Source: Acutalibacteraceae bacterium (GTDB taxonomy: Bacteria > Bacillota > Clostridia > Oscillospirales > Acutalibacteraceae). From it: DNA of 38,972 bases. Numbering within the stretch: the first letter of the stretch is position 1; each line of letters begins with the position of its first letter. Shown in pieces: positions 1 to 38,972 of the stretch. The DNA lies in contig JAZSCC010000106.1 of NCBI GenBank assembly GCA_045602685.1, positions 1-38,972 on the forward strand, written 5' to 3'. A model generated the notes under the pieces. That model saw nothing but the letters and a program-made list of their open reading frames with translations, made no database searches and was not told the DNA's origin. The translations under genes and the position numbers were made by a program.

Positions 1-432
1 TATGCTATGGCGAATCCACTCATCAATGGCACCCTCGGTTGTATCACCGCCGCAAAGATGAAACACCGGCGTCCGTGTATTCCCTGCCGCTATTGCAATA
101 GCCAAGGTTTCATATCGGTCGCCGAGAAGCACGACTGCATCAAACTTTTCGTTCAAGAATAGTTCTGTAAATTTTTCCAAAGCGACAGCTTGATTTTTGG
201 AAATATCAGCTTCACTGTCAGAGGTCACGGGAATTACTATTTCAAAATCAATTCTGTTATTGTCTGAAATGATTTCCTGCTTTGTAAAACCGTATTGTTC
301 ACTCAGATGTGTTCCTGTGACAATAAGAGACACCTTAAAACTATTGTCTTCATATTTTCTGAGTTCGCGAATCAGTTGCGACAAAAGACCGTATTCGGCC
401 CTCGTTGCAGTTACGATTGCTACATTTTTCAT
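1..432 (-). CDS. neuC: UDP/GDP-N-acetylglucosamine 2-epimerase (hydrolysing), NeuC/LegG family. The 3' end is cut by the window edge.
   Basis: My minus-strand translation from the ATG at 432 reads MKNVAIVTATRAEYGLLSQLIRELRK...LLGDRYETLAIAIAAGNTRTPVFHLCGGDTTEGAIDEWIRHSI, a typical hydrolysing 2-epimerase N-terminus. The frame is open to position 1. The ATG overlaps the neuB stop codon (ATGA at 429-432). Confidence 0.85.
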   Translation of the reverse strand, partial: MKNVAIVTATRAEYGLLSQLIRELRKYEDNSFKVSLIVTGTHLSEQYGFTKQEIISDNNRIDFEIVIPVTSDSEADISKNQAVALEKFTELFLNEKFDAVVLLGDRYETLAIAIAAGNTRTPVFHLCGGDTTEGAIDEWIRHSI

Positions 433-1424
433 AGTTCTATCATCTCGTCTTCCGTAAAATCGCGAATGGCTTTTTCCCCGATAACTTCAGCCCACCGCAT
501 CGGAGAAATTCCGTTGCCCGGACGTTTTGTTGTTATATTTTCTTCGGTGAAAATCTCACCTTTTTTAATGTGCTTTTTAGCCACAATGCTTTTCCTTGCA
601 ACAGACTTATTGCCTTTTTCGGAATCGGTCACTCTTTTTTCGCTGTTCCCCAATGCAACTTCAATATGTCTTATGGCATCAACCATATTTTTAAGCTCAT
701 TGGGTTCAAGGCTTGCTTTATGGTCAGGACCTTCCATTGTTTTATCCAAGGTAAAATGCTTTTCGATTACCTCTGCCCCTAAAGCCACCGCTGCAACAGG
801 AACTTCTGTTCCGTTTGTATGGTCAGAATAACCGACCTTAACATCATATCTTTCTTTAAGAGTATTCATTGCCAAAAGATTTACATCTTCGTAAGGCGTG
901 GGATACTGAGTATTACAATGAAGCAACGTTATCTCATCACATCCGTTGGTTTTGAGAAGTTTTATTGCCTCATCAATTTCATTAAGTTCACTCATTCCGG
1001 TTGACAAAACAACCGGCTTGCCGGTTTTTGCAATTTCAACAAGGTACGGATAGTTGGTAATTTCCCCCGATGGAACCTTCCAAAACCTGACAAGGTTACT
1101 CAAAAAATGTATACTTTCTATATCAAAAGGTGTAGAAAGAAACTCTATACCAACTTCTTTACAATAGTCCGACAATTCCAAAAACGCTTCATTAGGCAAG
1201 AGCAGTTTAGACAGCATCTCCTTTTGAGATTCTGTCTTGCCGATATTTTTCTTTTGATATTCCGCCATTTCGGCAAATTGAGAAACTAAAGAAGAAAGCT
1301 TTGCCGTTTGAAACTTAACAATATCTGCACCTGCAGTTTTAGCGGCTCTAATCAAGGCCTTTGCTGTTTCTATATCACCGTTGTGATTGACGCCGGCTTC
1401 GGCTATAATTAATGTTTTATTCAT
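429..1424 (-). CDS. neuB: Nonulosonic acid synthase, NeuB family (N-acetylneuraminate/legionaminic acid synthase; LegI-like role inferred)
   Basis: 331 aa. The N-terminus IIAEAGVNHNGDIETAKALIRAAKTAGADIVKFQT is the NeuB signature. The C-terminal region (KSIVAKKHIKKGEIFTEENITTKRPGNGISP) looks like a SAF domain. Confidence 0.92.
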   Translation of the reverse strand: MNKTLIIAEAGVNHNGDIETAKALIRAAKTAGADIVKFQTAKLSSLVSQFAEMAEYQKKNIGKTESQKEMLSKLLLPNEAFLELSDYCKEVGIEFLSTPFDIESIHFLSNLVRFWKVPSGEITNYPYLVEIAKTGKPVVLSTGMSELNEIDEAIKLLKTNGCDEITLLHCNTQYPTPYEDVNLLAMNTLKERYDVKVGYSDHTNGTEVPVAAVALGAEVIEKHFTLDKTMEGPDHKASLEPNELKNMVDAIRHIEVALGNSEKRVTDSEKGNKSVARKSIVAKKHIKKGEIFTEENITTKRPGNGISPMRWAEVIGEKAIRDFTEDEMIEL

Positions 1425-2052
1425 CCTTTTGCCTTCTTATCACTGTCAGTTTGTTTTTAACAATAACAGAATTCTCTATATTTTCGGTTATAAGTGCTCC
1501 TGCAGCAACAATTGAATCGTTACCTATTGAAAGATTCTGAAGAACCGTGGAATTGGCGCCGACAAAACAGCCCGAACCGACACTGACCGTTCCGCATAAC
1601 ACCGCACCTACGGCAATGTGGGTAAACTCTCCGACTACACATTCATGCTCTATTAAAGCTTTAGTATTGACAATTGCCATTTTACCGATTTTTGCCTCGG
1701 TATTAACAACCGCCAGTTTTCCTACAAAAGTACCTTCCCCTATTTCGGCAGTTTCACTAACCACTGCCGACGGGTCAATTATTACGGGCAGTGTATATCC
1801 TATTGCCTTTAATTCAGAATATATATTTTGTCTGATTCTGCCTTTTCCGAGATAACCGATACATATTGCCGCATTTTTTACGCCTTTTTTAAAGAAATCC
1901 TTTAAAACTCCGTCATTTCCCAAATAGGCATATTTACTCACGTGTTCTTTAATATCTGTATATCCGATTATTCGGTATTTGCCCTGTCTTTCAATACAAT
2001 CAGCCATGCTTTTAGCATGCCCACCGTATCCGACCAAAATCAAATCTTCCAT
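1417..2052 (-). CDS. Hexapeptide-repeat sugar N/O-acetyltransferase, NeuD/PglD family (LegH-like role inferred)
   Basis: The N-terminal Rossmann-like segment LILVGYGGHAKS is followed by left-handed beta-helix repeats (IGEGTFVG...IGKMAIVN...VGSGCFVGANSTV). I prefer the start at M25 (MEDLILVG, ATG at 2052). The longer ORF to 2124 would overlap the upstream gene by about 70 nt. Confidence 0.85.
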   Translation of the reverse strand: MEDLILVGYGGHAKSMADCIERQGKYRIIGYTDIKEHVSKYAYLGNDGVLKDFFKKGVKNAAICIGYLGKGRIRQNIYSELKAIGYTLPVIIDPSAVVSETAEIGEGTFVGKLAVVNTEAKIGKMAIVNTKALIEHECVVGEFTHIAVGAVLCGTVSVGSGCFVGANSTVLQNLSIGNDSIVAAGALITENIENSVIVKNKLTVIRRQKDE

Positions 2053-2056
2053 CTTT

Positions 2057-3097
2057 TTATTCTCCGTACAATCTAATACGCATTTTTTCAAGTTCCTCGA
2101 GCTGTCCCATATCAAGCCAATCATTTTGGCTCACAGGGTATGCCGCAACCTTACGGCCTTTTTTCTTCTGAAGCTCTATAATTTCCGGGAAGCCTATGGG
2201 AACATCTCCTTCAATATCAGCCAAAACTTCAGGCTCCACCACATACATTCCGGTATTCGTCTGGAAAGAAAACTCAGGCTTTTCCTTCATAGCCGTAATC
2301 TCGCCATTTTCACCCGTTTCAATTACACCGTAAGGAATAGTCACGGTTTTATATGCGCAAACCATGGTTACCGCGTTATGATTTTCTTTGTGGAAACGGA
2401 GAATATCATCATAATCAGCCATAATCATGATATCACAGTTAGTTAAGAAGAAGGTTTTATCAACCGAGCCCTTGAGCATAGAAAGTCCGCCTCCGGTTCC
2501 GAGCGGTTTAGGCTCGTCATACCAAAACGTGTTGTATGTACGCTCATTTTCCGAAAAATATGCTTTAATTAACTGCTTTTTATGATTTACGATAAGATGA
2601 AAATCATTGCAATTGTATTTTGCAAAGTGTTGCATAATATGCTCGATAACCGGTAGGTCACCGACCGGAATTAACGGTTTGGGGAGAATTTTTGTATACG
2701 GCTCAAGCCGTGTTCCTTTACCGCCTGCCATAATGACAACCGGAATGTCCAAACTCGGATATTCTGCTTCATTTTTTTCGTTCGGGAAAACAACGTCCTT
2801 TACCGTGCCGTCTGCCAAGACAACCGGCACAGAGGCATAATGTAAGTTTTCAATAAGCGATATTGCCTGTTCCCGACTACTTGCTACTTGCGGATTTTTA
2901 AACATAGCAAGAGCGACGCTCATATCCATTGTTCCGCCTGATAAAAGATACCGGCGAAGGTCACCGTCAGATAAAGAACCGAGCAATTTATTGTTTTTTG
3001 TAACAAACAGTATTTTCTTGGCAGTCTCATCAAGTTGCTTCATTGCATCCCTTACGCACTTATCACAATCGATGCAATATTTTTGAAAATCATTCAT
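2057..3097 (-). CDS. CBS-domain nucleotidyltransferase (PtmE-like sugar-1-phosphate guanylyl/nucleotidyltransferase)
   Basis: 346 aa. The N-terminal CBS pair (LFVTKNNKLLGSLSDGDLRRYL; VPVVLADGTVKDVV) precedes the NTP-transferase motif VIMAGGKGTRLEPYTKILPKPLIPV. This architecture matches the GDP-GlcNAc-forming enzyme of the legionaminic acid pathway. Confidence 0.8.
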   Translation of the reverse strand: MNDFQKYCIDCDKCVRDAMKQLDETAKKILFVTKNNKLLGSLSDGDLRRYLLSGGTMDMSVALAMFKNPQVASSREQAISLIENLHYASVPVVLADGTVKDVVFPNEKNEAEYPSLDIPVVIMAGGKGTRLEPYTKILPKPLIPVGDLPVIEHIMQHFAKYNCNDFHLIVNHKKQLIKAYFSENERTYNTFWYDEPKPLGTGGGLSMLKGSVDKTFFLTNCDIMIMADYDDILRFHKENHNAVTMVCAYKTVTIPYGVIETGENGEITAMKEKPEFSFQTNTGMYVVEPEVLADIEGDVPIGFPEIIELQKKKGRKVAAYPVSQNDWLDMGQLEELEKMRIRLYGE

Positions 3098-4263
3098 TTT
3101 ACTTCTTCCTTAATGCATTTTATAACCGTGTCAACGTCTTCTTCGGTAAGATTGGTACTGCACGGAACATTTACAATGTGGTTATGATAATACTTTGCCT
3201 TTTCAATTTTGTATGTTCGGCTGTTTTCATACGGCTTTTGTTCGTGAATAAGTCCCCAAATAGGTCTGCATTGAATTTTTTTATCATTTAAGCAGGTTAT
3301 CATTTTATCCCTGTCAAGCGGATACGGAGAATCGCAGAAAACAGAATAGAACCAACAATTACTGCGAATGCCGTCTCTGAAGCCAAGCATACTCAAGCCG
3401 TCAATTTGAGGGATTTGTTTTAAATAATGCTCATAATTACGCCTTTTTATTTCAATAAAGCCCTCAAGCTGTTCCATTTGAGCAAGACCAAGCGCAGCTT
3501 GAAGATTTGTAAGCCGATAATTATATCCTATTTCATCATGGACAAAATAAAGTACATCGGCTTTGGCTTGAGTTGTAAGGTGCTTTGCTTTGGCAAGCAG
3601 GTCCTCATTATGAGACACCATCATTCCGCCGCCGCCCGTTGTAATGATTTTATTACCGTTGAAGGAATAAACTCCTATGTCACCGATTGTTCCTGCAAAT
3701 CGGTTGGCGTAAACGCCTTTTGTATATTTTGTGCCCAACGCTTCGGTAGAATCCTCAACAACCTTAAAGCAGTATTCTTTTGCAAGTGACATGATTTTTT
3801 CCATGTCAGCCATATTACCGAAAACGTGGACAACAACAATTGCCGGAATTTTTTTACCTGTTGTACTGTGATACAGTGCATTATCGCGCACTTCACATTC
3901 TTCTTTTAAGAATTGTTCAAGCTTAACAGGGTCCATACAGAGCGAATCGTCACAATCCATAAAGACAGGTTCTGCGCCGATATACTTTACGGGGTTTACT
4001 GCCGCAATAAAAGTAAGTGTCGGAACAAGCACCATATCTTCTTTTGTAACACTGCATAGCATAAGTGCAATGTGGAGTCCCGACGTACCGCTTTGACAGG
4101 CGACCGCACCGGGAGTACCTACATAATCTGCGACACTTTTTTCAAAATCCGAAACGTAAGTACCGACGGTTGACACCCACTCAGTCTCAACCGCATGGGT
4201 TACATATTGAAGCTCATTTCCTTTAAGATTGGGAACTGACAATGGAATGAATTTGTTTTCCAT
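3094..4263 (-). CDS. DegT/DnrJ/EryC1/StrS-family PLP-dependent sugar aminotransferase (LegC/PglE-like)
   Basis: 389 aa with family-typical segments: IPLSVPNLKGNELQYV, ACQSGTSGLHIAL and GVYSFNGNKIITTGGGGMMV (the lysine in NGNK would be the PLP lysine). Its stop overlaps the downstream start (ATGA at 3094-3097). Confidence 0.9.
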   Translation of the reverse strand: MENKFIPLSVPNLKGNELQYVTHAVETEWVSTVGTYVSDFEKSVADYVGTPGAVACQSGTSGLHIALMLCSVTKEDMVLVPTLTFIAAVNPVKYIGAEPVFMDCDDSLCMDPVKLEQFLKEECEVRDNALYHSTTGKKIPAIVVVHVFGNMADMEKIMSLAKEYCFKVVEDSTEALGTKYTKGVYANRFAGTIGDIGVYSFNGNKIITTGGGGMMVSHNEDLLAKAKHLTTQAKADVLYFVHDEIGYNYRLTNLQAALGLAQMEQLEGFIEIKRRNYEHYLKQIPQIDGLSMLGFRDGIRSNCWFYSVFCDSPYPLDRDKMITCLNDKKIQCRPIWGLIHEQKPYENSRTYKIEKAKYYHNHIVNVPCSTNLTEEDVDTVIKCIKEEVK

Positions 4264-4283
4264 GAATGTATCTTCTTTCTCAA

Positions 4284-5264
4284 TTACAAGTTATAAATAT
4301 CAGGCTTATACTGCTCAAGATTTTCACGCAAGAAAGCAATGGTCTCTGCAATACCTTCTTCAAATGTGTATTTGGGTTTCCAATTAGTCAAACGCATAAT
4401 TTTTTCGTTACTGCCGAGCAAACGGTTGACTTCACTTTTTTCGGGACGAAGCCTTTGCTCGTCACAAATGATTCTCGCATTGGGGTTAATTTGACGAATA
4501 AGCTCGTTTGCAAGGTCGCCAATTGAAATTTCTTTTTGTGTAGCAATATTAATTTCCTCTCCGATTGTTTTGTCGGAAAGATATATTTCACAAAATCCGT
4601 TTGCGGTATCCTTAACATAGTTAAAATCTCTTGTCGGGGTAAGAGAGCCTAATTTGATTTCCTCTTTACCTGACAAAAGCTGTGTGATAATCGTAGGAAT
4701 TACAGCACGTGCAGACTGACGGGGGCCAAAGGTGTTAAACGGACGGACAATCGTTACCGGTACTGAGAAGCTACGGTAAAAAGACTCCGCAAGTCTATCC
4801 GCACCGATTTTGGTTGCAGAATACGGAGACTGTCCCTGAAATGGATGCTTTTCATCAATAGGAACGTATTGTGCAGTACCGTATACCTCTGACGTTGAAG
4901 TTACCAATACTCTGCCTGTCCCCAAATCACGTGCCGCTTGAAGCACATTCAAGGTGCCTTTAATATTTGTATCAACATATGTATCCGGCGAATGATAACT
5001 GAAAGGAATGGCAATTAATGCAGCCAAATGGAACACTGCATCGCAACCGCGCATTGCTTCTCGCACACCGTTAGGGTCACGAACATCGCCCGAAAAAACC
5101 TCAACGTTTTTAAGTATCTCCTTAGGCAGTGTATCCAACCATCCCCAAGTATTAAAAGAGTTATAAAATGAGAATGCTCTTACCTCGTATCCTCTTCTCA
5201 CAAGTTCCTCTGTCAAGTGGCTTCCTATAAATCCGTCTGCTCCGGTCACAAGAATTTTAGCCAT
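4284..5264 (-). CDS. NAD-dependent nucleotide-sugar 4,6-dehydratase/epimerase, extended SDR (LegB-like role inferred)
   Basis: GxxGxxG motif ILVTGADGFIGSHL and catalytic YxxxK in SPYSATKIGAD. The start is taken at MAKILVTG (ATG at 5264, GGGAG upstream). It overlaps the upstream stop by 8 nt. Confidence 0.88.
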   Translation of the reverse strand: MAKILVTGADGFIGSHLTEELVRRGYEVRAFSFYNSFNTWGWLDTLPKEILKNVEVFSGDVRDPNGVREAMRGCDAVFHLAALIAIPFSYHSPDTYVDTNIKGTLNVLQAARDLGTGRVLVTSTSEVYGTAQYVPIDEKHPFQGQSPYSATKIGADRLAESFYRSFSVPVTIVRPFNTFGPRQSARAVIPTIITQLLSGKEEIKLGSLTPTRDFNYVKDTANGFCEIYLSDKTIGEEINIATQKEISIGDLANELIRQINPNARIICDEQRLRPEKSEVNRLLGSNEKIMRLTNWKPKYTFEEGIAETIAFLRENLEQYKPDIYNL

Positions 5265-6654
5265 TTTTCTTTTCTCCCATCTCATTGAAAATTTTTATTA
5301 AGGTATCGCAAATTAAAGAAATATTTTCATTATTCAAATACTTTGATGAAGTAAAATAAATTCCGCCGGGATATATGTTAGAAATATATTCGCACAGATA
5401 CTGCAAAATATCCTCCTTTGCTGCACCCTTATTTTCTTCACGGTATGCGCCAAAGGCCTCGTCAATCTTATAAACACCGGGAGCATTATCAAAATAGATA
5501 CTTCCGCCGATATAGACCGGTTTTCCAAGTATCATTGCTTCCCAACCTGCTGTACCGGTCAAAGTGGTAATTGCCTGTGCGCCCTTAATTAAGGACACTG
5601 ACGGTACCCACGGGGAAAGCATACGGACATTCGGATATTTTTTTAATTGCTTATAAAAATCGTACGGTCTGTGTCCGACAAGTGCATAATGTTCTTTCAC
5701 AAAAAGCACTGTATCGGCCGGAAGACTTTTTGCCCACGAATCTATATAGAAAATCTGCTTTTCATATTTTGGCGCACATACAAGAGTCGATGCCTCAGGC
5801 TGATAATGTAACGGAAAGTAAACATATTTTTCATCAGGCACTTTATTTAAATAGAACTTTTTACATCTGATGTACTTAAAAAAGAACATAAACTGACTAA
5901 ACTCTCTGCGGTAAGCGCGATAATTAATCAAATCATATTTATCGTGACAGCTTTTGTCAAAATACATTTTCACGCTTCTTGCGAGTTGTCTTAAATTCAG
6001 TTTAGGCTTACTTTGAACAAGCGCCATTGACTTAGGTTTATCATAATTGTCAAAATAACGGTTATATATTTCTTCTGCTTTTTGGCAGATGTCCTCAGAG
6101 TAAGTTTTTGTTTTATAATCCTCATCGAAGCCGTATTGATACTGCAACGGTTCTGTAACAACATAGAAGTTGGTAGTATCAGCCCCTCTTGCCGCCATTA
6201 AGGCAACATACTTTACACCGTAATGCTTAGCAACAAGATATGCAATATACGACTGTGCAGTAGCTATCGTCTCGTCAAAATAGATATTATAATCGCCAAT
6301 ACTGAAAATACTGTCGTAAAATCCGAACATACCACATACAAAACCAATTATTTCCTCATACGAACGGTTTACGAGGAAACGGTCCATATAAATATATTTC
6401 CAAACAGGAGAGGCGTCAAACTTTTTTTCATATTCGCTGAGTTTACCCCTTGAAGCCTCATTCCAATGCTCCTTTATAAAGCCGGGCATATAGCGTAAGT
6501 CGGGGTTAGTTACATTTGACTGTACAACCATTGCATCTTTTTTTGTACATACAACAAACGTGCCTTTAATATCAGAATCCCGACCGTTAAGCTCTTTAAA
6601 TATGAGCGAGCTTGCTTTATCATACGCCGGTCTTGCATTAAAGCATATCTTCAT
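5257..6654 (-). CDS. Capsule-biosynthesis-type (KpsS/LpsZ-like) putative glycosyltransferase; candidate nonulosonic acid transferase
   Basis: 465 aa, soluble. The segment YVYFPLHYQPEASTLVCAP and the C-terminal half (TGTAGWEAMILGKPV) look like a GT-B fold and resemble the capsule polysaccharide biosynthesis family. The family assignment is from memory and is not verified. Confidence 0.5.
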   Translation of the reverse strand: MKICFNARPAYDKASSLIFKELNGRDSDIKGTFVVCTKKDAMVVQSNVTNPDLRYMPGFIKEHWNEASRGKLSEYEKKFDASPVWKYIYMDRFLVNRSYEEIIGFVCGMFGFYDSIFSIGDYNIYFDETIATAQSYIAYLVAKHYGVKYVALMAARGADTTNFYVVTEPLQYQYGFDEDYKTKTYSEDICQKAEEIYNRYFDNYDKPKSMALVQSKPKLNLRQLARSVKMYFDKSCHDKYDLINYRAYRREFSQFMFFFKYIRCKKFYLNKVPDEKYVYFPLHYQPEASTLVCAPKYEKQIFYIDSWAKSLPADTVLFVKEHYALVGHRPYDFYKQLKKYPNVRMLSPWVPSVSLIKGAQAITTLTGTAGWEAMILGKPVYIGGSIYFDNAPGVYKIDEAFGAYREENKGAAKEDILQYLCEYISNIYPGGIYFTSSKYLNNENISLICDTLIKIFNEMGEKKNG

Positions 6655-6688
6655 ATTAACTTCCTCACACCTTTAAAACACAAAAGTA

Positions 6689-8128
6689 TTATCTTTCATT
6701 TAAAAGCTTTCGTATCTTTTTAAAATAAATCAAAAGCATAACAACTGTAAACACTGCCCCTGAGATTATAAGCTTAAGCCACCAATCAAGTGAAACTGTG
6801 TCTGCCAATTTCATAATAATAATTGCTATCGCAACAGGTATGACACTATTTGAGAGACATTTAAACAAACTGCACTTTGACAGCTTGGTCATTGACACTG
6901 CCAGCATAACTCCGTAAAGTGCATATGAAAGAGTTGTGCCATAGGCCACGTTTTCTATTTGCTCGCCGAAAATAACAACAAACCCTGCCGAAAACACTAC
7001 ATTAAAGACACATAAAATAACTGTATTTCTCAAAAGAAGAACGTTCTTCTTAATTATGGTAAACACATTGCCAAAAAGCATTGAAGAACTGTAAACGGCA
7101 ACACCCATAACAAGAATTTGTGCAGACTGTACGCCTTGTGAATACTGTGGCATTACCAACGATATAAACGGCGGAAGAATGTAGTACCCGCCGATACAGA
7201 CAATACTGGTTACAATACTTAAGGCAAAGGTGTAAACGTTAACCTTTTGTATCATACTTGAGGTGTCCTGTTGACTGCCGTACTGCTGTGCCATTTTAAC
7301 ATAAAACACCGAGGAAAAAGACTGAGGAATAAGCACAAGCGTGCTGAAACCTATGAGTGCAACACTGTATATTCCAAGCTCAGTATATGACATAAATCCG
7401 AGAATCACGAATTTATCAATAGACATCATCATTGTCCAGACAAGACTGTTTATTAAAAGCAAAATTCCGCTTTTAATTAAACTTGATATCTGTTTTGAAT
7501 CCCATACCGGTTTTACCGAGGAAAAATATTTAAAGTATGTAACAACACAGGCAATTAATGACACACCCACTGCAACAAGCAATCCGTAATAGCCAAGCTT
7601 TGGCACAATAAGTAATCCGCACACTGCAAGTGCCCCTGTTTTTACAGCAAGCGAAAGTGACGGGAATTTAAAATGTCCTTCCGATTTCAATGTGTTTTCC
7701 CAAAAGCTGCAAATAATTGTCAAAATGGCAAGAAATGCATTAACAACAAAACCGACATATAGCATGGTATTTATATGCCCTAATTGCCAAATTATTGTCA
7801 AAACCGCTGTCATAATCAATACAACGGCCATATAAATTACATACAGAAAAGTGAACACCGCACTTTTCATATGCGAGGCTTCATCCAACCTCTTTGCGCC
7901 CAAAAGTTGAGGATAATCACGGCTATATGCACTCAACACGCCGAGTTGAAGATAATTCATATACAAAAGCAGCATATTGGCAGTTGTATAAATACCGTAT
8001 TCGTACGGCGGAACATATCTTTTGGTTATGATATTATACACATAGGATATCATATGGCAAATTATCGAGGTTGCAGATATAATCAAATAACTTGATTTGC
8101 CGCTGTTTTTAAACAATTTTTTTAACAT
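6689..8128 (-). CDS. wzx: Wzx-type oligosaccharide flippase (MOP/polysaccharide biosynthesis protein family)
   Basis: 479 aa and highly hydrophobic, with about 12-14 predicted TM segments. Its position inside a glycan locus is typical for this family. Confidence 0.8.
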   Translation of the reverse strand: MLKKLFKNSGKSSYLIISATSIICHMISYVYNIITKRYVPPYEYGIYTTANMLLLYMNYLQLGVLSAYSRDYPQLLGAKRLDEASHMKSAVFTFLYVIYMAVVLIMTAVLTIIWQLGHINTMLYVGFVVNAFLAILTIICSFWENTLKSEGHFKFPSLSLAVKTGALAVCGLLIVPKLGYYGLLVAVGVSLIACVVTYFKYFSSVKPVWDSKQISSLIKSGILLLINSLVWTMMMSIDKFVILGFMSYTELGIYSVALIGFSTLVLIPQSFSSVFYVKMAQQYGSQQDTSSMIQKVNVYTFALSIVTSIVCIGGYYILPPFISLVMPQYSQGVQSAQILVMGVAVYSSSMLFGNVFTIIKKNVLLLRNTVILCVFNVVFSAGFVVIFGEQIENVAYGTTLSYALYGVMLAVSMTKLSKCSLFKCLSNSVIPVAIAIIIMKLADTVSLDWWLKLIISGAVFTVVMLLIYFKKIRKLLNER

Positions 8129-8131
8129 CGT

Positions 8132-9139
8132 TTAACGTTCTTTCTTTTTCAGCATTGCGGTAAGACTTGCACCGGAATCCATCCCGAGCACCTTTTTAAT
8201 GGTTTTTCCGAGTTTTCTTTTGAAACGTTCCTTAAAAGGATAAAGAGTGATTTTGCCGATTTTCTTTTCATAAACAGAATCAAGCTTTACTTCTTCGGGG
8301 TGCTTCAGCGGAAATGTCATCGGAACCGACGGCATACCGCAAAACCTCTTAGTCATTTCATTCTGGAGACTTGTTCCACCGTGCGTTGACAGCTCATCAG
8401 CGCCAATATTTGCAATTTGGTTATTGCAGGGCGATATACCGAACATTCCGTTAGAACGAACGGAATACTCCATTTGAAAATCCCAAGACGATTTATTGAT
8501 ATCGTTATCTACCAGATACTTGGTTTTTAAAATCGCATCCAACATTTGATTACGTAACGGAATATTTTTAAATTCACGGCAGTTATAAGTTTCCTTATAC
8601 CTGGCCATTTTTTTATCGTCATCTAAAGTTTTAAGTTCTGAATCATAGTGTTTTAAATATTTATCCGACCACGATGCCCAACCGCAAGGAAGCATATGTC
8701 TTGTAAACATATAGCTGTATTCAGAAGGATATTCGGCAAGATAGTTAGTACCGCAAATCCAGAGAATTCTGTCATCGGTTTTATATTTTTCCAAAAGTTC
8801 TTCGCAGAACGGGAAAAACGTAATTTCGGGCAGGTTATCGTCTTCAATAAAAATTGCTTTTTCTTCCTGTTCCAAAACCCATTTGGCACCTAAACCGATA
8901 TTTCTCAAAACACCGAGATTTTCATCGGAATAATGATGTATAAGCTCACAATCCCAGGTTATAAGCCTTTCTGCCTCCTTACGGCACTTGTCAGTCTCTG
9001 CTTTTTCCTGTTCATTCCTCGGCCCGTCGGCCAAAATGTACATTTTTTCGGGTTTGACCTCAGCAATTCGTCCTATAATGCGCTCAAGAGTATCGTATCT
9101 TTTGAAAACAAACAACACAACAGGTATTTTAAATCCCAT
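8132..9139 (-). CDS. GT-A fold glycosyltransferase (GNT-I/HlpA-like)
   Basis: The N-terminus IPVVLFVFKRYDTLERIIGRI...MYILADGPRN and the DxD-like motif IFIEDDNLPE fit a GT-A fold. I prefer the ATG at 9139 (MGFKIPVV), which has AAGGA 7 nt upstream, over the GTG at 9157. Confidence 0.7.
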   Translation of the reverse strand: MGFKIPVVLFVFKRYDTLERIIGRIAEVKPEKMYILADGPRNEQEKAETDKCRKEAERLITWDCELIHHYSDENLGVLRNIGLGAKWVLEQEEKAIFIEDDNLPEITFFPFCEELLEKYKTDDRILWICGTNYLAEYPSEYSYMFTRHMLPCGWASWSDKYLKHYDSELKTLDDDKKMARYKETYNCREFKNIPLRNQMLDAILKTKYLVDNDINKSSWDFQMEYSVRSNGMFGISPCNNQIANIGADELSTHGGTSLQNEMTKRFCGMPSVPMTFPLKHPEEVKLDSVYEKKIGKITLYPFKERFKRKLGKTIKKVLGMDSGASLTAMLKKKER

Positions 9140-9173
9140 TTTTATATCCTTTCTCACTTCCGATAAGTGCGAT

Positions 9174-10115
9174 TTATTTACGAATTAACCTTCTGTACAA
9201 ATTTCCGATAGGCTTTCTGAGAACTCCGTAGCAGTAGTATTTAAAAAGTCGGAATTTCAATTTGAAAGTTAACAGTTTTTTCTTTTTTATATATTTTTTC
9301 AGCGCTTTTCCCTCGGTATAGTGCTTTCGCTTATATGCAAAAATACATAATCCGATAGCAAACGGAGAAAGATTTTTACTATTTTGAATTTTATCTGTGT
9401 AATCCAAAATAAGTCTTTTTTCTTCATCAAATAACAAATCACTTCTTTTAACGGTGATTTGCGCGTTATGTACACGGCTTTTTGTCAGCGGCTTTGAAAT
9501 TACAAAAAAAGGATGATTGTTAATTGCTATCCGCATCCAATACTCACGGTCAAGCTGATGCTTATAATCAGTTATAAAAAAGCCTGTTTCATTCAAAACC
9601 TTTTTTGAAATAATCATTCCGCAACCGTTAAATGTCTTTTTATATAAGGTTTCTTCAAATGCTTGAGTCGGTGTTAATGCTCCAATTGTATGCTTGAACG
9701 GACTTTGGATTTCTTCTCCCTTAGCATTTACGAGCATTGTCTCACATACCATAATAACATTTTCACGTTCTTGGTCGGTAGAATAATTACCATTAAGAAG
9801 CGCAACCATTTTTTCGAGCTTTTCGGGCATATACAAATCATCATGAGAAAGCCAAGAAAACCATTCACCGGTCATAACCTCAATGCCATAGTTAAGTGCC
9901 GAAGCACAACCGCCGTTTTCTTTTTCAAAATACTTAATCTTATCACCATAGGAAAGTGCAACTTCACGGGTTTTTCCGTCATCTTTCGAGCCGTCATTCA
10001 CAACAATTATTTCTATATTTTTATAGGTTTGAGCCAATGCCGAATCTATCGCCTCTGCAAGATATTGAGAAGCATTATATGCCGGAATTACAATAGAAAT
10101 TAACGGATTATACAC
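9174..10115 (-). CDS. Family 2 glycosyltransferase
   Basis: ISIVIPAYNASQYLAEAIDSALAQTYKNIEIIVVNDGSKDD is a canonical GT2 N-terminus, and LSHDD is the DxD-type motif. The GTG start at 10115 has GAGGTGA upstream. Confidence 0.9.
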   Translation of the reverse strand: MYNPLISIVIPAYNASQYLAEAIDSALAQTYKNIEIIVVNDGSKDDGKTREVALSYGDKIKYFEKENGGCASALNYGIEVMTGEWFSWLSHDDLYMPEKLEKMVALLNGNYSTDQERENVIMVCETMLVNAKGEEIQSPFKHTIGALTPTQAFEETLYKKTFNGCGMIISKKVLNETGFFITDYKHQLDREYWMRIAINNHPFFVISKPLTKSRVHNAQITVKRSDLLFDEEKRLILDYTDKIQNSKNLSPFAIGLCIFAYKRKHYTEGKALKKYIKKKKLLTFKLKFRLFKYYCYGVLRKPIGNLYRRLIRK

Positions 10116-10134
10116 CCTTTATCACCTCTGAAAA

Positions 10135-11259
10135 TTAACCGATATTTAAAAACACTTCCGAAATACTCTTTTTAAAATTAGACACCTTGCAAGCGTCGGC
10201 AAATAATACTGCATTTTCAGATAACTTCTCTTTTTCTTTAACACAATATTCAATCTGAGTTGCCGCATCTTCAGGGTTATCAATTTCAAACAATTTACCG
10301 GCGTTGCTGGCTTCTACGAGTTCTTTTGCTCCGCCTATATCACAAGCTGCAACCGGAACACCCGCCGCAAAAGACTCAAGGCCTGCAAGAGACAACCCCT
10401 CGGTTGAAGGAATTATTAGCACGTCCATAACTTTAAGCAAATCGGGAATATCGTTTCTTCTTCCTAAAAACAATACATGTTCTGAAAGATTTTCTTTTTC
10501 AACCGTTTCTTTAAGTTCGTTTAAAAAGACTTCATCTCTGCACTCACCCATAAAAAGTGCAATGACATCCTGTCCTCTCTGCTTTAATGCTTTTACTGTT
10601 TGAATAACTATATCCTGTTTTTTGGGGCGCTGAATTAACGCAATATGCCCGACAACAATCCTTTTTTTCAAACAGTCACCGAATTCCTCGCGCACATTCT
10701 CGGCATTTCCGGAAGAATATTTTACAATGTCAACCGGATTATATATCACCTCAACCTTTTTGTGCGCTTCTTCATTTACTATCTGCCCACCTACGACGTT
10801 TGAAATCGCAATAATTTTCTTAACAGACTTCCATTTGGCACAAACATTTAACAGTTTTTTGGTGGCGCCGTCGAGAAAAATATGGTGCAGATGCCAGATA
10901 ACCTTTTTTCCTGTTAAAAATCCCACAGCCGCACTCCAAGGAAGTGCCGCAGGACCGGGGGCGTAAATTATTTCAGGCTTTTCCTTTATTACTACAAAAA
11001 ATCCCTTTACCACAGCCTTAAGTGAAAGCCACGCATAACGGAAAATTGCCGATTTGCCTTTTACACCTATCGGCATAGACTGGTCTCCGAGCAAGGTGTA
11101 CGTAATATTCCTTTTTTCAAGTTCCTCACTAAGAGCACCCTTAGTAGGTATAAGACAGTGAAAATCATAAGTATCTTTCAAAAGGTCAATTACCTGCAAT
11201 GTCATCTTCTGTCCGCCCGAAACAATACCGAGCGTTTCCCAGACAAGCATTTTTTTCAT
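10135..11259 (-). CDS. GT-B glycosyltransferase, GT4 (group 1) family
   Basis: The C-terminal motif LIIPSTEGLSLAGLESFAAGVPVAACDIGGAKELV is the GT4 E-x7-E region. The start is taken at MKKMLVW (ATG at 11259, AAGGGG 7 nt upstream). Confidence 0.88.
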   Translation of the reverse strand: MKKMLVWETLGIVSGGQKMTLQVIDLLKDTYDFHCLIPTKGALSEELEKRNITYTLLGDQSMPIGVKGKSAIFRYAWLSLKAVVKGFFVVIKEKPEIIYAPGPAALPWSAAVGFLTGKKVIWHLHHIFLDGATKKLLNVCAKWKSVKKIIAISNVVGGQIVNEEAHKKVEVIYNPVDIVKYSSGNAENVREEFGDCLKKRIVVGHIALIQRPKKQDIVIQTVKALKQRGQDVIALFMGECRDEVFLNELKETVEKENLSEHVLFLGRRNDIPDLLKVMDVLIIPSTEGLSLAGLESFAAGVPVAACDIGGAKELVEASNAGKLFEIDNPEDAATQIEYCVKEKEKLSENAVLFADACKVSNFKKSISEVFLNIG

Positions 11260-11263
11260 TGAA

Positions 11264-12700
11264 TTACCCCTTTGCATGTTCCAAAATCAAATCAAAAATT
11301 TCAGTCATTTCATATCTTCTCGGCTCAAGGGTTATATTATGACCGAAAAGTACCGCCGTTCTCCAACGGTGCCCGCCGGGAGACATTGTATACATAAGGC
11401 CGACGTTATTATCAATAAGTTTTTCGCCTAATTCCCACTCACCGCCATAGCGTTCATCCATTTGGAATATGATTTCGGGATATTTATCTAAAAACTCACC
11501 GTGATAAAAAGTATTGGTACGGACAATCCACTCAAAAAGCGGTTTGTCTTCACCTTCAATTTTAAACTGCCTGAGATATTCGATAATTTCATCAGCTTTT
11601 TTATCTTTATCCTCAACACTCTCGCTAAGACGTATTCCGCCATAACTGTAATTTTTCAAAGCAGATAAATCACTCAAAAAAGCTACTGTTTTATCCCAAT
11701 CGAAATCCGCACCCGAGGCAAACAAATTTTTCCAGACCGGAAATTTTCTTGCTATCTTCATTGCCCACTTTGGAATTCCCACCTTTTTAACAAAGGTAAC
11801 AGCAAAAGTCTTAATACGCTTTTTGAGGCTTTTTTTACTGCTTGAACTATTTGGCTTTTTAGGCGCTAAATATCCACCCCGTTTAAGCATTTCGTTGATT
11901 CTTGCAATATAAACCGGTCTTGCACCGTGACCGTGGTCACTCATAACAATAATTGGTGTTTTGGGATACATCTGCATAATTTCTCCGAGGCACTCATCCA
12001 TTTTGATATACATATCCCGAATAACATTTTCGTGCTCATTAATACCCGGATAGTTTGGATGATTGGTGTCACAGTGACGCCAAAAATCGTGTTGGATACC
12101 GTCGGTTGTTGAAAAATATGAAAACAGAACATCGGTGCTTTCATTTTCCAAGGCAAGCTTTGTAAGACGCCATTCCTCAGCCTGCTTTGAGAAAAACTCA
12201 TCACGAAGCTTGGGCAGAGCCGTCTCTGCAGTAAACTTACTTTCAGTACCGAGTATGTCACATCTCGGCCGATAAAGCTTTTCCTTTTCTTTTGGATAAA
12301 CAAACATTTTCCCGTCAATCGGGCGGGTTATCATAAGTCCGTTTATATCCCAGCCTTTTTTTATATTCATAGGCAAAAGAACCGTACAGGACAAGCCTGA
12401 TTCGTTAAGAATTTCCCAAAACGCCCTGCCGTAAAATACGGAATCATCAAAGGAAAACGGTTTATATGTATTGTTCTTGGCGCCGACATTAACGAAATTA
12501 ATAATGCCGTGCTGTGTAGGGTCAAGACCTGTATAGATAGTTGCCCAAGCGGGAGTAGTATCGGCCGGAAAAACCGAACGGAGTGTCGTATCGGGATTAC
12601 TTGACATCATCCTTGTTATGTTTGGAAGATACTCTTTATATCTTGCAATAACATCGGCATCCATGCCGTCTATACCGATTATAATAAGTTTTTTAATCAT
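11264..12700 (-). CDS. Alkaline-phosphatase superfamily enzyme, type I phosphodiesterase/nucleotide pyrophosphatase (NPP)-like, cytoplasmic
   Basis: 478 aa with no signal peptide. The metal-site Asp lies in IIIGIDGMDADV. The nucleophile-Thr region FPADTTPAWATIYTGLDPTQHG parallels the NPP motif (PT.TFPNH..IVTG..P..HG). The distal metal motif is VMSDHGHG. Confidence 0.75.
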   Translation of the reverse strand: MIKKLIIIGIDGMDADVIARYKEYLPNITRMMSSNPDTTLRSVFPADTTPAWATIYTGLDPTQHGIINFVNVGAKNNTYKPFSFDDSVFYGRAFWEILNESGLSCTVLLPMNIKKGWDINGLMITRPIDGKMFVYPKEKEKLYRPRCDILGTESKFTAETALPKLRDEFFSKQAEEWRLTKLALENESTDVLFSYFSTTDGIQHDFWRHCDTNHPNYPGINEHENVIRDMYIKMDECLGEIMQMYPKTPIIVMSDHGHGARPVYIARINEMLKRGGYLAPKKPNSSSSKKSLKKRIKTFAVTFVKKVGIPKWAMKIARKFPVWKNLFASGADFDWDKTVAFLSDLSALKNYSYGGIRLSESVEDKDKKADEIIEYLRQFKIEGEDKPLFEWIVRTNTFYHGEFLDKYPEIIFQMDERYGGEWELGEKLIDNNVGLMYTMSPGGHRWRTAVLFGHNITLEPRRYEMTEIFDLILEHAKG

Positions 12701-13397
12701 TTAAAATTTCCTTTTTATTCAGGTTGTCGTTAAGTACTGAATTAATAGCATCCATTACCTCTTTAAGCATTTTATCTTTATCCTGTGCGCCCGATATTGT
12801 CACCGTTGGGTACATTTTAGAAATGGTGTCATACAACGGCTCGCGAATTTCAAGGTAAAGAGGGTCGGGAATGTCATCCTTTCTTGAACAGCAAATCTCA
12901 ACCGGTGTTTTTATGTACACAATCAGGTCGGGCTTGGGTGCTTTCTTCCACTTTACGGAAATAGTTTGTTTCATATACTCCTCACCTAACCCTAAATTAG
13001 CGGCATAAGTAACGGCGTTATCGTATATATATCGGTCTACAAGCAAGGTTGTGCCAAAAAAATGCTTAAGTTTTACATACCAAAAAATCTGAAGTTTAAA
13101 TTCCAAAGTTGTAAAGAAAGAAAACAGCTTATATGTTGCACCTTGGTTGCCTGCCTGCTTTCTCATATTTTCGAGGTATGCTTTATAATCTCCGCCATAA
13201 GGATTGCTGTCCTTCTTCATAAGAAGCTTTTTCCCAAGCTTTATTGGCAGAGAAAGTATTTTTATAACATATGCCGCACGAACAATTTTTACCTTTATAC
13301 CCCGGCCTTTAAGTTGCTCATAAGCATAGTCAATGCTTGTGGATTTCCCCGAACCGTCAAGGCCCATAAAGCATATAATCGGTTTTTTCTTTTTCAT
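12693..13397 (-). CDS. P-loop kinase-like protein, thymidylate kinase (Tmk)-like fold with an insertion
   Basis: The P-loop ICFMGLDGSGKST matches the Tmk G-x-DG-x-GKST motif. A DRY-like motif occurs in LLVDRYIYDNAVTYAAN. About 60-80 aa of partly hydrophobic sequence is inserted between the two. Its stop overlaps the downstream start by 8 nt. Confidence 0.65.
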   Translation of the reverse strand: MKKKKPIICFMGLDGSGKSTSIDYAYEQLKGRGIKVKIVRAAYVIKILSLPIKLGKKLLMKKDSNPYGGDYKAYLENMRKQAGNQGATYKLFSFFTTLEFKLQIFWYVKLKHFFGTTLLVDRYIYDNAVTYAANLGLGEEYMKQTISVKWKKAPKPDLIVYIKTPVEICCSRKDDIPDPLYLEIREPLYDTISKMYPTVTISGAQDKDKMLKEVMDAINSVLNDNLNKKEILND

Positions 13398-13414
13398 ATT
13401 ATCAACCTTGCAAT

Positions 13415-14362
13415 TTATATTTTTGACAGCATATCAATTGCTGCCATATTCCAGGTTTTCGGATTTTTCAAGAAAGAGGCGTACTGTTTGCTTTTTGATG
13501 CTTCGAGCAAAACATCGCTTAAATCATTAATGCCATCAGCAAAAAAGACTCCGCCACTGACTGCAGGAATATTTTTGATTTTTTCGAAATCCTTATATGC
13601 AACAACCGGTGTGCCGCAAGAGAGCGCTTCCATTGCGGAAAGCGGAACGCTTATAACAAACTCTCCCGACTTTGTGGGGAACAGATACACATCCGCCATG
13701 CGATAATAGTCCTCAATATTTTCAACATAGCCGTTTATTTGTCTGACAGAGGCTTTGGTAAGCTCCTCTCGAACCGTTGTGTTCTCAAACATACCGCTTG
13801 TGACAATTATTCTTTCAAATTTATCTTTGTCTAATTTGCAAAAATCCTCAAGACCTCTGCCAACAGAACAGTGACCTACGTGAAGAACAACCTTTTTATC
13901 CTTTGGTACGTTATATTTTTCAAACAAGGCGTTACGCTCATCTTCAAAAACGGGTGAAAACTTTTCACTGTTTATTCCAACCTCAAGGTAGTGAAGCTTA
14001 CATTCCTTTGCCAGAACTATTTCTTCTGAGTCCTCTTTGCAAAGCGCAAAATAATCACACCTTAACGGATGCTTTTTAATTTTTGCTATAAAAGAAGCAT
14101 CCGGCTTCTGAACAGTGACAAGGCAGGTTTTACGGCTTAGCGCACTTATAAGACGAATAACGGGATAGGTTTTTTCGTTCAGTCTTACGAAAACAAACGT
14201 TGCATCGCACTTTAATGAATTACGAATAATAGAAAATGCGTTCTTAAGTCCCGAATAAAAAACTGTATTTTCTTTGGAAAATTCTTTCGCCATATGGGTT
14301 GCTATATTACGCATACCCTCATTTTGTTGACCGTTAACGGTACTTACTATATGTATCTTCAT
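13415..14362 (-). CDS. GT-B glycosyltransferase (GT4-like)
   Basis: The C-terminal region LFPTKSGEFVISVPLSAMEALSCGTPVVAY is typical of retaining GT-B enzymes. The ATG at 14362 shares one base with the radical SAM stop codon (TGATG). An alternative GTG start lies at 14365. Confidence 0.75.
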   Translation of the reverse strand: MKIHIVSTVNGQQNEGMRNIATHMAKEFSKENTVFYSGLKNAFSIIRNSLKCDATFVFVRLNEKTYPVIRLISALSRKTCLVTVQKPDASFIAKIKKHPLRCDYFALCKEDSEEIVLAKECKLHYLEVGINSEKFSPVFEDERNALFEKYNVPKDKKVVLHVGHCSVGRGLEDFCKLDKDKFERIIVTSGMFENTTVREELTKASVRQINGYVENIEDYYRMADVYLFPTKSGEFVISVPLSAMEALSCGTPVVAYKDFEKIKNIPAVSGGVFFADGINDLSDVLLEASKSKQYASFLKNPKTWNMAAIDMLSKI

Positions 14363-15819
14363 CACTTTTTAAACACCGATTTGCTCAAGCGTCCAAACGC
14401 TTTAAGCGAACGCTTTAAATCTTCAAAATCCGTAAGTCCCTTTTTAATACGATGCATAATATACCAAGGGCGAAGATAATATTTCTTTCTGGCCATAGCG
14501 CAGAAATCAACCAGCTCCTGAGGAGAAATCTCAGGCGTTTTTATAATGCAGTTGAGCGTGCCGTCCTCTTGGCAATACTCGTCATATTTGCCATTTATAT
14601 AGCCGTTCGAAAGCGCCCAATTATACGCCTCGGTTCCGGGATACGGAATAAGCGGGAAAAACTGTGCCGTATCTGTCTTAAAACGCAATGCGGCATTCAA
14701 AGTGTCCTGCATTGTCTGCTTGGTTTCTCCGCAGTTTCCAACCATATAGCACGCATGAACCATAAGCCCGGCCTTTTTTGCATTAGCCATATATTCTTCA
14801 ATCTGCTCAACCGTTGTTCCCTTTTTTATGTTATTGAGAATGGTTTGATTAAAGCTTTCTACCCCCGGAATAATGAGGTGGCATCCCGCTTTCTTCATAA
14901 GCTTCATTGTTTCAAGGTCCAGATTTACGCGGGCGTTGCAAAGCCATCTGATTTTTATTTTTTTATCAATCAGCATTTGACAAATTAAAATTGTTCTCTC
15001 TTTATTGACCGTGAAAGTATCGTCTTCAATGACGATTTCTTTGACAAAAGGCATATTTTTATAAACATATTCAAACTCTCCGACAACGTTTTCTACACTG
15101 CGGAGTCTGTATTTATGCCCATGCATTGTTTGCGGATAAACACAGAAATTACATCTTGCAGGACAACCGCGTCCTGTGAAAATCTGAACCGAAGGAAATG
15201 CCGCCGCTGCAAAGAAATAATCGTGAACATCCAAATTTTCGTTAATAAACTGTGTTGCATACGGAATAGAGTCAAGGTCTACTATGTAATCGGCATCGGG
15301 ATTATCGATAATGTTTCCTTTTTCATCACGGTAAGAAAGCCCTTTGACAGAGGATAAGTCTTGCCCATCACGAAGCGCAACTGCAAGGTCACGGACAATA
15401 TAATCGTACTCTTTTCTTGCCACACCGTCAATTTTATCACTTATATTAAGCGTTTCATTCACCGTAGCTGTAGGATGTGTTCCTACAAGAAGAACAAAAG
15501 CATCCTGATATTTTTCTTTGAGTTTTGCACCGAAAGCAACATCGCTATAGATAGAGGGAGTGCTGGTATCCAAAACAAAAAGCTTAGAATCAGATGCTTT
15601 TTCATCAATAATTTTCAAAGTTTCATCAACATTAGTTCTTTTAGCGCAAGCATCATAAAACTCAATATCTAATCCGCTTTCTCTTGTAACAAGAGCAGAA
15701 TAAATAAGCCAAAGAGGATAATAAAGAACACCGCTATGCCCTATAGACGGACTGCGGGACTCTCTTGAAAACTTACCGTATTCTGTTTTAAACGGCGGAT
15801 TAATAAACGTAACCTTCAT
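14362..15819 (-). CDS. B12-binding-domain radical SAM enzyme (class B)
   Basis: 485 aa. The N-terminal Rossmann-like domain (KLFVLDTSTPSIY...VLLVGTHPT) is typical of a cobalamin-binding domain. It is followed by the CxxxCxxC cluster motif in FTGRGCPARCNFCVYPQ and a TIM-barrel-type radical SAM core (IIPGVESFNQ). Confidence 0.85.
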   Translation of the reverse strand: MKVTFINPPFKTEYGKFSRESRSPSIGHSGVLYYPLWLIYSALVTRESGLDIEFYDACAKRTNVDETLKIIDEKASDSKLFVLDTSTPSIYSDVAFGAKLKEKYQDAFVLLVGTHPTATVNETLNISDKIDGVARKEYDYIVRDLAVALRDGQDLSSVKGLSYRDEKGNIIDNPDADYIVDLDSIPYATQFINENLDVHDYFFAAAAFPSVQIFTGRGCPARCNFCVYPQTMHGHKYRLRSVENVVGEFEYVYKNMPFVKEIVIEDDTFTVNKERTILICQMLIDKKIKIRWLCNARVNLDLETMKLMKKAGCHLIIPGVESFNQTILNNIKKGTTVEQIEEYMANAKKAGLMVHACYMVGNCGETKQTMQDTLNAALRFKTDTAQFFPLIPYPGTEAYNWALSNGYINGKYDEYCQEDGTLNCIIKTPEISPQELVDFCAMARKKYYLRPWYIMHRIKKGLTDFEDLKRSLKAFGRLSKSVFKK

Positions 15820-15846
15820 TTTGTTACTTTTCCTCTCTTTTCCCTT

Positions 15847-16614
15847 TTAGATTTTACTTTTACTTATTCTCTTTCTTTTGGTAATACTGTGTATGGAATA
15901 TCTCAGCATCAACATTAATGCACTTAATTTACAGTAACCGTATGCATGATATGTATTGAACGTCATTTTAGCAGACTTCAGCCGTCCGCTTGATTTTGAA
16001 TTTGACGACAACCGATATATAAGCATAGGCTCATTCAGCCCATATGCATATTTATGCTCCTTCAGCACCTTTAACCAAATATAATAATCCTCGTGCATTT
16101 GGTCACCCGGCATTTTAAGAGCCTTCATAACATCCGCTTTTATCATAACCGACGAGCATGACAAAAGATTACGCTTTAAAAGAGTAGAAAAATCGGTTTT
16201 TTCCTCGGCCTCCATTACATACCCGAAAGAGTTCCCGTTTTCATCAATAAAGGCAGATGCCGTATAGCTTATGACCGCACCTTCAATCTTTTCCAATAAT
16301 GCAAGCTGTTTCTCAAGCTTATCCTCACGCCACATATCATCACTGTCAAGAAATGCTATCCACTTACCAGCTGCACGGCTAATGCCGTAATTACGAGTTG
16401 CCGAGACACCTGAATTCTTCTCGTTTTGCAGTAAAACTATTCTGTCATCACTTTCGGCATATGACTTTATAAGCTCCTGTGTATTGTCATTAGAGCAATC
16501 GTCTATAACTATCAGTTCAAAATCCTTATAGGTCTGTTTTAACACTGAACCTATTGCGCTATCTATTGTTTTTGCCGCATTATATGCAGGCATTATTACA
16601 CTTATTTGAGGCAT
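15847..16614 (-). CDS. Family 2 glycosyltransferase
   Basis: ISVIMPAYNAAKTIDSAIGSVLKQTYKDFELIVIDDCSND and FLDSDD (DxD) are canonical GT2 motifs. Confidence 0.9.
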   Translation of the reverse strand: MPQISVIMPAYNAAKTIDSAIGSVLKQTYKDFELIVIDDCSNDNTQELIKSYAESDDRIVLLQNEKNSGVSATRNYGISRAAGKWIAFLDSDDMWREDKLEKQLALLEKIEGAVISYTASAFIDENGNSFGYVMEAEEKTDFSTLLKRNLLSCSSVMIKADVMKALKMPGDQMHEDYYIWLKVLKEHKYAYGLNEPMLIYRLSSNSKSSGRLKSAKMTFNTYHAYGYCKLSALMLMLRYSIHSITKRKRISKSKI

Positions 16615-16625
16615 ATTGTCCTCCT

Positions 16626-17468
16626 TTATACGCTTTTTAATATGCTTTCCTTGGTTTTAGCAACACAATATTCAAAACCAAAATCCTCGGTATCGGAATA
16701 AACAAGTGTCCCAAATGCTTTACGGAAAATACCGGCAAAGGGTGAGCACAATTTAACTAAAAATCCGAGAAACGAGCTTATATAAAGCTTTTTTCCCATT
16801 TTTTCTGCAACGGTTTTTGCCATTTCACTTGTGTTTATATACTCTTTATTTTGAGGAAAATATAAACCGCTTAAATTTCTGTCAATACACATTTTTACAA
16901 AAGAAATAAGATTATCAATATAAATCATACTTCGTTTATTATTTACCTTTGGAAAAACGGGAGACTTTTTTACAATTTTTAAAATGCTGACAAAATTCCC
17001 TTTACAGTCTTTTCCGTATACCATCGGAGGCCTTACCGTAACAACCGAAAAACTTTCATCGGCAAGTGCGGCAATTTTTGTTTCGGCTTCAAATTTGGAT
17101 TTTCCGTAATTACTTGTGGGCTTAGGAAGGGTGTCCTTGGTTATAACACCGGTAACCATTCCGTAAACACTCATAGAACTTAGAAAAATAAACTGACGGA
17201 CTCCCTCTTTTTTTGCTTTTTCGGCAGTTTCTATTGCCATATCACGGTTGATTTTATAATAAAGCTCACTGTTTACCTCTTTTTCCTTTTTGTGAGCAAT
17301 CCCGGCAACGTGAAAAACGACATCATACTGCGAAAAATCCTTTTCACGCCATGTGCCGTCAATCATATCCACCGTATCTACTAAATATAGGTCATCACGA
17401 CTTTTTAAAAATTTTTCAAACGAAACGCCTATATAGCTGTTTGCACCCGTGACCAATATTTTTTTCAT
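16626..17468 (-). CDS. NAD-dependent epimerase/dehydratase-family SDR (nucleotide-sugar epimerase or reductase)
   Basis: Glycine-rich motif ILVTGANSYIG and YxxxK in SNYGKSKFEAE. 280 aa. It is coupled to the upstream phosphoglycosyl transferase by an ATGA overlap at 17465-17468. Confidence 0.8.
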   Translation of the reverse strand: MKKILVTGANSYIGVSFEKFLKSRDDLYLVDTVDMIDGTWREKDFSQYDVVFHVAGIAHKKEKEVNSELYYKINRDMAIETAEKAKKEGVRQFIFLSSMSVYGMVTGVITKDTLPKPTSNYGKSKFEAETKIAALADESFSVVTVRPPMVYGKDCKGNFVSILKIVKKSPVFPKVNNKRSMIYIDNLISFVKMCIDRNLSGLYFPQNKEYINTSEMAKTVAEKMGKKLYISSFLGFLVKLCSPFAGIFRKAFGTLVYSDTEDFGFEYCVAKTKESILKSV

Positions 17469-18088
17469 TTATTTATTGTCTCTTTCTCTCTTTTCTTTAT
17501 CTCACCGGTTCCTCCCTCGACAACACCGTCTCTACCCAAAACCGATTTTATAGTGCCAAAGAAACACCTACAGTCAAAGCCAAAACCCATTCTTTCAACA
17601 TAAACACCGTCCAGCTTGGCTTTTTCCGAAATTTCAACCTCGTCCCGTCCGTTTATCTGTGCCCATCCCGTAAGGCCGGGCTTTATATCGTTTGCACCGT
17701 ATCTGTCACGCTCTTCAATGAGGTCATCCTGATTCCAAAGTGCCGGACGCGGACCGATAATTGACATTTTTCCAAACAAAATATCGTAAATCTGAGGCAG
17801 TTCATCAAGACTTGTTTTCCGTAAAAAATTTCCCACACGGGTTATGTACTGCTCCGGATTTTCGAGCAGATGTGTCGGTATGTCGGGAGTTTTAAGCTTC
17901 ATACTCCTGAATTTATGTAACCAAAACAGCTTTTTATTTTTGCCCACCCGTTTTTGCTTGAAAATTACCGGACCCGGGTCATCAATAAAAATAACCAAAG
18001 AAATTACGATAAACAACGGCAAAAGTACTATAGCGCCGATGAATGATAATGTAATATCTAAAAACCTTTTCAAAAAATTCTTATACAT
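17465..18088 (-). CDS. Small monotopic phosphoglycosyl transferase (PglC/WbaP C-terminal-domain 'bacterial sugar transferase' family); initiating enzyme
   Basis: An N-terminal re-entrant helix (LDITLSFIGAIVLLPLFIVISLVIFI) precedes DDPGPVIFKQKRVGKNKKLFWLHKFRSM, DELPQ and IIGPRP, all family signatures. The start is taken at MYKNFLK (ATG at 18088, GAGG upstream). Confidence 0.92.
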   Translation of the reverse strand: MYKNFLKRFLDITLSFIGAIVLLPLFIVISLVIFIDDPGPVIFKQKRVGKNKKLFWLHKFRSMKLKTPDIPTHLLENPEQYITRVGNFLRKTSLDELPQIYDILFGKMSIIGPRPALWNQDDLIEERDRYGANDIKPGLTGWAQINGRDEVEISEKAKLDGVYVERMGFGFDCRCFFGTIKSVLGRDGVVEGGTGEIKKREKETINK

Positions 18089-18128
18089 AATGCGCCTCAC
18101 ACATTTTTATACAACACCTGATACATCC

Positions 18129-18650
18129 TCAGCCGTTAAAAACCTTTCCGCTTTCAACCTTAACCTTTGCCGGCACGTTTGAACAGCTGGCAACCGTAGC
18201 ATTACAGTCAATATGTACACAGTCCCCGCATACGCTCGAATGGTTAATCACCGCACCCGCTGAAACTATACAGCCGACACCCAAACGGCACAACGGATTT
18301 ACAACAGCCATAGGCTCTATAATGCAACCCGGCATAACCTTTGCCGATGATGAGACGTGCGCTTTAGGTGATATCAAGGACACAATATTCAGGTCTGTTT
18401 CCAACTTTATCTTTTCAAGAATAGCCAATCTGACTTTACCGTCTCCTATCGCAACAGCTACGTTGCGGTATTCTTTGGATAATTCTTTTAAATCCTCAGA
18501 AGTGCCGATCACATGCGAGCCATCAGGCGTCACATTGCAACGGTCATCAACAAATATTATTTTTGAAAAGCAAGCCATATCTTCAGCGGTTTCTTTCGCC
18601 ACCGTAGAATACACTCCGGCACCTATAATAATTAAGCCGTTATTTGCCAT
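18129..18650 (-). CDS. Hexapeptide-repeat acetyltransferase, PglD/NeuD-like; first gene of the operon
   Basis: 173 aa. The N-terminal LIIIGAGVYS Rossmann-like segment is followed by a beta-helix (VMPGCIIEPMAVVN...VGCIVSAGAVINH...GDCVHIDCNATV). A strong AAGGAG RBS lies upstream of the ATG at 18650. Confidence 0.8.
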   Translation of the reverse strand: MANNGLIIIGAGVYSTVAKETAEDMACFSKIIFVDDRCNVTPDGSHVIGTSEDLKELSKEYRNVAVAIGDGKVRLAILEKIKLETDLNIVSLISPKAHVSSSAKVMPGCIIEPMAVVNPLCRLGVGCIVSAGAVINHSSVCGDCVHIDCNATVASCSNVPAKVKVESGKVFNG

Positions 18651-18755
18651 TAAATCAGCTCTCCTTACCGGAACGTTGTCACGTTACTCGTAAACTTTAC
18701 CATAAAAAACTTCATTGTTCATAGCATATGTATACAAAACACCTAATTATAATTT

Positions 18756-18784
18756 ATCATACCATAAATTTATAGTTTTGACAA
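18756..18784 (-). promoter_or_regulatory. Putative sigma-A promoter of the glycan operon
   Basis: The minus strand reads TTGTCA (18784-18779), a 17-nt spacer, then TATGAT (18761-18756) preceded by TGG. This would give a 5' UTR of about 100 nt before the first gene. Confidence 0.5.
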
Positions 18785-18922
18785 CAAAAAATTGTTGTTT
18801 TATAACTATTTTAATAATACAAAATAAATTAAAACACGACAAAATTAAGATATGACAAAAAACGACACTTCAAACAACTGTTTCAAAACCCTGTTTTTTT
18901 GCAAAACAATTTTAATAACAGC

Positions 18923-18960
18923 AAACCCTCGGTCAAGGTTAATTCTTGCCCGAGGGTTTT
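18923..18960 (-). terminator. Rho-independent terminator after thrS
   Basis: A 10-bp inverted repeat, AAACCCTCGG (18923-18932) and CCGAGGGTTT (18950-18959), is followed on the minus strand by the T-rich tail TTTGCTGTTATT. It is also T-flanked on the plus strand. Confidence 0.7.
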
Positions 18961-18968
18961 TAAACATT

Positions 18969-20771
18969 TTATTTGTAAATCTTTTTAGTGTCAATTTCTT
19001 CCTTAATCTGTGCTATGAAATCTGACAACGACACGGAACCTAAATCCCCGCGATTACGCGAGCGAACCGATACGGTATTTTCTTCAACTTCCTTGTCGCC
19101 GATAATGAGCATATATGGAATTTTTTCCAACTGTGCTTCGCGGATACGGTAGCCCATTTTCTCACCGCGGTCATCACAGGTAACCTTAATTCCTGCCTTT
19201 TTAAGTTCTTCGGTAACAGCCAAAGCCTCATCACGAAGTCTTTCCGACAACGGCAATACTCTGACCTGCTCGGGAGCCATCCATGTCGGCAATGCACCGG
19301 CGAACTTCTCCAAAAGCAAGGCAAGTGTTCTTTCGTAACAACCCAAAGAAGTACGATGGATGATATACGGCGTTTTCTTTTCACCGTCAACATCAACATA
19401 TTCCATACCGAATTTTTTAGCAAGTAACATATCAATCTGAATGGTAATGAGGGTATCCTCTTTGCCATGAACGTTCTTTATCTGAATATCCAGTTTAGGT
19501 CCGTAAAAGGCTGCCTCATCAATACCAACTGAATACTTTAATCCCAGATTATCAAGAATCTTGCCCATAAGACTTTGAGCCTCGTCCCACTGCTTTGGAG
19601 TACCCTCGTACTTGTCGGTGCGATTGGGGTCCCACTGCGAGAAACGGTAGGAAACATCCTCGTCAAGACCAACCGACTTGAGCATATAGTTGGCTAGCTC
19701 TAAGCAACCCTTGAACTCCTCCTCTAACTGTTCGGGACGAAGTACCAAGTGACCTTCAGAAATAGTGAACTGACGTACACGTATAAGTCCGTGCATTTCA
19801 CCCGAATCTTCATTTCTGAAAAGGGTTGAGGTTTCACCCAAACGCATAGGCAAATCACGGTATGAACGCATTTTGTTCAAGAAAACCTGATACTGAAACG
19901 GACAGGTCATAGGGCGCAACGCAAAGCATTCTTTTTCTTCGTCATTGGGGTCTCCCATAACAAACATACCGTCTAAATAATGGTCCCAATGACCTGAAAT
20001 TTTATAAAGTTCACGCTTTGCCATTAGCGGAGTTTTGGTGAGTAAATAGCCACGTCTTTGCTCCTCATCCTCAACAAAACGCTGCAACAGCTGAATTGTT
20101 CTTGCGCCTTTAGGCAACATAATGGGAAGTCCCTGACCGATAGAGTCAACGGTAGTAAAATACTCTAGTTCACGGCCGATTTTGTTGTGGTCACGATTTT
20201 TAGCCTCTTCAACTGCCTTTAAGTATTCATCCAACTCGGGTTGGGTGGCAAATGCAGTGCCGTAAACACGGGTAAGCATTTTATTTTTACTGTCATTTTT
20301 CCAATATGCACCCGAAATTGAGGTCAGTTTAAACGCCTTGAGCGCCTTTGTATAGGTAATGTGCGGTCCACGGCACATATCGGTATAATCACCCTGACGG
20401 TAAAAGCTGATTTCGGCATCCTCGGGCAAATCTGCAATGTGCTCGACCTTGTAAACCTCGCCTGCTTCTTCCATCTGACGAATTGCTTCTGCTCTGGGCA
20501 AAATTTCAGGTTTAATGGGTAAATTTTCCTTAACGATTTTCTTCATTTCGGCCTCGATAGCCGGCAAATCGTCATCGGTCAACTTAACCTCTCCCAAGTC
20601 AACATCATAATAAAATCCTTTTTCGGTTGCGGGACCGTAAGCAAACTTTGCCTCAGGGTAAAGCCTTTTAATTGCCTGTGCCATAATGTGTGCGGCAGAA
20701 TGACGGATAACCTCTAACTCCTCGGCTTCGGGGCACTGGTCAACAACGCCGTTTTGATAAATAACCTTCAT
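18969..20771 (-). CDS. thrS: Threonine--tRNA ligase
   Basis: Editing-domain motif RHSAAHIMAQAIK. The class II core includes RPMTCPFQ, FRNEDSGEMHGLIRVRQF and GPKLDIQ, followed by a C-terminal anticodon-binding domain. The start is taken at MKVIYQNG (ATG at 20771, AAGGAG upstream). The 16 extra codons of the tracked ORF overlap the T-box terminator. Confidence 0.95.
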   Translation of the reverse strand: MKVIYQNGVVDQCPEAEELEVIRHSAAHIMAQAIKRLYPEAKFAYGPATEKGFYYDVDLGEVKLTDDDLPAIEAEMKKIVKENLPIKPEILPRAEAIRQMEEAGEVYKVEHIADLPEDAEISFYRQGDYTDMCRGPHITYTKALKAFKLTSISGAYWKNDSKNKMLTRVYGTAFATQPELDEYLKAVEEAKNRDHNKIGRELEYFTTVDSIGQGLPIMLPKGARTIQLLQRFVEDEEQRRGYLLTKTPLMAKRELYKISGHWDHYLDGMFVMGDPNDEEKECFALRPMTCPFQYQVFLNKMRSYRDLPMRLGETSTLFRNEDSGEMHGLIRVRQFTISEGHLVLRPEQLEEEFKGCLELANYMLKSVGLDEDVSYRFSQWDPNRTDKYEGTPKQWDEAQSLMGKILDNLGLKYSVGIDEAAFYGPKLDIQIKNVHGKEDTLITIQIDMLLAKKFGMEYVDVDGEKKTPYIIHRTSLGCYERTLALLLEKFAGALPTWMAPEQVRVLPLSERLRDEALAVTEELKKAGIKVTCDDRGEKMGYRIREAQLEKIPYMLIIGDKEVEENTVSVRSRNRGDLGSVSLSDFIAQIKEEIDTKKIYK

Positions 20772-20799
20772 ATTTTTACTCTCCTTAACGGGTAATTTT

Positions 20800-20839
20800 A
20801 AAAAATAAAAGCCCTTCAAGTGCTTAACACTTAAAGGGC
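20800..20839 (-). terminator. T-box attenuator terminator
   Basis: The RNA forms GCCCUUUAAGUG-UUAAG-CACUUGAAGGGC, a 12-bp stem with one G-U pair, followed by UUUUAUUUUUU. It sits immediately upstream of the thrS RBS. Confidence 0.85.
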
Positions 20840-21023
20840 GTAAATACGCGGTTCCACCTTTAAAAACTCATCTTACCTTTAACGCAGGCGAGACGTCAGC
20901 CTTGTTACCGGACTGCACTCAGGGGTGGTTTTCATGACCGCAAACTTTTGCAAGGCTTTCAGCCTTTGACCTTGCTCTCTTTAACCGTTTTATCGGCACT
21001 ACTGTCCCCATCAACGCTTTATT
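20800..21023 (-). promoter_or_regulatory. T-box riboswitch leader, threonine-specific (specifier ACC)
   Basis: The minus-strand RNA contains the conserved T-box sequence AAAGGUGGAACCGCG (20861-20847). It also has Stem I elements (GAUGGGGACAGUAG, AGAGAG). The specifier-loop context is GAAAACCA, with ACC at 20929-20927 followed by a purine. A competing terminator lies at 20800-20839. Confidence 0.85.
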
Positions 21024-21029
21024 TACTGT

Positions 21030-21058
21030 ATAATACAACTTATCCCGTCTTTTGTCAA
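21030..21058 (-). promoter_or_regulatory. thrS/T-box sigma-A promoter
   Basis: The minus strand has TTGACA (21058-21053), a 17-nt spacer and TATTAT (21035-21030). Confidence 0.7.
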
Positions 21059-21089
21059 GCGGAAAATATTGCTTTATTACGAGTTTTGA

Positions 21090-21118
21090 TTGACTAATTT
21101 TTATTTTGAATATATAAT
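21090..21118 (+). promoter_or_regulatory. Putative sigma-A promoter for the membrane-protein/pth/mfd genes, divergent from thrS
   Basis: TTGACT (21090-21095), a 17-nt spacer and TATAAT (21113-21118), 30 nt upstream of the ATG at 21149. Confidence 0.6.
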
Positions 21119-21148
21119 GTAATTTGAAAAGTTGTGTGAGGTGAAAAA

Positions 21149-21922
21149 ATGAGTGTAGAGATTATTGAGAAACGCGACTCCTTAGCCGGCGGAACTTTTT
21201 TACCGCCAACCGTATTGACGGTTAAAAAAAGCGCTGCAAGCGGATTGCTTTTAAGTATGGGTATACTAATTTTTATAGTACTTTCGGTTCTTTCGATTTG
21301 CGATTTTTCGGCTGGGGTAGTGCTTATGCCGTTGGGGTTTTTGTTGCTCATTGCACATATCGTTGCCTTTAATAAAGCAAAGGCGGGAAACGGTAACTAC
21401 GGTTTATCTTTTCTCGGAATATCGTATTTATTACCGTTACTTATTGAGTGTGCTTTTTCAATATGGGAAGTGGTTTTGGATAATAAATTTATCGCACCGT
21501 TTTTTAAAAAATTAAGGTTTATGACACTCGACCTTCCCCACCCGTTAGATAGCATTGTCAACCGCACGAATTTTAATATGCGTTTGATTTTCAGTGTTTT
21601 AGTGTTAGTTTTTTGGTGCATCTCACTTATCATAATAACACTTGTCACCTCCAAGCGTAAAAACATACCCTCACTCGGTTTACCGATGGTTTGTTTTATT
21701 GCATTATGCCTTGTTACAGCAGTAGTTTTTGCAGGTGCTGTACATTCGGTAATCACGGGTTATGTTCCGCAGTATATACTGACTTCGTTTGTTCCCGAAT
21801 TTCTTCCCTTTATATTTGCCGGTGTTTTGGGGCTTATTGGGGTATACTCTGTTTTAGCGTGTGTTTATACTATGAATATTTTTGTGAAAATGAAGAAGGT
21901 TAAAAATGTTATTCAAAAGTAA
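21149..21922 (+). CDS. Multi-pass integral membrane protein of unknown function
   Basis: 257 aa with about 6 hydrophobic helices (for example GLLLSMGILIFIVLSVLSI, VVLMPLGFLLLIAHIVAF, LIFSVLVLVFWCISLIIITLV). A GAGGTGA RBS is present. I recognised no family motif. Confidence 0.6.
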   Translation: MSVEIIEKRDSLAGGTFLPPTVLTVKKSAASGLLLSMGILIFIVLSVLSICDFSAGVVLMPLGFLLLIAHIVAFNKAKAGNGNYGLSFLGISYLLPLLIECAFSIWEVVLDNKFIAPFFKKLRFMTLDLPHPLDSIVNRTNFNMRLIFSVLVLVFWCISLIIITLVTSKRKNIPSLGLPMVCFIALCLVTAVVFAGAVHSVITGYVPQYILTSFVPEFLPFIFAGVLGLIGVYSVLACVYTMNIFVKMKKVKNVIQK

Positions 21923-22496
21923 ATCAAAATATGAGTATGTTATTGTAGGGTTAGGCAACCCCGGTCAGAAATACGACGAAACCCGACACAATGTTGGCTT
22001 CAGGTGTGTTGACCGTCTTATAAAAGAGTTTAAAATCGGCGCTGAAAAAAATAAATTTCAATCATTAATTTATGACGGCGAAATCAGCGGTCACAAGGTG
22101 CTTTTTGCAAAACCGCAAACCTTTATGAACAACTCCGGTGCCGCAGTAAATGAGGTGTTAAAATTTTATAAAATCCCTGCAGAACATCTCATTGTGGTAT
22201 CAGACGATGTCACAATGGATGTCGGACGGCTCCGTATAAGAGCCAACGGCACTCACGGAGGACACAACGGACTACGTAATATAATCGAATTGCTTGGAAG
22301 CAATGATTTCCCCCGTGTTAAAATCGGTGTGGGACAAAAGCCGCATCCCGATTACGATTTGGCAGACTGGGTTTTGGGTAAACCGAGCGCCGAGGACAAA
22401 GTGAAAATTGCCGAAACCGAAGAAAAAGCCGCCGAAGCGGTTAATGCCATCGTTACAACGGACATCGGTAGCGCAATGAATAAATATAACAGGTAA
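21906..22496 (+). CDS. pth: Peptidyl-tRNA hydrolase
   Basis: YVIVGLGNPGQKYDETRHNVGF and GGHNGLRNI are Pth signatures. It overlaps the upstream gene by 17 nt. Confidence 0.95.
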   Translation: MLFKSKSKYEYVIVGLGNPGQKYDETRHNVGFRCVDRLIKEFKIGAEKNKFQSLIYDGEISGHKVLFAKPQTFMNNSGAAVNEVLKFYKIPAEHLIVVSDDVTMDVGRLRIRANGTHGGHNGLRNIIELLGSNDFPRVKIGVGQKPHPDYDLADWVLGKPSAEDKVKIAETEEKAAEAVNAIVTTDIGSAMNKYNR

Positions 22497-22501
22497 ACTT
22501 T

Positions 22502-25500
22502 ATGAGTTTTAAGTACCCATTTTTAATCGGGAAACTTAAGAAAACAACTGAATTCGACGGTTTTTTAAAAGCGGTGAACAATCGAATATTTCCTGTTGCT
22601 GTTACAGGCGTGTCACACATACAGCGAGTGATTTTAGCCGCCGCCTCTGCGGCGGAAAACGGCATAAAACCGCTGGTTATTACCGCAGGTGAAGCAGAAA
22701 ACGAGCGTGTGTGTGAGGATTTTGAGTCGTTAGGCTTATCGGTTGCGGTTTTTCCGTCACGGGATTTTGTTTTCAGAAGTAACGTTGCCCGTTCAAGAGA
22801 ATACGAACACAAAAGAATAGGCACCCTCTCTAAGCTTTTAGAGGGGGATTTTGACGTGTGCGTTTTATCAAGCGAGGCGGCTGTCAGTGTTACTCTGCCG
22901 CCTGAAAAATTAGCCGAACGTTGCTTCACTTTAACGGTCGGTCAAAATTATAACCAAACCGAGCTTTTAAATCGACTTATATCAGGCGGATACCAACGTT
23001 CAGAACAGATTGACGGTCCCGGACAGTTTTCTTTGCGCGGCAGTATTGTTGATATTTTTACGCCTAATTTAAGCAACCCTTGTCGGATTGATTTTTTTGG
23101 TGACGAGATTGACAGTATTTCCTCCTTTGACGTTGACACTCAACGCCGTACCGACTCGCTCAACGAATTAAAAATCACCCCCGTTTGTGAAATTTTACCC
23201 GACAGTAATAGCCGACTTGCCGAAAGCCTTGAAAAACTGTCAGACTCAAAAAAATGCAGTGCCGAGCAAAAAAAGAGAATTTCAGAAGACATTAACCGCT
23301 TAAATGCCTCAGCACCGATTGCCTATGACGCATATATAGGACATATTTATGACAAATTTTCGACAATATTCGACTATATTGGCAACGGTTATCACACCGC
23401 CACGTTCATTTTTGACACCAACGCTGTTTTAGATAAGATTGATAACACTTTAAATCTGCATTCCAATGAGATAAAATCCCTTTTGTTAGACGGACAACTA
23501 CCTCCTGACTTCAGGTCGGTCTACCTTGACTGTATTGGGTTTGCAAACTGTTTAAAAACGGCTAACGCTATTTTCTGTGACAGCTTTCCGAAAACATCCT
23601 ACCTTTTGTCACCCAAGACACTTATAAACTTTAAATTTAAGCAAAACAACGGTTTTTCAGGCACAGTTTCAACCCTGTGTGAAGATATAAAAGCCGCAAA
23701 TCATCCGTTAACCGTAATTTTAGCCGGAAGTGAACGCGCCGCCTCTAATCTTTGCGAAGAAATCTGCGACAACGGTATCGTTGCCACCTTTGAGGCCGAG
23801 CCTTCGCGCATTGGTGACAAAGGTATATTTGTTACCACCGGTATTTTATCAAGCGGCATTGAAACGCCCGAATTATCGGTCATTGTCCACGGTAAAACCG
23901 AAATCAAAAAACGCCGACGCCGTTTCACAAAAGGCACCGCAGTAGGTTCTCTGGAAGAACTTCAGCGAGGAGATTATGTTGTTCACGCCACACACGGAAT
24001 CGGTATTTTTGAGGGCGTACAACAGCTTACCACACGAGGTATGACCCGTGATTACATCAAAATTGCCTACGCCGGTAAGGATGCACTTTATGTGCCTGTG
24101 ACCGCCCTTGATATGGTGTCAAAATACATCGGCTCGGCCGAGGACACCACCGTAAAACTTAACAAACTAGGCTCGAGTGACTGGTCAAAAACACGCGCGC
24201 GGGTAAAAAGTGCCGTCAAAGATATTGCAAAACAGCTTACCGCTTTGTATGCAAAACGTATGCAACAAAAGGGGTTTGCCTTTAGTGTTGACGGTGATTT
24301 ACAGTCCGACTTTGAACGCAGATTCCCGTTTGATGAAACCGATGACCAGCTTCGTTGCACATCGGAAATAAAGAACGATATGCAGCGTGCAATTCCTATG
24401 GATAGGCTGCTTTGCGGAGACGTCGGTTTCGGCAAAACCGAGGTAGCCCTACGTGCCGCCTTTAAATGCATTGCCGATGGCAAACAATGTGCCATCTTAG
24501 TGCCGACCACCATCCTCGCTTGGCAACACTACAACACCGCAGTCGAGCGTTTTTCCAATATGGCGGTTGAGGTTGAGATGCTTTCCCGATTCAGAACACC
24601 AAAACAACAGGAAAAAATTAAGAAAAACCTTTCTGTCGGCAATATTGACCTTATAATCGGTACACACAGTCTTATTTCAAAAGACGTGAAATTCAAAGAC
24701 TTAGGACTAATAATAGTTGATGAGGAACAACGTTTCGGCGTTGCCCAAAAGGAGCGTTTAAAGGAACTTTACCCCGAAGTCGATGCTTTAACTCTTTCTG
24801 CAACACCTATCCCCCGTACACTTAATATGGCTTTATCGGGACTTCGGGATATGTCGAGCATTGAAGAAGCACCATTAAACCGACACCCCGTTCAAACCTA
24901 TGTACTAGAGCATGATAAAGGCTTAATCAATGAGGCTATCAACCGAGAGCTGCGCCGAGGCGGTCAGGTTTATTATCTTCATAACCGAACGGAAGATATT
25001 GATGCCTGTGCTCTGAAACTGCAAAAAGACCACCCCGAAGCACGTATCGGTATTGCTCACGGCAAAATGAGCGAGGAGGCGCTTTCTCGTGTTTGGCGCG
25101 AACTGCTTGAGCACGAAATTGATATTTTGGTCTGCACCACCATTATTGAAACGGGTGTTGATGTGCCTAACGTCAATACGCTGATAATCGAAAATTCCGA
25201 CCGCTTCGGATTAGCTCAGCTACACCAATTAAGAGGACGTGTGGGCCGAAGTCACCGTACGGCATATGCTTATCTTTTATTTAATCAAGGTAAGGCTTTG
25301 TCCGAAATTTCGCAAAAACGGCTTGATGCCATCCGCAAGTTTACTGAATTCGGCTCAGGCTTTCGCATCGCAATGAGGGATTTGGAAATCAGAGGTGCCG
25401 GCAGTATTTTAGGCGGCGAACAACACGGGCACATGGAGGCCGTCGGATACGATATGTATTTGAAACTTTTGTCGGATGCGATTGCCGAGGAAAAAGGTGA

Positions 25501-25954
25501 AGCTCCCGAGCCTGAATTAGACTGTCTTATTGATATAAGAATAAGTGCACATATTCCCGAAAAATACATTTCATCCTTGCCACAAAGACTCGCTATGTAC
25601 CGCAGAATTGCGGCTATCCGTTGTGAAAATGACCTTATTGATGTAACCGATGAGCTTATTGACCGCTACGGTGAGCCACCAAAAGCTGTATTAGACCTTA
25701 TGAATATCGCATTCCTGAAAAACAGAGCGGCAGTGTTAGGCGTTACCGAAATCTGTGAACAAAACGGCCGACTTTTGCTATATCCTAACACACTGTCAGA
25801 AAATATTTCCCACCTTTTAACCTCAGACATAAAACGTCGGGTAATGTTCAGTGCAGGTAAGCGGCCTTATGTTTCGGTAAGACCTGAAAATCAGCAAAAT
25901 ATCCTTGACACGCTGAAAACTGTTTTGGATATAATGGAAGTCAGGTATATGTAA
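22502..25954 (+). CDS. mfd: Transcription-repair coupling factor
   Basis: 1150 aa. An RNAP-interacting/CarD-like region (GDYVVHATHGIGIF) is followed by superfamily-2 helicase motifs (GDVGFGKTEVA, DEEQRFGV, LSATPIPRT, QLRGRVGRS). Confidence 0.95.
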   Translation: MSFKYPFLIGKLKKTTEFDGFLKAVNNRIFPVAVTGVSHIQRVILAAASAAENGIKPLVITAGEAENERVCEDFESLGLSVAVFPSRDFVFRSNVARSREYEHKRIGTLSKLLEGDFDVCVLSSEAAVSVTLPPEKLAERCFTLTVGQNYNQTELLNRLISGGYQRSEQIDGPGQFSLRGSIVDIFTPNLSNPCRIDFFGDEIDSISSFDVDTQRRTDSLNELKITPVCEILPDSNSRLAESLEKLSDSKKCSAEQKKRISEDINRLNASAPIAYDAYIGHIYDKFSTIFDYIGNGYHTATFIFDTNAVLDKIDNTLNLHSNEIKSLLLDGQLPPDFRSVYLDCIGFANCLKTANAIFCDSFPKTSYLLSPKTLINFKFKQNNGFSGTVSTLCEDIKAANHPLTVILAGSERAASNLCEEICDNGIVATFEAEPSRIGDKGIFVTTGILSSGIETPELSVIVHGKTEIKKRRRRFTKGTAVGSLEELQRGDYVVHATHGIGIFEGVQQLTTRGMTRDYIKIAYAGKDALYVPVTALDMVSKYIGSAEDTTVKLNKLGSSDWSKTRARVKSAVKDIAKQLTALYAKRMQQKGFAFSVDGDLQSDFERRFPFDETDDQLRCTSEIKNDMQRAIPMDRLLCGDVGFGKTEVALRAAFKCIADGKQCAILVPTTILAWQHYNTAVERFSNMAVEVEMLSRFRTPKQQEKIKKNLSVGNIDLIIGTHSLISKDVKFKDLGLIIVDEEQRFGVAQKERLKELYPEVDALTLSATPIPRTLNMALSGLRDMSSIEEAPLNRHPVQTYVLEHDKGLINEAINRELRRGGQVYYLHNRTEDIDACALKLQKDHPEARIGIAHGKMSEEALSRVWRELLEHEIDILVCTTIIETGVDVPNVNTLIIENSDRFGLAQLHQLRGRVGRSHRTAYAYLLFNQGKALSEISQKRLDAIRKFTEFGSGFRIAMRDLEIRGAGSILGGEQHGHMEAVGYDMYLKLLSDAIAEEKGEAPEPELDCLIDIRISAHIPEKYISSLPQRLAMYRRIAAIRCENDLIDVTDELIDRYGEPPKAVLDLMNIAFLKNRAAVLGVTEICEQNGRLLLYPNTLSENISHLLTSDIKRRVMFSAGKRPYVSVRPENQQNILDTLKTVLDIMEVRYM

Positions 25955-26122
25955 AGAATTTACAATTAAGTCACAAAGACACATAAAAAACACTAGACTT
26001 TTTTAGCGCTTTAATATATACTGTTTTTGTATATAGTGTGTTTATTAATGCATTTTTAAATTTTGATTTCCGATTTTGCTTTTTTATTTTGCGCATAACG
26101 GAAAGAACAGGAGTAAAAAACA

Positions 26123-27415
26123 ATGAAAAAACTCTCGAAACTTTTATGTCTCGTTTTAGCAGTTATACTGCTTGCCTCGGTCTTTACCGGCTGTCACGAG
26201 AAAAACGAAATTGCCTTTACTATAGGCGAGTCAAAATTCACCTCGGCTATGTATAGTTGCGTGCTCTACGTTTCTGCCATCACCGCAAGAGACTCTATTG
26301 ACACCTACATCAGTGATAATAAAATCGAGGTTGAGAAGGTCGATTATACGACCTATAAGTTCAACGATGACGGTGACGTAGACCCCAACGGTAAATACAC
26401 ATATAAAAGTTTTGTCAAAGACGAGGCTGTTAAGCTGTTAAAACAGTATGCAACCCTTGACGCTTGGATGAAGCAAAACAATCTTAAGTTAGATGACGAT
26501 ACCATTTTAAACGCTCAAAACGAAGCCTCTTATCAATGGTACTACGGCTGCAGTGTTTACTACTACAGCTACTACGCAAATATGGGATATGACCCGTCCT
26601 CCATTTTCACCCCTGCCGCCACGATTATGGAGAAAAACGGCGTCGCCTACTCAACCTATGAAAAATACTACCTCTATGAAGCCGCTTATGACTTTTACTT
26701 TAAACACATTTACGGTGAAAAGGGCGAAAAAGAGGTTTCCCGAGATGACATTATAAAAGATATGACCGAAAACTATGCGCTTACCGACGCTATTTTATTC
26801 TCTAAAAAGGATTCCTCCAACAATGACCTCTCAGAGACAGAATTAAAAGAATTAAAGGCATTAGCCGATAAATATGCCGAACGTTTGAATAACGGTGAAA
26901 AATTTGCCGATATTTATAAAGAAGAACAAGACCGTCTTGAAAAAGAACAGGACGAGGCAAACAACTACTCAAGCTCTTCTAATTCAAGTACGACATCTTC
27001 TAATGCATCGTCTTCTGTCACGTCGTCAACCGAATCTTCATCAACCTCAACTTCGTCCGCAACCACATCTTCCGGTGAAGAAAGCTACACACCGGAAGAA
27101 TATGTCAATCTTTACGGTTCAGATAAAACCTCTTATGAGCACGTAATGTTTGCCGAAATCTTAAAGCAAACCGTAGGCAAGGCTGTGGTTTTGGAGGATA
27201 CTGAAAATTCGCAATATATGCTTATCGTTCGTCGCGATATGACTGACGAAGCCTATGATGACTACTGGTTTGATATGCTTCGTGACACTGTAACCTATAG
27301 TTTAAAGTCGGACGAATACGACGCTTCGCTTAATGAATTTGCAAACTCTTTAAGTCTTAAAGAGGATACCCACGCAACAAAGCCGTTTACGGTTGACAAA
27401 GTCAAGTTTGAGTAA
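26123..27415 (+). CDS. PrsA-like lipoprotein with a degenerate parvulin-like domain and a Ser/Thr-rich insert
   Basis: The signal peptide has the lipobox LASVFTG-C. It occupies the position downstream of mfd that prsA-like foldase genes often hold in Firmicutes. The segment AERLNNGEKFADIYKEE resembles the PrsA parvulin helix (KKLKKGEKFEDLAKEY). An S/T tract is encoded at 26969-27073. Confidence 0.6.
   Translation: MKKLSKLLCLVLAVILLASVFTGCHEKNEIAFTIGESKFTSAMYSCVLYVSAITARDSIDTYISDNKIEVEKVDYTTYKFNDDGDVDPNGKYTYKSFVKDEAVKLLKQYATLDAWMKQNNLKLDDDTILNAQNEASYQWYYGCSVYYYSYYANMGYDPSSIFTPAATIMEKNGVAYSTYEKYYLYEAAYDFYFKHIYGEKGEKEVSRDDIIKDMTENYALTDAILFSKKDSSNNDLSETELKELKALADKYAERLNNGEKFADIYKEEQDRLEKEQDEANNYSSSSNSSTTSSNASSSVTSSTESSSTSTSSATTSSGEESYTPEEYVNLYGSDKTSYEHVMFAEILKQTVGKAVVLEDTENSQYMLIVRRDMTDEAYDDYWFDMLRDTVTYSLKSDEYDASLNEFANSLSLKEDTHATKPFTVDKVKFE
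26969..27073 (+). repeat. Ser/Thr-rich low-complexity coding tract inside the PrsA-like lipoprotein
   Basis: It encodes SSSSNSSTTSSNASSSVTSSTESSSTSTSSATTSS. The nucleotide sequence is made of degenerate TCN/ACN codon runs. Confidence 0.9.
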
Positions 27416-27449
27416 TCTGAGTAAAATATATTAATTCCGACATAATTAT

Positions 27450-27484
27450 GCCTGCCGTGAAAAACACTTACGGCAGGCTTTTTA
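27450..27484 (+). terminator. Rho-independent terminator
   Basis: GCCTGCCGT (27450-27458) and ACGGCAGGC (27470-27478), followed by TTTTT. Confidence 0.85.
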
Positions 27485-27508
27485 ACAATAAATTTAAAGG
27501 AGAAAAAT

Positions 27509-28783
27509 ATGTCTTTTACAGCCAATCAAGACGGTATATCGTATTCATTTATTACTACATCCCGTTTTAAAACAACCTTGATTTCGGTAGGTTTTTACCT
27601 GCCTCTTGGCAGCGACGCCGCTGCCAACGCTCTTGCTTTAAGACTTATGAAAAGCGGCACTAAAGACCTCCCCGACACTTATTCATTTAACCGCCGCTTA
27701 GCCTCACTTTACGGCGCAAAGGTTACATCCTGGGTTGCAAAGCACGGCGACTATCAGGAATTACGACTTGGAATCACCGTAAATGACGATAAGTATTCTT
27801 TAAACGGTGAACCAACAGTAAAATCGGCCGGAGACCTTATTTGCGATATGATTTTCAGCAGATTTTCATCAAACAACGGTTATCCTGCAGATGCCATCAC
27901 CCGTGAGAAACGTTTGCAAATTGAATCTATTTCCGGCAAACTAAACGACAAACGAATCTATGCACGTAACCGCTTAGAAGAAATTATGTGCAAAAACGAA
28001 CCCTTTGGACTTCAGCCCGAGGGCAGTATTGAGGAGACCTCATCCTTAACCTCTGAGGATATAACACTTGCTTTAAAAAGGCTTATTAATACCGCATTTA
28101 TTTCTGTGCAGGTAATCGGCGAAAAGGAGCCGGAAGGCTTTAAGGAGCGACTTTTTTCTGCCTTGAATAATGCAGAACGCAACTATTCCGAACTTCCTGC
28201 TGATACTGTTTTGCACTCCGGCAAGCTTAAACGAGTAACCGAAAAAATGCCTGTTAACCAAGGTAAGCTTGTTTTGGGGTTGCGCTCAGCCACTGCCGGT
28301 AGTGACCGTGAGACTATAGCCGCTTGGGTTATGGGGGATGTTTTCGGTGGCGGTCCGTACTCAAAACTTTTCTGCAACGTGCGTGAAAAAATGAGCCTTT
28401 GTTATTACTGTTCGGCAAGGTCTGTCAGAAAAAAAGGCTTAATTATTGTGGACAGCGGCGTTGAAGATGCCAATATCGAATCTGCCGAAACAGCAATTTT
28501 AACACAATTAGAGGCTATTAAACAGGGCAATATTACCGAAAAGGAACTTAACTCCTCCAAGCTTTCGATGTGTGATTCAATCAATTCAATTGAATCCGAC
28601 CAGAATTCACTGATGCACTGGTATGCTGCTCGTGCATTGGAAACCTCAGCCGCAACTCCGTTTGAAATATCAGAGCTTATTAAAAAGGTTTCTGTCGATG
28701 ATATAAAAAAAGCAGCTGAGAACTTTTCGCTCGATACGGTTTATGTGCTTAAACCCGACGGCACAGCAAAGGAGGAAGAATAA
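27509..28783 (+). CDS. M16-family (pitrilysin/insulinase-like) protein, non-catalytic subunit
   Basis: At 424 aa it has the same size and layout as the downstream M16 gene, but LALRLMKSG sits where the HxxEH zinc motif should be. It is coupled to the next gene by TAATG at 28783. Confidence 0.75.
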   Translation: MSFTANQDGISYSFITTSRFKTTLISVGFYLPLGSDAAANALALRLMKSGTKDLPDTYSFNRRLASLYGAKVTSWVAKHGDYQELRLGITVNDDKYSLNGEPTVKSAGDLICDMIFSRFSSNNGYPADAITREKRLQIESISGKLNDKRIYARNRLEEIMCKNEPFGLQPEGSIEETSSLTSEDITLALKRLINTAFISVQVIGEKEPEGFKERLFSALNNAERNYSELPADTVLHSGKLKRVTEKMPVNQGKLVLGLRSATAGSDRETIAAWVMGDVFGGGPYSKLFCNVREKMSLCYYCSARSVRKKGLIIVDSGVEDANIESAETAILTQLEAIKQGNITEKELNSSKLSMCDSINSIESDQNSLMHWYAARALETSAATPFEISELIKKVSVDDIKKAAENFSLDTVYVLKPDGTAKEEE

Positions 28784-30054
28784 TGAGCTTTACCGTTGAA
28801 AAATTTATATGTGCGTCTGCCGACGAATCCTGTATTAAAGCTGTTCATTCATCCGGCCTTCAGATTTATATTTCCGAAAAACCGGATTTTAATATTAACT
28901 ACGCCGTTTTCGGAACACATTACGGTTCGGTTGATACCGAGTTTTCATTAGGTGACGAGCCGATGCAAACCGTACCTGAAGGAATTGCACATTTTTTAGA
29001 GCACAAGCTTTTTGAAGGGGAAGATGGGGACGCGTTTGAGAAATATGCTGTAACCGGTGCTTCAGCTAATGCATATACCTCATTTGACCGCACCTGCTAC
29101 CTGTTCAGTTGCTCCGGAAAGTTTTACGAAAATCTTGATATCCTTTTAAGTTTTGTTTCTTCACCCTACTTCACGCCCGAAACCGTAAAAAAGGAGCAGG
29201 GCATCATCGGTCAGGAAATCAGAATGTATGAAGACGTGCCCGAATGGCGCGTGCTTTTTAACCTGCTTCGCATTATGTATCACAACCACCCTGTAAAAGT
29301 GGAAATTGCCGGCACGGTAGAGTCGATTGCCGAAATCACCGACAAAACCCTTTATAACTGCTATCGCACCTTTTACAACCCCTCTAATATGTTTTTGTGC
29401 CTTTGCGGAAATTTTGACACCGATAAAGTATTGGAGATTGTTGAACAAAAAATTTCTTCGGTTTCAATACCCGAAATCAACCGTTCAGAGTTTGATAAGC
29501 CCGACACATTGGTCAACACATACTGTGAACAAAAAATGCCGGTTGCTCTACCGCTGTTTGTAATGGGAATCAAAGACAACCGTCTTAAACTTAATCGTTC
29601 TCTTAAAGACATTGTCTCAGTGGAGTTGCTTCTTGAAGTTGTTGCCGGCAAGCTTTCCCCTCTTTACAACCAACTTTTAAACGTCGGTCTTATCAACAAC
29701 AAATTCGGCACCGAGTTTTTCTACGGTCACGGATATTCCGCTCTTTTGTTTGACGGAGAATCAAAAGACCCCAACGCCGTAAAGCAAGCTATATTAGCGG
29801 AAATTCAACGTGTTGCCAGAAACGGTGTTGATGCATCGTTGTTTGAGGATGCGCGCCGACAGGCTTACGGAGAAGAAATTCGTGGATTTAATGACACTGA
29901 GGAAACGGTTGACGGCTTTATAAACTGTGCAATGAACGGCTTTAGCCCTTACGAAATGCTTGAAGTTTTAAAGTCTATTACTGCCGATGATATTACTGCC
30001 CGTGCCAGAGAGCTTGACCTTTCTCTTGCGGCCTTATCGGTAATACAATCTTAA
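28783..30054 (+). CDS. M16-family zinc metallopeptidase, catalytic subunit
   Basis: The inverted zinc motif HxxEH is present in GIAHFLEHKLFEG. 423 aa. Confidence 0.85.
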   Translation: MSFTVEKFICASADESCIKAVHSSGLQIYISEKPDFNINYAVFGTHYGSVDTEFSLGDEPMQTVPEGIAHFLEHKLFEGEDGDAFEKYAVTGASANAYTSFDRTCYLFSCSGKFYENLDILLSFVSSPYFTPETVKKEQGIIGQEIRMYEDVPEWRVLFNLLRIMYHNHPVKVEIAGTVESIAEITDKTLYNCYRTFYNPSNMFLCLCGNFDTDKVLEIVEQKISSVSIPEINRSEFDKPDTLVNTYCEQKMPVALPLFVMGIKDNRLKLNRSLKDIVSVELLLEVVAGKLSPLYNQLLNVGLINNKFGTEFFYGHGYSALLFDGESKDPNAVKQAILAEIQRVARNGVDASLFEDARRQAYGEEIRGFNDTEETVDGFINCAMNGFSPYEMLEVLKSITADDITARARELDLSLAALSVIQS

Positions 30055-30083
30055 TAAAATATAAACTTTTTCAAAAATTTTAA

Positions 30084-30113
30084 AAATACCCCTTTTCTAA
30101 AAGGGGTATTTAG
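30084..30113 (+). terminator. Probable rho-independent terminator
   Basis: Inverted repeat AAATACCCCTTTT (30084-30096) and AAAAGGGGTATTT (30099-30111). The T tail is short. Confidence 0.6.
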
Positions 30114-30143
30114 TATATAATAATATAAGTGTAATTCCCAAAG

Positions 30144-31178
30144 ATGAAAGGAAGATTTTTCGTGCCGAATTTAAGCGTTTATAATGTCACTATTTTTGGC
30201 TTGGATTTAAGTTTTGATTCAGTTGCCTTTACATTGCCTATCGGCAACGGTTGGAATATATACTGGTACGGTATTTGTATCGCATTGGCGTTTTTGGTTG
30301 CTGTGGTTTATGGTTTTTCAAATGCCAAAAGATTTGACATTGACCCTGACCGCCTGACCGACGTTGTGTTGGTTACCACACCAATGGCAATTCTCTTTGC
30401 CCGTATTTATTACATAATTTTTGACCCCGACCCCAAAGCAAAAATTGACTCGATTTCCGATTTCTTTGGGTTCTCAAGCGATTCGGGTGTTGCCGGACTT
30501 GCAATTTACGGAGCAGTCATCGGTGCTGCCGTTGTCGGCTTTTTAATGTGTAAGCTTCGCAAGGTTAACTTTCTTGACGCTTTTGACCTTGCCGCAATCT
30601 GCTTCTTACCGGCGCAAGCCATAGGCCGCTGGGGCAACTTTTTTAACCAGGAGGCATTCGGCTCTTTGACCGGCAGTTCCTGGTGGGGAATGACCAGCCA
30701 AAGCACCGTATCCGAGGTCGGCACCGGTTTGGTACATCCCTGCTTTTTATACGAATCTGTCTGGTGTATTATAGGTTTTGTTTTACTGCATATTTTAAGC
30801 AAGAAACGCAAATTCAAAGGCCAGCTGGCCCTTACATACGGCGTATGGTACGGCTTCGGCAGAATGATTATCGAAGGTTGGCGCACCGACAGTCTTTACT
30901 TAGGCCCATTAAAGGTTTCGCAATGGCTTTCCGGCGCTCTCGTTTTAGCCTGCGGCATTGTTTTAATTATTATGTTCATAAAGCTTAAGAACGACAAACA
31001 GGCCTTGACCTACGAATCTCTCTTCGACGATATTGATGACACTACCGTAAAAACGGTTTACTATGAAGGCGACGAAGAAACTGAGGCTGTAAATTTAAAT
31101 ACAATTAAAGATGACGCCAAAGCTATTGAAACCGAAGTAGCCGAAAGTGAAAACACAGAGAAAAAAGAGGAAGAATAA
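30144..31178 (+). CDS. lgt: Prolipoprotein diacylglyceryl transferase
   Basis: Signature GRWGNFFNQEAFG within a multi-pass membrane protein. An alternative GTG start at 30165 has AAAGGAAG 7 nt upstream. There is a long acidic C-terminal tail. Confidence 0.9.
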   Translation: MKGRFFVPNLSVYNVTIFGLDLSFDSVAFTLPIGNGWNIYWYGICIALAFLVAVVYGFSNAKRFDIDPDRLTDVVLVTTPMAILFARIYYIIFDPDPKAKIDSISDFFGFSSDSGVAGLAIYGAVIGAAVVGFLMCKLRKVNFLDAFDLAAICFLPAQAIGRWGNFFNQEAFGSLTGSSWWGMTSQSTVSEVGTGLVHPCFLYESVWCIIGFVLLHILSKKRKFKGQLALTYGVWYGFGRMIIEGWRTDSLYLGPLKVSQWLSGALVLACGIVLIIMFIKLKNDKQALTYESLFDDIDDTTVKTVYYEGDEETEAVNLNTIKDDAKAIETEVAESENTEKKEEE

Positions 31179-32044
31179 TGGCCAAAATAATAAGTGGAAA
31201 AGTTATTTCTGCCGCAGTTAAACAAAGAATTGCAGCAGAGGTTGAGGTTCTGAAACAACAAGGTACTACCCCCGGGCTTGCTGTCATTATTGTTGGAAAT
31301 GACCCTGCATCTCAAGTTTATGTAGGCTCTAAAGAACGCACCTGCATTGAACTCGGTATGTATTCCGAAAAATATGAGCTGCCCGAAGACACCACCAACC
31401 AAGAACTTTTGGCATTGGTAGAGCGTTTGAATAATGACGACAAAATTCACGGTATACTCTGTCAGTTACCGTTGCCCAAGCACCTTGACGAAAAGGCGGT
31501 AATTGACGCTGTTTGTCCCGAAAAGGACGTTGATGCCTTTCATATACAAAACGTTGGGAAAATTATGGTAGGTAATTATGATTTTCTGCCCTGCACCCCT
31601 GCGGGAATTATGGAAATGCTTCGCTATTCTGATATTGACACTGCGGGCAAGCACTGTGTGGTTATCGGCCGTAGCAACATTGTCGGAAAACCGATGGCTA
31701 TGCTTATGTTACACGCCGATGCCACCGTCACTATCTGCCATTCAAGAACAAAAAATCTCAAAGAAATTTGTAAAACGGCCGATATTTTGGTTGCCTCGGT
31801 TGGCAGACCGAAATTTGTCACTGCCGATATGGTAAAGCCGGGTGCCGTAGTTATTGATGTCGGTATTAACCGCGATGAAAACGGCAAGCTTTGCGGCGAT
31901 GTTGATTACGAAAATGTTGAGCCATTATGCTCAGCTATAACTCCGGTACCGGGCGGTGTGGGTCCTATGACCATAGCAATGCTTATGCAAAACACCTTGA
32001 CATCAGCCAAGCGCTACAAAAACAAGCCTTTACAGCCGAAATGA
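31178..32044 (+). CDS. folD: Bifunctional 5,10-methylenetetrahydrofolate dehydrogenase/methenyl-THF cyclohydrolase
   Basis: PGLAVIIVGNDPASQVYVGSKERTC, VVIGRSNIVGKPMAMLL-like segment and PVPGGVGPMTIAML are FolD signatures. The start overlaps the lgt stop (TAATG). Confidence 0.95.
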   Translation: MAKIISGKVISAAVKQRIAAEVEVLKQQGTTPGLAVIIVGNDPASQVYVGSKERTCIELGMYSEKYELPEDTTNQELLALVERLNNDDKIHGILCQLPLPKHLDEKAVIDAVCPEKDVDAFHIQNVGKIMVGNYDFLPCTPAGIMEMLRYSDIDTAGKHCVVIGRSNIVGKPMAMLMLHADATVTICHSRTKNLKEICKTADILVASVGRPKFVTADMVKPGAVVIDVGINRDENGKLCGDVDYENVEPLCSAITPVPGGVGPMTIAMLMQNTLTSAKRYKNKPLQPK

Positions 32045-32069
32045 TTTCAATTAAAAGGAGTGACCGAAA

Positions 32070-32744
32070 ATGAAAAGAATATTTTCCGCTATACTTTCCG
32101 TAATTATATGCGCTTTTACGGTTTCGTTGGCATCTGCTTCGGTCGCCGAGAAAGAAATAAACGGTATAAGATTTTGCATAAATTCGAATTTTGAGGTTAT
32201 GACTGCCGAAAATCTGACCGAGTCTAGCACTGTTGAAGGCCTGATTTTTGCCGCAATCTCAACCGACCGCTTGCATCAAATTCAATGTCGACGTACCGTA
32301 ACCGACTTTTCTTCGGGAATAAAGTCCTTTAAGACTCTTTCTCCGGAAAATATTGCCCCAATTGGTGAAAAACTCTTCCCCGACGGTTACGAAACTGCCG
32401 AATTCGGTCAGGATATTTACTTAAAGCAACGTAAAGTAACCGACGGCAATTATGAAATATTGTACGTTACCGTTTCCGGCGGCAAACTTTACACCTTTAC
32501 CTATTTCGGCTCTGACCCGACAAAAATCGGTGAATTTATGGGTTCGGTTTCCTTGCCCAAGGAAGAAACCGAGAATAATGTTAATATATTAATGATTATT
32601 ATTTTATCATTAAGCATCGCGGCGTTTTTGGTTTTGTTCGTATTGCTTATGCTGTCCTTTATTAAGGATTACCGCCATCGCAAGATGGAACAAAGTGAAA
32701 ACATTGTGAGCAATTATATTAAAATTAAACGAAGAAAGTATTAA
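32070..32744 (+). CDS. Hypothetical exported, C-terminally anchored protein
   Basis: 224 aa. It has an N-terminal signal-like helix (IFSAILSVIICAFTVSLASASVA), a C-terminal TM helix (ILMIIILSLSIAAFLVLFVLLML) and a basic tail. A good AAGGAG RBS is present. I recognised no family. Confidence 0.55.
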   Translation: MKRIFSAILSVIICAFTVSLASASVAEKEINGIRFCINSNFEVMTAENLTESSTVEGLIFAAISTDRLHQIQCRRTVTDFSSGIKSFKTLSPENIAPIGEKLFPDGYETAEFGQDIYLKQRKVTDGNYEILYVTVSGGKLYTFTYFGSDPTKIGEFMGSVSLPKEETENNVNILMIIILSLSIAAFLVLFVLLMLSFIKDYRHRKMEQSENIVSNYIKIKRRKY

Positions 32745-32770
32745 AATTTTAATTTTCCTTTTTAACATTT

Positions 32771-32799
32771 AAAACCTCCGAAGAATTCGGAGGTTTTTT
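32771..32799. terminator. Bidirectional rho-independent terminator between convergent genes
   Basis: AAAACCTCCGAA (32771-32782) and TTCGGAGGTTTT (32786-32797). The hairpin has an A-run before it and a T-run after it, so it could work on both strands. Confidence 0.85.
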
Positions 32800-35109
32800 C
32801 TATACAGCCTTTCCAATTACTGCCGCAAATACTGTTATGTCATCATCATGACCGTCACGTCGACGTCGGCGGGCGGCGGTTGCAATGCGGTCTGACAGTT
32901 GTTTTGCTGTGCCATCCCGGAAAGCCTCAACCTCGGCGCATATCCAATCGGACCCTTCCGAGCATACTCCGTCAGACATCATTAAAAGTATATCGTCCTC
33001 TTTCAGTGTGACAACCGCTTTATCAAACCCGACCTCATGCAAAATTCCTGCCGGGAGCGATTTGCACTCTGCTCTTCCGGTGTGACCGTTTCGACGCACA
33101 ATTGTCGGTGCCGCACCGGCTTTAAACATTTCGGTCTTGCCGTTATAAAGGTCAACCGCTGTAATATCAAGCGTTGCCAATGACTCATCGGTAGATTTAT
33201 AAAGCATTGCCGAATTAACAAGCCTTAAGGTACAGTCATAACCAAATCCCGCCTTTAAAAGCCGCTCGGTCAATCCCGCTGTCATAGCACTGTCCACTGC
33301 CGCGCGTCCGCCACTTCCCATTCCATCACTGACAATAACCACCAATCTGCCGCGACCATCAAAAAAATAACGACAGGTGTCACCACAATGCTGGTTCTTG
33401 CCCTGATTAAACTGCGTCAACCCGCAATCAACCGAAAAAATTGCCTTTTCAGTAACGGTAATATAACAACCTCGTCCACATCGGTTAACCTCGGGCGGCT
33501 CAAAATCCCGCTCACATATTTCCTCAATACGTTGCAGTATTTTCAGGCGGTTAATCGGTAATTCAGGTGCTGTTAAAAGCCTGATTTCAACCGTTAAGCG
33601 CCCATATTTATCGACTATACAACAGCATTCATCTGCTATTAACCCCAACTCCTTCAACGAAGCCGAAACACGACCGGCTAACTGGATATCATAATCCATG
33701 GCGGTACGGAATTCTTCCGACAGCTCGGTTAACATACCGGCAATACCCTCCATCTGATCAGAGACTACGCCCCGCATCTCACCTATTCGCTTTTCAGCCG
33801 AAATCATACTTAAGAAATCGGTATAATGACGGGTTAAGGAGTCCTCAAAACGTTCTAATCTTAAACACCGTTCGGTGAATTCATCGGGTGCCTCAGCAAG
33901 ATTTATCGGGTGGCCTTTGCGCACGGCATCACTCATTGCCAAGGCCGCATCTACTGTTTTGTTCCTTTGCTTTTCCCAACAGTAAACATGAAAGGAACAG
34001 CCCTTGCAGGCATCGTTTTCAATTTTATGTAAAACATTATTAAAATTAGGTCTTTCACAGACGGTAAGGCATCTCGCCACGTTCTCTACCATTTCGGTAA
34101 CACCCTGCAGAGCCGCAGCAGCAAAGCCCAGACGCATTGTCAATGTTCTTCTTAAGCCCTTTTGGTCAGGTGTTACTGTAGCAGGTGAAACAACTGTCCC
34201 TATCGGTACAGTAACGGTTCTTGGCAACACCAAGAACACAACAGCTGCAGTTGTAACCTCAGCAAGCATAATGAGTGACTTAACGTCAGCCTTGGTCACC
34301 AAAGTCCAACCCAATGGCACTGCAACGGCAGTTACTGCAATAACTATCTTACCGAATCCCGAGAACACTCCGCAAAGTAATGCAACAAAACAAAATCCGA
34401 GAGCTGCCGAAGGTTGACCTTCAGAAATTACCACGGTCGACGCCATAGCAATACCCGACACAGCAGCAATACCAACCCTTGAATAACGTGCGGTTAGCAA
34501 AATACAAAGGAATCCCAAAATATGACCTATTGAAATTCCGTCAATCCTTATAGGAAACAACGAAAGCAATCCGAGACTTACCGATATGAGCAATGAGGCA
34601 GTCTGTTCTACACTGGTTGACGCGCGTGTTTGAAATATATTGCCGGATTTACTTATAAAATAGGCACCCGTTCCGGCAATTAGGCCTTCAGCTACAGCTA
34701 ATATTCCCCCGTCTAAAAACTCCGTTCCCGACGCTGCAATTCCGACACCTGTAATAACCGTAAATGCCGTTATGCCGGACCAAACGGGACTTTTACCGAT
34801 ACCCTTTAATCCCGCTAAAATAAACCGTATAACCGTAATCGCAAGCAACGCCACAGTATACCGAAGAGTAGAGATGTTCTCCAAGGGTAAAAAGCTACCG
34901 AAAGCCGAGCCGAAGGTTGCTGCCAATATGTATTTTAATGGCACTCCTGCCGTCAAGGCAGCACCTAAAGGTGTTACACCGCCTATAAGTCCGGTTCTTG
35001 CCATAAAAAATCCCAAAACAGCAATACCTATATGCTTTAAGACTCCCTCTAACCGTTCTAACGGCTTACTCCACCATTTATCCCCTACAGCTGTAACTTC
35101 CTTAATCAT
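32800..35109 (-). CDS. spoIIE: Stage II sporulation protein E (membrane PP2C serine phosphatase)
   Basis: 769 aa. The N-terminal third is polytopic membrane sequence, followed by a central regulatory region and a C-terminal PP2C domain (VVIVSDGMGSGGRAA, ILLMMSDGV, DDITVFA). Confidence 0.9.
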   Translation of the reverse strand: MIKEVTAVGDKWWSKPLERLEGVLKHIGIAVLGFFMARTGLIGGVTPLGAALTAGVPLKYILAATFGSAFGSFLPLENISTLRYTVALLAITVIRFILAGLKGIGKSPVWSGITAFTVITGVGIAASGTEFLDGGILAVAEGLIAGTGAYFISKSGNIFQTRASTSVEQTASLLISVSLGLLSLFPIRIDGISIGHILGFLCILLTARYSRVGIAAVSGIAMASTVVISEGQPSAALGFCFVALLCGVFSGFGKIVIAVTAVAVPLGWTLVTKADVKSLIMLAEVTTAAVVFLVLPRTVTVPIGTVVSPATVTPDQKGLRRTLTMRLGFAAAALQGVTEMVENVARCLTVCERPNFNNVLHKIENDACKGCSFHVYCWEKQRNKTVDAALAMSDAVRKGHPINLAEAPDEFTERCLRLERFEDSLTRHYTDFLSMISAEKRIGEMRGVVSDQMEGIAGMLTELSEEFRTAMDYDIQLAGRVSASLKELGLIADECCCIVDKYGRLTVEIRLLTAPELPINRLKILQRIEEICERDFEPPEVNRCGRGCYITVTEKAIFSVDCGLTQFNQGKNQHCGDTCRYFFDGRGRLVVIVSDGMGSGGRAAVDSAMTAGLTERLLKAGFGYDCTLRLVNSAMLYKSTDESLATLDITAVDLYNGKTEMFKAGAAPTIVRRNGHTGRAECKSLPAGILHEVGFDKAVVTLKEDDILLMMSDGVCSEGSDWICAEVEAFRDGTAKQLSDRIATAARRRRRDGHDDDITVFAAVIGKAV

Positions 35110-35188
35110 TTTATTACATCCTTTATTTTGTAGGTGATAACAGTATACCTCTTTTGCTTTCGGGAATTATGTCACAGTGAGATAGAAA

Positions 35189-35218
35189 ATTATATATTGT
35201 TTTGAAAATTAATGTCAA
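35189..35218 (-). promoter_or_regulatory. Putative promoter upstream of spoIIE
   Basis: The minus strand has TTGACA (35218-35213), an 18-nt spacer and TATAAT (35194-35189). I could not identify convincing Spo0A boxes. Confidence 0.45.
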
Positions 35219-35261
35219 AAAAATAAACGCCTATGCGAACACCTACGCCGCACAAGCGTTT
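35217..35261 (-). terminator. Rho-independent terminator after the CDF gene
   Basis: The minus strand has AAACGCTTGTGCG, an 11-nt loop and CGCATAGGCGTTT (11 of 13 positions paired), followed by ATTTTTTTT. Confidence 0.7.
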
Positions 35262-35274
35262 AACGTATTTTTTA

Positions 35275-36462
35275 TCAGTAATTTCCGCCCGAAAAATCCT
35301 TATCCACCGTAATAACACAGCAGTAGGTGGGGTTCATCTCAGCCGCAATACTTCTTACTTCGGCCTTAATTTCAGAATTGGTCATTGTACAGTCGGCAGG
35401 GACCAAAACATCAAAAATCAGATTGTTCTGCTTTTCACCCTTTACCATTCTGAAATCGTGAATGGTTGCTCCGTCATAGAGCTTTGAAACCCTTTCCGCC
35501 AATTCCGTTCGGGCATTGTTGACATCTTCATCGTCTGTCACAATAGGGTCCATATGAATAACAGCTTCAATGCCGGTGTTTTTCTTAATTTCCCTCTCGC
35601 ATGCATCTATTTTTTCATGACAGACCAAAATATCACAGTTTGCCGAAACCTCAACGTGTAAGGAAACGAAGCTTCTGCCCGGTCCGTAGTTGTGCACAAT
35701 CATATCGTGAAGCCCCAAAAATGATGGCTCAGATAATACTATACTTTTGATTTTGTCTACCGTCTCTTTCTCAGGGGCAAGCCCAACCAACGGGTCTATC
35801 GTCTCTTTTAAACTTACAAAACCGGAATAAAGTATAAATAATGCCACTAAAATACCAACTATTGGGTCAAAATACTTAACAATATCGACTGTAGGCATTG
35901 CTCTGCAAATAATCGCCACAGCCAAAACCGCACCGGTCGACACGCAGTCGTTTAAACTGTCTGCCGCAGTGGCTTTCAAGGCGCTTGAAGAAATTGTTTT
36001 TCCTACTTTTCGGTTAAATATGGCCATCCAAAACTTAACCAAAATTGATACAGTAAGAATTATAATCGGCAAGATGCCCGCGTCAGGCACTGTGGGATTG
36101 CCGACTTTTGATGCCGACTCTATTAACAGTTCTAAACCGACCAGCATTATCAAAACCGACACCAACGCCGCTGACATATATTCCATTCGACCGTGACCAA
36201 ACGGATGCTCAGGGTCTGCAGGCTTAGAGGCGATTTTAAAGCCTAACATCGTAACCACACTTGAACCCATATCCGAACAGTTGTTGAACGCGTCAGCAAC
36301 CATTGAAACCGAGCCGGAAAGTGTACCCGCCAAAAACTTAATGATAAAAAGCACCAGATTACAGATGATTCCGACGACACCTGCTAATGTTCCGCACTTG
36401 GCACGGTTTTTCTCATCAGCCGGATTTCCTTTTATAAAAATTTTCAGTAAAAAACTTGTCAT
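35275..36462 (-). CDS. Cation diffusion facilitator family transporter (N-D/D-D site; Mn2+-exporter-like)
   Basis: 395 aa. Six TM helices are followed by a cytoplasmic C-terminal domain. TM2 has ADAFNNCSD (NxxxD) and TM5 has AADSLNDC (DxxxD). The start overlaps the ddl stop (ATGA at 36459-36462). Confidence 0.85.
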   Translation of the reverse strand: MTSFLLKIFIKGNPADEKNRAKCGTLAGVVGIICNLVLFIIKFLAGTLSGSVSMVADAFNNCSDMGSSVVTMLGFKIASKPADPEHPFGHGRMEYMSAALVSVLIMLVGLELLIESASKVGNPTVPDAGILPIIILTVSILVKFWMAIFNRKVGKTISSSALKATAADSLNDCVSTGAVLAVAIICRAMPTVDIVKYFDPIVGILVALFILYSGFVSLKETIDPLVGLAPEKETVDKIKSIVLSEPSFLGLHDMIVHNYGPGRSFVSLHVEVSANCDILVCHEKIDACEREIKKNTGIEAVIHMDPIVTDDEDVNNARTELAERVSKLYDGATIHDFRMVKGEKQNNLIFDVLVPADCTMTNSEIKAEVRSIAAEMNPTYCCVITVDKDFSGGNY

Positions 36463-37646
36463 AGCTTACCCTTTGAGCCTTTTGCACCAAAGCTCGACTC
36501 ATTTAAAATATTCGTATCAATAGTGAACATTGTGTTTTCACGCTCGCGCTGACGTTTAAAGGCAAGTGAAATTAAGCGGTCAATAAGGACCGGATACTCC
36601 AAGTCCGTAGCCTCCCACAAATAGAACGAGAGCGAGCCGGGAATTGTGTTAATTTCATTTACGTAAACCTTATCATTATCTGCAGAATCTAAAAGAAAAT
36701 CAATACGCACAACGCCCGATGCTCCGATTGCTTTAAAGGTTTCAACCGCAATATCCTGAATTTCCTTTGTCTTTTCAGAGGTTAAATCGGCAGGCAATTT
36801 ACGGCTTAAAGAAGCCATACCTTTTGAGCCGGATTTAGATGCATTTGCTCTGTATTTATCATCATAAGACAAAATTTTATCGTGCATAACGGGTTCTTCC
36901 AACGCCGACGGCTTACAGTCGTTGCGGTCGCCCAAGACAGAACAGTTAATTTCGCGAAGCGAGGTAACGGCGTGCTCAATAAGTACCCTGTCGGCAAAAG
37001 AGCAAGCCAAATCAACAGCCGAACGCAGTTCAGCCTCATCCTCAACCTTTGAAATGCCTACGCTTGAACCCAAGTTTGCCGGCTTTACAATCATCGGATA
37101 ACCGATTTCAGTTGTTACCTTTGAAACAATATCATCTGCACAAAGTGCCCACTGTCTTGCACCGAAATCTACACAGCGCAGAGTAGGAATTCCGCGGTCC
37201 AAAAGAACGTTTTTAAATAAAACCTTATCCATACCCAAGGCAGAAGACATAACGTCACAACCGACATACGGCAAGCCTAAGGTTTCTAAATAACCTTGAA
37301 TTGAACCGTCCTCACAGTTTGTGCCGTGAACAATCGGGAATGCAACGTCAATCCCGACCGGCTTTTTCTTGTTAAAAAGGCCGTTATTGAGATACATCAT
37401 TGATACCTTGTCGTCTTGAGGAACAAAGGTAACGGGGTCGGCTTTTGTTTCCGGTTTTCCCGACTTAAAGGTTTCGATATCGGTCAACGCCTCACTTGAA
37501 TAAAACACCGATTGCTTACTCATATAAACGGGGATTACGTTATACTTCTCGCGGTCAATATTACCCATTGCCTGTACGGCCGAAATGATTGAAATTTCAT
37601 GCTCGACACTGCGTCCGCCGAAAATAACAGCTACGTTGATTTTCAT
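36459..37646 (-). CDS. ddl: D-alanine--D-alanine ligase
   Basis: The N-terminus MKINVAVIFGGRSVEHEISIISA is followed by an ATP-grasp core (YPMIVKPANLGSSVGISKV, VNEINTIPGSLS). Tyr is retained in the DDKY omega-loop region, consistent with a D-Ala-D-Ala product. A Ser/Lys-rich insertion follows it. Confidence 0.9.
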   Translation of the reverse strand: MKINVAVIFGGRSVEHEISIISAVQAMGNIDREKYNVIPVYMSKQSVFYSSEALTDIETFKSGKPETKADPVTFVPQDDKVSMMYLNNGLFNKKKPVGIDVAFPIVHGTNCEDGSIQGYLETLGLPYVGCDVMSSALGMDKVLFKNVLLDRGIPTLRCVDFGARQWALCADDIVSKVTTEIGYPMIVKPANLGSSVGISKVEDEAELRSAVDLACSFADRVLIEHAVTSLREINCSVLGDRNDCKPSALEEPVMHDKILSYDDKYRANASKSGSKGMASLSRKLPADLTSEKTKEIQDIAVETFKAIGASGVVRIDFLLDSADNDKVYVNEINTIPGSLSFYLWEATDLEYPVLIDRLISLAFKRQRERENTMFTIDTNILNESSFGAKGSKGKL

Positions 37647-37666
37647 TAAATGCCCTCTTTTCTGTT

Positions 37667-38972
37667 TTATTCTAAATAGTTATCGGGTAGGTCGTTTTCA
37701 AAAAGGATAACGGTGTCAGAGTCCAACATAGGACTGAACAATCCCAAAGCCTCTTTAAAACTTGAAACGACATGCAAATTATCTTCATTAAAGTTTTGAC
37801 TTTTTATACCTTCAACTAACGGTTTAGAGCGTTTTTTGCCAACCAAAATAATAATATCGGCATACTTTGCGGCCTCTTGACCCAAACGGCAGTTAGCCTC
37901 ATACTCTTTTTCTCCCAACTCAACCAGGCCGGGTGTAACCATGATTTTTTTCATTTTGTCAAAGCAACCCAAAACACGAGCAGCTTCCAAGCAGCCCTCG
38001 GGGTTGGAGTTATACGCATCATCAATAAGTGTTGAGCCGTTGATGTAACTCTTTAACTCTAATCTATGCTCGGCAGGCTTCAATTTTGATACCGCAAACT
38101 CAATTTCTTCCGGCGTCAGCCCCAAATCAAGTGCAACACCAACCGCTGCGGCAATATTTAAAGCATTATGATATCCCAACAAGCGTGAGGTGACCTTCAC
38201 TTCATTGCCTTTATAATTAACGGTAACCGTCAAGCCTTTCGGTGAATAGGCAATGTCGGTCGCCTTACAATCACAGTCCGTCGTGCCGTAAGTAACCGAA
38301 GTATACTCCCCTGCCTTTGCCTTGATATGTTCATTATCACCGTTAACGTACATCTTGCCGTTTTTGTTTTTTACCCAATCAGCAAGTTCAAACTTAGTAG
38401 ATACAACCGTTTCGATATTTCCAAAGGTGTCAAGGTGTTGAGGACCGATTGAGGTAATTACACCTAAATCAGGATTGGCAATCCGGCAATCCTCTTTAAT
38501 ATCACCTTTTCGTTTAGCACCCATTTCGCAAACAAAAACCTCGGTCTGCGGTTTCAAATCACGCCGAACGGTAATTACAATACCCATCGGTGTGTTGTAA
38601 TTTTCGGGAGTGACTAAAGTGTTGTACCTCTCACTTAAAATGCGACCTAAAATAAACTTAGTACTGGTTTTGCCGTAACTTCCGGTAACACCGATTACGG
38701 TCATATTCTTATGGTTTTTTAAAATCTTCTTGGCATCGTTAACGTAGTAGTTGGAAATGCACTTTTCAATCGGTTTCATTATAAAAAGTGACAGTATAGC
38801 GGTAATTTCAGGCAATGCACACATTATAAAAAGCACCGCCAACAAAACTTCACCCGCAACACCGCCGACAATCACCGACAATGCGGCAATTAAACACAAA
38901 ATCACACCGCCGGCAACCCACATACGTCGAACTCTGGCGGTAACAACCAATTTTTTGATTGATTTTTTGTTG
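37667..38972 (-). CDS. murF: Mur ligase, MurF-like (UDP-MurNAc-tripeptide--D-Ala-D-Ala ligase). The 5' end probably lies outside the window.
   Basis: P-loop VIGVTGSYGKTSTKF, then ENYNTPMG, ITSIGPQHLDTFG and the C-terminal domain DDAYNSNPEG. The reading frame stays open upstream of the tracked TTG at 38950 to the window edge. The gene lies immediately upstream of ddl. Confidence 0.8.
   Translation of the reverse strand, partial: NKKSIKKLVVTARVRRMWVAGGVILCLIAALSVIVGGVAGEVLLAVLFIMCALPEITAILSLFIMKPIEKCISNYYVNDAKKILKNHKNMTVIGVTGSYGKTSTKFILGRILSERYNTLVTPENYNTPMGIVITVRRDLKPQTEVFVCEMGAKRKGDIKEDCRIANPDLGVITSIGPQHLDTFGNIETVVSTKFELADWVKNKNGKMYVNGDNEHIKAKAGEYTSVTYGTTDCDCKATDIAYSPKGLTVTVNYKGNEVKVTSRLLGYHNALNIAAAVGVALDLGLTPEEIEFAVSKLKPAEHRLELKSYINGSTLIDDAYNSNPEGCLEAARVLGCFDKMKKIMVTPGLVELGEKEYEANCRLGQEAAKYADIIILVGKKRSKPLVEGIKSQNFNEDNLHVVSSFKEALGLFSPMLDSDTVILFENDLPDNYLE

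Follow-up and report, generated by a model that had tools for sequence, protein, structure and literature searches.

The window, by which we mean the whole 38,972-nucleotide stretch of DNA that was analysed, is a contig from an Acutalibacteraceae genome, the MAG of a sporulating Firmicute. Toward its left edge lies a gene, here called X, flanked by a flippase gene and by genes for the synthesis of legionaminic acid (Leg), a sialic acid mimic that bacteria carry on capsules, O-antigens, S-layers, flagella and spores. The genes, with the matches that support each, are:

6689–8128, minus strand: Wzx-type flippase, directly upstream of X (Polysacc_synt_3; 8 hydrophobic stretches)
5257–6654, minus strand: gene X, candidate CMP-legionaminic acid transferase, KpsS-like (PF05159), two-domain (reading frame and translation, Pfam, AF2 model, fold, hhalign)
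4284–5264, minus strand: legB, NAD-dependent 4,6-dehydratase (TIGR04180, 518 bits, cutoff 475)
3094–4263, minus strand: legC aminotransferase (TIGR04181, 479 bits, cutoff 420)
2057–3097, minus strand: PtmE-like CBS plus sugar-1-phosphate nucleotidyltransferase (Pfam CBS and NTP_transferase)
1417–2124, minus strand: legH, NeuD-family N-acetyltransferase (TIGR03570, 185 bits, above cutoff)
429–1424, minus strand: legI, NeuB-family nonulosonate synthase (TIGR03569, 499.5 bits; PF03102)
1–432, minus strand: legG, NeuC hydrolysing 2-epimerase, N-terminal 144 aa (TIGR03568 positions 1–141)

A first-pass annotation made from the letters alone had placed X at 5257–6654. These coordinates hold, with the correction that the frame of 465 uninterrupted codons is present on the minus strand only; the plus strand of the same interval is rich in stop codons. 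The start ATG at 6654 is preceded by GAGGAAG, a good ribosome-binding site, and the stop TAA (5259–5257) overlaps the legB start ATG (5264–5262) by exactly 8 nt, ATGGCTAA, the overlap with the dehydratase that had been described. The position of X between the Wzx flippase and the nonulosonic acid genes was likewise read correctly. Residues 280–287 of the protein are FPLHYQPE, and it has no hydrophobic segment and is thus predicted to be soluble, in agreement with the earlier description of a soluble 465-aa protein carrying this segment.

The legG gene is cut by the left edge of the window and continues on an abutting contig, C93 (L003 16488–17246, TIGR03568 positions 137–363), where it is followed by legF; the two contigs share the peptide IRHSI and a 17-nt overlap at the junction. 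Besides the rest of legG and legF, the part of C93 beyond the edge carries FucNAc genes and a Wzy-like gene. The pathway to the Leg donor is therefore complete, with LegB, LegC, NeuD, NeuB and NeuC above their NCBIfam cutoffs, a PtmE-like domain architecture for the GlcN-1-P guanylyltransferase step, and the C93 cytidylyltransferase LegF, whose match to the PseF model reaches 195 bits, slightly below the cutoff of 205.7. Because legF is the only CTP_transf_3 gene in the genome, no other CMP-activated sugar is evident in its assembled part.

The resemblance of X to the capsule-synthesis family, proposed at first without database searches, is borne out by a match to Capsule_synth PF05159 (E = 1.1e-7; 32.1 bits against a Pfam gathering cutoff of 20) that covers residues 305–395 only. 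Nearly all homologues of X carry a precomputed PF05159 tag, and the NCBIfam search of X returned no match. A phmmer search of the PDB with the single X sequence gave only marginal matches to KpsC (E ~0.05), so a family profile was needed; with it, KpsC chains were the only matches (3e-4). In hhalign comparisons, a profile built from 139 sequences of the X family aligned with Escherichia coli KpsS at 96.6% probability (E = 6.5e-10, 334 columns), and with the N- and C-terminal modules of KpsC (KpsC-N and KpsC-C) at 97.7% and 95.9%. The clade to which X belongs, recognizable by a length of ~470 aa and by the motifs P-L-[HQ]-x-x-P-E and K-E-H, comprises 994 clusters (50% identity) at E ≤ 1e-30, with thousands more at greater distance; the cluster names of ten distant representatives were uninformative.

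The fold agrees with this assignment. An AlphaFold (AF2) model of X has a pLDDT of 89.4 and a pTM of 0.88, and an exhaustive VIA search of 48,161 chains, independent of Foldseek, ranked KpsC-C first (Z 15.5, rmsd 4.0, 262 residues aligned), followed by WbbB of GT99 (Z 15.0), KpsC-N (Z 14.6) and KrkA of GT140 (Z 12.6). These top four align at rmsd 4.0–5.0 over 262–294 residues, whereas generic GT-B enzymes reach Z values of at most 12.3 at rmsd ~9. In the ranking by Foldseek itself, the leading matches were epimerases and transferases of generic GT-B type, at low TM scores, and it was the exhaustive search that separated out the Kdo transferases. As modelled, X thus has the modified GT-B fold of the retaining ulosonic acid transferases KpsC, WbbB and KrkA, which bears out the GT-B-like C-terminal half that had been suggested and answers the proposed comparison with KpsC/KpsS structures; the motifs of the CMP pocket, as judged by alignment, are conserved as well.

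Three segments of X align with the catalytic and nucleotide-binding motifs of KpsS and KpsC:

5794–5808, minus strand: His283-Tyr-Gln-Pro-Glu287 (HxxxE), opposite the QxxxD nucleophile motif of KpsS/KpsC (HMMER alignment to 6mgd; hhalign)
5689–5697, minus strand: Lys320-Glu321-His322 (KEH-Y), opposite the K-x-H-P ‘HP motif’ (sequence and profile alignments)
5539–5565, minus strand: Thr364–Glu372 (TLTGTAGWE), a nucleotide-binding loop and helix like TINSTAGIS of KpsS and VVTSQYGFE of KpsC (alignments)

The equivalence of these motifs is one of sequence and profile columns, not of superposed coordinates. His283 and Glu287 fall opposite Gln233 and Asp237 of KpsS and Gln484 and Asp488 of KpsC-C, so that the otherwise invariant QxxxD with its Asp nucleophile is altered in X and the carboxylate is retained as Glu. 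Glu287 is kept in all 139 relatives (20–40% identity), while position 283 is His in 120 and Gln in 13. The HP-type histidine is present: His322 lies opposite His275 of KpsS and His194 and His522 of KpsC and is found in 138 of the 139 relatives, with the residue that follows being Tyr in X and Pro in 62 of them. The spacing between carboxylate and histidine is also similar (35 residues from Glu287 to His322 in X, 34 from Asp160 to His194 in KpsC-N), and Gly370 and Glu372 are near-invariant, the latter occurring in 138/139.

Names given to the homologues in databases, either ‘hypothetical’ or ‘export protein’ (‘capsular polysaccharide export protein, LipB/KpsS family’), would suit a protein that keeps the fold while modifying the nonulosonate or assisting its export instead of transferring it. 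We consider such a role very improbable, given that the residues at the catalytic positions of X are invariant, that the protein has no membrane segment, and that the ‘export’ name was coined before KpsS and KpsC had been demonstrated to transfer Kdo (PMC10148158, PMC4487303).

The linkage of X to Leg genes is widely repeated. Many Lachnospiraceae, along with other Clostridia, show the same gene order, wzx-X-legB-legC-ptmE, and the loci compared come from Pseudobutyrivibrio, Butyrivibrio, Hungatella, Blautia, Eubacterium, Anaerovoracaceae and other Bacillota. A legB gene (80–88% identical) follows X within ~3 kb in 27 of 42 genome loci, at least two Leg/NulO pathway genes lie in the flank covered in 30 of the 42, and the upstream Wzx gene is kept in most. 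Among distant relatives (23–26% identity), all four examined have NeuB and a CMP-sugar synthetase (CTP_transf_3) within 8 kb. In loci L007 and L010, the gene directly after X encodes a CMP-sugar synthetase. The linkage to neuB/neuC-type genes that had been put forward as a check is therefore tight in close and distant relatives alike. In a search of 300 genomes of the same class at 1e-10, only the window’s own genome carried X, and a blastn search of complete E. coli genomes with legB-legC, intended as a Leg O-antigen comparator, gave no match.

Searches for a competing enzyme point the same way. X itself does not match PF07388, PF06002, PF07922, PF11477 or PF01973, which represent GT38, GT42, GT52, GT80 and Maf. 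Across the MAG, which is 74% complete, searches for the same families found none, those for GT42, GT52 and GT80 having been run without a positive control; this agrees with the earlier remark that the window holds no sialyltransferase-like or Maf-like gene. Two sub-cutoff matches in the MAG, one to polysialyltransferase and one to Maf/MptE, proved to be a WecB epimerase and a thiamin pyrophosphokinase. The first-pass annotation had also allowed for a dedicated sialyltransferase just beyond the left edge, and on C93 neither this nor any other candidate transferase family was found. A 341-aa protein without a Pfam match (8132–9157) was considered as a rival and set aside, being a member of a widespread ‘GT2 / HlpA’ family that accompanies X in 1 of 42 loci.

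It is also conceivable that X is KpsS-like but serves another donor or role, such as a different CMP- or phosphate-activated unit or a function like that of SpsB, which influences surface glycan, and that Leg is moved by a GT2 or GT4 enzyme, by the HlpA-like 341-aa protein, or by a gene missing from the incomplete MAG. The locus does hold five further transferase-like genes, together with a phosphodiesterase, a kinase-like and a radical SAM gene; SpsB is not needed for Leg on spores; and no nonulosonate genes lie within 10 kb of the X relatives in three loci (L030, L037 and L039). Yet GT2 and GT4 enzymes use NDP-sugars as donors, conservation together with the leg module extends to X but not to the other transferase genes, and all five genomes that seemed to be exceptions have a NeuB-family match elsewhere (strong in three, weak in two). 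With the CMP-sugar synthetases beside X in L007 and L010 and the NeuB genes beside its distant relatives, we regard a different donor or role as rather unlikely.

We therefore favour the reading that X is a soluble, cytoplasmic glycosyltransferase of the KpsS/KpsC/WbbB type that moves Leg from CMP-Leg onto an undecaprenyl-diphosphate-linked repeat unit, probably by double displacement through Glu287, and assign it a probability of roughly 70%. That X is the most plausible nonulosonate transferase of the locus, as had been proposed, is supported by the PF05159 match, the fold, the motifs, the Leg linkage and the absence of sialyltransferase families from the searches above. Family, fold, motif equivalence and linkage are thereby shown, while donor, acceptor, mechanism and stereochemistry are inferred. 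The donor would be CMP-legionaminic acid or an N-acyl variant supplied by the co-transcribed legB-legC-ptmE-legH-legI-legG-legF module, and the nonulosonate would be added to the lipid-linked repeat unit before it is flipped by the neighbouring Wzx. CMP may be bound by the conserved C-terminal Rossmann domain, through His322 and Thr364–Glu372, while the variable N-terminal domain would choose the acceptor. Median identity is 68% over residues 271–400 and 42% in the N-terminal domain, a difference in keeping with a donor that stays the same while the acceptor varies, as in KpsC (PMC10148158).

If KpsC and WbbB are a guide, X would probably act by double displacement and form a covalent sugar-enzyme intermediate in which Glu287 replaces Asp as the nucleophile; configuration would then be retained and the Leg would be beta-linked. 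For KpsC, a sugar adduct has been trapped on the nucleophile variants D160N/C and seen by mass spectrometry, and variants of WbbB (D232N/C) were studied likewise. In the Kdo transferases the HP-motif histidine protonates the CMP phosphate (PMC10148158). The mechanism of X may nevertheless differ from theirs, as HxxxE replaces QxxxD and none of the Glu residues of the N-terminal domain could be identified as the general base: the hhalign alignment has no Glu at the position opposite Glu66, the general base of KpsC, and the candidates Glu76, Asp91 and Glu128 are conserved to differing degrees.

These two departures would suit a reading in which X transferred a nonulosonate by inverting, sialyltransferase-like single displacement, giving alpha-linked Leg without a covalent Glu287 intermediate and having only the HP-type histidine and the CMP pocket in common with the Kdo transferases. 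Most described Leg linkages are alpha. The HP motif, too, is common to inverting enzymes that use CMP-sialic acid (PMC10148158). A carboxylate is present at the nucleophile position in every one of the 139 relatives, however, and the fold of X is nearest to four retaining ulosonic acid transferase structures, with the polysialyltransferase 5wc6 further away (Z 9.4). KpsS1, another PF05159 protein, is moreover retaining according to work cited in PMC12887879. An inverting route thus appears unlikely, if credible, and retention through Glu287 is preferred.

Dedicated Leg transferases are barely characterised, and according to a 2020 paper there was as yet no report of an enzyme that transfers Leg to cell surfaces (PMC7439481). 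X is a clearly delimited candidate for which there are a model of high confidence and predicted catalytic residues (Glu287, His283 and His322) that can be mutated, and it comes from a large family consistently linked to nonulosonate modules in gut and rumen Clostridia. Its activity, if shown, would give a function to thousands of ‘hypothetical’ or ‘KpsS-family export’ proteins and would bear on whether ulosonic acid transferases that work by double displacement can use Glu as nucleophile instead of Asp. Tentatively, and at somewhat below even odds, the X clade may form a distinct glycosyltransferase family dedicated to nonulosonic acids that uses Glu as covalent nucleophile and makes beta-legionaminyl linkages. 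X would in that case serve as a tractable prototype from Gram-positive bacteria, and chemoenzymatic Leg glycosylation could be a use for it.

Among known systems, KpsS and KpsC of E. coli (GT107), the retaining beta-Kdo transferases of group 2 capsules, have PF05159 and near-full-length homology in common with X (hhalign 96–98%). They share with it the K-x-H motif, the T/S-x-x-G-x-E nucleotide loop and, for KpsS, a GHR motif, as well as an adjacent CMP-sugar synthetase and a CMP-activated 2-keto-3-deoxy acid donor, which for X is the predicted one. X nonetheless falls outside GT107 proper: identity is only ~15–17% (~17% to KpsS), HxxxE stands for QxxxD and Tyr for the Pro of the HP motif, and X is ~50–140 residues longer per module. 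Its presumed donor is a 9-carbon diamino sugar rather than Kdo, and its Wzx/Wzy-type context in a spore-forming Firmicute differs from the group 2 capsule loci with their kpsMT/DE ABC export and Kdo linker on phosphatidylglycerol. The retaining Kdo transferases WbbB (GT99) and KrkA (GT140), placed in separate CAZy families and without detectable sequence similarity to X, share the unusual GT-B-derived fold and, as far as it is predicted for X, the logic of Asp nucleophile (Glu in X), His and carboxylate base.

Three further systems are likened to X by their published descriptions. SpsB of Bacillus subtilis, which belongs to the sps operon, is like X a Firmicute protein whose gene adjoins those of a Leg pathway, and TagB/HP motifs have been described in it; PF05159 matches were found in two control genomes, one of them B. 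subtilis, and SpsB is probably a relative of X. Its deletion leaves Leg on the spore surface (PMC7439481), a real caveat for X as a Leg transferase. In Tannerella forsythia, genetic evidence supports nonulosonate transfer by TFUB4_00887 (a Leg derivative) and Tanf_01245 (a Pse derivative) (PMC5420450). These proteins of 442–445 aa resemble X in their two-domain GT-B-like prediction, HP motif, conserved C-terminal and variable N-terminal halves and accompanying CMP-Leg/Pse locus, but their role is in the O-glycosylation of proteins of a Bacteroidete, and the published description is of TagB-like enzymes having DXD and D/E-D/E-G motifs.

The third comparison, with KpsS1, KpsS2 and Gtr59 of Acinetobacter baumannii, also makes the novelty of the transferase idea smaller than the first-pass annotation implied, since these PF05159 proteins were already proposed in 2014–15 for transfer of Aci, Leg and Pse (PMC4487303). 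The sugar assigned to Gtr59 is Aci5Ac7Ac or, in KL63, Leg transferred in beta-(2→6) linkage (PMC4487303), and KpsS1 is classed as GT118, a retaining Pse5Ac7Ac transferase active in vitro, as cited in PMC12887879. Like theirs, the gene for X belongs to a Wzx/Wzy locus and adjoins a module for nonulosonate synthesis. KpsS1 is reported to be 30% identical to KpsS, compared with ~17% for X, which probably places X outside GT118 proper; the donor of KpsS1 is Pse, whereas that of X would be Leg, and X itself is a new candidate.

Protein X (P0001), a KpsS-like protein encoded at 5257-6654, is best read as a candidate CMP-legionaminic acid (Leg) transferase of the KpsS-like ulosonic acid transferase superfamily. 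The first-pass annotation had proposed X as the transferase for this nonulosonate (NulO), and the proposal is supported by a match to PF05159, a predicted fold nearest to Kdo transferases, motif alignment and gene linkage. The interval was correctly recognized as an open reading frame, with a product of 465 amino acids, but only the minus strand is open across it and the strand is corrected here. The soluble nature of the protein, its FPLHYQPE segment and its gene neighbors were likewise described accurately, and the reported 8-nt overlap with legB is exact. X has no hydrophobic segment.

6654, minus strand: ATG start of X, preceded by the ribosome-binding site GAGGAAG
5259-5257, minus strand: TAA stop of X, overlapping the legB ATG (5264-5262) within ATGGCTAA
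X residues 280-287: FPLHYQPE
Upstream of X: Wzx-like flippase
Downstream of X: LegB, LegC, a PtmE-like CBS-nucleotidyltransferase, a NeuD/LegH acetyltransferase, NeuB/LegI and NeuC/LegG up to residue 144

LegB, LegC, NeuB and NeuC all exceed the cutoffs of their NCBIfam equivalog models. The window is an entire contig (C106) of a 74%-complete, 1.28-Mb metagenome-assembled genome (MAG) made up of 248 contigs, and a second contig, C93, is adjacent to it. The end of C93 and the start of the window have 17 nt and the peptide IRHSI in common, and legG is split between the two (window 1-432 and C93 16488-17246). The final ~13 nt of C93 no longer agree with the window sequence, so the assembly broke at this point. 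C93 carries, in order, the remainder of legG (model positions 137-363), the CMP-nonulosonate synthetase gene legF, a gene for a polytopic Wzy_C-like protein, FnlA/B/C-like UDP-L-FucNAc genes and an NTP_transf_5 gene. With the rest of legG and legF in place, the Leg pathway is complete. A dedicated sialyltransferase just beyond the left edge would have counted against the proposal, but the gene content of C93 includes no member of such a family.

C93 14359-15624, minus strand: 421-residue polytopic membrane protein, directly after legF
C93 9728-13295: FnlA/FnlB/FnlC-like genes (Polysacc_synt_2, Epimerase plus Polysacc_synt_C, Epimerase_2) and the NTP_transf_5 gene, downstream of the Wzy-like gene

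The 421-residue protein has at least seven hydrophobic stretches and a weak Wzy_C match (22.4 bits, under the cutoff of 31.7), and is a candidate Wzy polymerase or ligase. The FnlA/B/C-like and NTP_transf_5 genes beyond it suggest that the glycan of this locus also contains L-FucNAc. C93 also encodes SpoVAD, which identifies the organism as an endospore-forming Firmicute.

The absence of a classic sialyltransferase-like or Maf-like gene, noted earlier for the window, extends to the 74%-complete MAG, where Pfam models for GT52, GT42, GT80, GT38 and Maf gave nothing convincing, three of these searches being without a positive control. Two sub-cutoff matches to such models proved to be a WecB epimerase and a thiamin pyrophosphokinase. 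Two GT2, two GT4 and one HlpA-like gene make up the rest of the window's transferase genes, and they are not co-conserved with the leg module.

8132-9157, minus strand: 341-residue soluble protein; over 1,400 homologues from different phyla are 50-60% identical
11264-15819, minus strand: type I phosphodiesterase/alkaline-phosphatase-superfamily protein, P-loop kinase-like protein, truncated-looking GT4 and 485-residue radical SAM enzyme in the glycan locus

The 341-residue protein has no sequence match in Pfam, NCBIfam or the PDB and is a well-conserved family missed by Pfam; some sources label its homologues 'glycosyltransferase family 2' or 'hemolytic protein HlpA'. The four genes of 11264-15819 are found in none of the loci related to X, and may decorate the glycan with an unusual phospho- or alkyl group.

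The proposed resemblance of X to the capsule-synthesis family is borne out by a PF05159 (Capsule_synth) score of 32.1 bits against a cutoff of 20, confined to residues 305-395; NCBIfam gave no match. A profile of 42 homologues matched KpsC chains alone in the PDB (3e-4), and the same alignment yielded an AlphaFold2 model with a pLDDT of 89.4 and a pTM of 0.88. Although Foldseek returned generic GT-B proteins with this model, an exhaustive VIA search of 48,161 chains ranked the C-terminal KpsC module first (KpsC-C, 6mgd; Z 15.5, rmsd 4.0 over 262 residues), followed by WbbB GT99 (Z 15.0), the N-terminal module KpsC-N (Z 14.6) and KrkA GT140 (Z 12.6). These four are exactly the retaining Kdo transferases with known structures (PMC10148158, PMC12887879), and ordinary GT-B enzymes follow at an rmsd of about 9. 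The suggested comparison with KpsC structures thus places KpsC among the top four folds.

A profile of 139 relatives (20-40% identity) was compared with E. coli CFT073 KpsS (96.6% probability, E 6.5e-10, 334 columns), KpsC-N (97.7%) and KpsC-C (95.9%). Motifs were placed from the KpsS and KpsC-C profile alignments, and likewise from a HMMER alignment to T. dismutans KpsC-C. The invariant QxxxD motif, whose Asp serves KpsC and WbbB as covalent nucleophile (PMC10148158), aligns its Gln with His283 and its Asp with Glu287 of X. By analogy with these two enzymes, X is probably a retaining transferase that uses Glu287 as its nucleophile. The HP-motif His aligns with His322, the KpsS GHR with Gly327-His-Arg and the nucleotide-binding loop with TLTGTAGWE. 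Glu287 and His322 are 35 residues apart, compared with 34 for Asp160 and His194 of KpsC-N. Glu287 is kept in all 139 relatives, and His322 and Glu372 in 138 each; position 283 is His in 120 and Gln in 13, and Pro directly follows the His322 position in 62. Nothing in X could be matched to Glu66, the general base of KpsC. The C-terminal domain is far more conserved than the N-terminal domain (median identity 68% versus 42% in close homologues, 41% versus 19% in distant ones), as expected if the CMP-sugar donor is fixed and the acceptor varies.

Scanning species-representative genomes gave 42 loci with X, many of which are from Pseudobutyrivibrio and therefore not independent; other hosts are Butyrivibrio, Hungatella, Blautia, Eubacterium, Anaerovoracaceae and other Bacillota. 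Wzx precedes X in most related loci, legB (80-88% identical) follows within about 3 kb in 27 of the 42, and 30 have two or more genes of the Leg/NulO pathway in the available flank. An exhaustive search found 8,831 homologue clusters (50% identity) at E≤1e-3 and 994 at E≤1e-30. Each of the four distant representatives inspected (23-26% identical) has NeuB and CTP_transf_3 no more than 8 kb away, in modules that differ in composition. Tight linkage to Leg/NeuB genes is seen in near and distant relatives alike. Three loci (L030, L037 and L039) have no NulO genes within 10 kb of the X homologue, and in two others (L007 and L010) a CMP-sugar synthetase alone follows it. A NeuB-family match occurs somewhere in each of these five genomes; it is strong in three of them and weak in the other two.

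L007 3393-4100 and L010 6470-7195: cytidylyltransferase after the X homologue, in two Clostridia MAGs

The L007 and L010 genomes are those with weak NeuB-family matches only, and may use a different CMP-activated sugar. In L010, two GFO_IDH_MocA oxidoreductases also follow the X homologue. X is rare in its class, being carried by none of 299 other sampled genomes, which is typical for surface-glycan loci. Across Clostridia families (L004-L044), legB remains 80-88% identical to the window copy while the adjacent X is 37-45% identical, and legI/legF identity falls to about 40% in the Pseudobutyrivibrio loci. The leg module looks mosaic, with legB either unusually constrained or recently exchanged.

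Kenyon et al. (2015) assigned the PF05159 proteins Gtr59, KpsS1 and KpsS2 to acinetaminic, legionaminic and pseudaminic acid transfer because their genes always adjoin the nonulosonate module, and reasoned that a retaining enzyme is required to form a beta-Leg linkage (PMC4487303). KpsS1, as cited in PMC12887879, later proved to be a Pse transferase that retains configuration and became the founding member of GT118. A Leg-derivative transferase of T. forsythia with genetic support is similar in size to X and has the HP motif (PMC5420450). A contrary case is B. subtilis SpsB, which lies beside a Leg pathway but is dispensable for Leg on spores (PMC7439481). Since the concept of PF05159 proteins as NulO transferases is already published, X, a further, uncharacterised member, adds to these systems a member and not a new kind; the only mildly novel element is the consistent HxxxE signature across a very large clade.

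Follow-up and report, generated by a model that had tools for sequence, protein, structure and literature searches.

A conserved six-gene module with an HpnJ-like radical SAM enzyme, a thymidylate-kinase-fold protein and an AlkP-superfamily enzyme in polysaccharide loci of Clostridia

What might an HpnJ-like B12-type radical SAM (rSAM) enzyme, a GT4-like GT-B glycosyltransferase (GT316), a thymidylate-kinase-fold (Tmk-like) P-loop protein and a cytoplasmic enzyme of the NPP/AlkP family make together? Their genes lie tightly packed on the minus strand of the window, a 38,972-nucleotide stretch of DNA from an Acutalibacteraceae bacterium (Table 1). An earlier note had described them as a four-gene block, and its open reading frames and junctions were found in the sequence as it gave them. 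The rSAM stop codon (TGA, 14364-14362) and the GT316 start (ATG, 14362-14360) have one base in common (TGATG), with GTG at 14365 as an alternative GT316 start. The GT316 stop (TAA, 13417-13415) is followed by a 17-nt spacer and the ATG of the Tmk-like gene at 13397, whose stop (TAA, 12695-12693) gives an 8-nt overlap with the NPP-like gene (ATG at 12700). The upstream GT2a gene ends 27 nt before the rSAM gene. Downstream, the GT4 gene starts either at 11277, overlapping the NPP-like gene, or, more likely, at ATG 11259, 4 nt past the NPP-like stop.

Table 1. The six-gene module and the head of its operon
Product	Positions	Strand	Role and domain evidence
PglD/NeuD-like acetyltransferase	18129-18650	-	Operon head, context; Pfam + NCBIfam
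Small PglC-type phosphoglycosyl transferase (PGT)	17465-18100	-	Operon head, context; Pfam + NCBIfam
SDR epimerase/reductase, 280 aa	16626-17468	-	Operon head, context; Pfam + NCBIfam
GT2a, TuaG-like family-2 glycosyltransferase, 255 aa	15847-16614	-	First gene of six-gene set; Glycos_transf_2
HpnJ-like class-B (B12-domain) radical SAM enzyme, 485 aa	14362-15819	-	Radical_SAM, weak B12-binding match
GT316, GT4-like GT-B glycosyltransferase, 316 aa	13415-14365	-	Glycos_transf_1, Glyco_trans_1_4
Tmk/dNK-fold P-loop kinase-like protein, 234 aa	12693-13397	-	Thymidylate_kin, dNK
NPP/AlkP-superfamily enzyme (COG3379-type), 478 aa	11264-12700	-	Phosphodiest
GT4 glycosyltransferase, 380 aa as ORF	10135-11277	-	Last gene of set; Glycos_transf_1, Glyco_transf_4

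The four genes co-occurred well outside the source genome. About 120 related loci, of which 42 are species-level genomes, had the order GT2, rSAM, GT-B, kinase, AlkP-like, GT4. Hosts were mostly Oscillospiraceae or Ruminococcus, with many human-gut contigs, and species-level genomes of Acutalibacteraceae, Lachnospiraceae, Peptococcaceae and Desulfosporosinus had the same order. A group of about 40% identity, which includes a Phycisphaerales MAG, carried the same six genes in another order (GT316, Tmk-like, NPP-like, GT4, rSAM, GT2). Counted only in loci with enough flank (n=56), all six genes were present in 48. The rSAM, GT316 and Tmk-like genes occurred together in 60/64 loci, the Tmk-like gene adjoined the NPP-like gene in 108/112, often overlapping it, and GT316 always adjoined the Tmk-like gene, even in loci only about 30% identical. 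In about 30 species-level loci, GT2a (43-69% identity) was the gene immediately preceding rSAM. GT4 followed the NPP-like gene in most loci (38-60% identity), at times with an O-acyltransferase gene in between, and had this position in the 40%-identity group too. Across 27 species-level loci the six families had correlated distance matrices (r = 0.86-0.95). The functional unit is six genes; the four-gene block was real but drawn too narrowly, since the flanking GT2 and GT4 genes belong to the conserved unit. One locus, L039, kept just the NPP-like gene, adjoining a split GT4, as might be expected of a chance juxtaposition or of decaying genes without joint function. Such a reading has hardly any credibility given the synteny over some 120 loci in two gene orders, the invariant catalytic residues, the overlapping or translationally coupled junctions and the correlated distances.

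The module is composite. The pair of GT2 and HpnJ-like rSAM occurred in many phyla without the kinase/AlkP pair, and the GT-B, kinase and AlkP trio had a radical SAM gene nearby almost always. Pfam matches for all four central proteins agreed with the domains first assigned to them, and their catalytic motifs were complete and invariant across homologues. The rSAM enzyme matched Radical_SAM (2.9e-22), with C219-x3-C223-x2-C226; of 37 sequences, at least 95% kept these cysteines and a long N-terminal motif, and identity between loci was 67-81%. The B12 domain that had been ascribed to it fell below the cut-off in the window protein (18.6 versus 32.1 bits) but was clear in homologues (51 bits in locus L045). 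The HpnJ model TIGR03471 aligned over the full length at 393.8 bits, with BchE the next family at 165 bits. Identity with HpnJ itself was rejected, the score lying under the curated cut-off of 577.6, and likewise for 12/12 sampled proteins of the sister clade. Genes of that clade (40-46% identical) adjoin GT2 genes in polysaccharide loci of Sporomusaceae, Desulfobacterales, Brocadiia and Patescibacteria. The proposal that the rSAM enzyme modifies a sugar and a dedicated glycosyltransferase installs the product is plausible, but the glycosyltransferase that accompanies this rSAM family in different phyla is GT2, encoded upstream, and not the GT-B encoded downstream.

HpnJ, the nearest named family, belongs with HpnI and HpnK to the hopanoid cyclitol ether pathway. 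In both systems a GT2 gene adjoins the rSAM gene, and the proposed substrate of HpnJ is also a lipid-linked hexosamine. The cassette differs in having no hopanoid genes, a TuaG-like or EpsD-like GT2 instead of HpnI, and a Wzx/Wzy polysaccharide locus in Clostridia as its setting. The chemistry of HpnJ has genetic support only, from a knockout (PMC13459092, PMC9204698). Two further rSAM enzymes, Cds (Sulfolobus calditol synthase) and PtmC (pactamycin), are proposed to contract a hexose to a cyclopentitol after a glycosyltransferase has attached it to lipid or aglycone (PMC13459092, PMC9092360). Both resemble the window enzyme in proposed chemistry; they have no kinase or AlkP partner and make no polysaccharide. 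Fom3, MoeK5 and HpnJ fall together in a published sequence-similarity network (PMC9204698). Further comparable enzymes are the B12-rSAM C-methyltransferases MoeK5, GenK and Fom3, of which the first two act on sugars within glycolipid or pseudo-oligosaccharide intermediates. The sequence of the window enzyme does not tell methylation from rearrangement.

Of the glycosyltransferases, GT2a matched Glycos_transf_2 (4.8e-39) and scored 223 bits with the TuaG model, under its cut-off of 400, and GT4 matched Glycos_transf_1 (5e-23) and Glyco_transf_4. GT316 had a short, divergent N-terminal domain. Its C-domain kept the motifs HVGH.S.GR.LE, FPT and PLS..EAL and an E-x10-E spacing (E235, 93% D/E; E246, 100%); this donor-binding domain was conserved and the acceptor-side N-domain variable. 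None of the four central proteins had a predicted transmembrane helix. Cationic amphipathic segments in the rSAM enzyme (467-484), the kinase (44-61) and the AlkP-like enzyme (308-325), weak evidence in themselves, would be compatible with action at a membrane interface.

The Tmk-like protein matched Thymidylate_kin (1.5e-7) and dNK (5e-4) and scored 32 bits with the NCBIfam dTMP-kinase model, under the cut-off of 83. Its AF2 model (pLDDT 81) had thymidylate kinases as best Foldseek matches (TM 0.6-0.74, 17-23% identity). GLDGSGKST, R40, D121-R122-Y123 and R172-K173 were invariant, leaving the P-loop, DRY and LID residues all intact. The large insertion reported between P-loop and DRY was present but moderate, the stretch exceeding that of Aquifex Tmk by 27 residues. 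In common with thymidylate and deoxynucleoside kinases the protein has the fold, P-loop, DRY and LID arginine; unlike Tmk, it lacks the nucleotide-contact motifs REP and YQ (RAA in place of REP, AYQG absent) and its gene sits in a glycan operon. The predicted structure has a Tmk fold, and the nucleotide-recognition motifs of Tmk are missing. R40 and R122, the acceptor-phosphate-binding arginines of Tmk, were retained and a dNK-type Glu base was missing, residues that would be compatible with a phosphate-bearing acceptor. To our knowledge, all characterised kinases of the Tmk/dNK fold act on nucleosides or nucleotides.

The NPP-like protein matched Phosphodiest (2.6e-34, residues 5-276). D11, T48, D200, H204, D255, H256, H258 and H444 were invariant in 12 homologues, including the T48 nucleophile motif DTTPAW and the metal ligands. 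Like the NPP/PhnA/PafA branch of the alkaline-phosphatase superfamily it has a Thr nucleophile and the full ligands of two metal sites; unlike that branch it is cytoplasmic, carries some 200 additional residues, a basic insert among them, and reads DTTPAW in place of TFPNH. No close solved structure was found, alignments covering only the first 65-105 or so residues, and the AF2 model was poor (pLDDT 62). An Asp precedes the nucleophile, and Ala replaces the Asn of NPP diesterases, a combination which we take to be closer to monoesterases and mutases than to diesterases. JGI names the protein 'predicted AlkP superfamily phosphohydrolase/phosphomutase'.

We further considered the operon setting. 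The module sits in loci with PGT, Wzx, Wzy and Wzz. Promoter-like sites of the minus strand are strongest at 18994-18756. The PGT and SDR pair of the operon head was kept in a subset of loci only; the remainder had a large WbaP-type PGT or, as in some Ruminococcus loci, none within 10 kb. O-acyltransferase genes interrupt the module in some loci, and the product is therefore a decorated glycan. The earlier note had also proposed a nucleotide swap for legionaminic acid, in which the NPP-like enzyme cleaves UDP-GlcNAc and the Tmk-like protein re-phosphorylates the NMP, feeding the CBS-nucleotidyltransferase at 2057-3097. Its sole support is co-location in this one window. LegI and LegH homologues were present in 0/129 related loci (PtmE-like 1, LegC 1, LegB 2), yet the cassette was conserved throughout and is independent of legionaminic-acid genes. 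This distribution contradicts the swap, and the Tmk-like protein moreover has no nucleotide-recognition residues of Tmk; we regard the swap as very improbable.

The conservation pattern speaks for another route. Mean pairwise identity was 74% for rSAM, 69% for the kinase and 68.5% for the AlkP-like enzyme versus 48-52% for the three glycosyltransferases, a pattern typical for soluble small-precursor enzymes, not growing-glycan enzymes. The kinase and AlkP-superfamily enzyme, possibly with the rSAM, might produce an activated sugar of an unusual kind for transfer by GT316. By a Leloir-like route, the kinase would yield a sugar-1-phosphate and the NPP-like enzyme would swap NMP onto it from a common NDP-sugar via a Thr-NMP intermediate; by a kinase-plus-phosphomutase route, the sugar-1-phosphate would pass to a housekeeping nucleotidyltransferase or to the GT-B directly. 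The conserved donor side of GT316, the soluble nucleotide substrates of the kinase fold family, the JGI label, and the NTP_transferase and GHMP-kinase genes beside HpnJ-like rSAM genes in L045 and L131 are in line with this. However, no nucleotidyltransferase was conserved with the cassette among related loci, sugar kinases acting at the anomeric position usually belong to the GHMP or ASKHA families and not to the Tmk fold, the conserved partner of the rSAM family is a GT2 and not a precursor enzyme, and HpnJ is proposed to work on a sugar already attached to lipid. We hold soluble-donor synthesis possible but rather doubtful.

A stable phosphate or phosphodiester on the finished polysaccharide, as also suggested earlier, would instead require the kinase to turn a phosphomonoester into a diphosphate or to phosphorylate the glycan, with the NPP-like enzyme as phosphotransferase through a covalent Thr-phosphoryl intermediate. 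AlkP-superfamily transferases with a Thr nucleophile are known (EptA/MCR-1, LtaS), the kinase residues would suit a phosphate acceptor, and the kinase and NPP-like genes are neighbours. Those transferases are membrane-bound sulfatase-family proteins and not PF01663, the Asp and Ala residues presumably speak against a diesterase, and no donor-synthesis gene (cytidylyltransferase, LicC/TagD type) was conserved with the cassette among related loci. We consider such a decoration unlikely.

A literature search found no publication on the cassette, and no characterised pathway accounts for the chemistry of the module, as had been claimed. Teamwork of kinase, glycosyltransferase and phosphatase has precedents in MshA with MshA2, SPS with SPP, OtsA with OtsB, and FAM20B with PXYLP1 in the GAG linker. 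By analogy with these pairs and with GpgS/GpgP, which use phosphorylated acceptors, the GT4-type GT-B of the cassette is invariably linked to a phosphatase-type enzyme and a kinase and, as in the GAG linker with its transient xylose phosphorylation, may build a conserved 'linker-like' segment. The families of the cassette kinase and phosphatase (Tmk fold, PF01663) differ from those precedents, and most of their acceptors are small and soluble.

Many Clostridia of the gut and rumen carry the module in their surface-polysaccharide clusters. Our preferred reading, to which we give a probability of roughly 0.4 and against which stand the conservation pattern, the rSAM score below the HpnJ cut-off, the nucleoside or nucleotide substrates of characterised Tmk/dNK-fold kinases and the Ruminococcus loci with no PGT within 10 kb, is that it assembles and tailors an oligosaccharide segment that forms a conserved part of a Wzx/Wzy-type surface polysaccharide, most likely on an undecaprenyl-diphosphate carrier; from the above we infer substrates, step order and the transience of the phosphate. 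After initiation by a phosphoglycosyl transferase, GT2 would add a hexose or hexosamine. The rSAM enzyme would rewrite the carbon skeleton of this lipid-linked sugar, either by contracting the ring to give an ether-linked cyclopentitol, the reaction proposed for HpnJ, Cds and PtmC, or by C-methylation, as with MoeK5 and GenK. The kinase would phosphorylate the remodelled intermediate using ATP, the GT-B would glycosylate it, and the AlkP-superfamily enzyme would remove or relocate the phosphate via a phospho-Thr48 intermediate, so that a phosphoryl cycle run by the kinase and the AlkP enzyme would frame the GT-B step. GT4 would then extend the chain, and variable, strain-specific enzymes would complete the repeat unit.

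Reading of the sequence placed the four genes exactly where the earlier note had put them, and all of the junctions it described were borne out on the minus strand. The stop of the radical SAM gene (rSAM) and the start of GT316, a 316-aa glycosyltransferase, overlap in TGATG (14364-14360), with an alternative GTG start at 14365. A 17-nt spacer separates the GT316 stop (13415) from the ATG of the Tmk-like kinase gene (13397), whose own stop (12693) overlaps the ATG of the NPP-like gene (12700) by 8 nt. The dense packing extended to both sides of the four-gene block, with the GT2 gene (GT2a) ending 27 nt before the rSAM gene, and the GT4 gene starting either at ATG 11259, 4 nt past the NPP-like stop, or at 11277, in which case the two genes overlap. 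Every gene from 18650 down to 429 is carried on the minus strand. The promoter-like sites that scored best lay upstream of 18650, and no convincing terminator was found inside the block, both of them weak observations since the scans came out near shuffle expectation; no riboswitch was found in front of the operon using Rfam. The window contains a PGT and a flippase, and no Wzy was identified within the window itself; with Wzy_C, Polysacc_synt and Wzz present in related loci, PGT, flippase and polymerase lie in one cluster as in Wzx/Wzy loci. Outside the operon, the T-box leader upstream of thrS scored 77 bits (E = 2.5e-16, below the Rfam gathering score of 93) and is ordinary biology, and three sizeable ORFs without a Pfam match have housekeeping neighbours (Pth, Mfd, M16 peptidases, Lgt, FolD, SpoIIE, a cation-efflux protein and Ddl).

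Positions of the module genes and of other features in the window and in three related loci
Sequence	Feature	Position	Strand
Window	Nonulosonic-acid set: NeuB synthase, PglD-like acetyltransferase, CBS + NTP_transferase, DegT aminotransferase, 4,6-dehydratase	429-5285	-
Window	465-aa protein	5257-6654	-
Window	Flippase (Polysacc_synt_3)	6689-8128	
Window	341-aa protein	8132-9157	-
Window	GT4	10135-11277	-
Window	NPP-like (AlkP-like) protein	11264-12700	-
Window	Tmk-like kinase	12693-13397	-
Window	GT316	13415-14365	-
Window	rSAM	14362-15819	-
Window	GT2a	15847-16614	-
Window	PGT (Bac_transf)	17465-18100	
Window	thrS	18969-20819	
Window	T-box leader	20831-21023	-
Window	ORF without Pfam match	21149-21922	+
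Window	ORF without Pfam match	26123-27415	+
Window	ORF without Pfam match	32070-32744	+
L039 (Ruminococcaceae UBA1438)	PGT, NPP-like gene, GT4 split into two ORFs	9196-13653	
L131 (Patescibacteria contig)	Five B12-domain radical SAM genes and one further radical SAM gene	7999-19372	
L133 (Brocadiia MAG)	Two NPP-like paralogues, an amine-oxidase-like gene, Wzy, GT4, HpnJ-like rSAM and GT2	1-4929 and 6655-11529	

Gene neighbourhoods were mapped by tblastn, blastp and family HMMs in three look-ups, a one-genome-per-species scan (42 loci) and a metagenome scan (80 loci, of which many came from human gut), the species-level set being the more independent in that the metagenome contigs are partly redundant and not independent samples. 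Close homologues were numerous, the NPP-like proteins being 59-81% and the kinases 61-85% identical. Using HMM score thresholds of our own choosing for family membership, and counting only loci with enough flank, the Tmk-like gene adjoined the NPP-like gene in 108 of 112 loci, GT316 and the Tmk-like gene occurred together in 95 of 98, rSAM, GT316 and Tmk-like were all found in 60 of 64, and the full six-gene set was present in 48 of 56, with five of the eight exceptions failing the GT2 threshold alone. The recurrent order was GT2a, rSAM, an optional extra GT1, GT316, Tmk-like, NPP-like, an optional O-acyltransferase, and GT4. Co-occurrence of the four genes outside this genome, which the earlier note had left to be checked, was confirmed, and the conserved unit proved larger than four; a chance juxtaposition of the genes is effectively excluded and is the least probable explanation we considered. 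The hosts comprised Oscillospiraceae, Ruminococcus, Acutalibacteraceae, Lachnospiraceae, Peptococcaceae, Desulfosporosinus sp. OT and unclassified Clostridia. The same six genes, rearranged to GT316, Tmk-like, NPP-like, GT4, rSAM, GT2, were present in a group at about 40% identity to which a Phycisphaerales MAG belongs, and a group about 30% identical, including Armatimonadetes, kept GT316-like, Tmk-like and NPP-like genes with a nearby rSAM of the SPASM rather than the B12 type.

Several loci departed from this layout. L039 was found without rSAM, GT316 and Tmk-like genes and is apparently a decayed version of the cassette. An extra gene lay between the NPP-like and GT4 genes in the loci whose sequences were inspected (L016, L017, L019, L040); it was read as a multi-pass, O-acyltransferase-like membrane protein without a Pfam match, and in L016 as a hexapeptide-repeat acetyltransferase. 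A similar insert was deduced from the approximately 1-kb spacing in L014, L020, L022 and L044. In Ruminococcus loci the additional gene was instead one for a 355-aa GT1, placed between rSAM and GT316. In two metagenome contigs (L128 and L129), a polysaccharide deacetylase separates GT from kinase in a GT-B/Tmk-like/NPP-like trio of about 32% identity; an exosortase (EpsH/DUF3485) gene and a SPASM radical SAM gene with a frameshift lie nearby.

The six families gave distance matrices that correlated with each other (r = 0.86-0.95) in a comparison of 27 species-level loci. The mean pairwise identities split into two classes, high for rSAM (74%), Tmk-like (69%) and NPP-like (68.5%), and low for the three glycosyltransferases GT2a (52%), GT316 (50%) and GT4 (48.5%). 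This pattern, in which the non-GT enzymes are conserved above the GTs, together with the nucleotide-type folds of the kinase and the AlkP-like enzyme, speaks for the strongest rival to the reading we prefer, namely that rSAM, kinase and AlkP-like enzyme make a special soluble donor for GT316, through kinase plus mutase activity or a Leloir-like NMP swap. However, no nucleotidyltransferase is conserved with the module, and we regard this route as possible but rather doubtful.

The surroundings of the module varied. The initiating enzyme was a small PglC-type PGT with an SDR, a large WbaP-type PGT, or was absent within 10 kb, depending on the locus, and the genes downstream of GT4 (Wzy, flippase, more GTs) varied between loci, which makes the module a constant block in otherwise variable Wzx/Wzy-type loci. 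In the window, the same operon carries a nonulosonic-acid set of the legionaminic/pseudaminic type. Across 129 related loci, homologues of the legionaminic genes numbered 0 for LegI, 0 for LegH, 1 for PtmE-like, 1 for LegC and 2 for LegB, so that the set is a strain-specific addition in the window. The proposal that the kinase and NPP-like enzyme perform a nucleotide swap for the legionaminic-acid pathway was ruled out by the lack of LegI and LegH in all 129 loci, and we consider it effectively excluded as an account of the module. Two further proteins of this part of the operon, the 341-aa protein with no Pfam or NCBIfam match and the 465-aa protein with a weak Capsule_synth match alone (1e-7), are essentially unannotated, and each of them could be an uncharacterised transferase, e.g. 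for nonulosonic acid.

The rSAM matched Radical_SAM in Pfam (2.9e-22) with the cluster motif C219-x3-C223-x2-C226 conserved. Its B12-binding match was 18.6 bits, below the cut-off of 32.1, and reached 51 bits in the homologue from the related locus L045; PF02310 is also listed for its sister proteins. AprD4 was the closest solved structure by sequence (1e-23). The nearest NCBIfam family was HpnJ (TIGR03471), aligned over the full length with 393.8 bits, followed by BchE (165 bits) and PhpK (138 bits). That the enzyme is HpnJ proper was rejected, because the score falls below the curated equivalog cut-off of 577.6 and hopanoid gene context is missing, the Pfam families of shc, hpnH, hpnI and hpnK being absent among the called genes of the window and of related loci L001-L007 and L130-L133. 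A search of 1.8 billion cluster representatives returned 4,699 relatives at E < 1e-30, the closest just 40-46% identical, and all 12 sister-clade proteins scored against NCBIfam were HpnJ-like yet below the cut-off (291-459 bits), which places the rSAM in a very large uncharacterised sister group of HpnJ. In a published network HpnJ co-clusters with MoeK5 and Fom3, which are C-methylases (PMC9204698), and contraction of the ring of a lipid-linked hexosamine by HpnJ has had no in vitro demonstration (PMC13459092). The earlier note had suggested that the rSAM modifies a sugar; whether it would do so by rearrangement or by methylation, the sequence cannot decide.

Two other roles were considered and rejected. 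The rSAM as a maturase of the AlkP-like enzyme, after the anSME/sulfatase model, disagrees with a Thr nucleophile in DTTPAW rather than C/S-x-P-x-R and with an rSAM that is probably of the B12 type. The SPASM rSAM beside a distant homologue in L049 fitted PTO1314/NirJ-like models, not anSME, and the SPASM rSAM genes near the 30% group were just 24-35% identical to each other. A phosphonate pathway, called to mind by similarities to PhpK, Fom3 and PhnA, was dismissed since no locus contained a PEP-mutase-like gene and the PhnA match is a generic N-terminal AlkP motif.

Comparison of sister clades separated the module into two parts. Sub-module A, GT2 plus HpnJ-like rSAM, is a widespread pair independent of the kinase/AlkP pair, found in the order GT1, rSAM, TuaG-like GT2 in Sporomusaceae, as rSAM, GT2, PGT in Desulfobacterales, as Wzy, GT4, rSAM, GT2 downstream of two distant NPP-like paralogues in Brocadiia, and in Patescibacteria as PpgS-like GT2, DUF2304, rSAM, followed by heptose-type genes and four more B12-rSAM genes. 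Sub-module B consists of GT316, Tmk-like and NPP-like genes (plus GT4) and almost always has an rSAM gene nearby. As A occurs without B but B rarely without an rSAM, this distribution suggests that sub-module B acts on, or depends on, the product of A. In the Brocadiia locus (L133), the two paralogues (181 bits on the cassette HMM) and an amine-oxidase-like gene lie just upstream of the Wzy, GT4, HpnJ-like rSAM and GT2 genes, with no Tmk-like gene. In the Patescibacteria locus (L131), the radical SAM genes are interleaved with SIS, GHMP-kinase, NTP_transferase/HAD and methyltransferase genes beside the PpgS-like polyprenyl-phosphate GT2 and DUF2304; this cluster looks like a heavily radical-tailored heptose-type pathway.

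The kinase-like protein matched Thymidylate_kin (PF02223, 1.5e-7, 31.7 bits versus a cut-off of 27) and dNK (5e-4) in Pfam, whereas its score on the NCBIfam dTMP-kinase model TIGR00041 was 32.2 bits against a cut-off of 83.25. Its AF2 model, built from a 17-sequence alignment, had a pLDDT of 81, and its Foldseek matches were all thymidylate kinases (TM 0.6-0.74, 17-23% identity). The GLDGSGKST P-loop, R40, D121-R122-Y123 and R172-K173 were invariant, so that the fold, P-loop, DR(Y/H) motif and LID arginine of Tmk are all present. The R-E-P and A-Y-Q-G motifs are the dTMP-recognition residues in Tmk; REP of Aquifex Tmk is RAA in the kinase, and the family consensus is TYAANLG where Tmk has AYQG. 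Between P-loop and DRY the protein has 27 residues more than Aquifex Tmk. It is a Tmk-fold kinase, probably with a different acceptor.

The NPP-like protein matched Phosphodiest (PF01663) over residues 5-276 (2.6e-34, 119.8 bits versus a gathering cut-off of 23), and D11, T48, D200, H204, D255, H256, H258 and H444 were invariant, giving the Thr nucleophile and six metal ligands of NPP; position 48 is Ser in one distant homologue. The NPP motif T-F-P-N-H is replaced by D-T-T-P-A-W, with an invariant Ala51 at the Asn position. The Asn of T-x-P-N-H contacts a phosphoryl oxygen in NPP diesterases such as Xac NPP. For the Asp before the nucleophile, the change of Asn to Ala and the Tmk arginines, we take the residue roles to be those in homologues. 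No signal peptide or transmembrane segment was found in the NPP-like protein, unlike the extracytoplasmic NPPs, and no transmembrane helix was predicted in rSAM, GT316, kinase or NPP-like protein. Cationic amphipathic segments in rSAM (467-484), kinase (44-61) and AlkP-like enzyme (308-325) could, tentatively, put these three proteins at the membrane. Alignment of the NPP-like protein to PDB chains was limited to its first 65-105 residues or so. Because of the low quality of its AF2 model (pLDDT 62), the matches that Foldseek gave to PhnA and NPPs (TM < 0.4) mean no more than "AlkP superfamily" and were left out of the inference. In a relaxed Pfam scan, neither the last 200 residues of this protein nor the kinase insert gave a secondary domain. 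Database names were generic ("alkaline phosphatase family protein" or "AlkP superfamily phosphohydrolase/phosphomutase" for NPP-like homologues, "thymidylate kinase" for kinase homologues, some "hypothetical"). GT316 matched only the C-domain Glycos_transf_1, above the gathering score (36-41 bits); its N-domain had no Pfam match where Glyco_transf_4 is expected for GT4, and its two conserved acidic residues are spaced by 10 residues versus 7 in the GT4 E-x7-E motif.

Domains, motifs, folds and synteny were observed directly, and from them we infer all functions. The tight linkage of a GT4-like GT-B to a kinase and a phosphatase-type enzyme in sub-module B recalls by analogy systems in which a phosphorylated acceptor is followed by a dedicated phosphatase, such as MshA/MshA2, SPS/SPP and OtsA/OtsB, as well as the transient xylose-2-phosphate of the GAG linker (FAM20B/PXYLP1). 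The pairing of GT and rSAM in sub-module A mirrors HpnI/HpnK/HpnJ, the GDGT glycosyltransferase with Cds, and PtmJ/PtmC, for which it has been proposed, on genetic evidence only, that a radical SAM enzyme contracts a hexose to a cyclopentitol after this sugar has been joined to the lipid or aglycone (PMC13459092, PMC9092360). Our preferred reading, with a probability of roughly 0.4, sees the module as tailoring a conserved core segment on its lipid carrier, with GT2a acting first, followed by rSAM, kinase, GT316, the AlkP-like enzyme and GT4. That the kinase and AlkP-like enzyme would leave a stable phosphate or phosphodiester decoration appears unlikely. More speculative still is a specific form of lipid-linked tailoring, in which a hexose already incorporated in the lipid-linked glycan would be turned by the rSAM into a cyclopentitol in ether linkage that mimics ribose as a carbocycle. 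The likeness of such a residue to a ribofuranoside would explain the recruitment of two nucleotide-type enzymes, the dNK/Tmk-fold kinase and the NPP-like enzyme, which would add a phosphate to its 5'-like hydroxymethyl group and afterwards process that group.

Tailoring enzymes within polysaccharide loci are known as such, but this enzyme set is not; our literature search found no paper on this gene combination, on COG3379 proteins in such a context, or on a carbocyclic polysaccharide formed by ring contraction. The module is strongly conserved and widespread (dozens of species, many human-gut contigs) and joins three enzyme types outside the known glycan toolkit, so that it very probably encodes the formation of an uncommon residue that might be C-branched, carbocyclic and/or phosphorylated. 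It provides a genetic handle on the large uncharacterised HpnJ-like B12 radical SAM branch (about 4,700 representative clusters at E < 1e-30), in which ring contraction has, to our knowledge, never been demonstrated in vitro, and a first biological context for COG3379-type cytoplasmic AlkP-family proteins and a divergent Tmk-fold kinase. Surface polysaccharides of gut commensals affect immune recognition, phage susceptibility and colonisation, and those of the dominant Clostridia are, as far as we know, almost uncharacterised. Should the residue prove to be a cyclopentitol, the surface polysaccharide of abundant gut and rumen Clostridia would contain a carbasugar that resists acid and glycosidases and that arises by a route without precedent in glycan biosynthesis.
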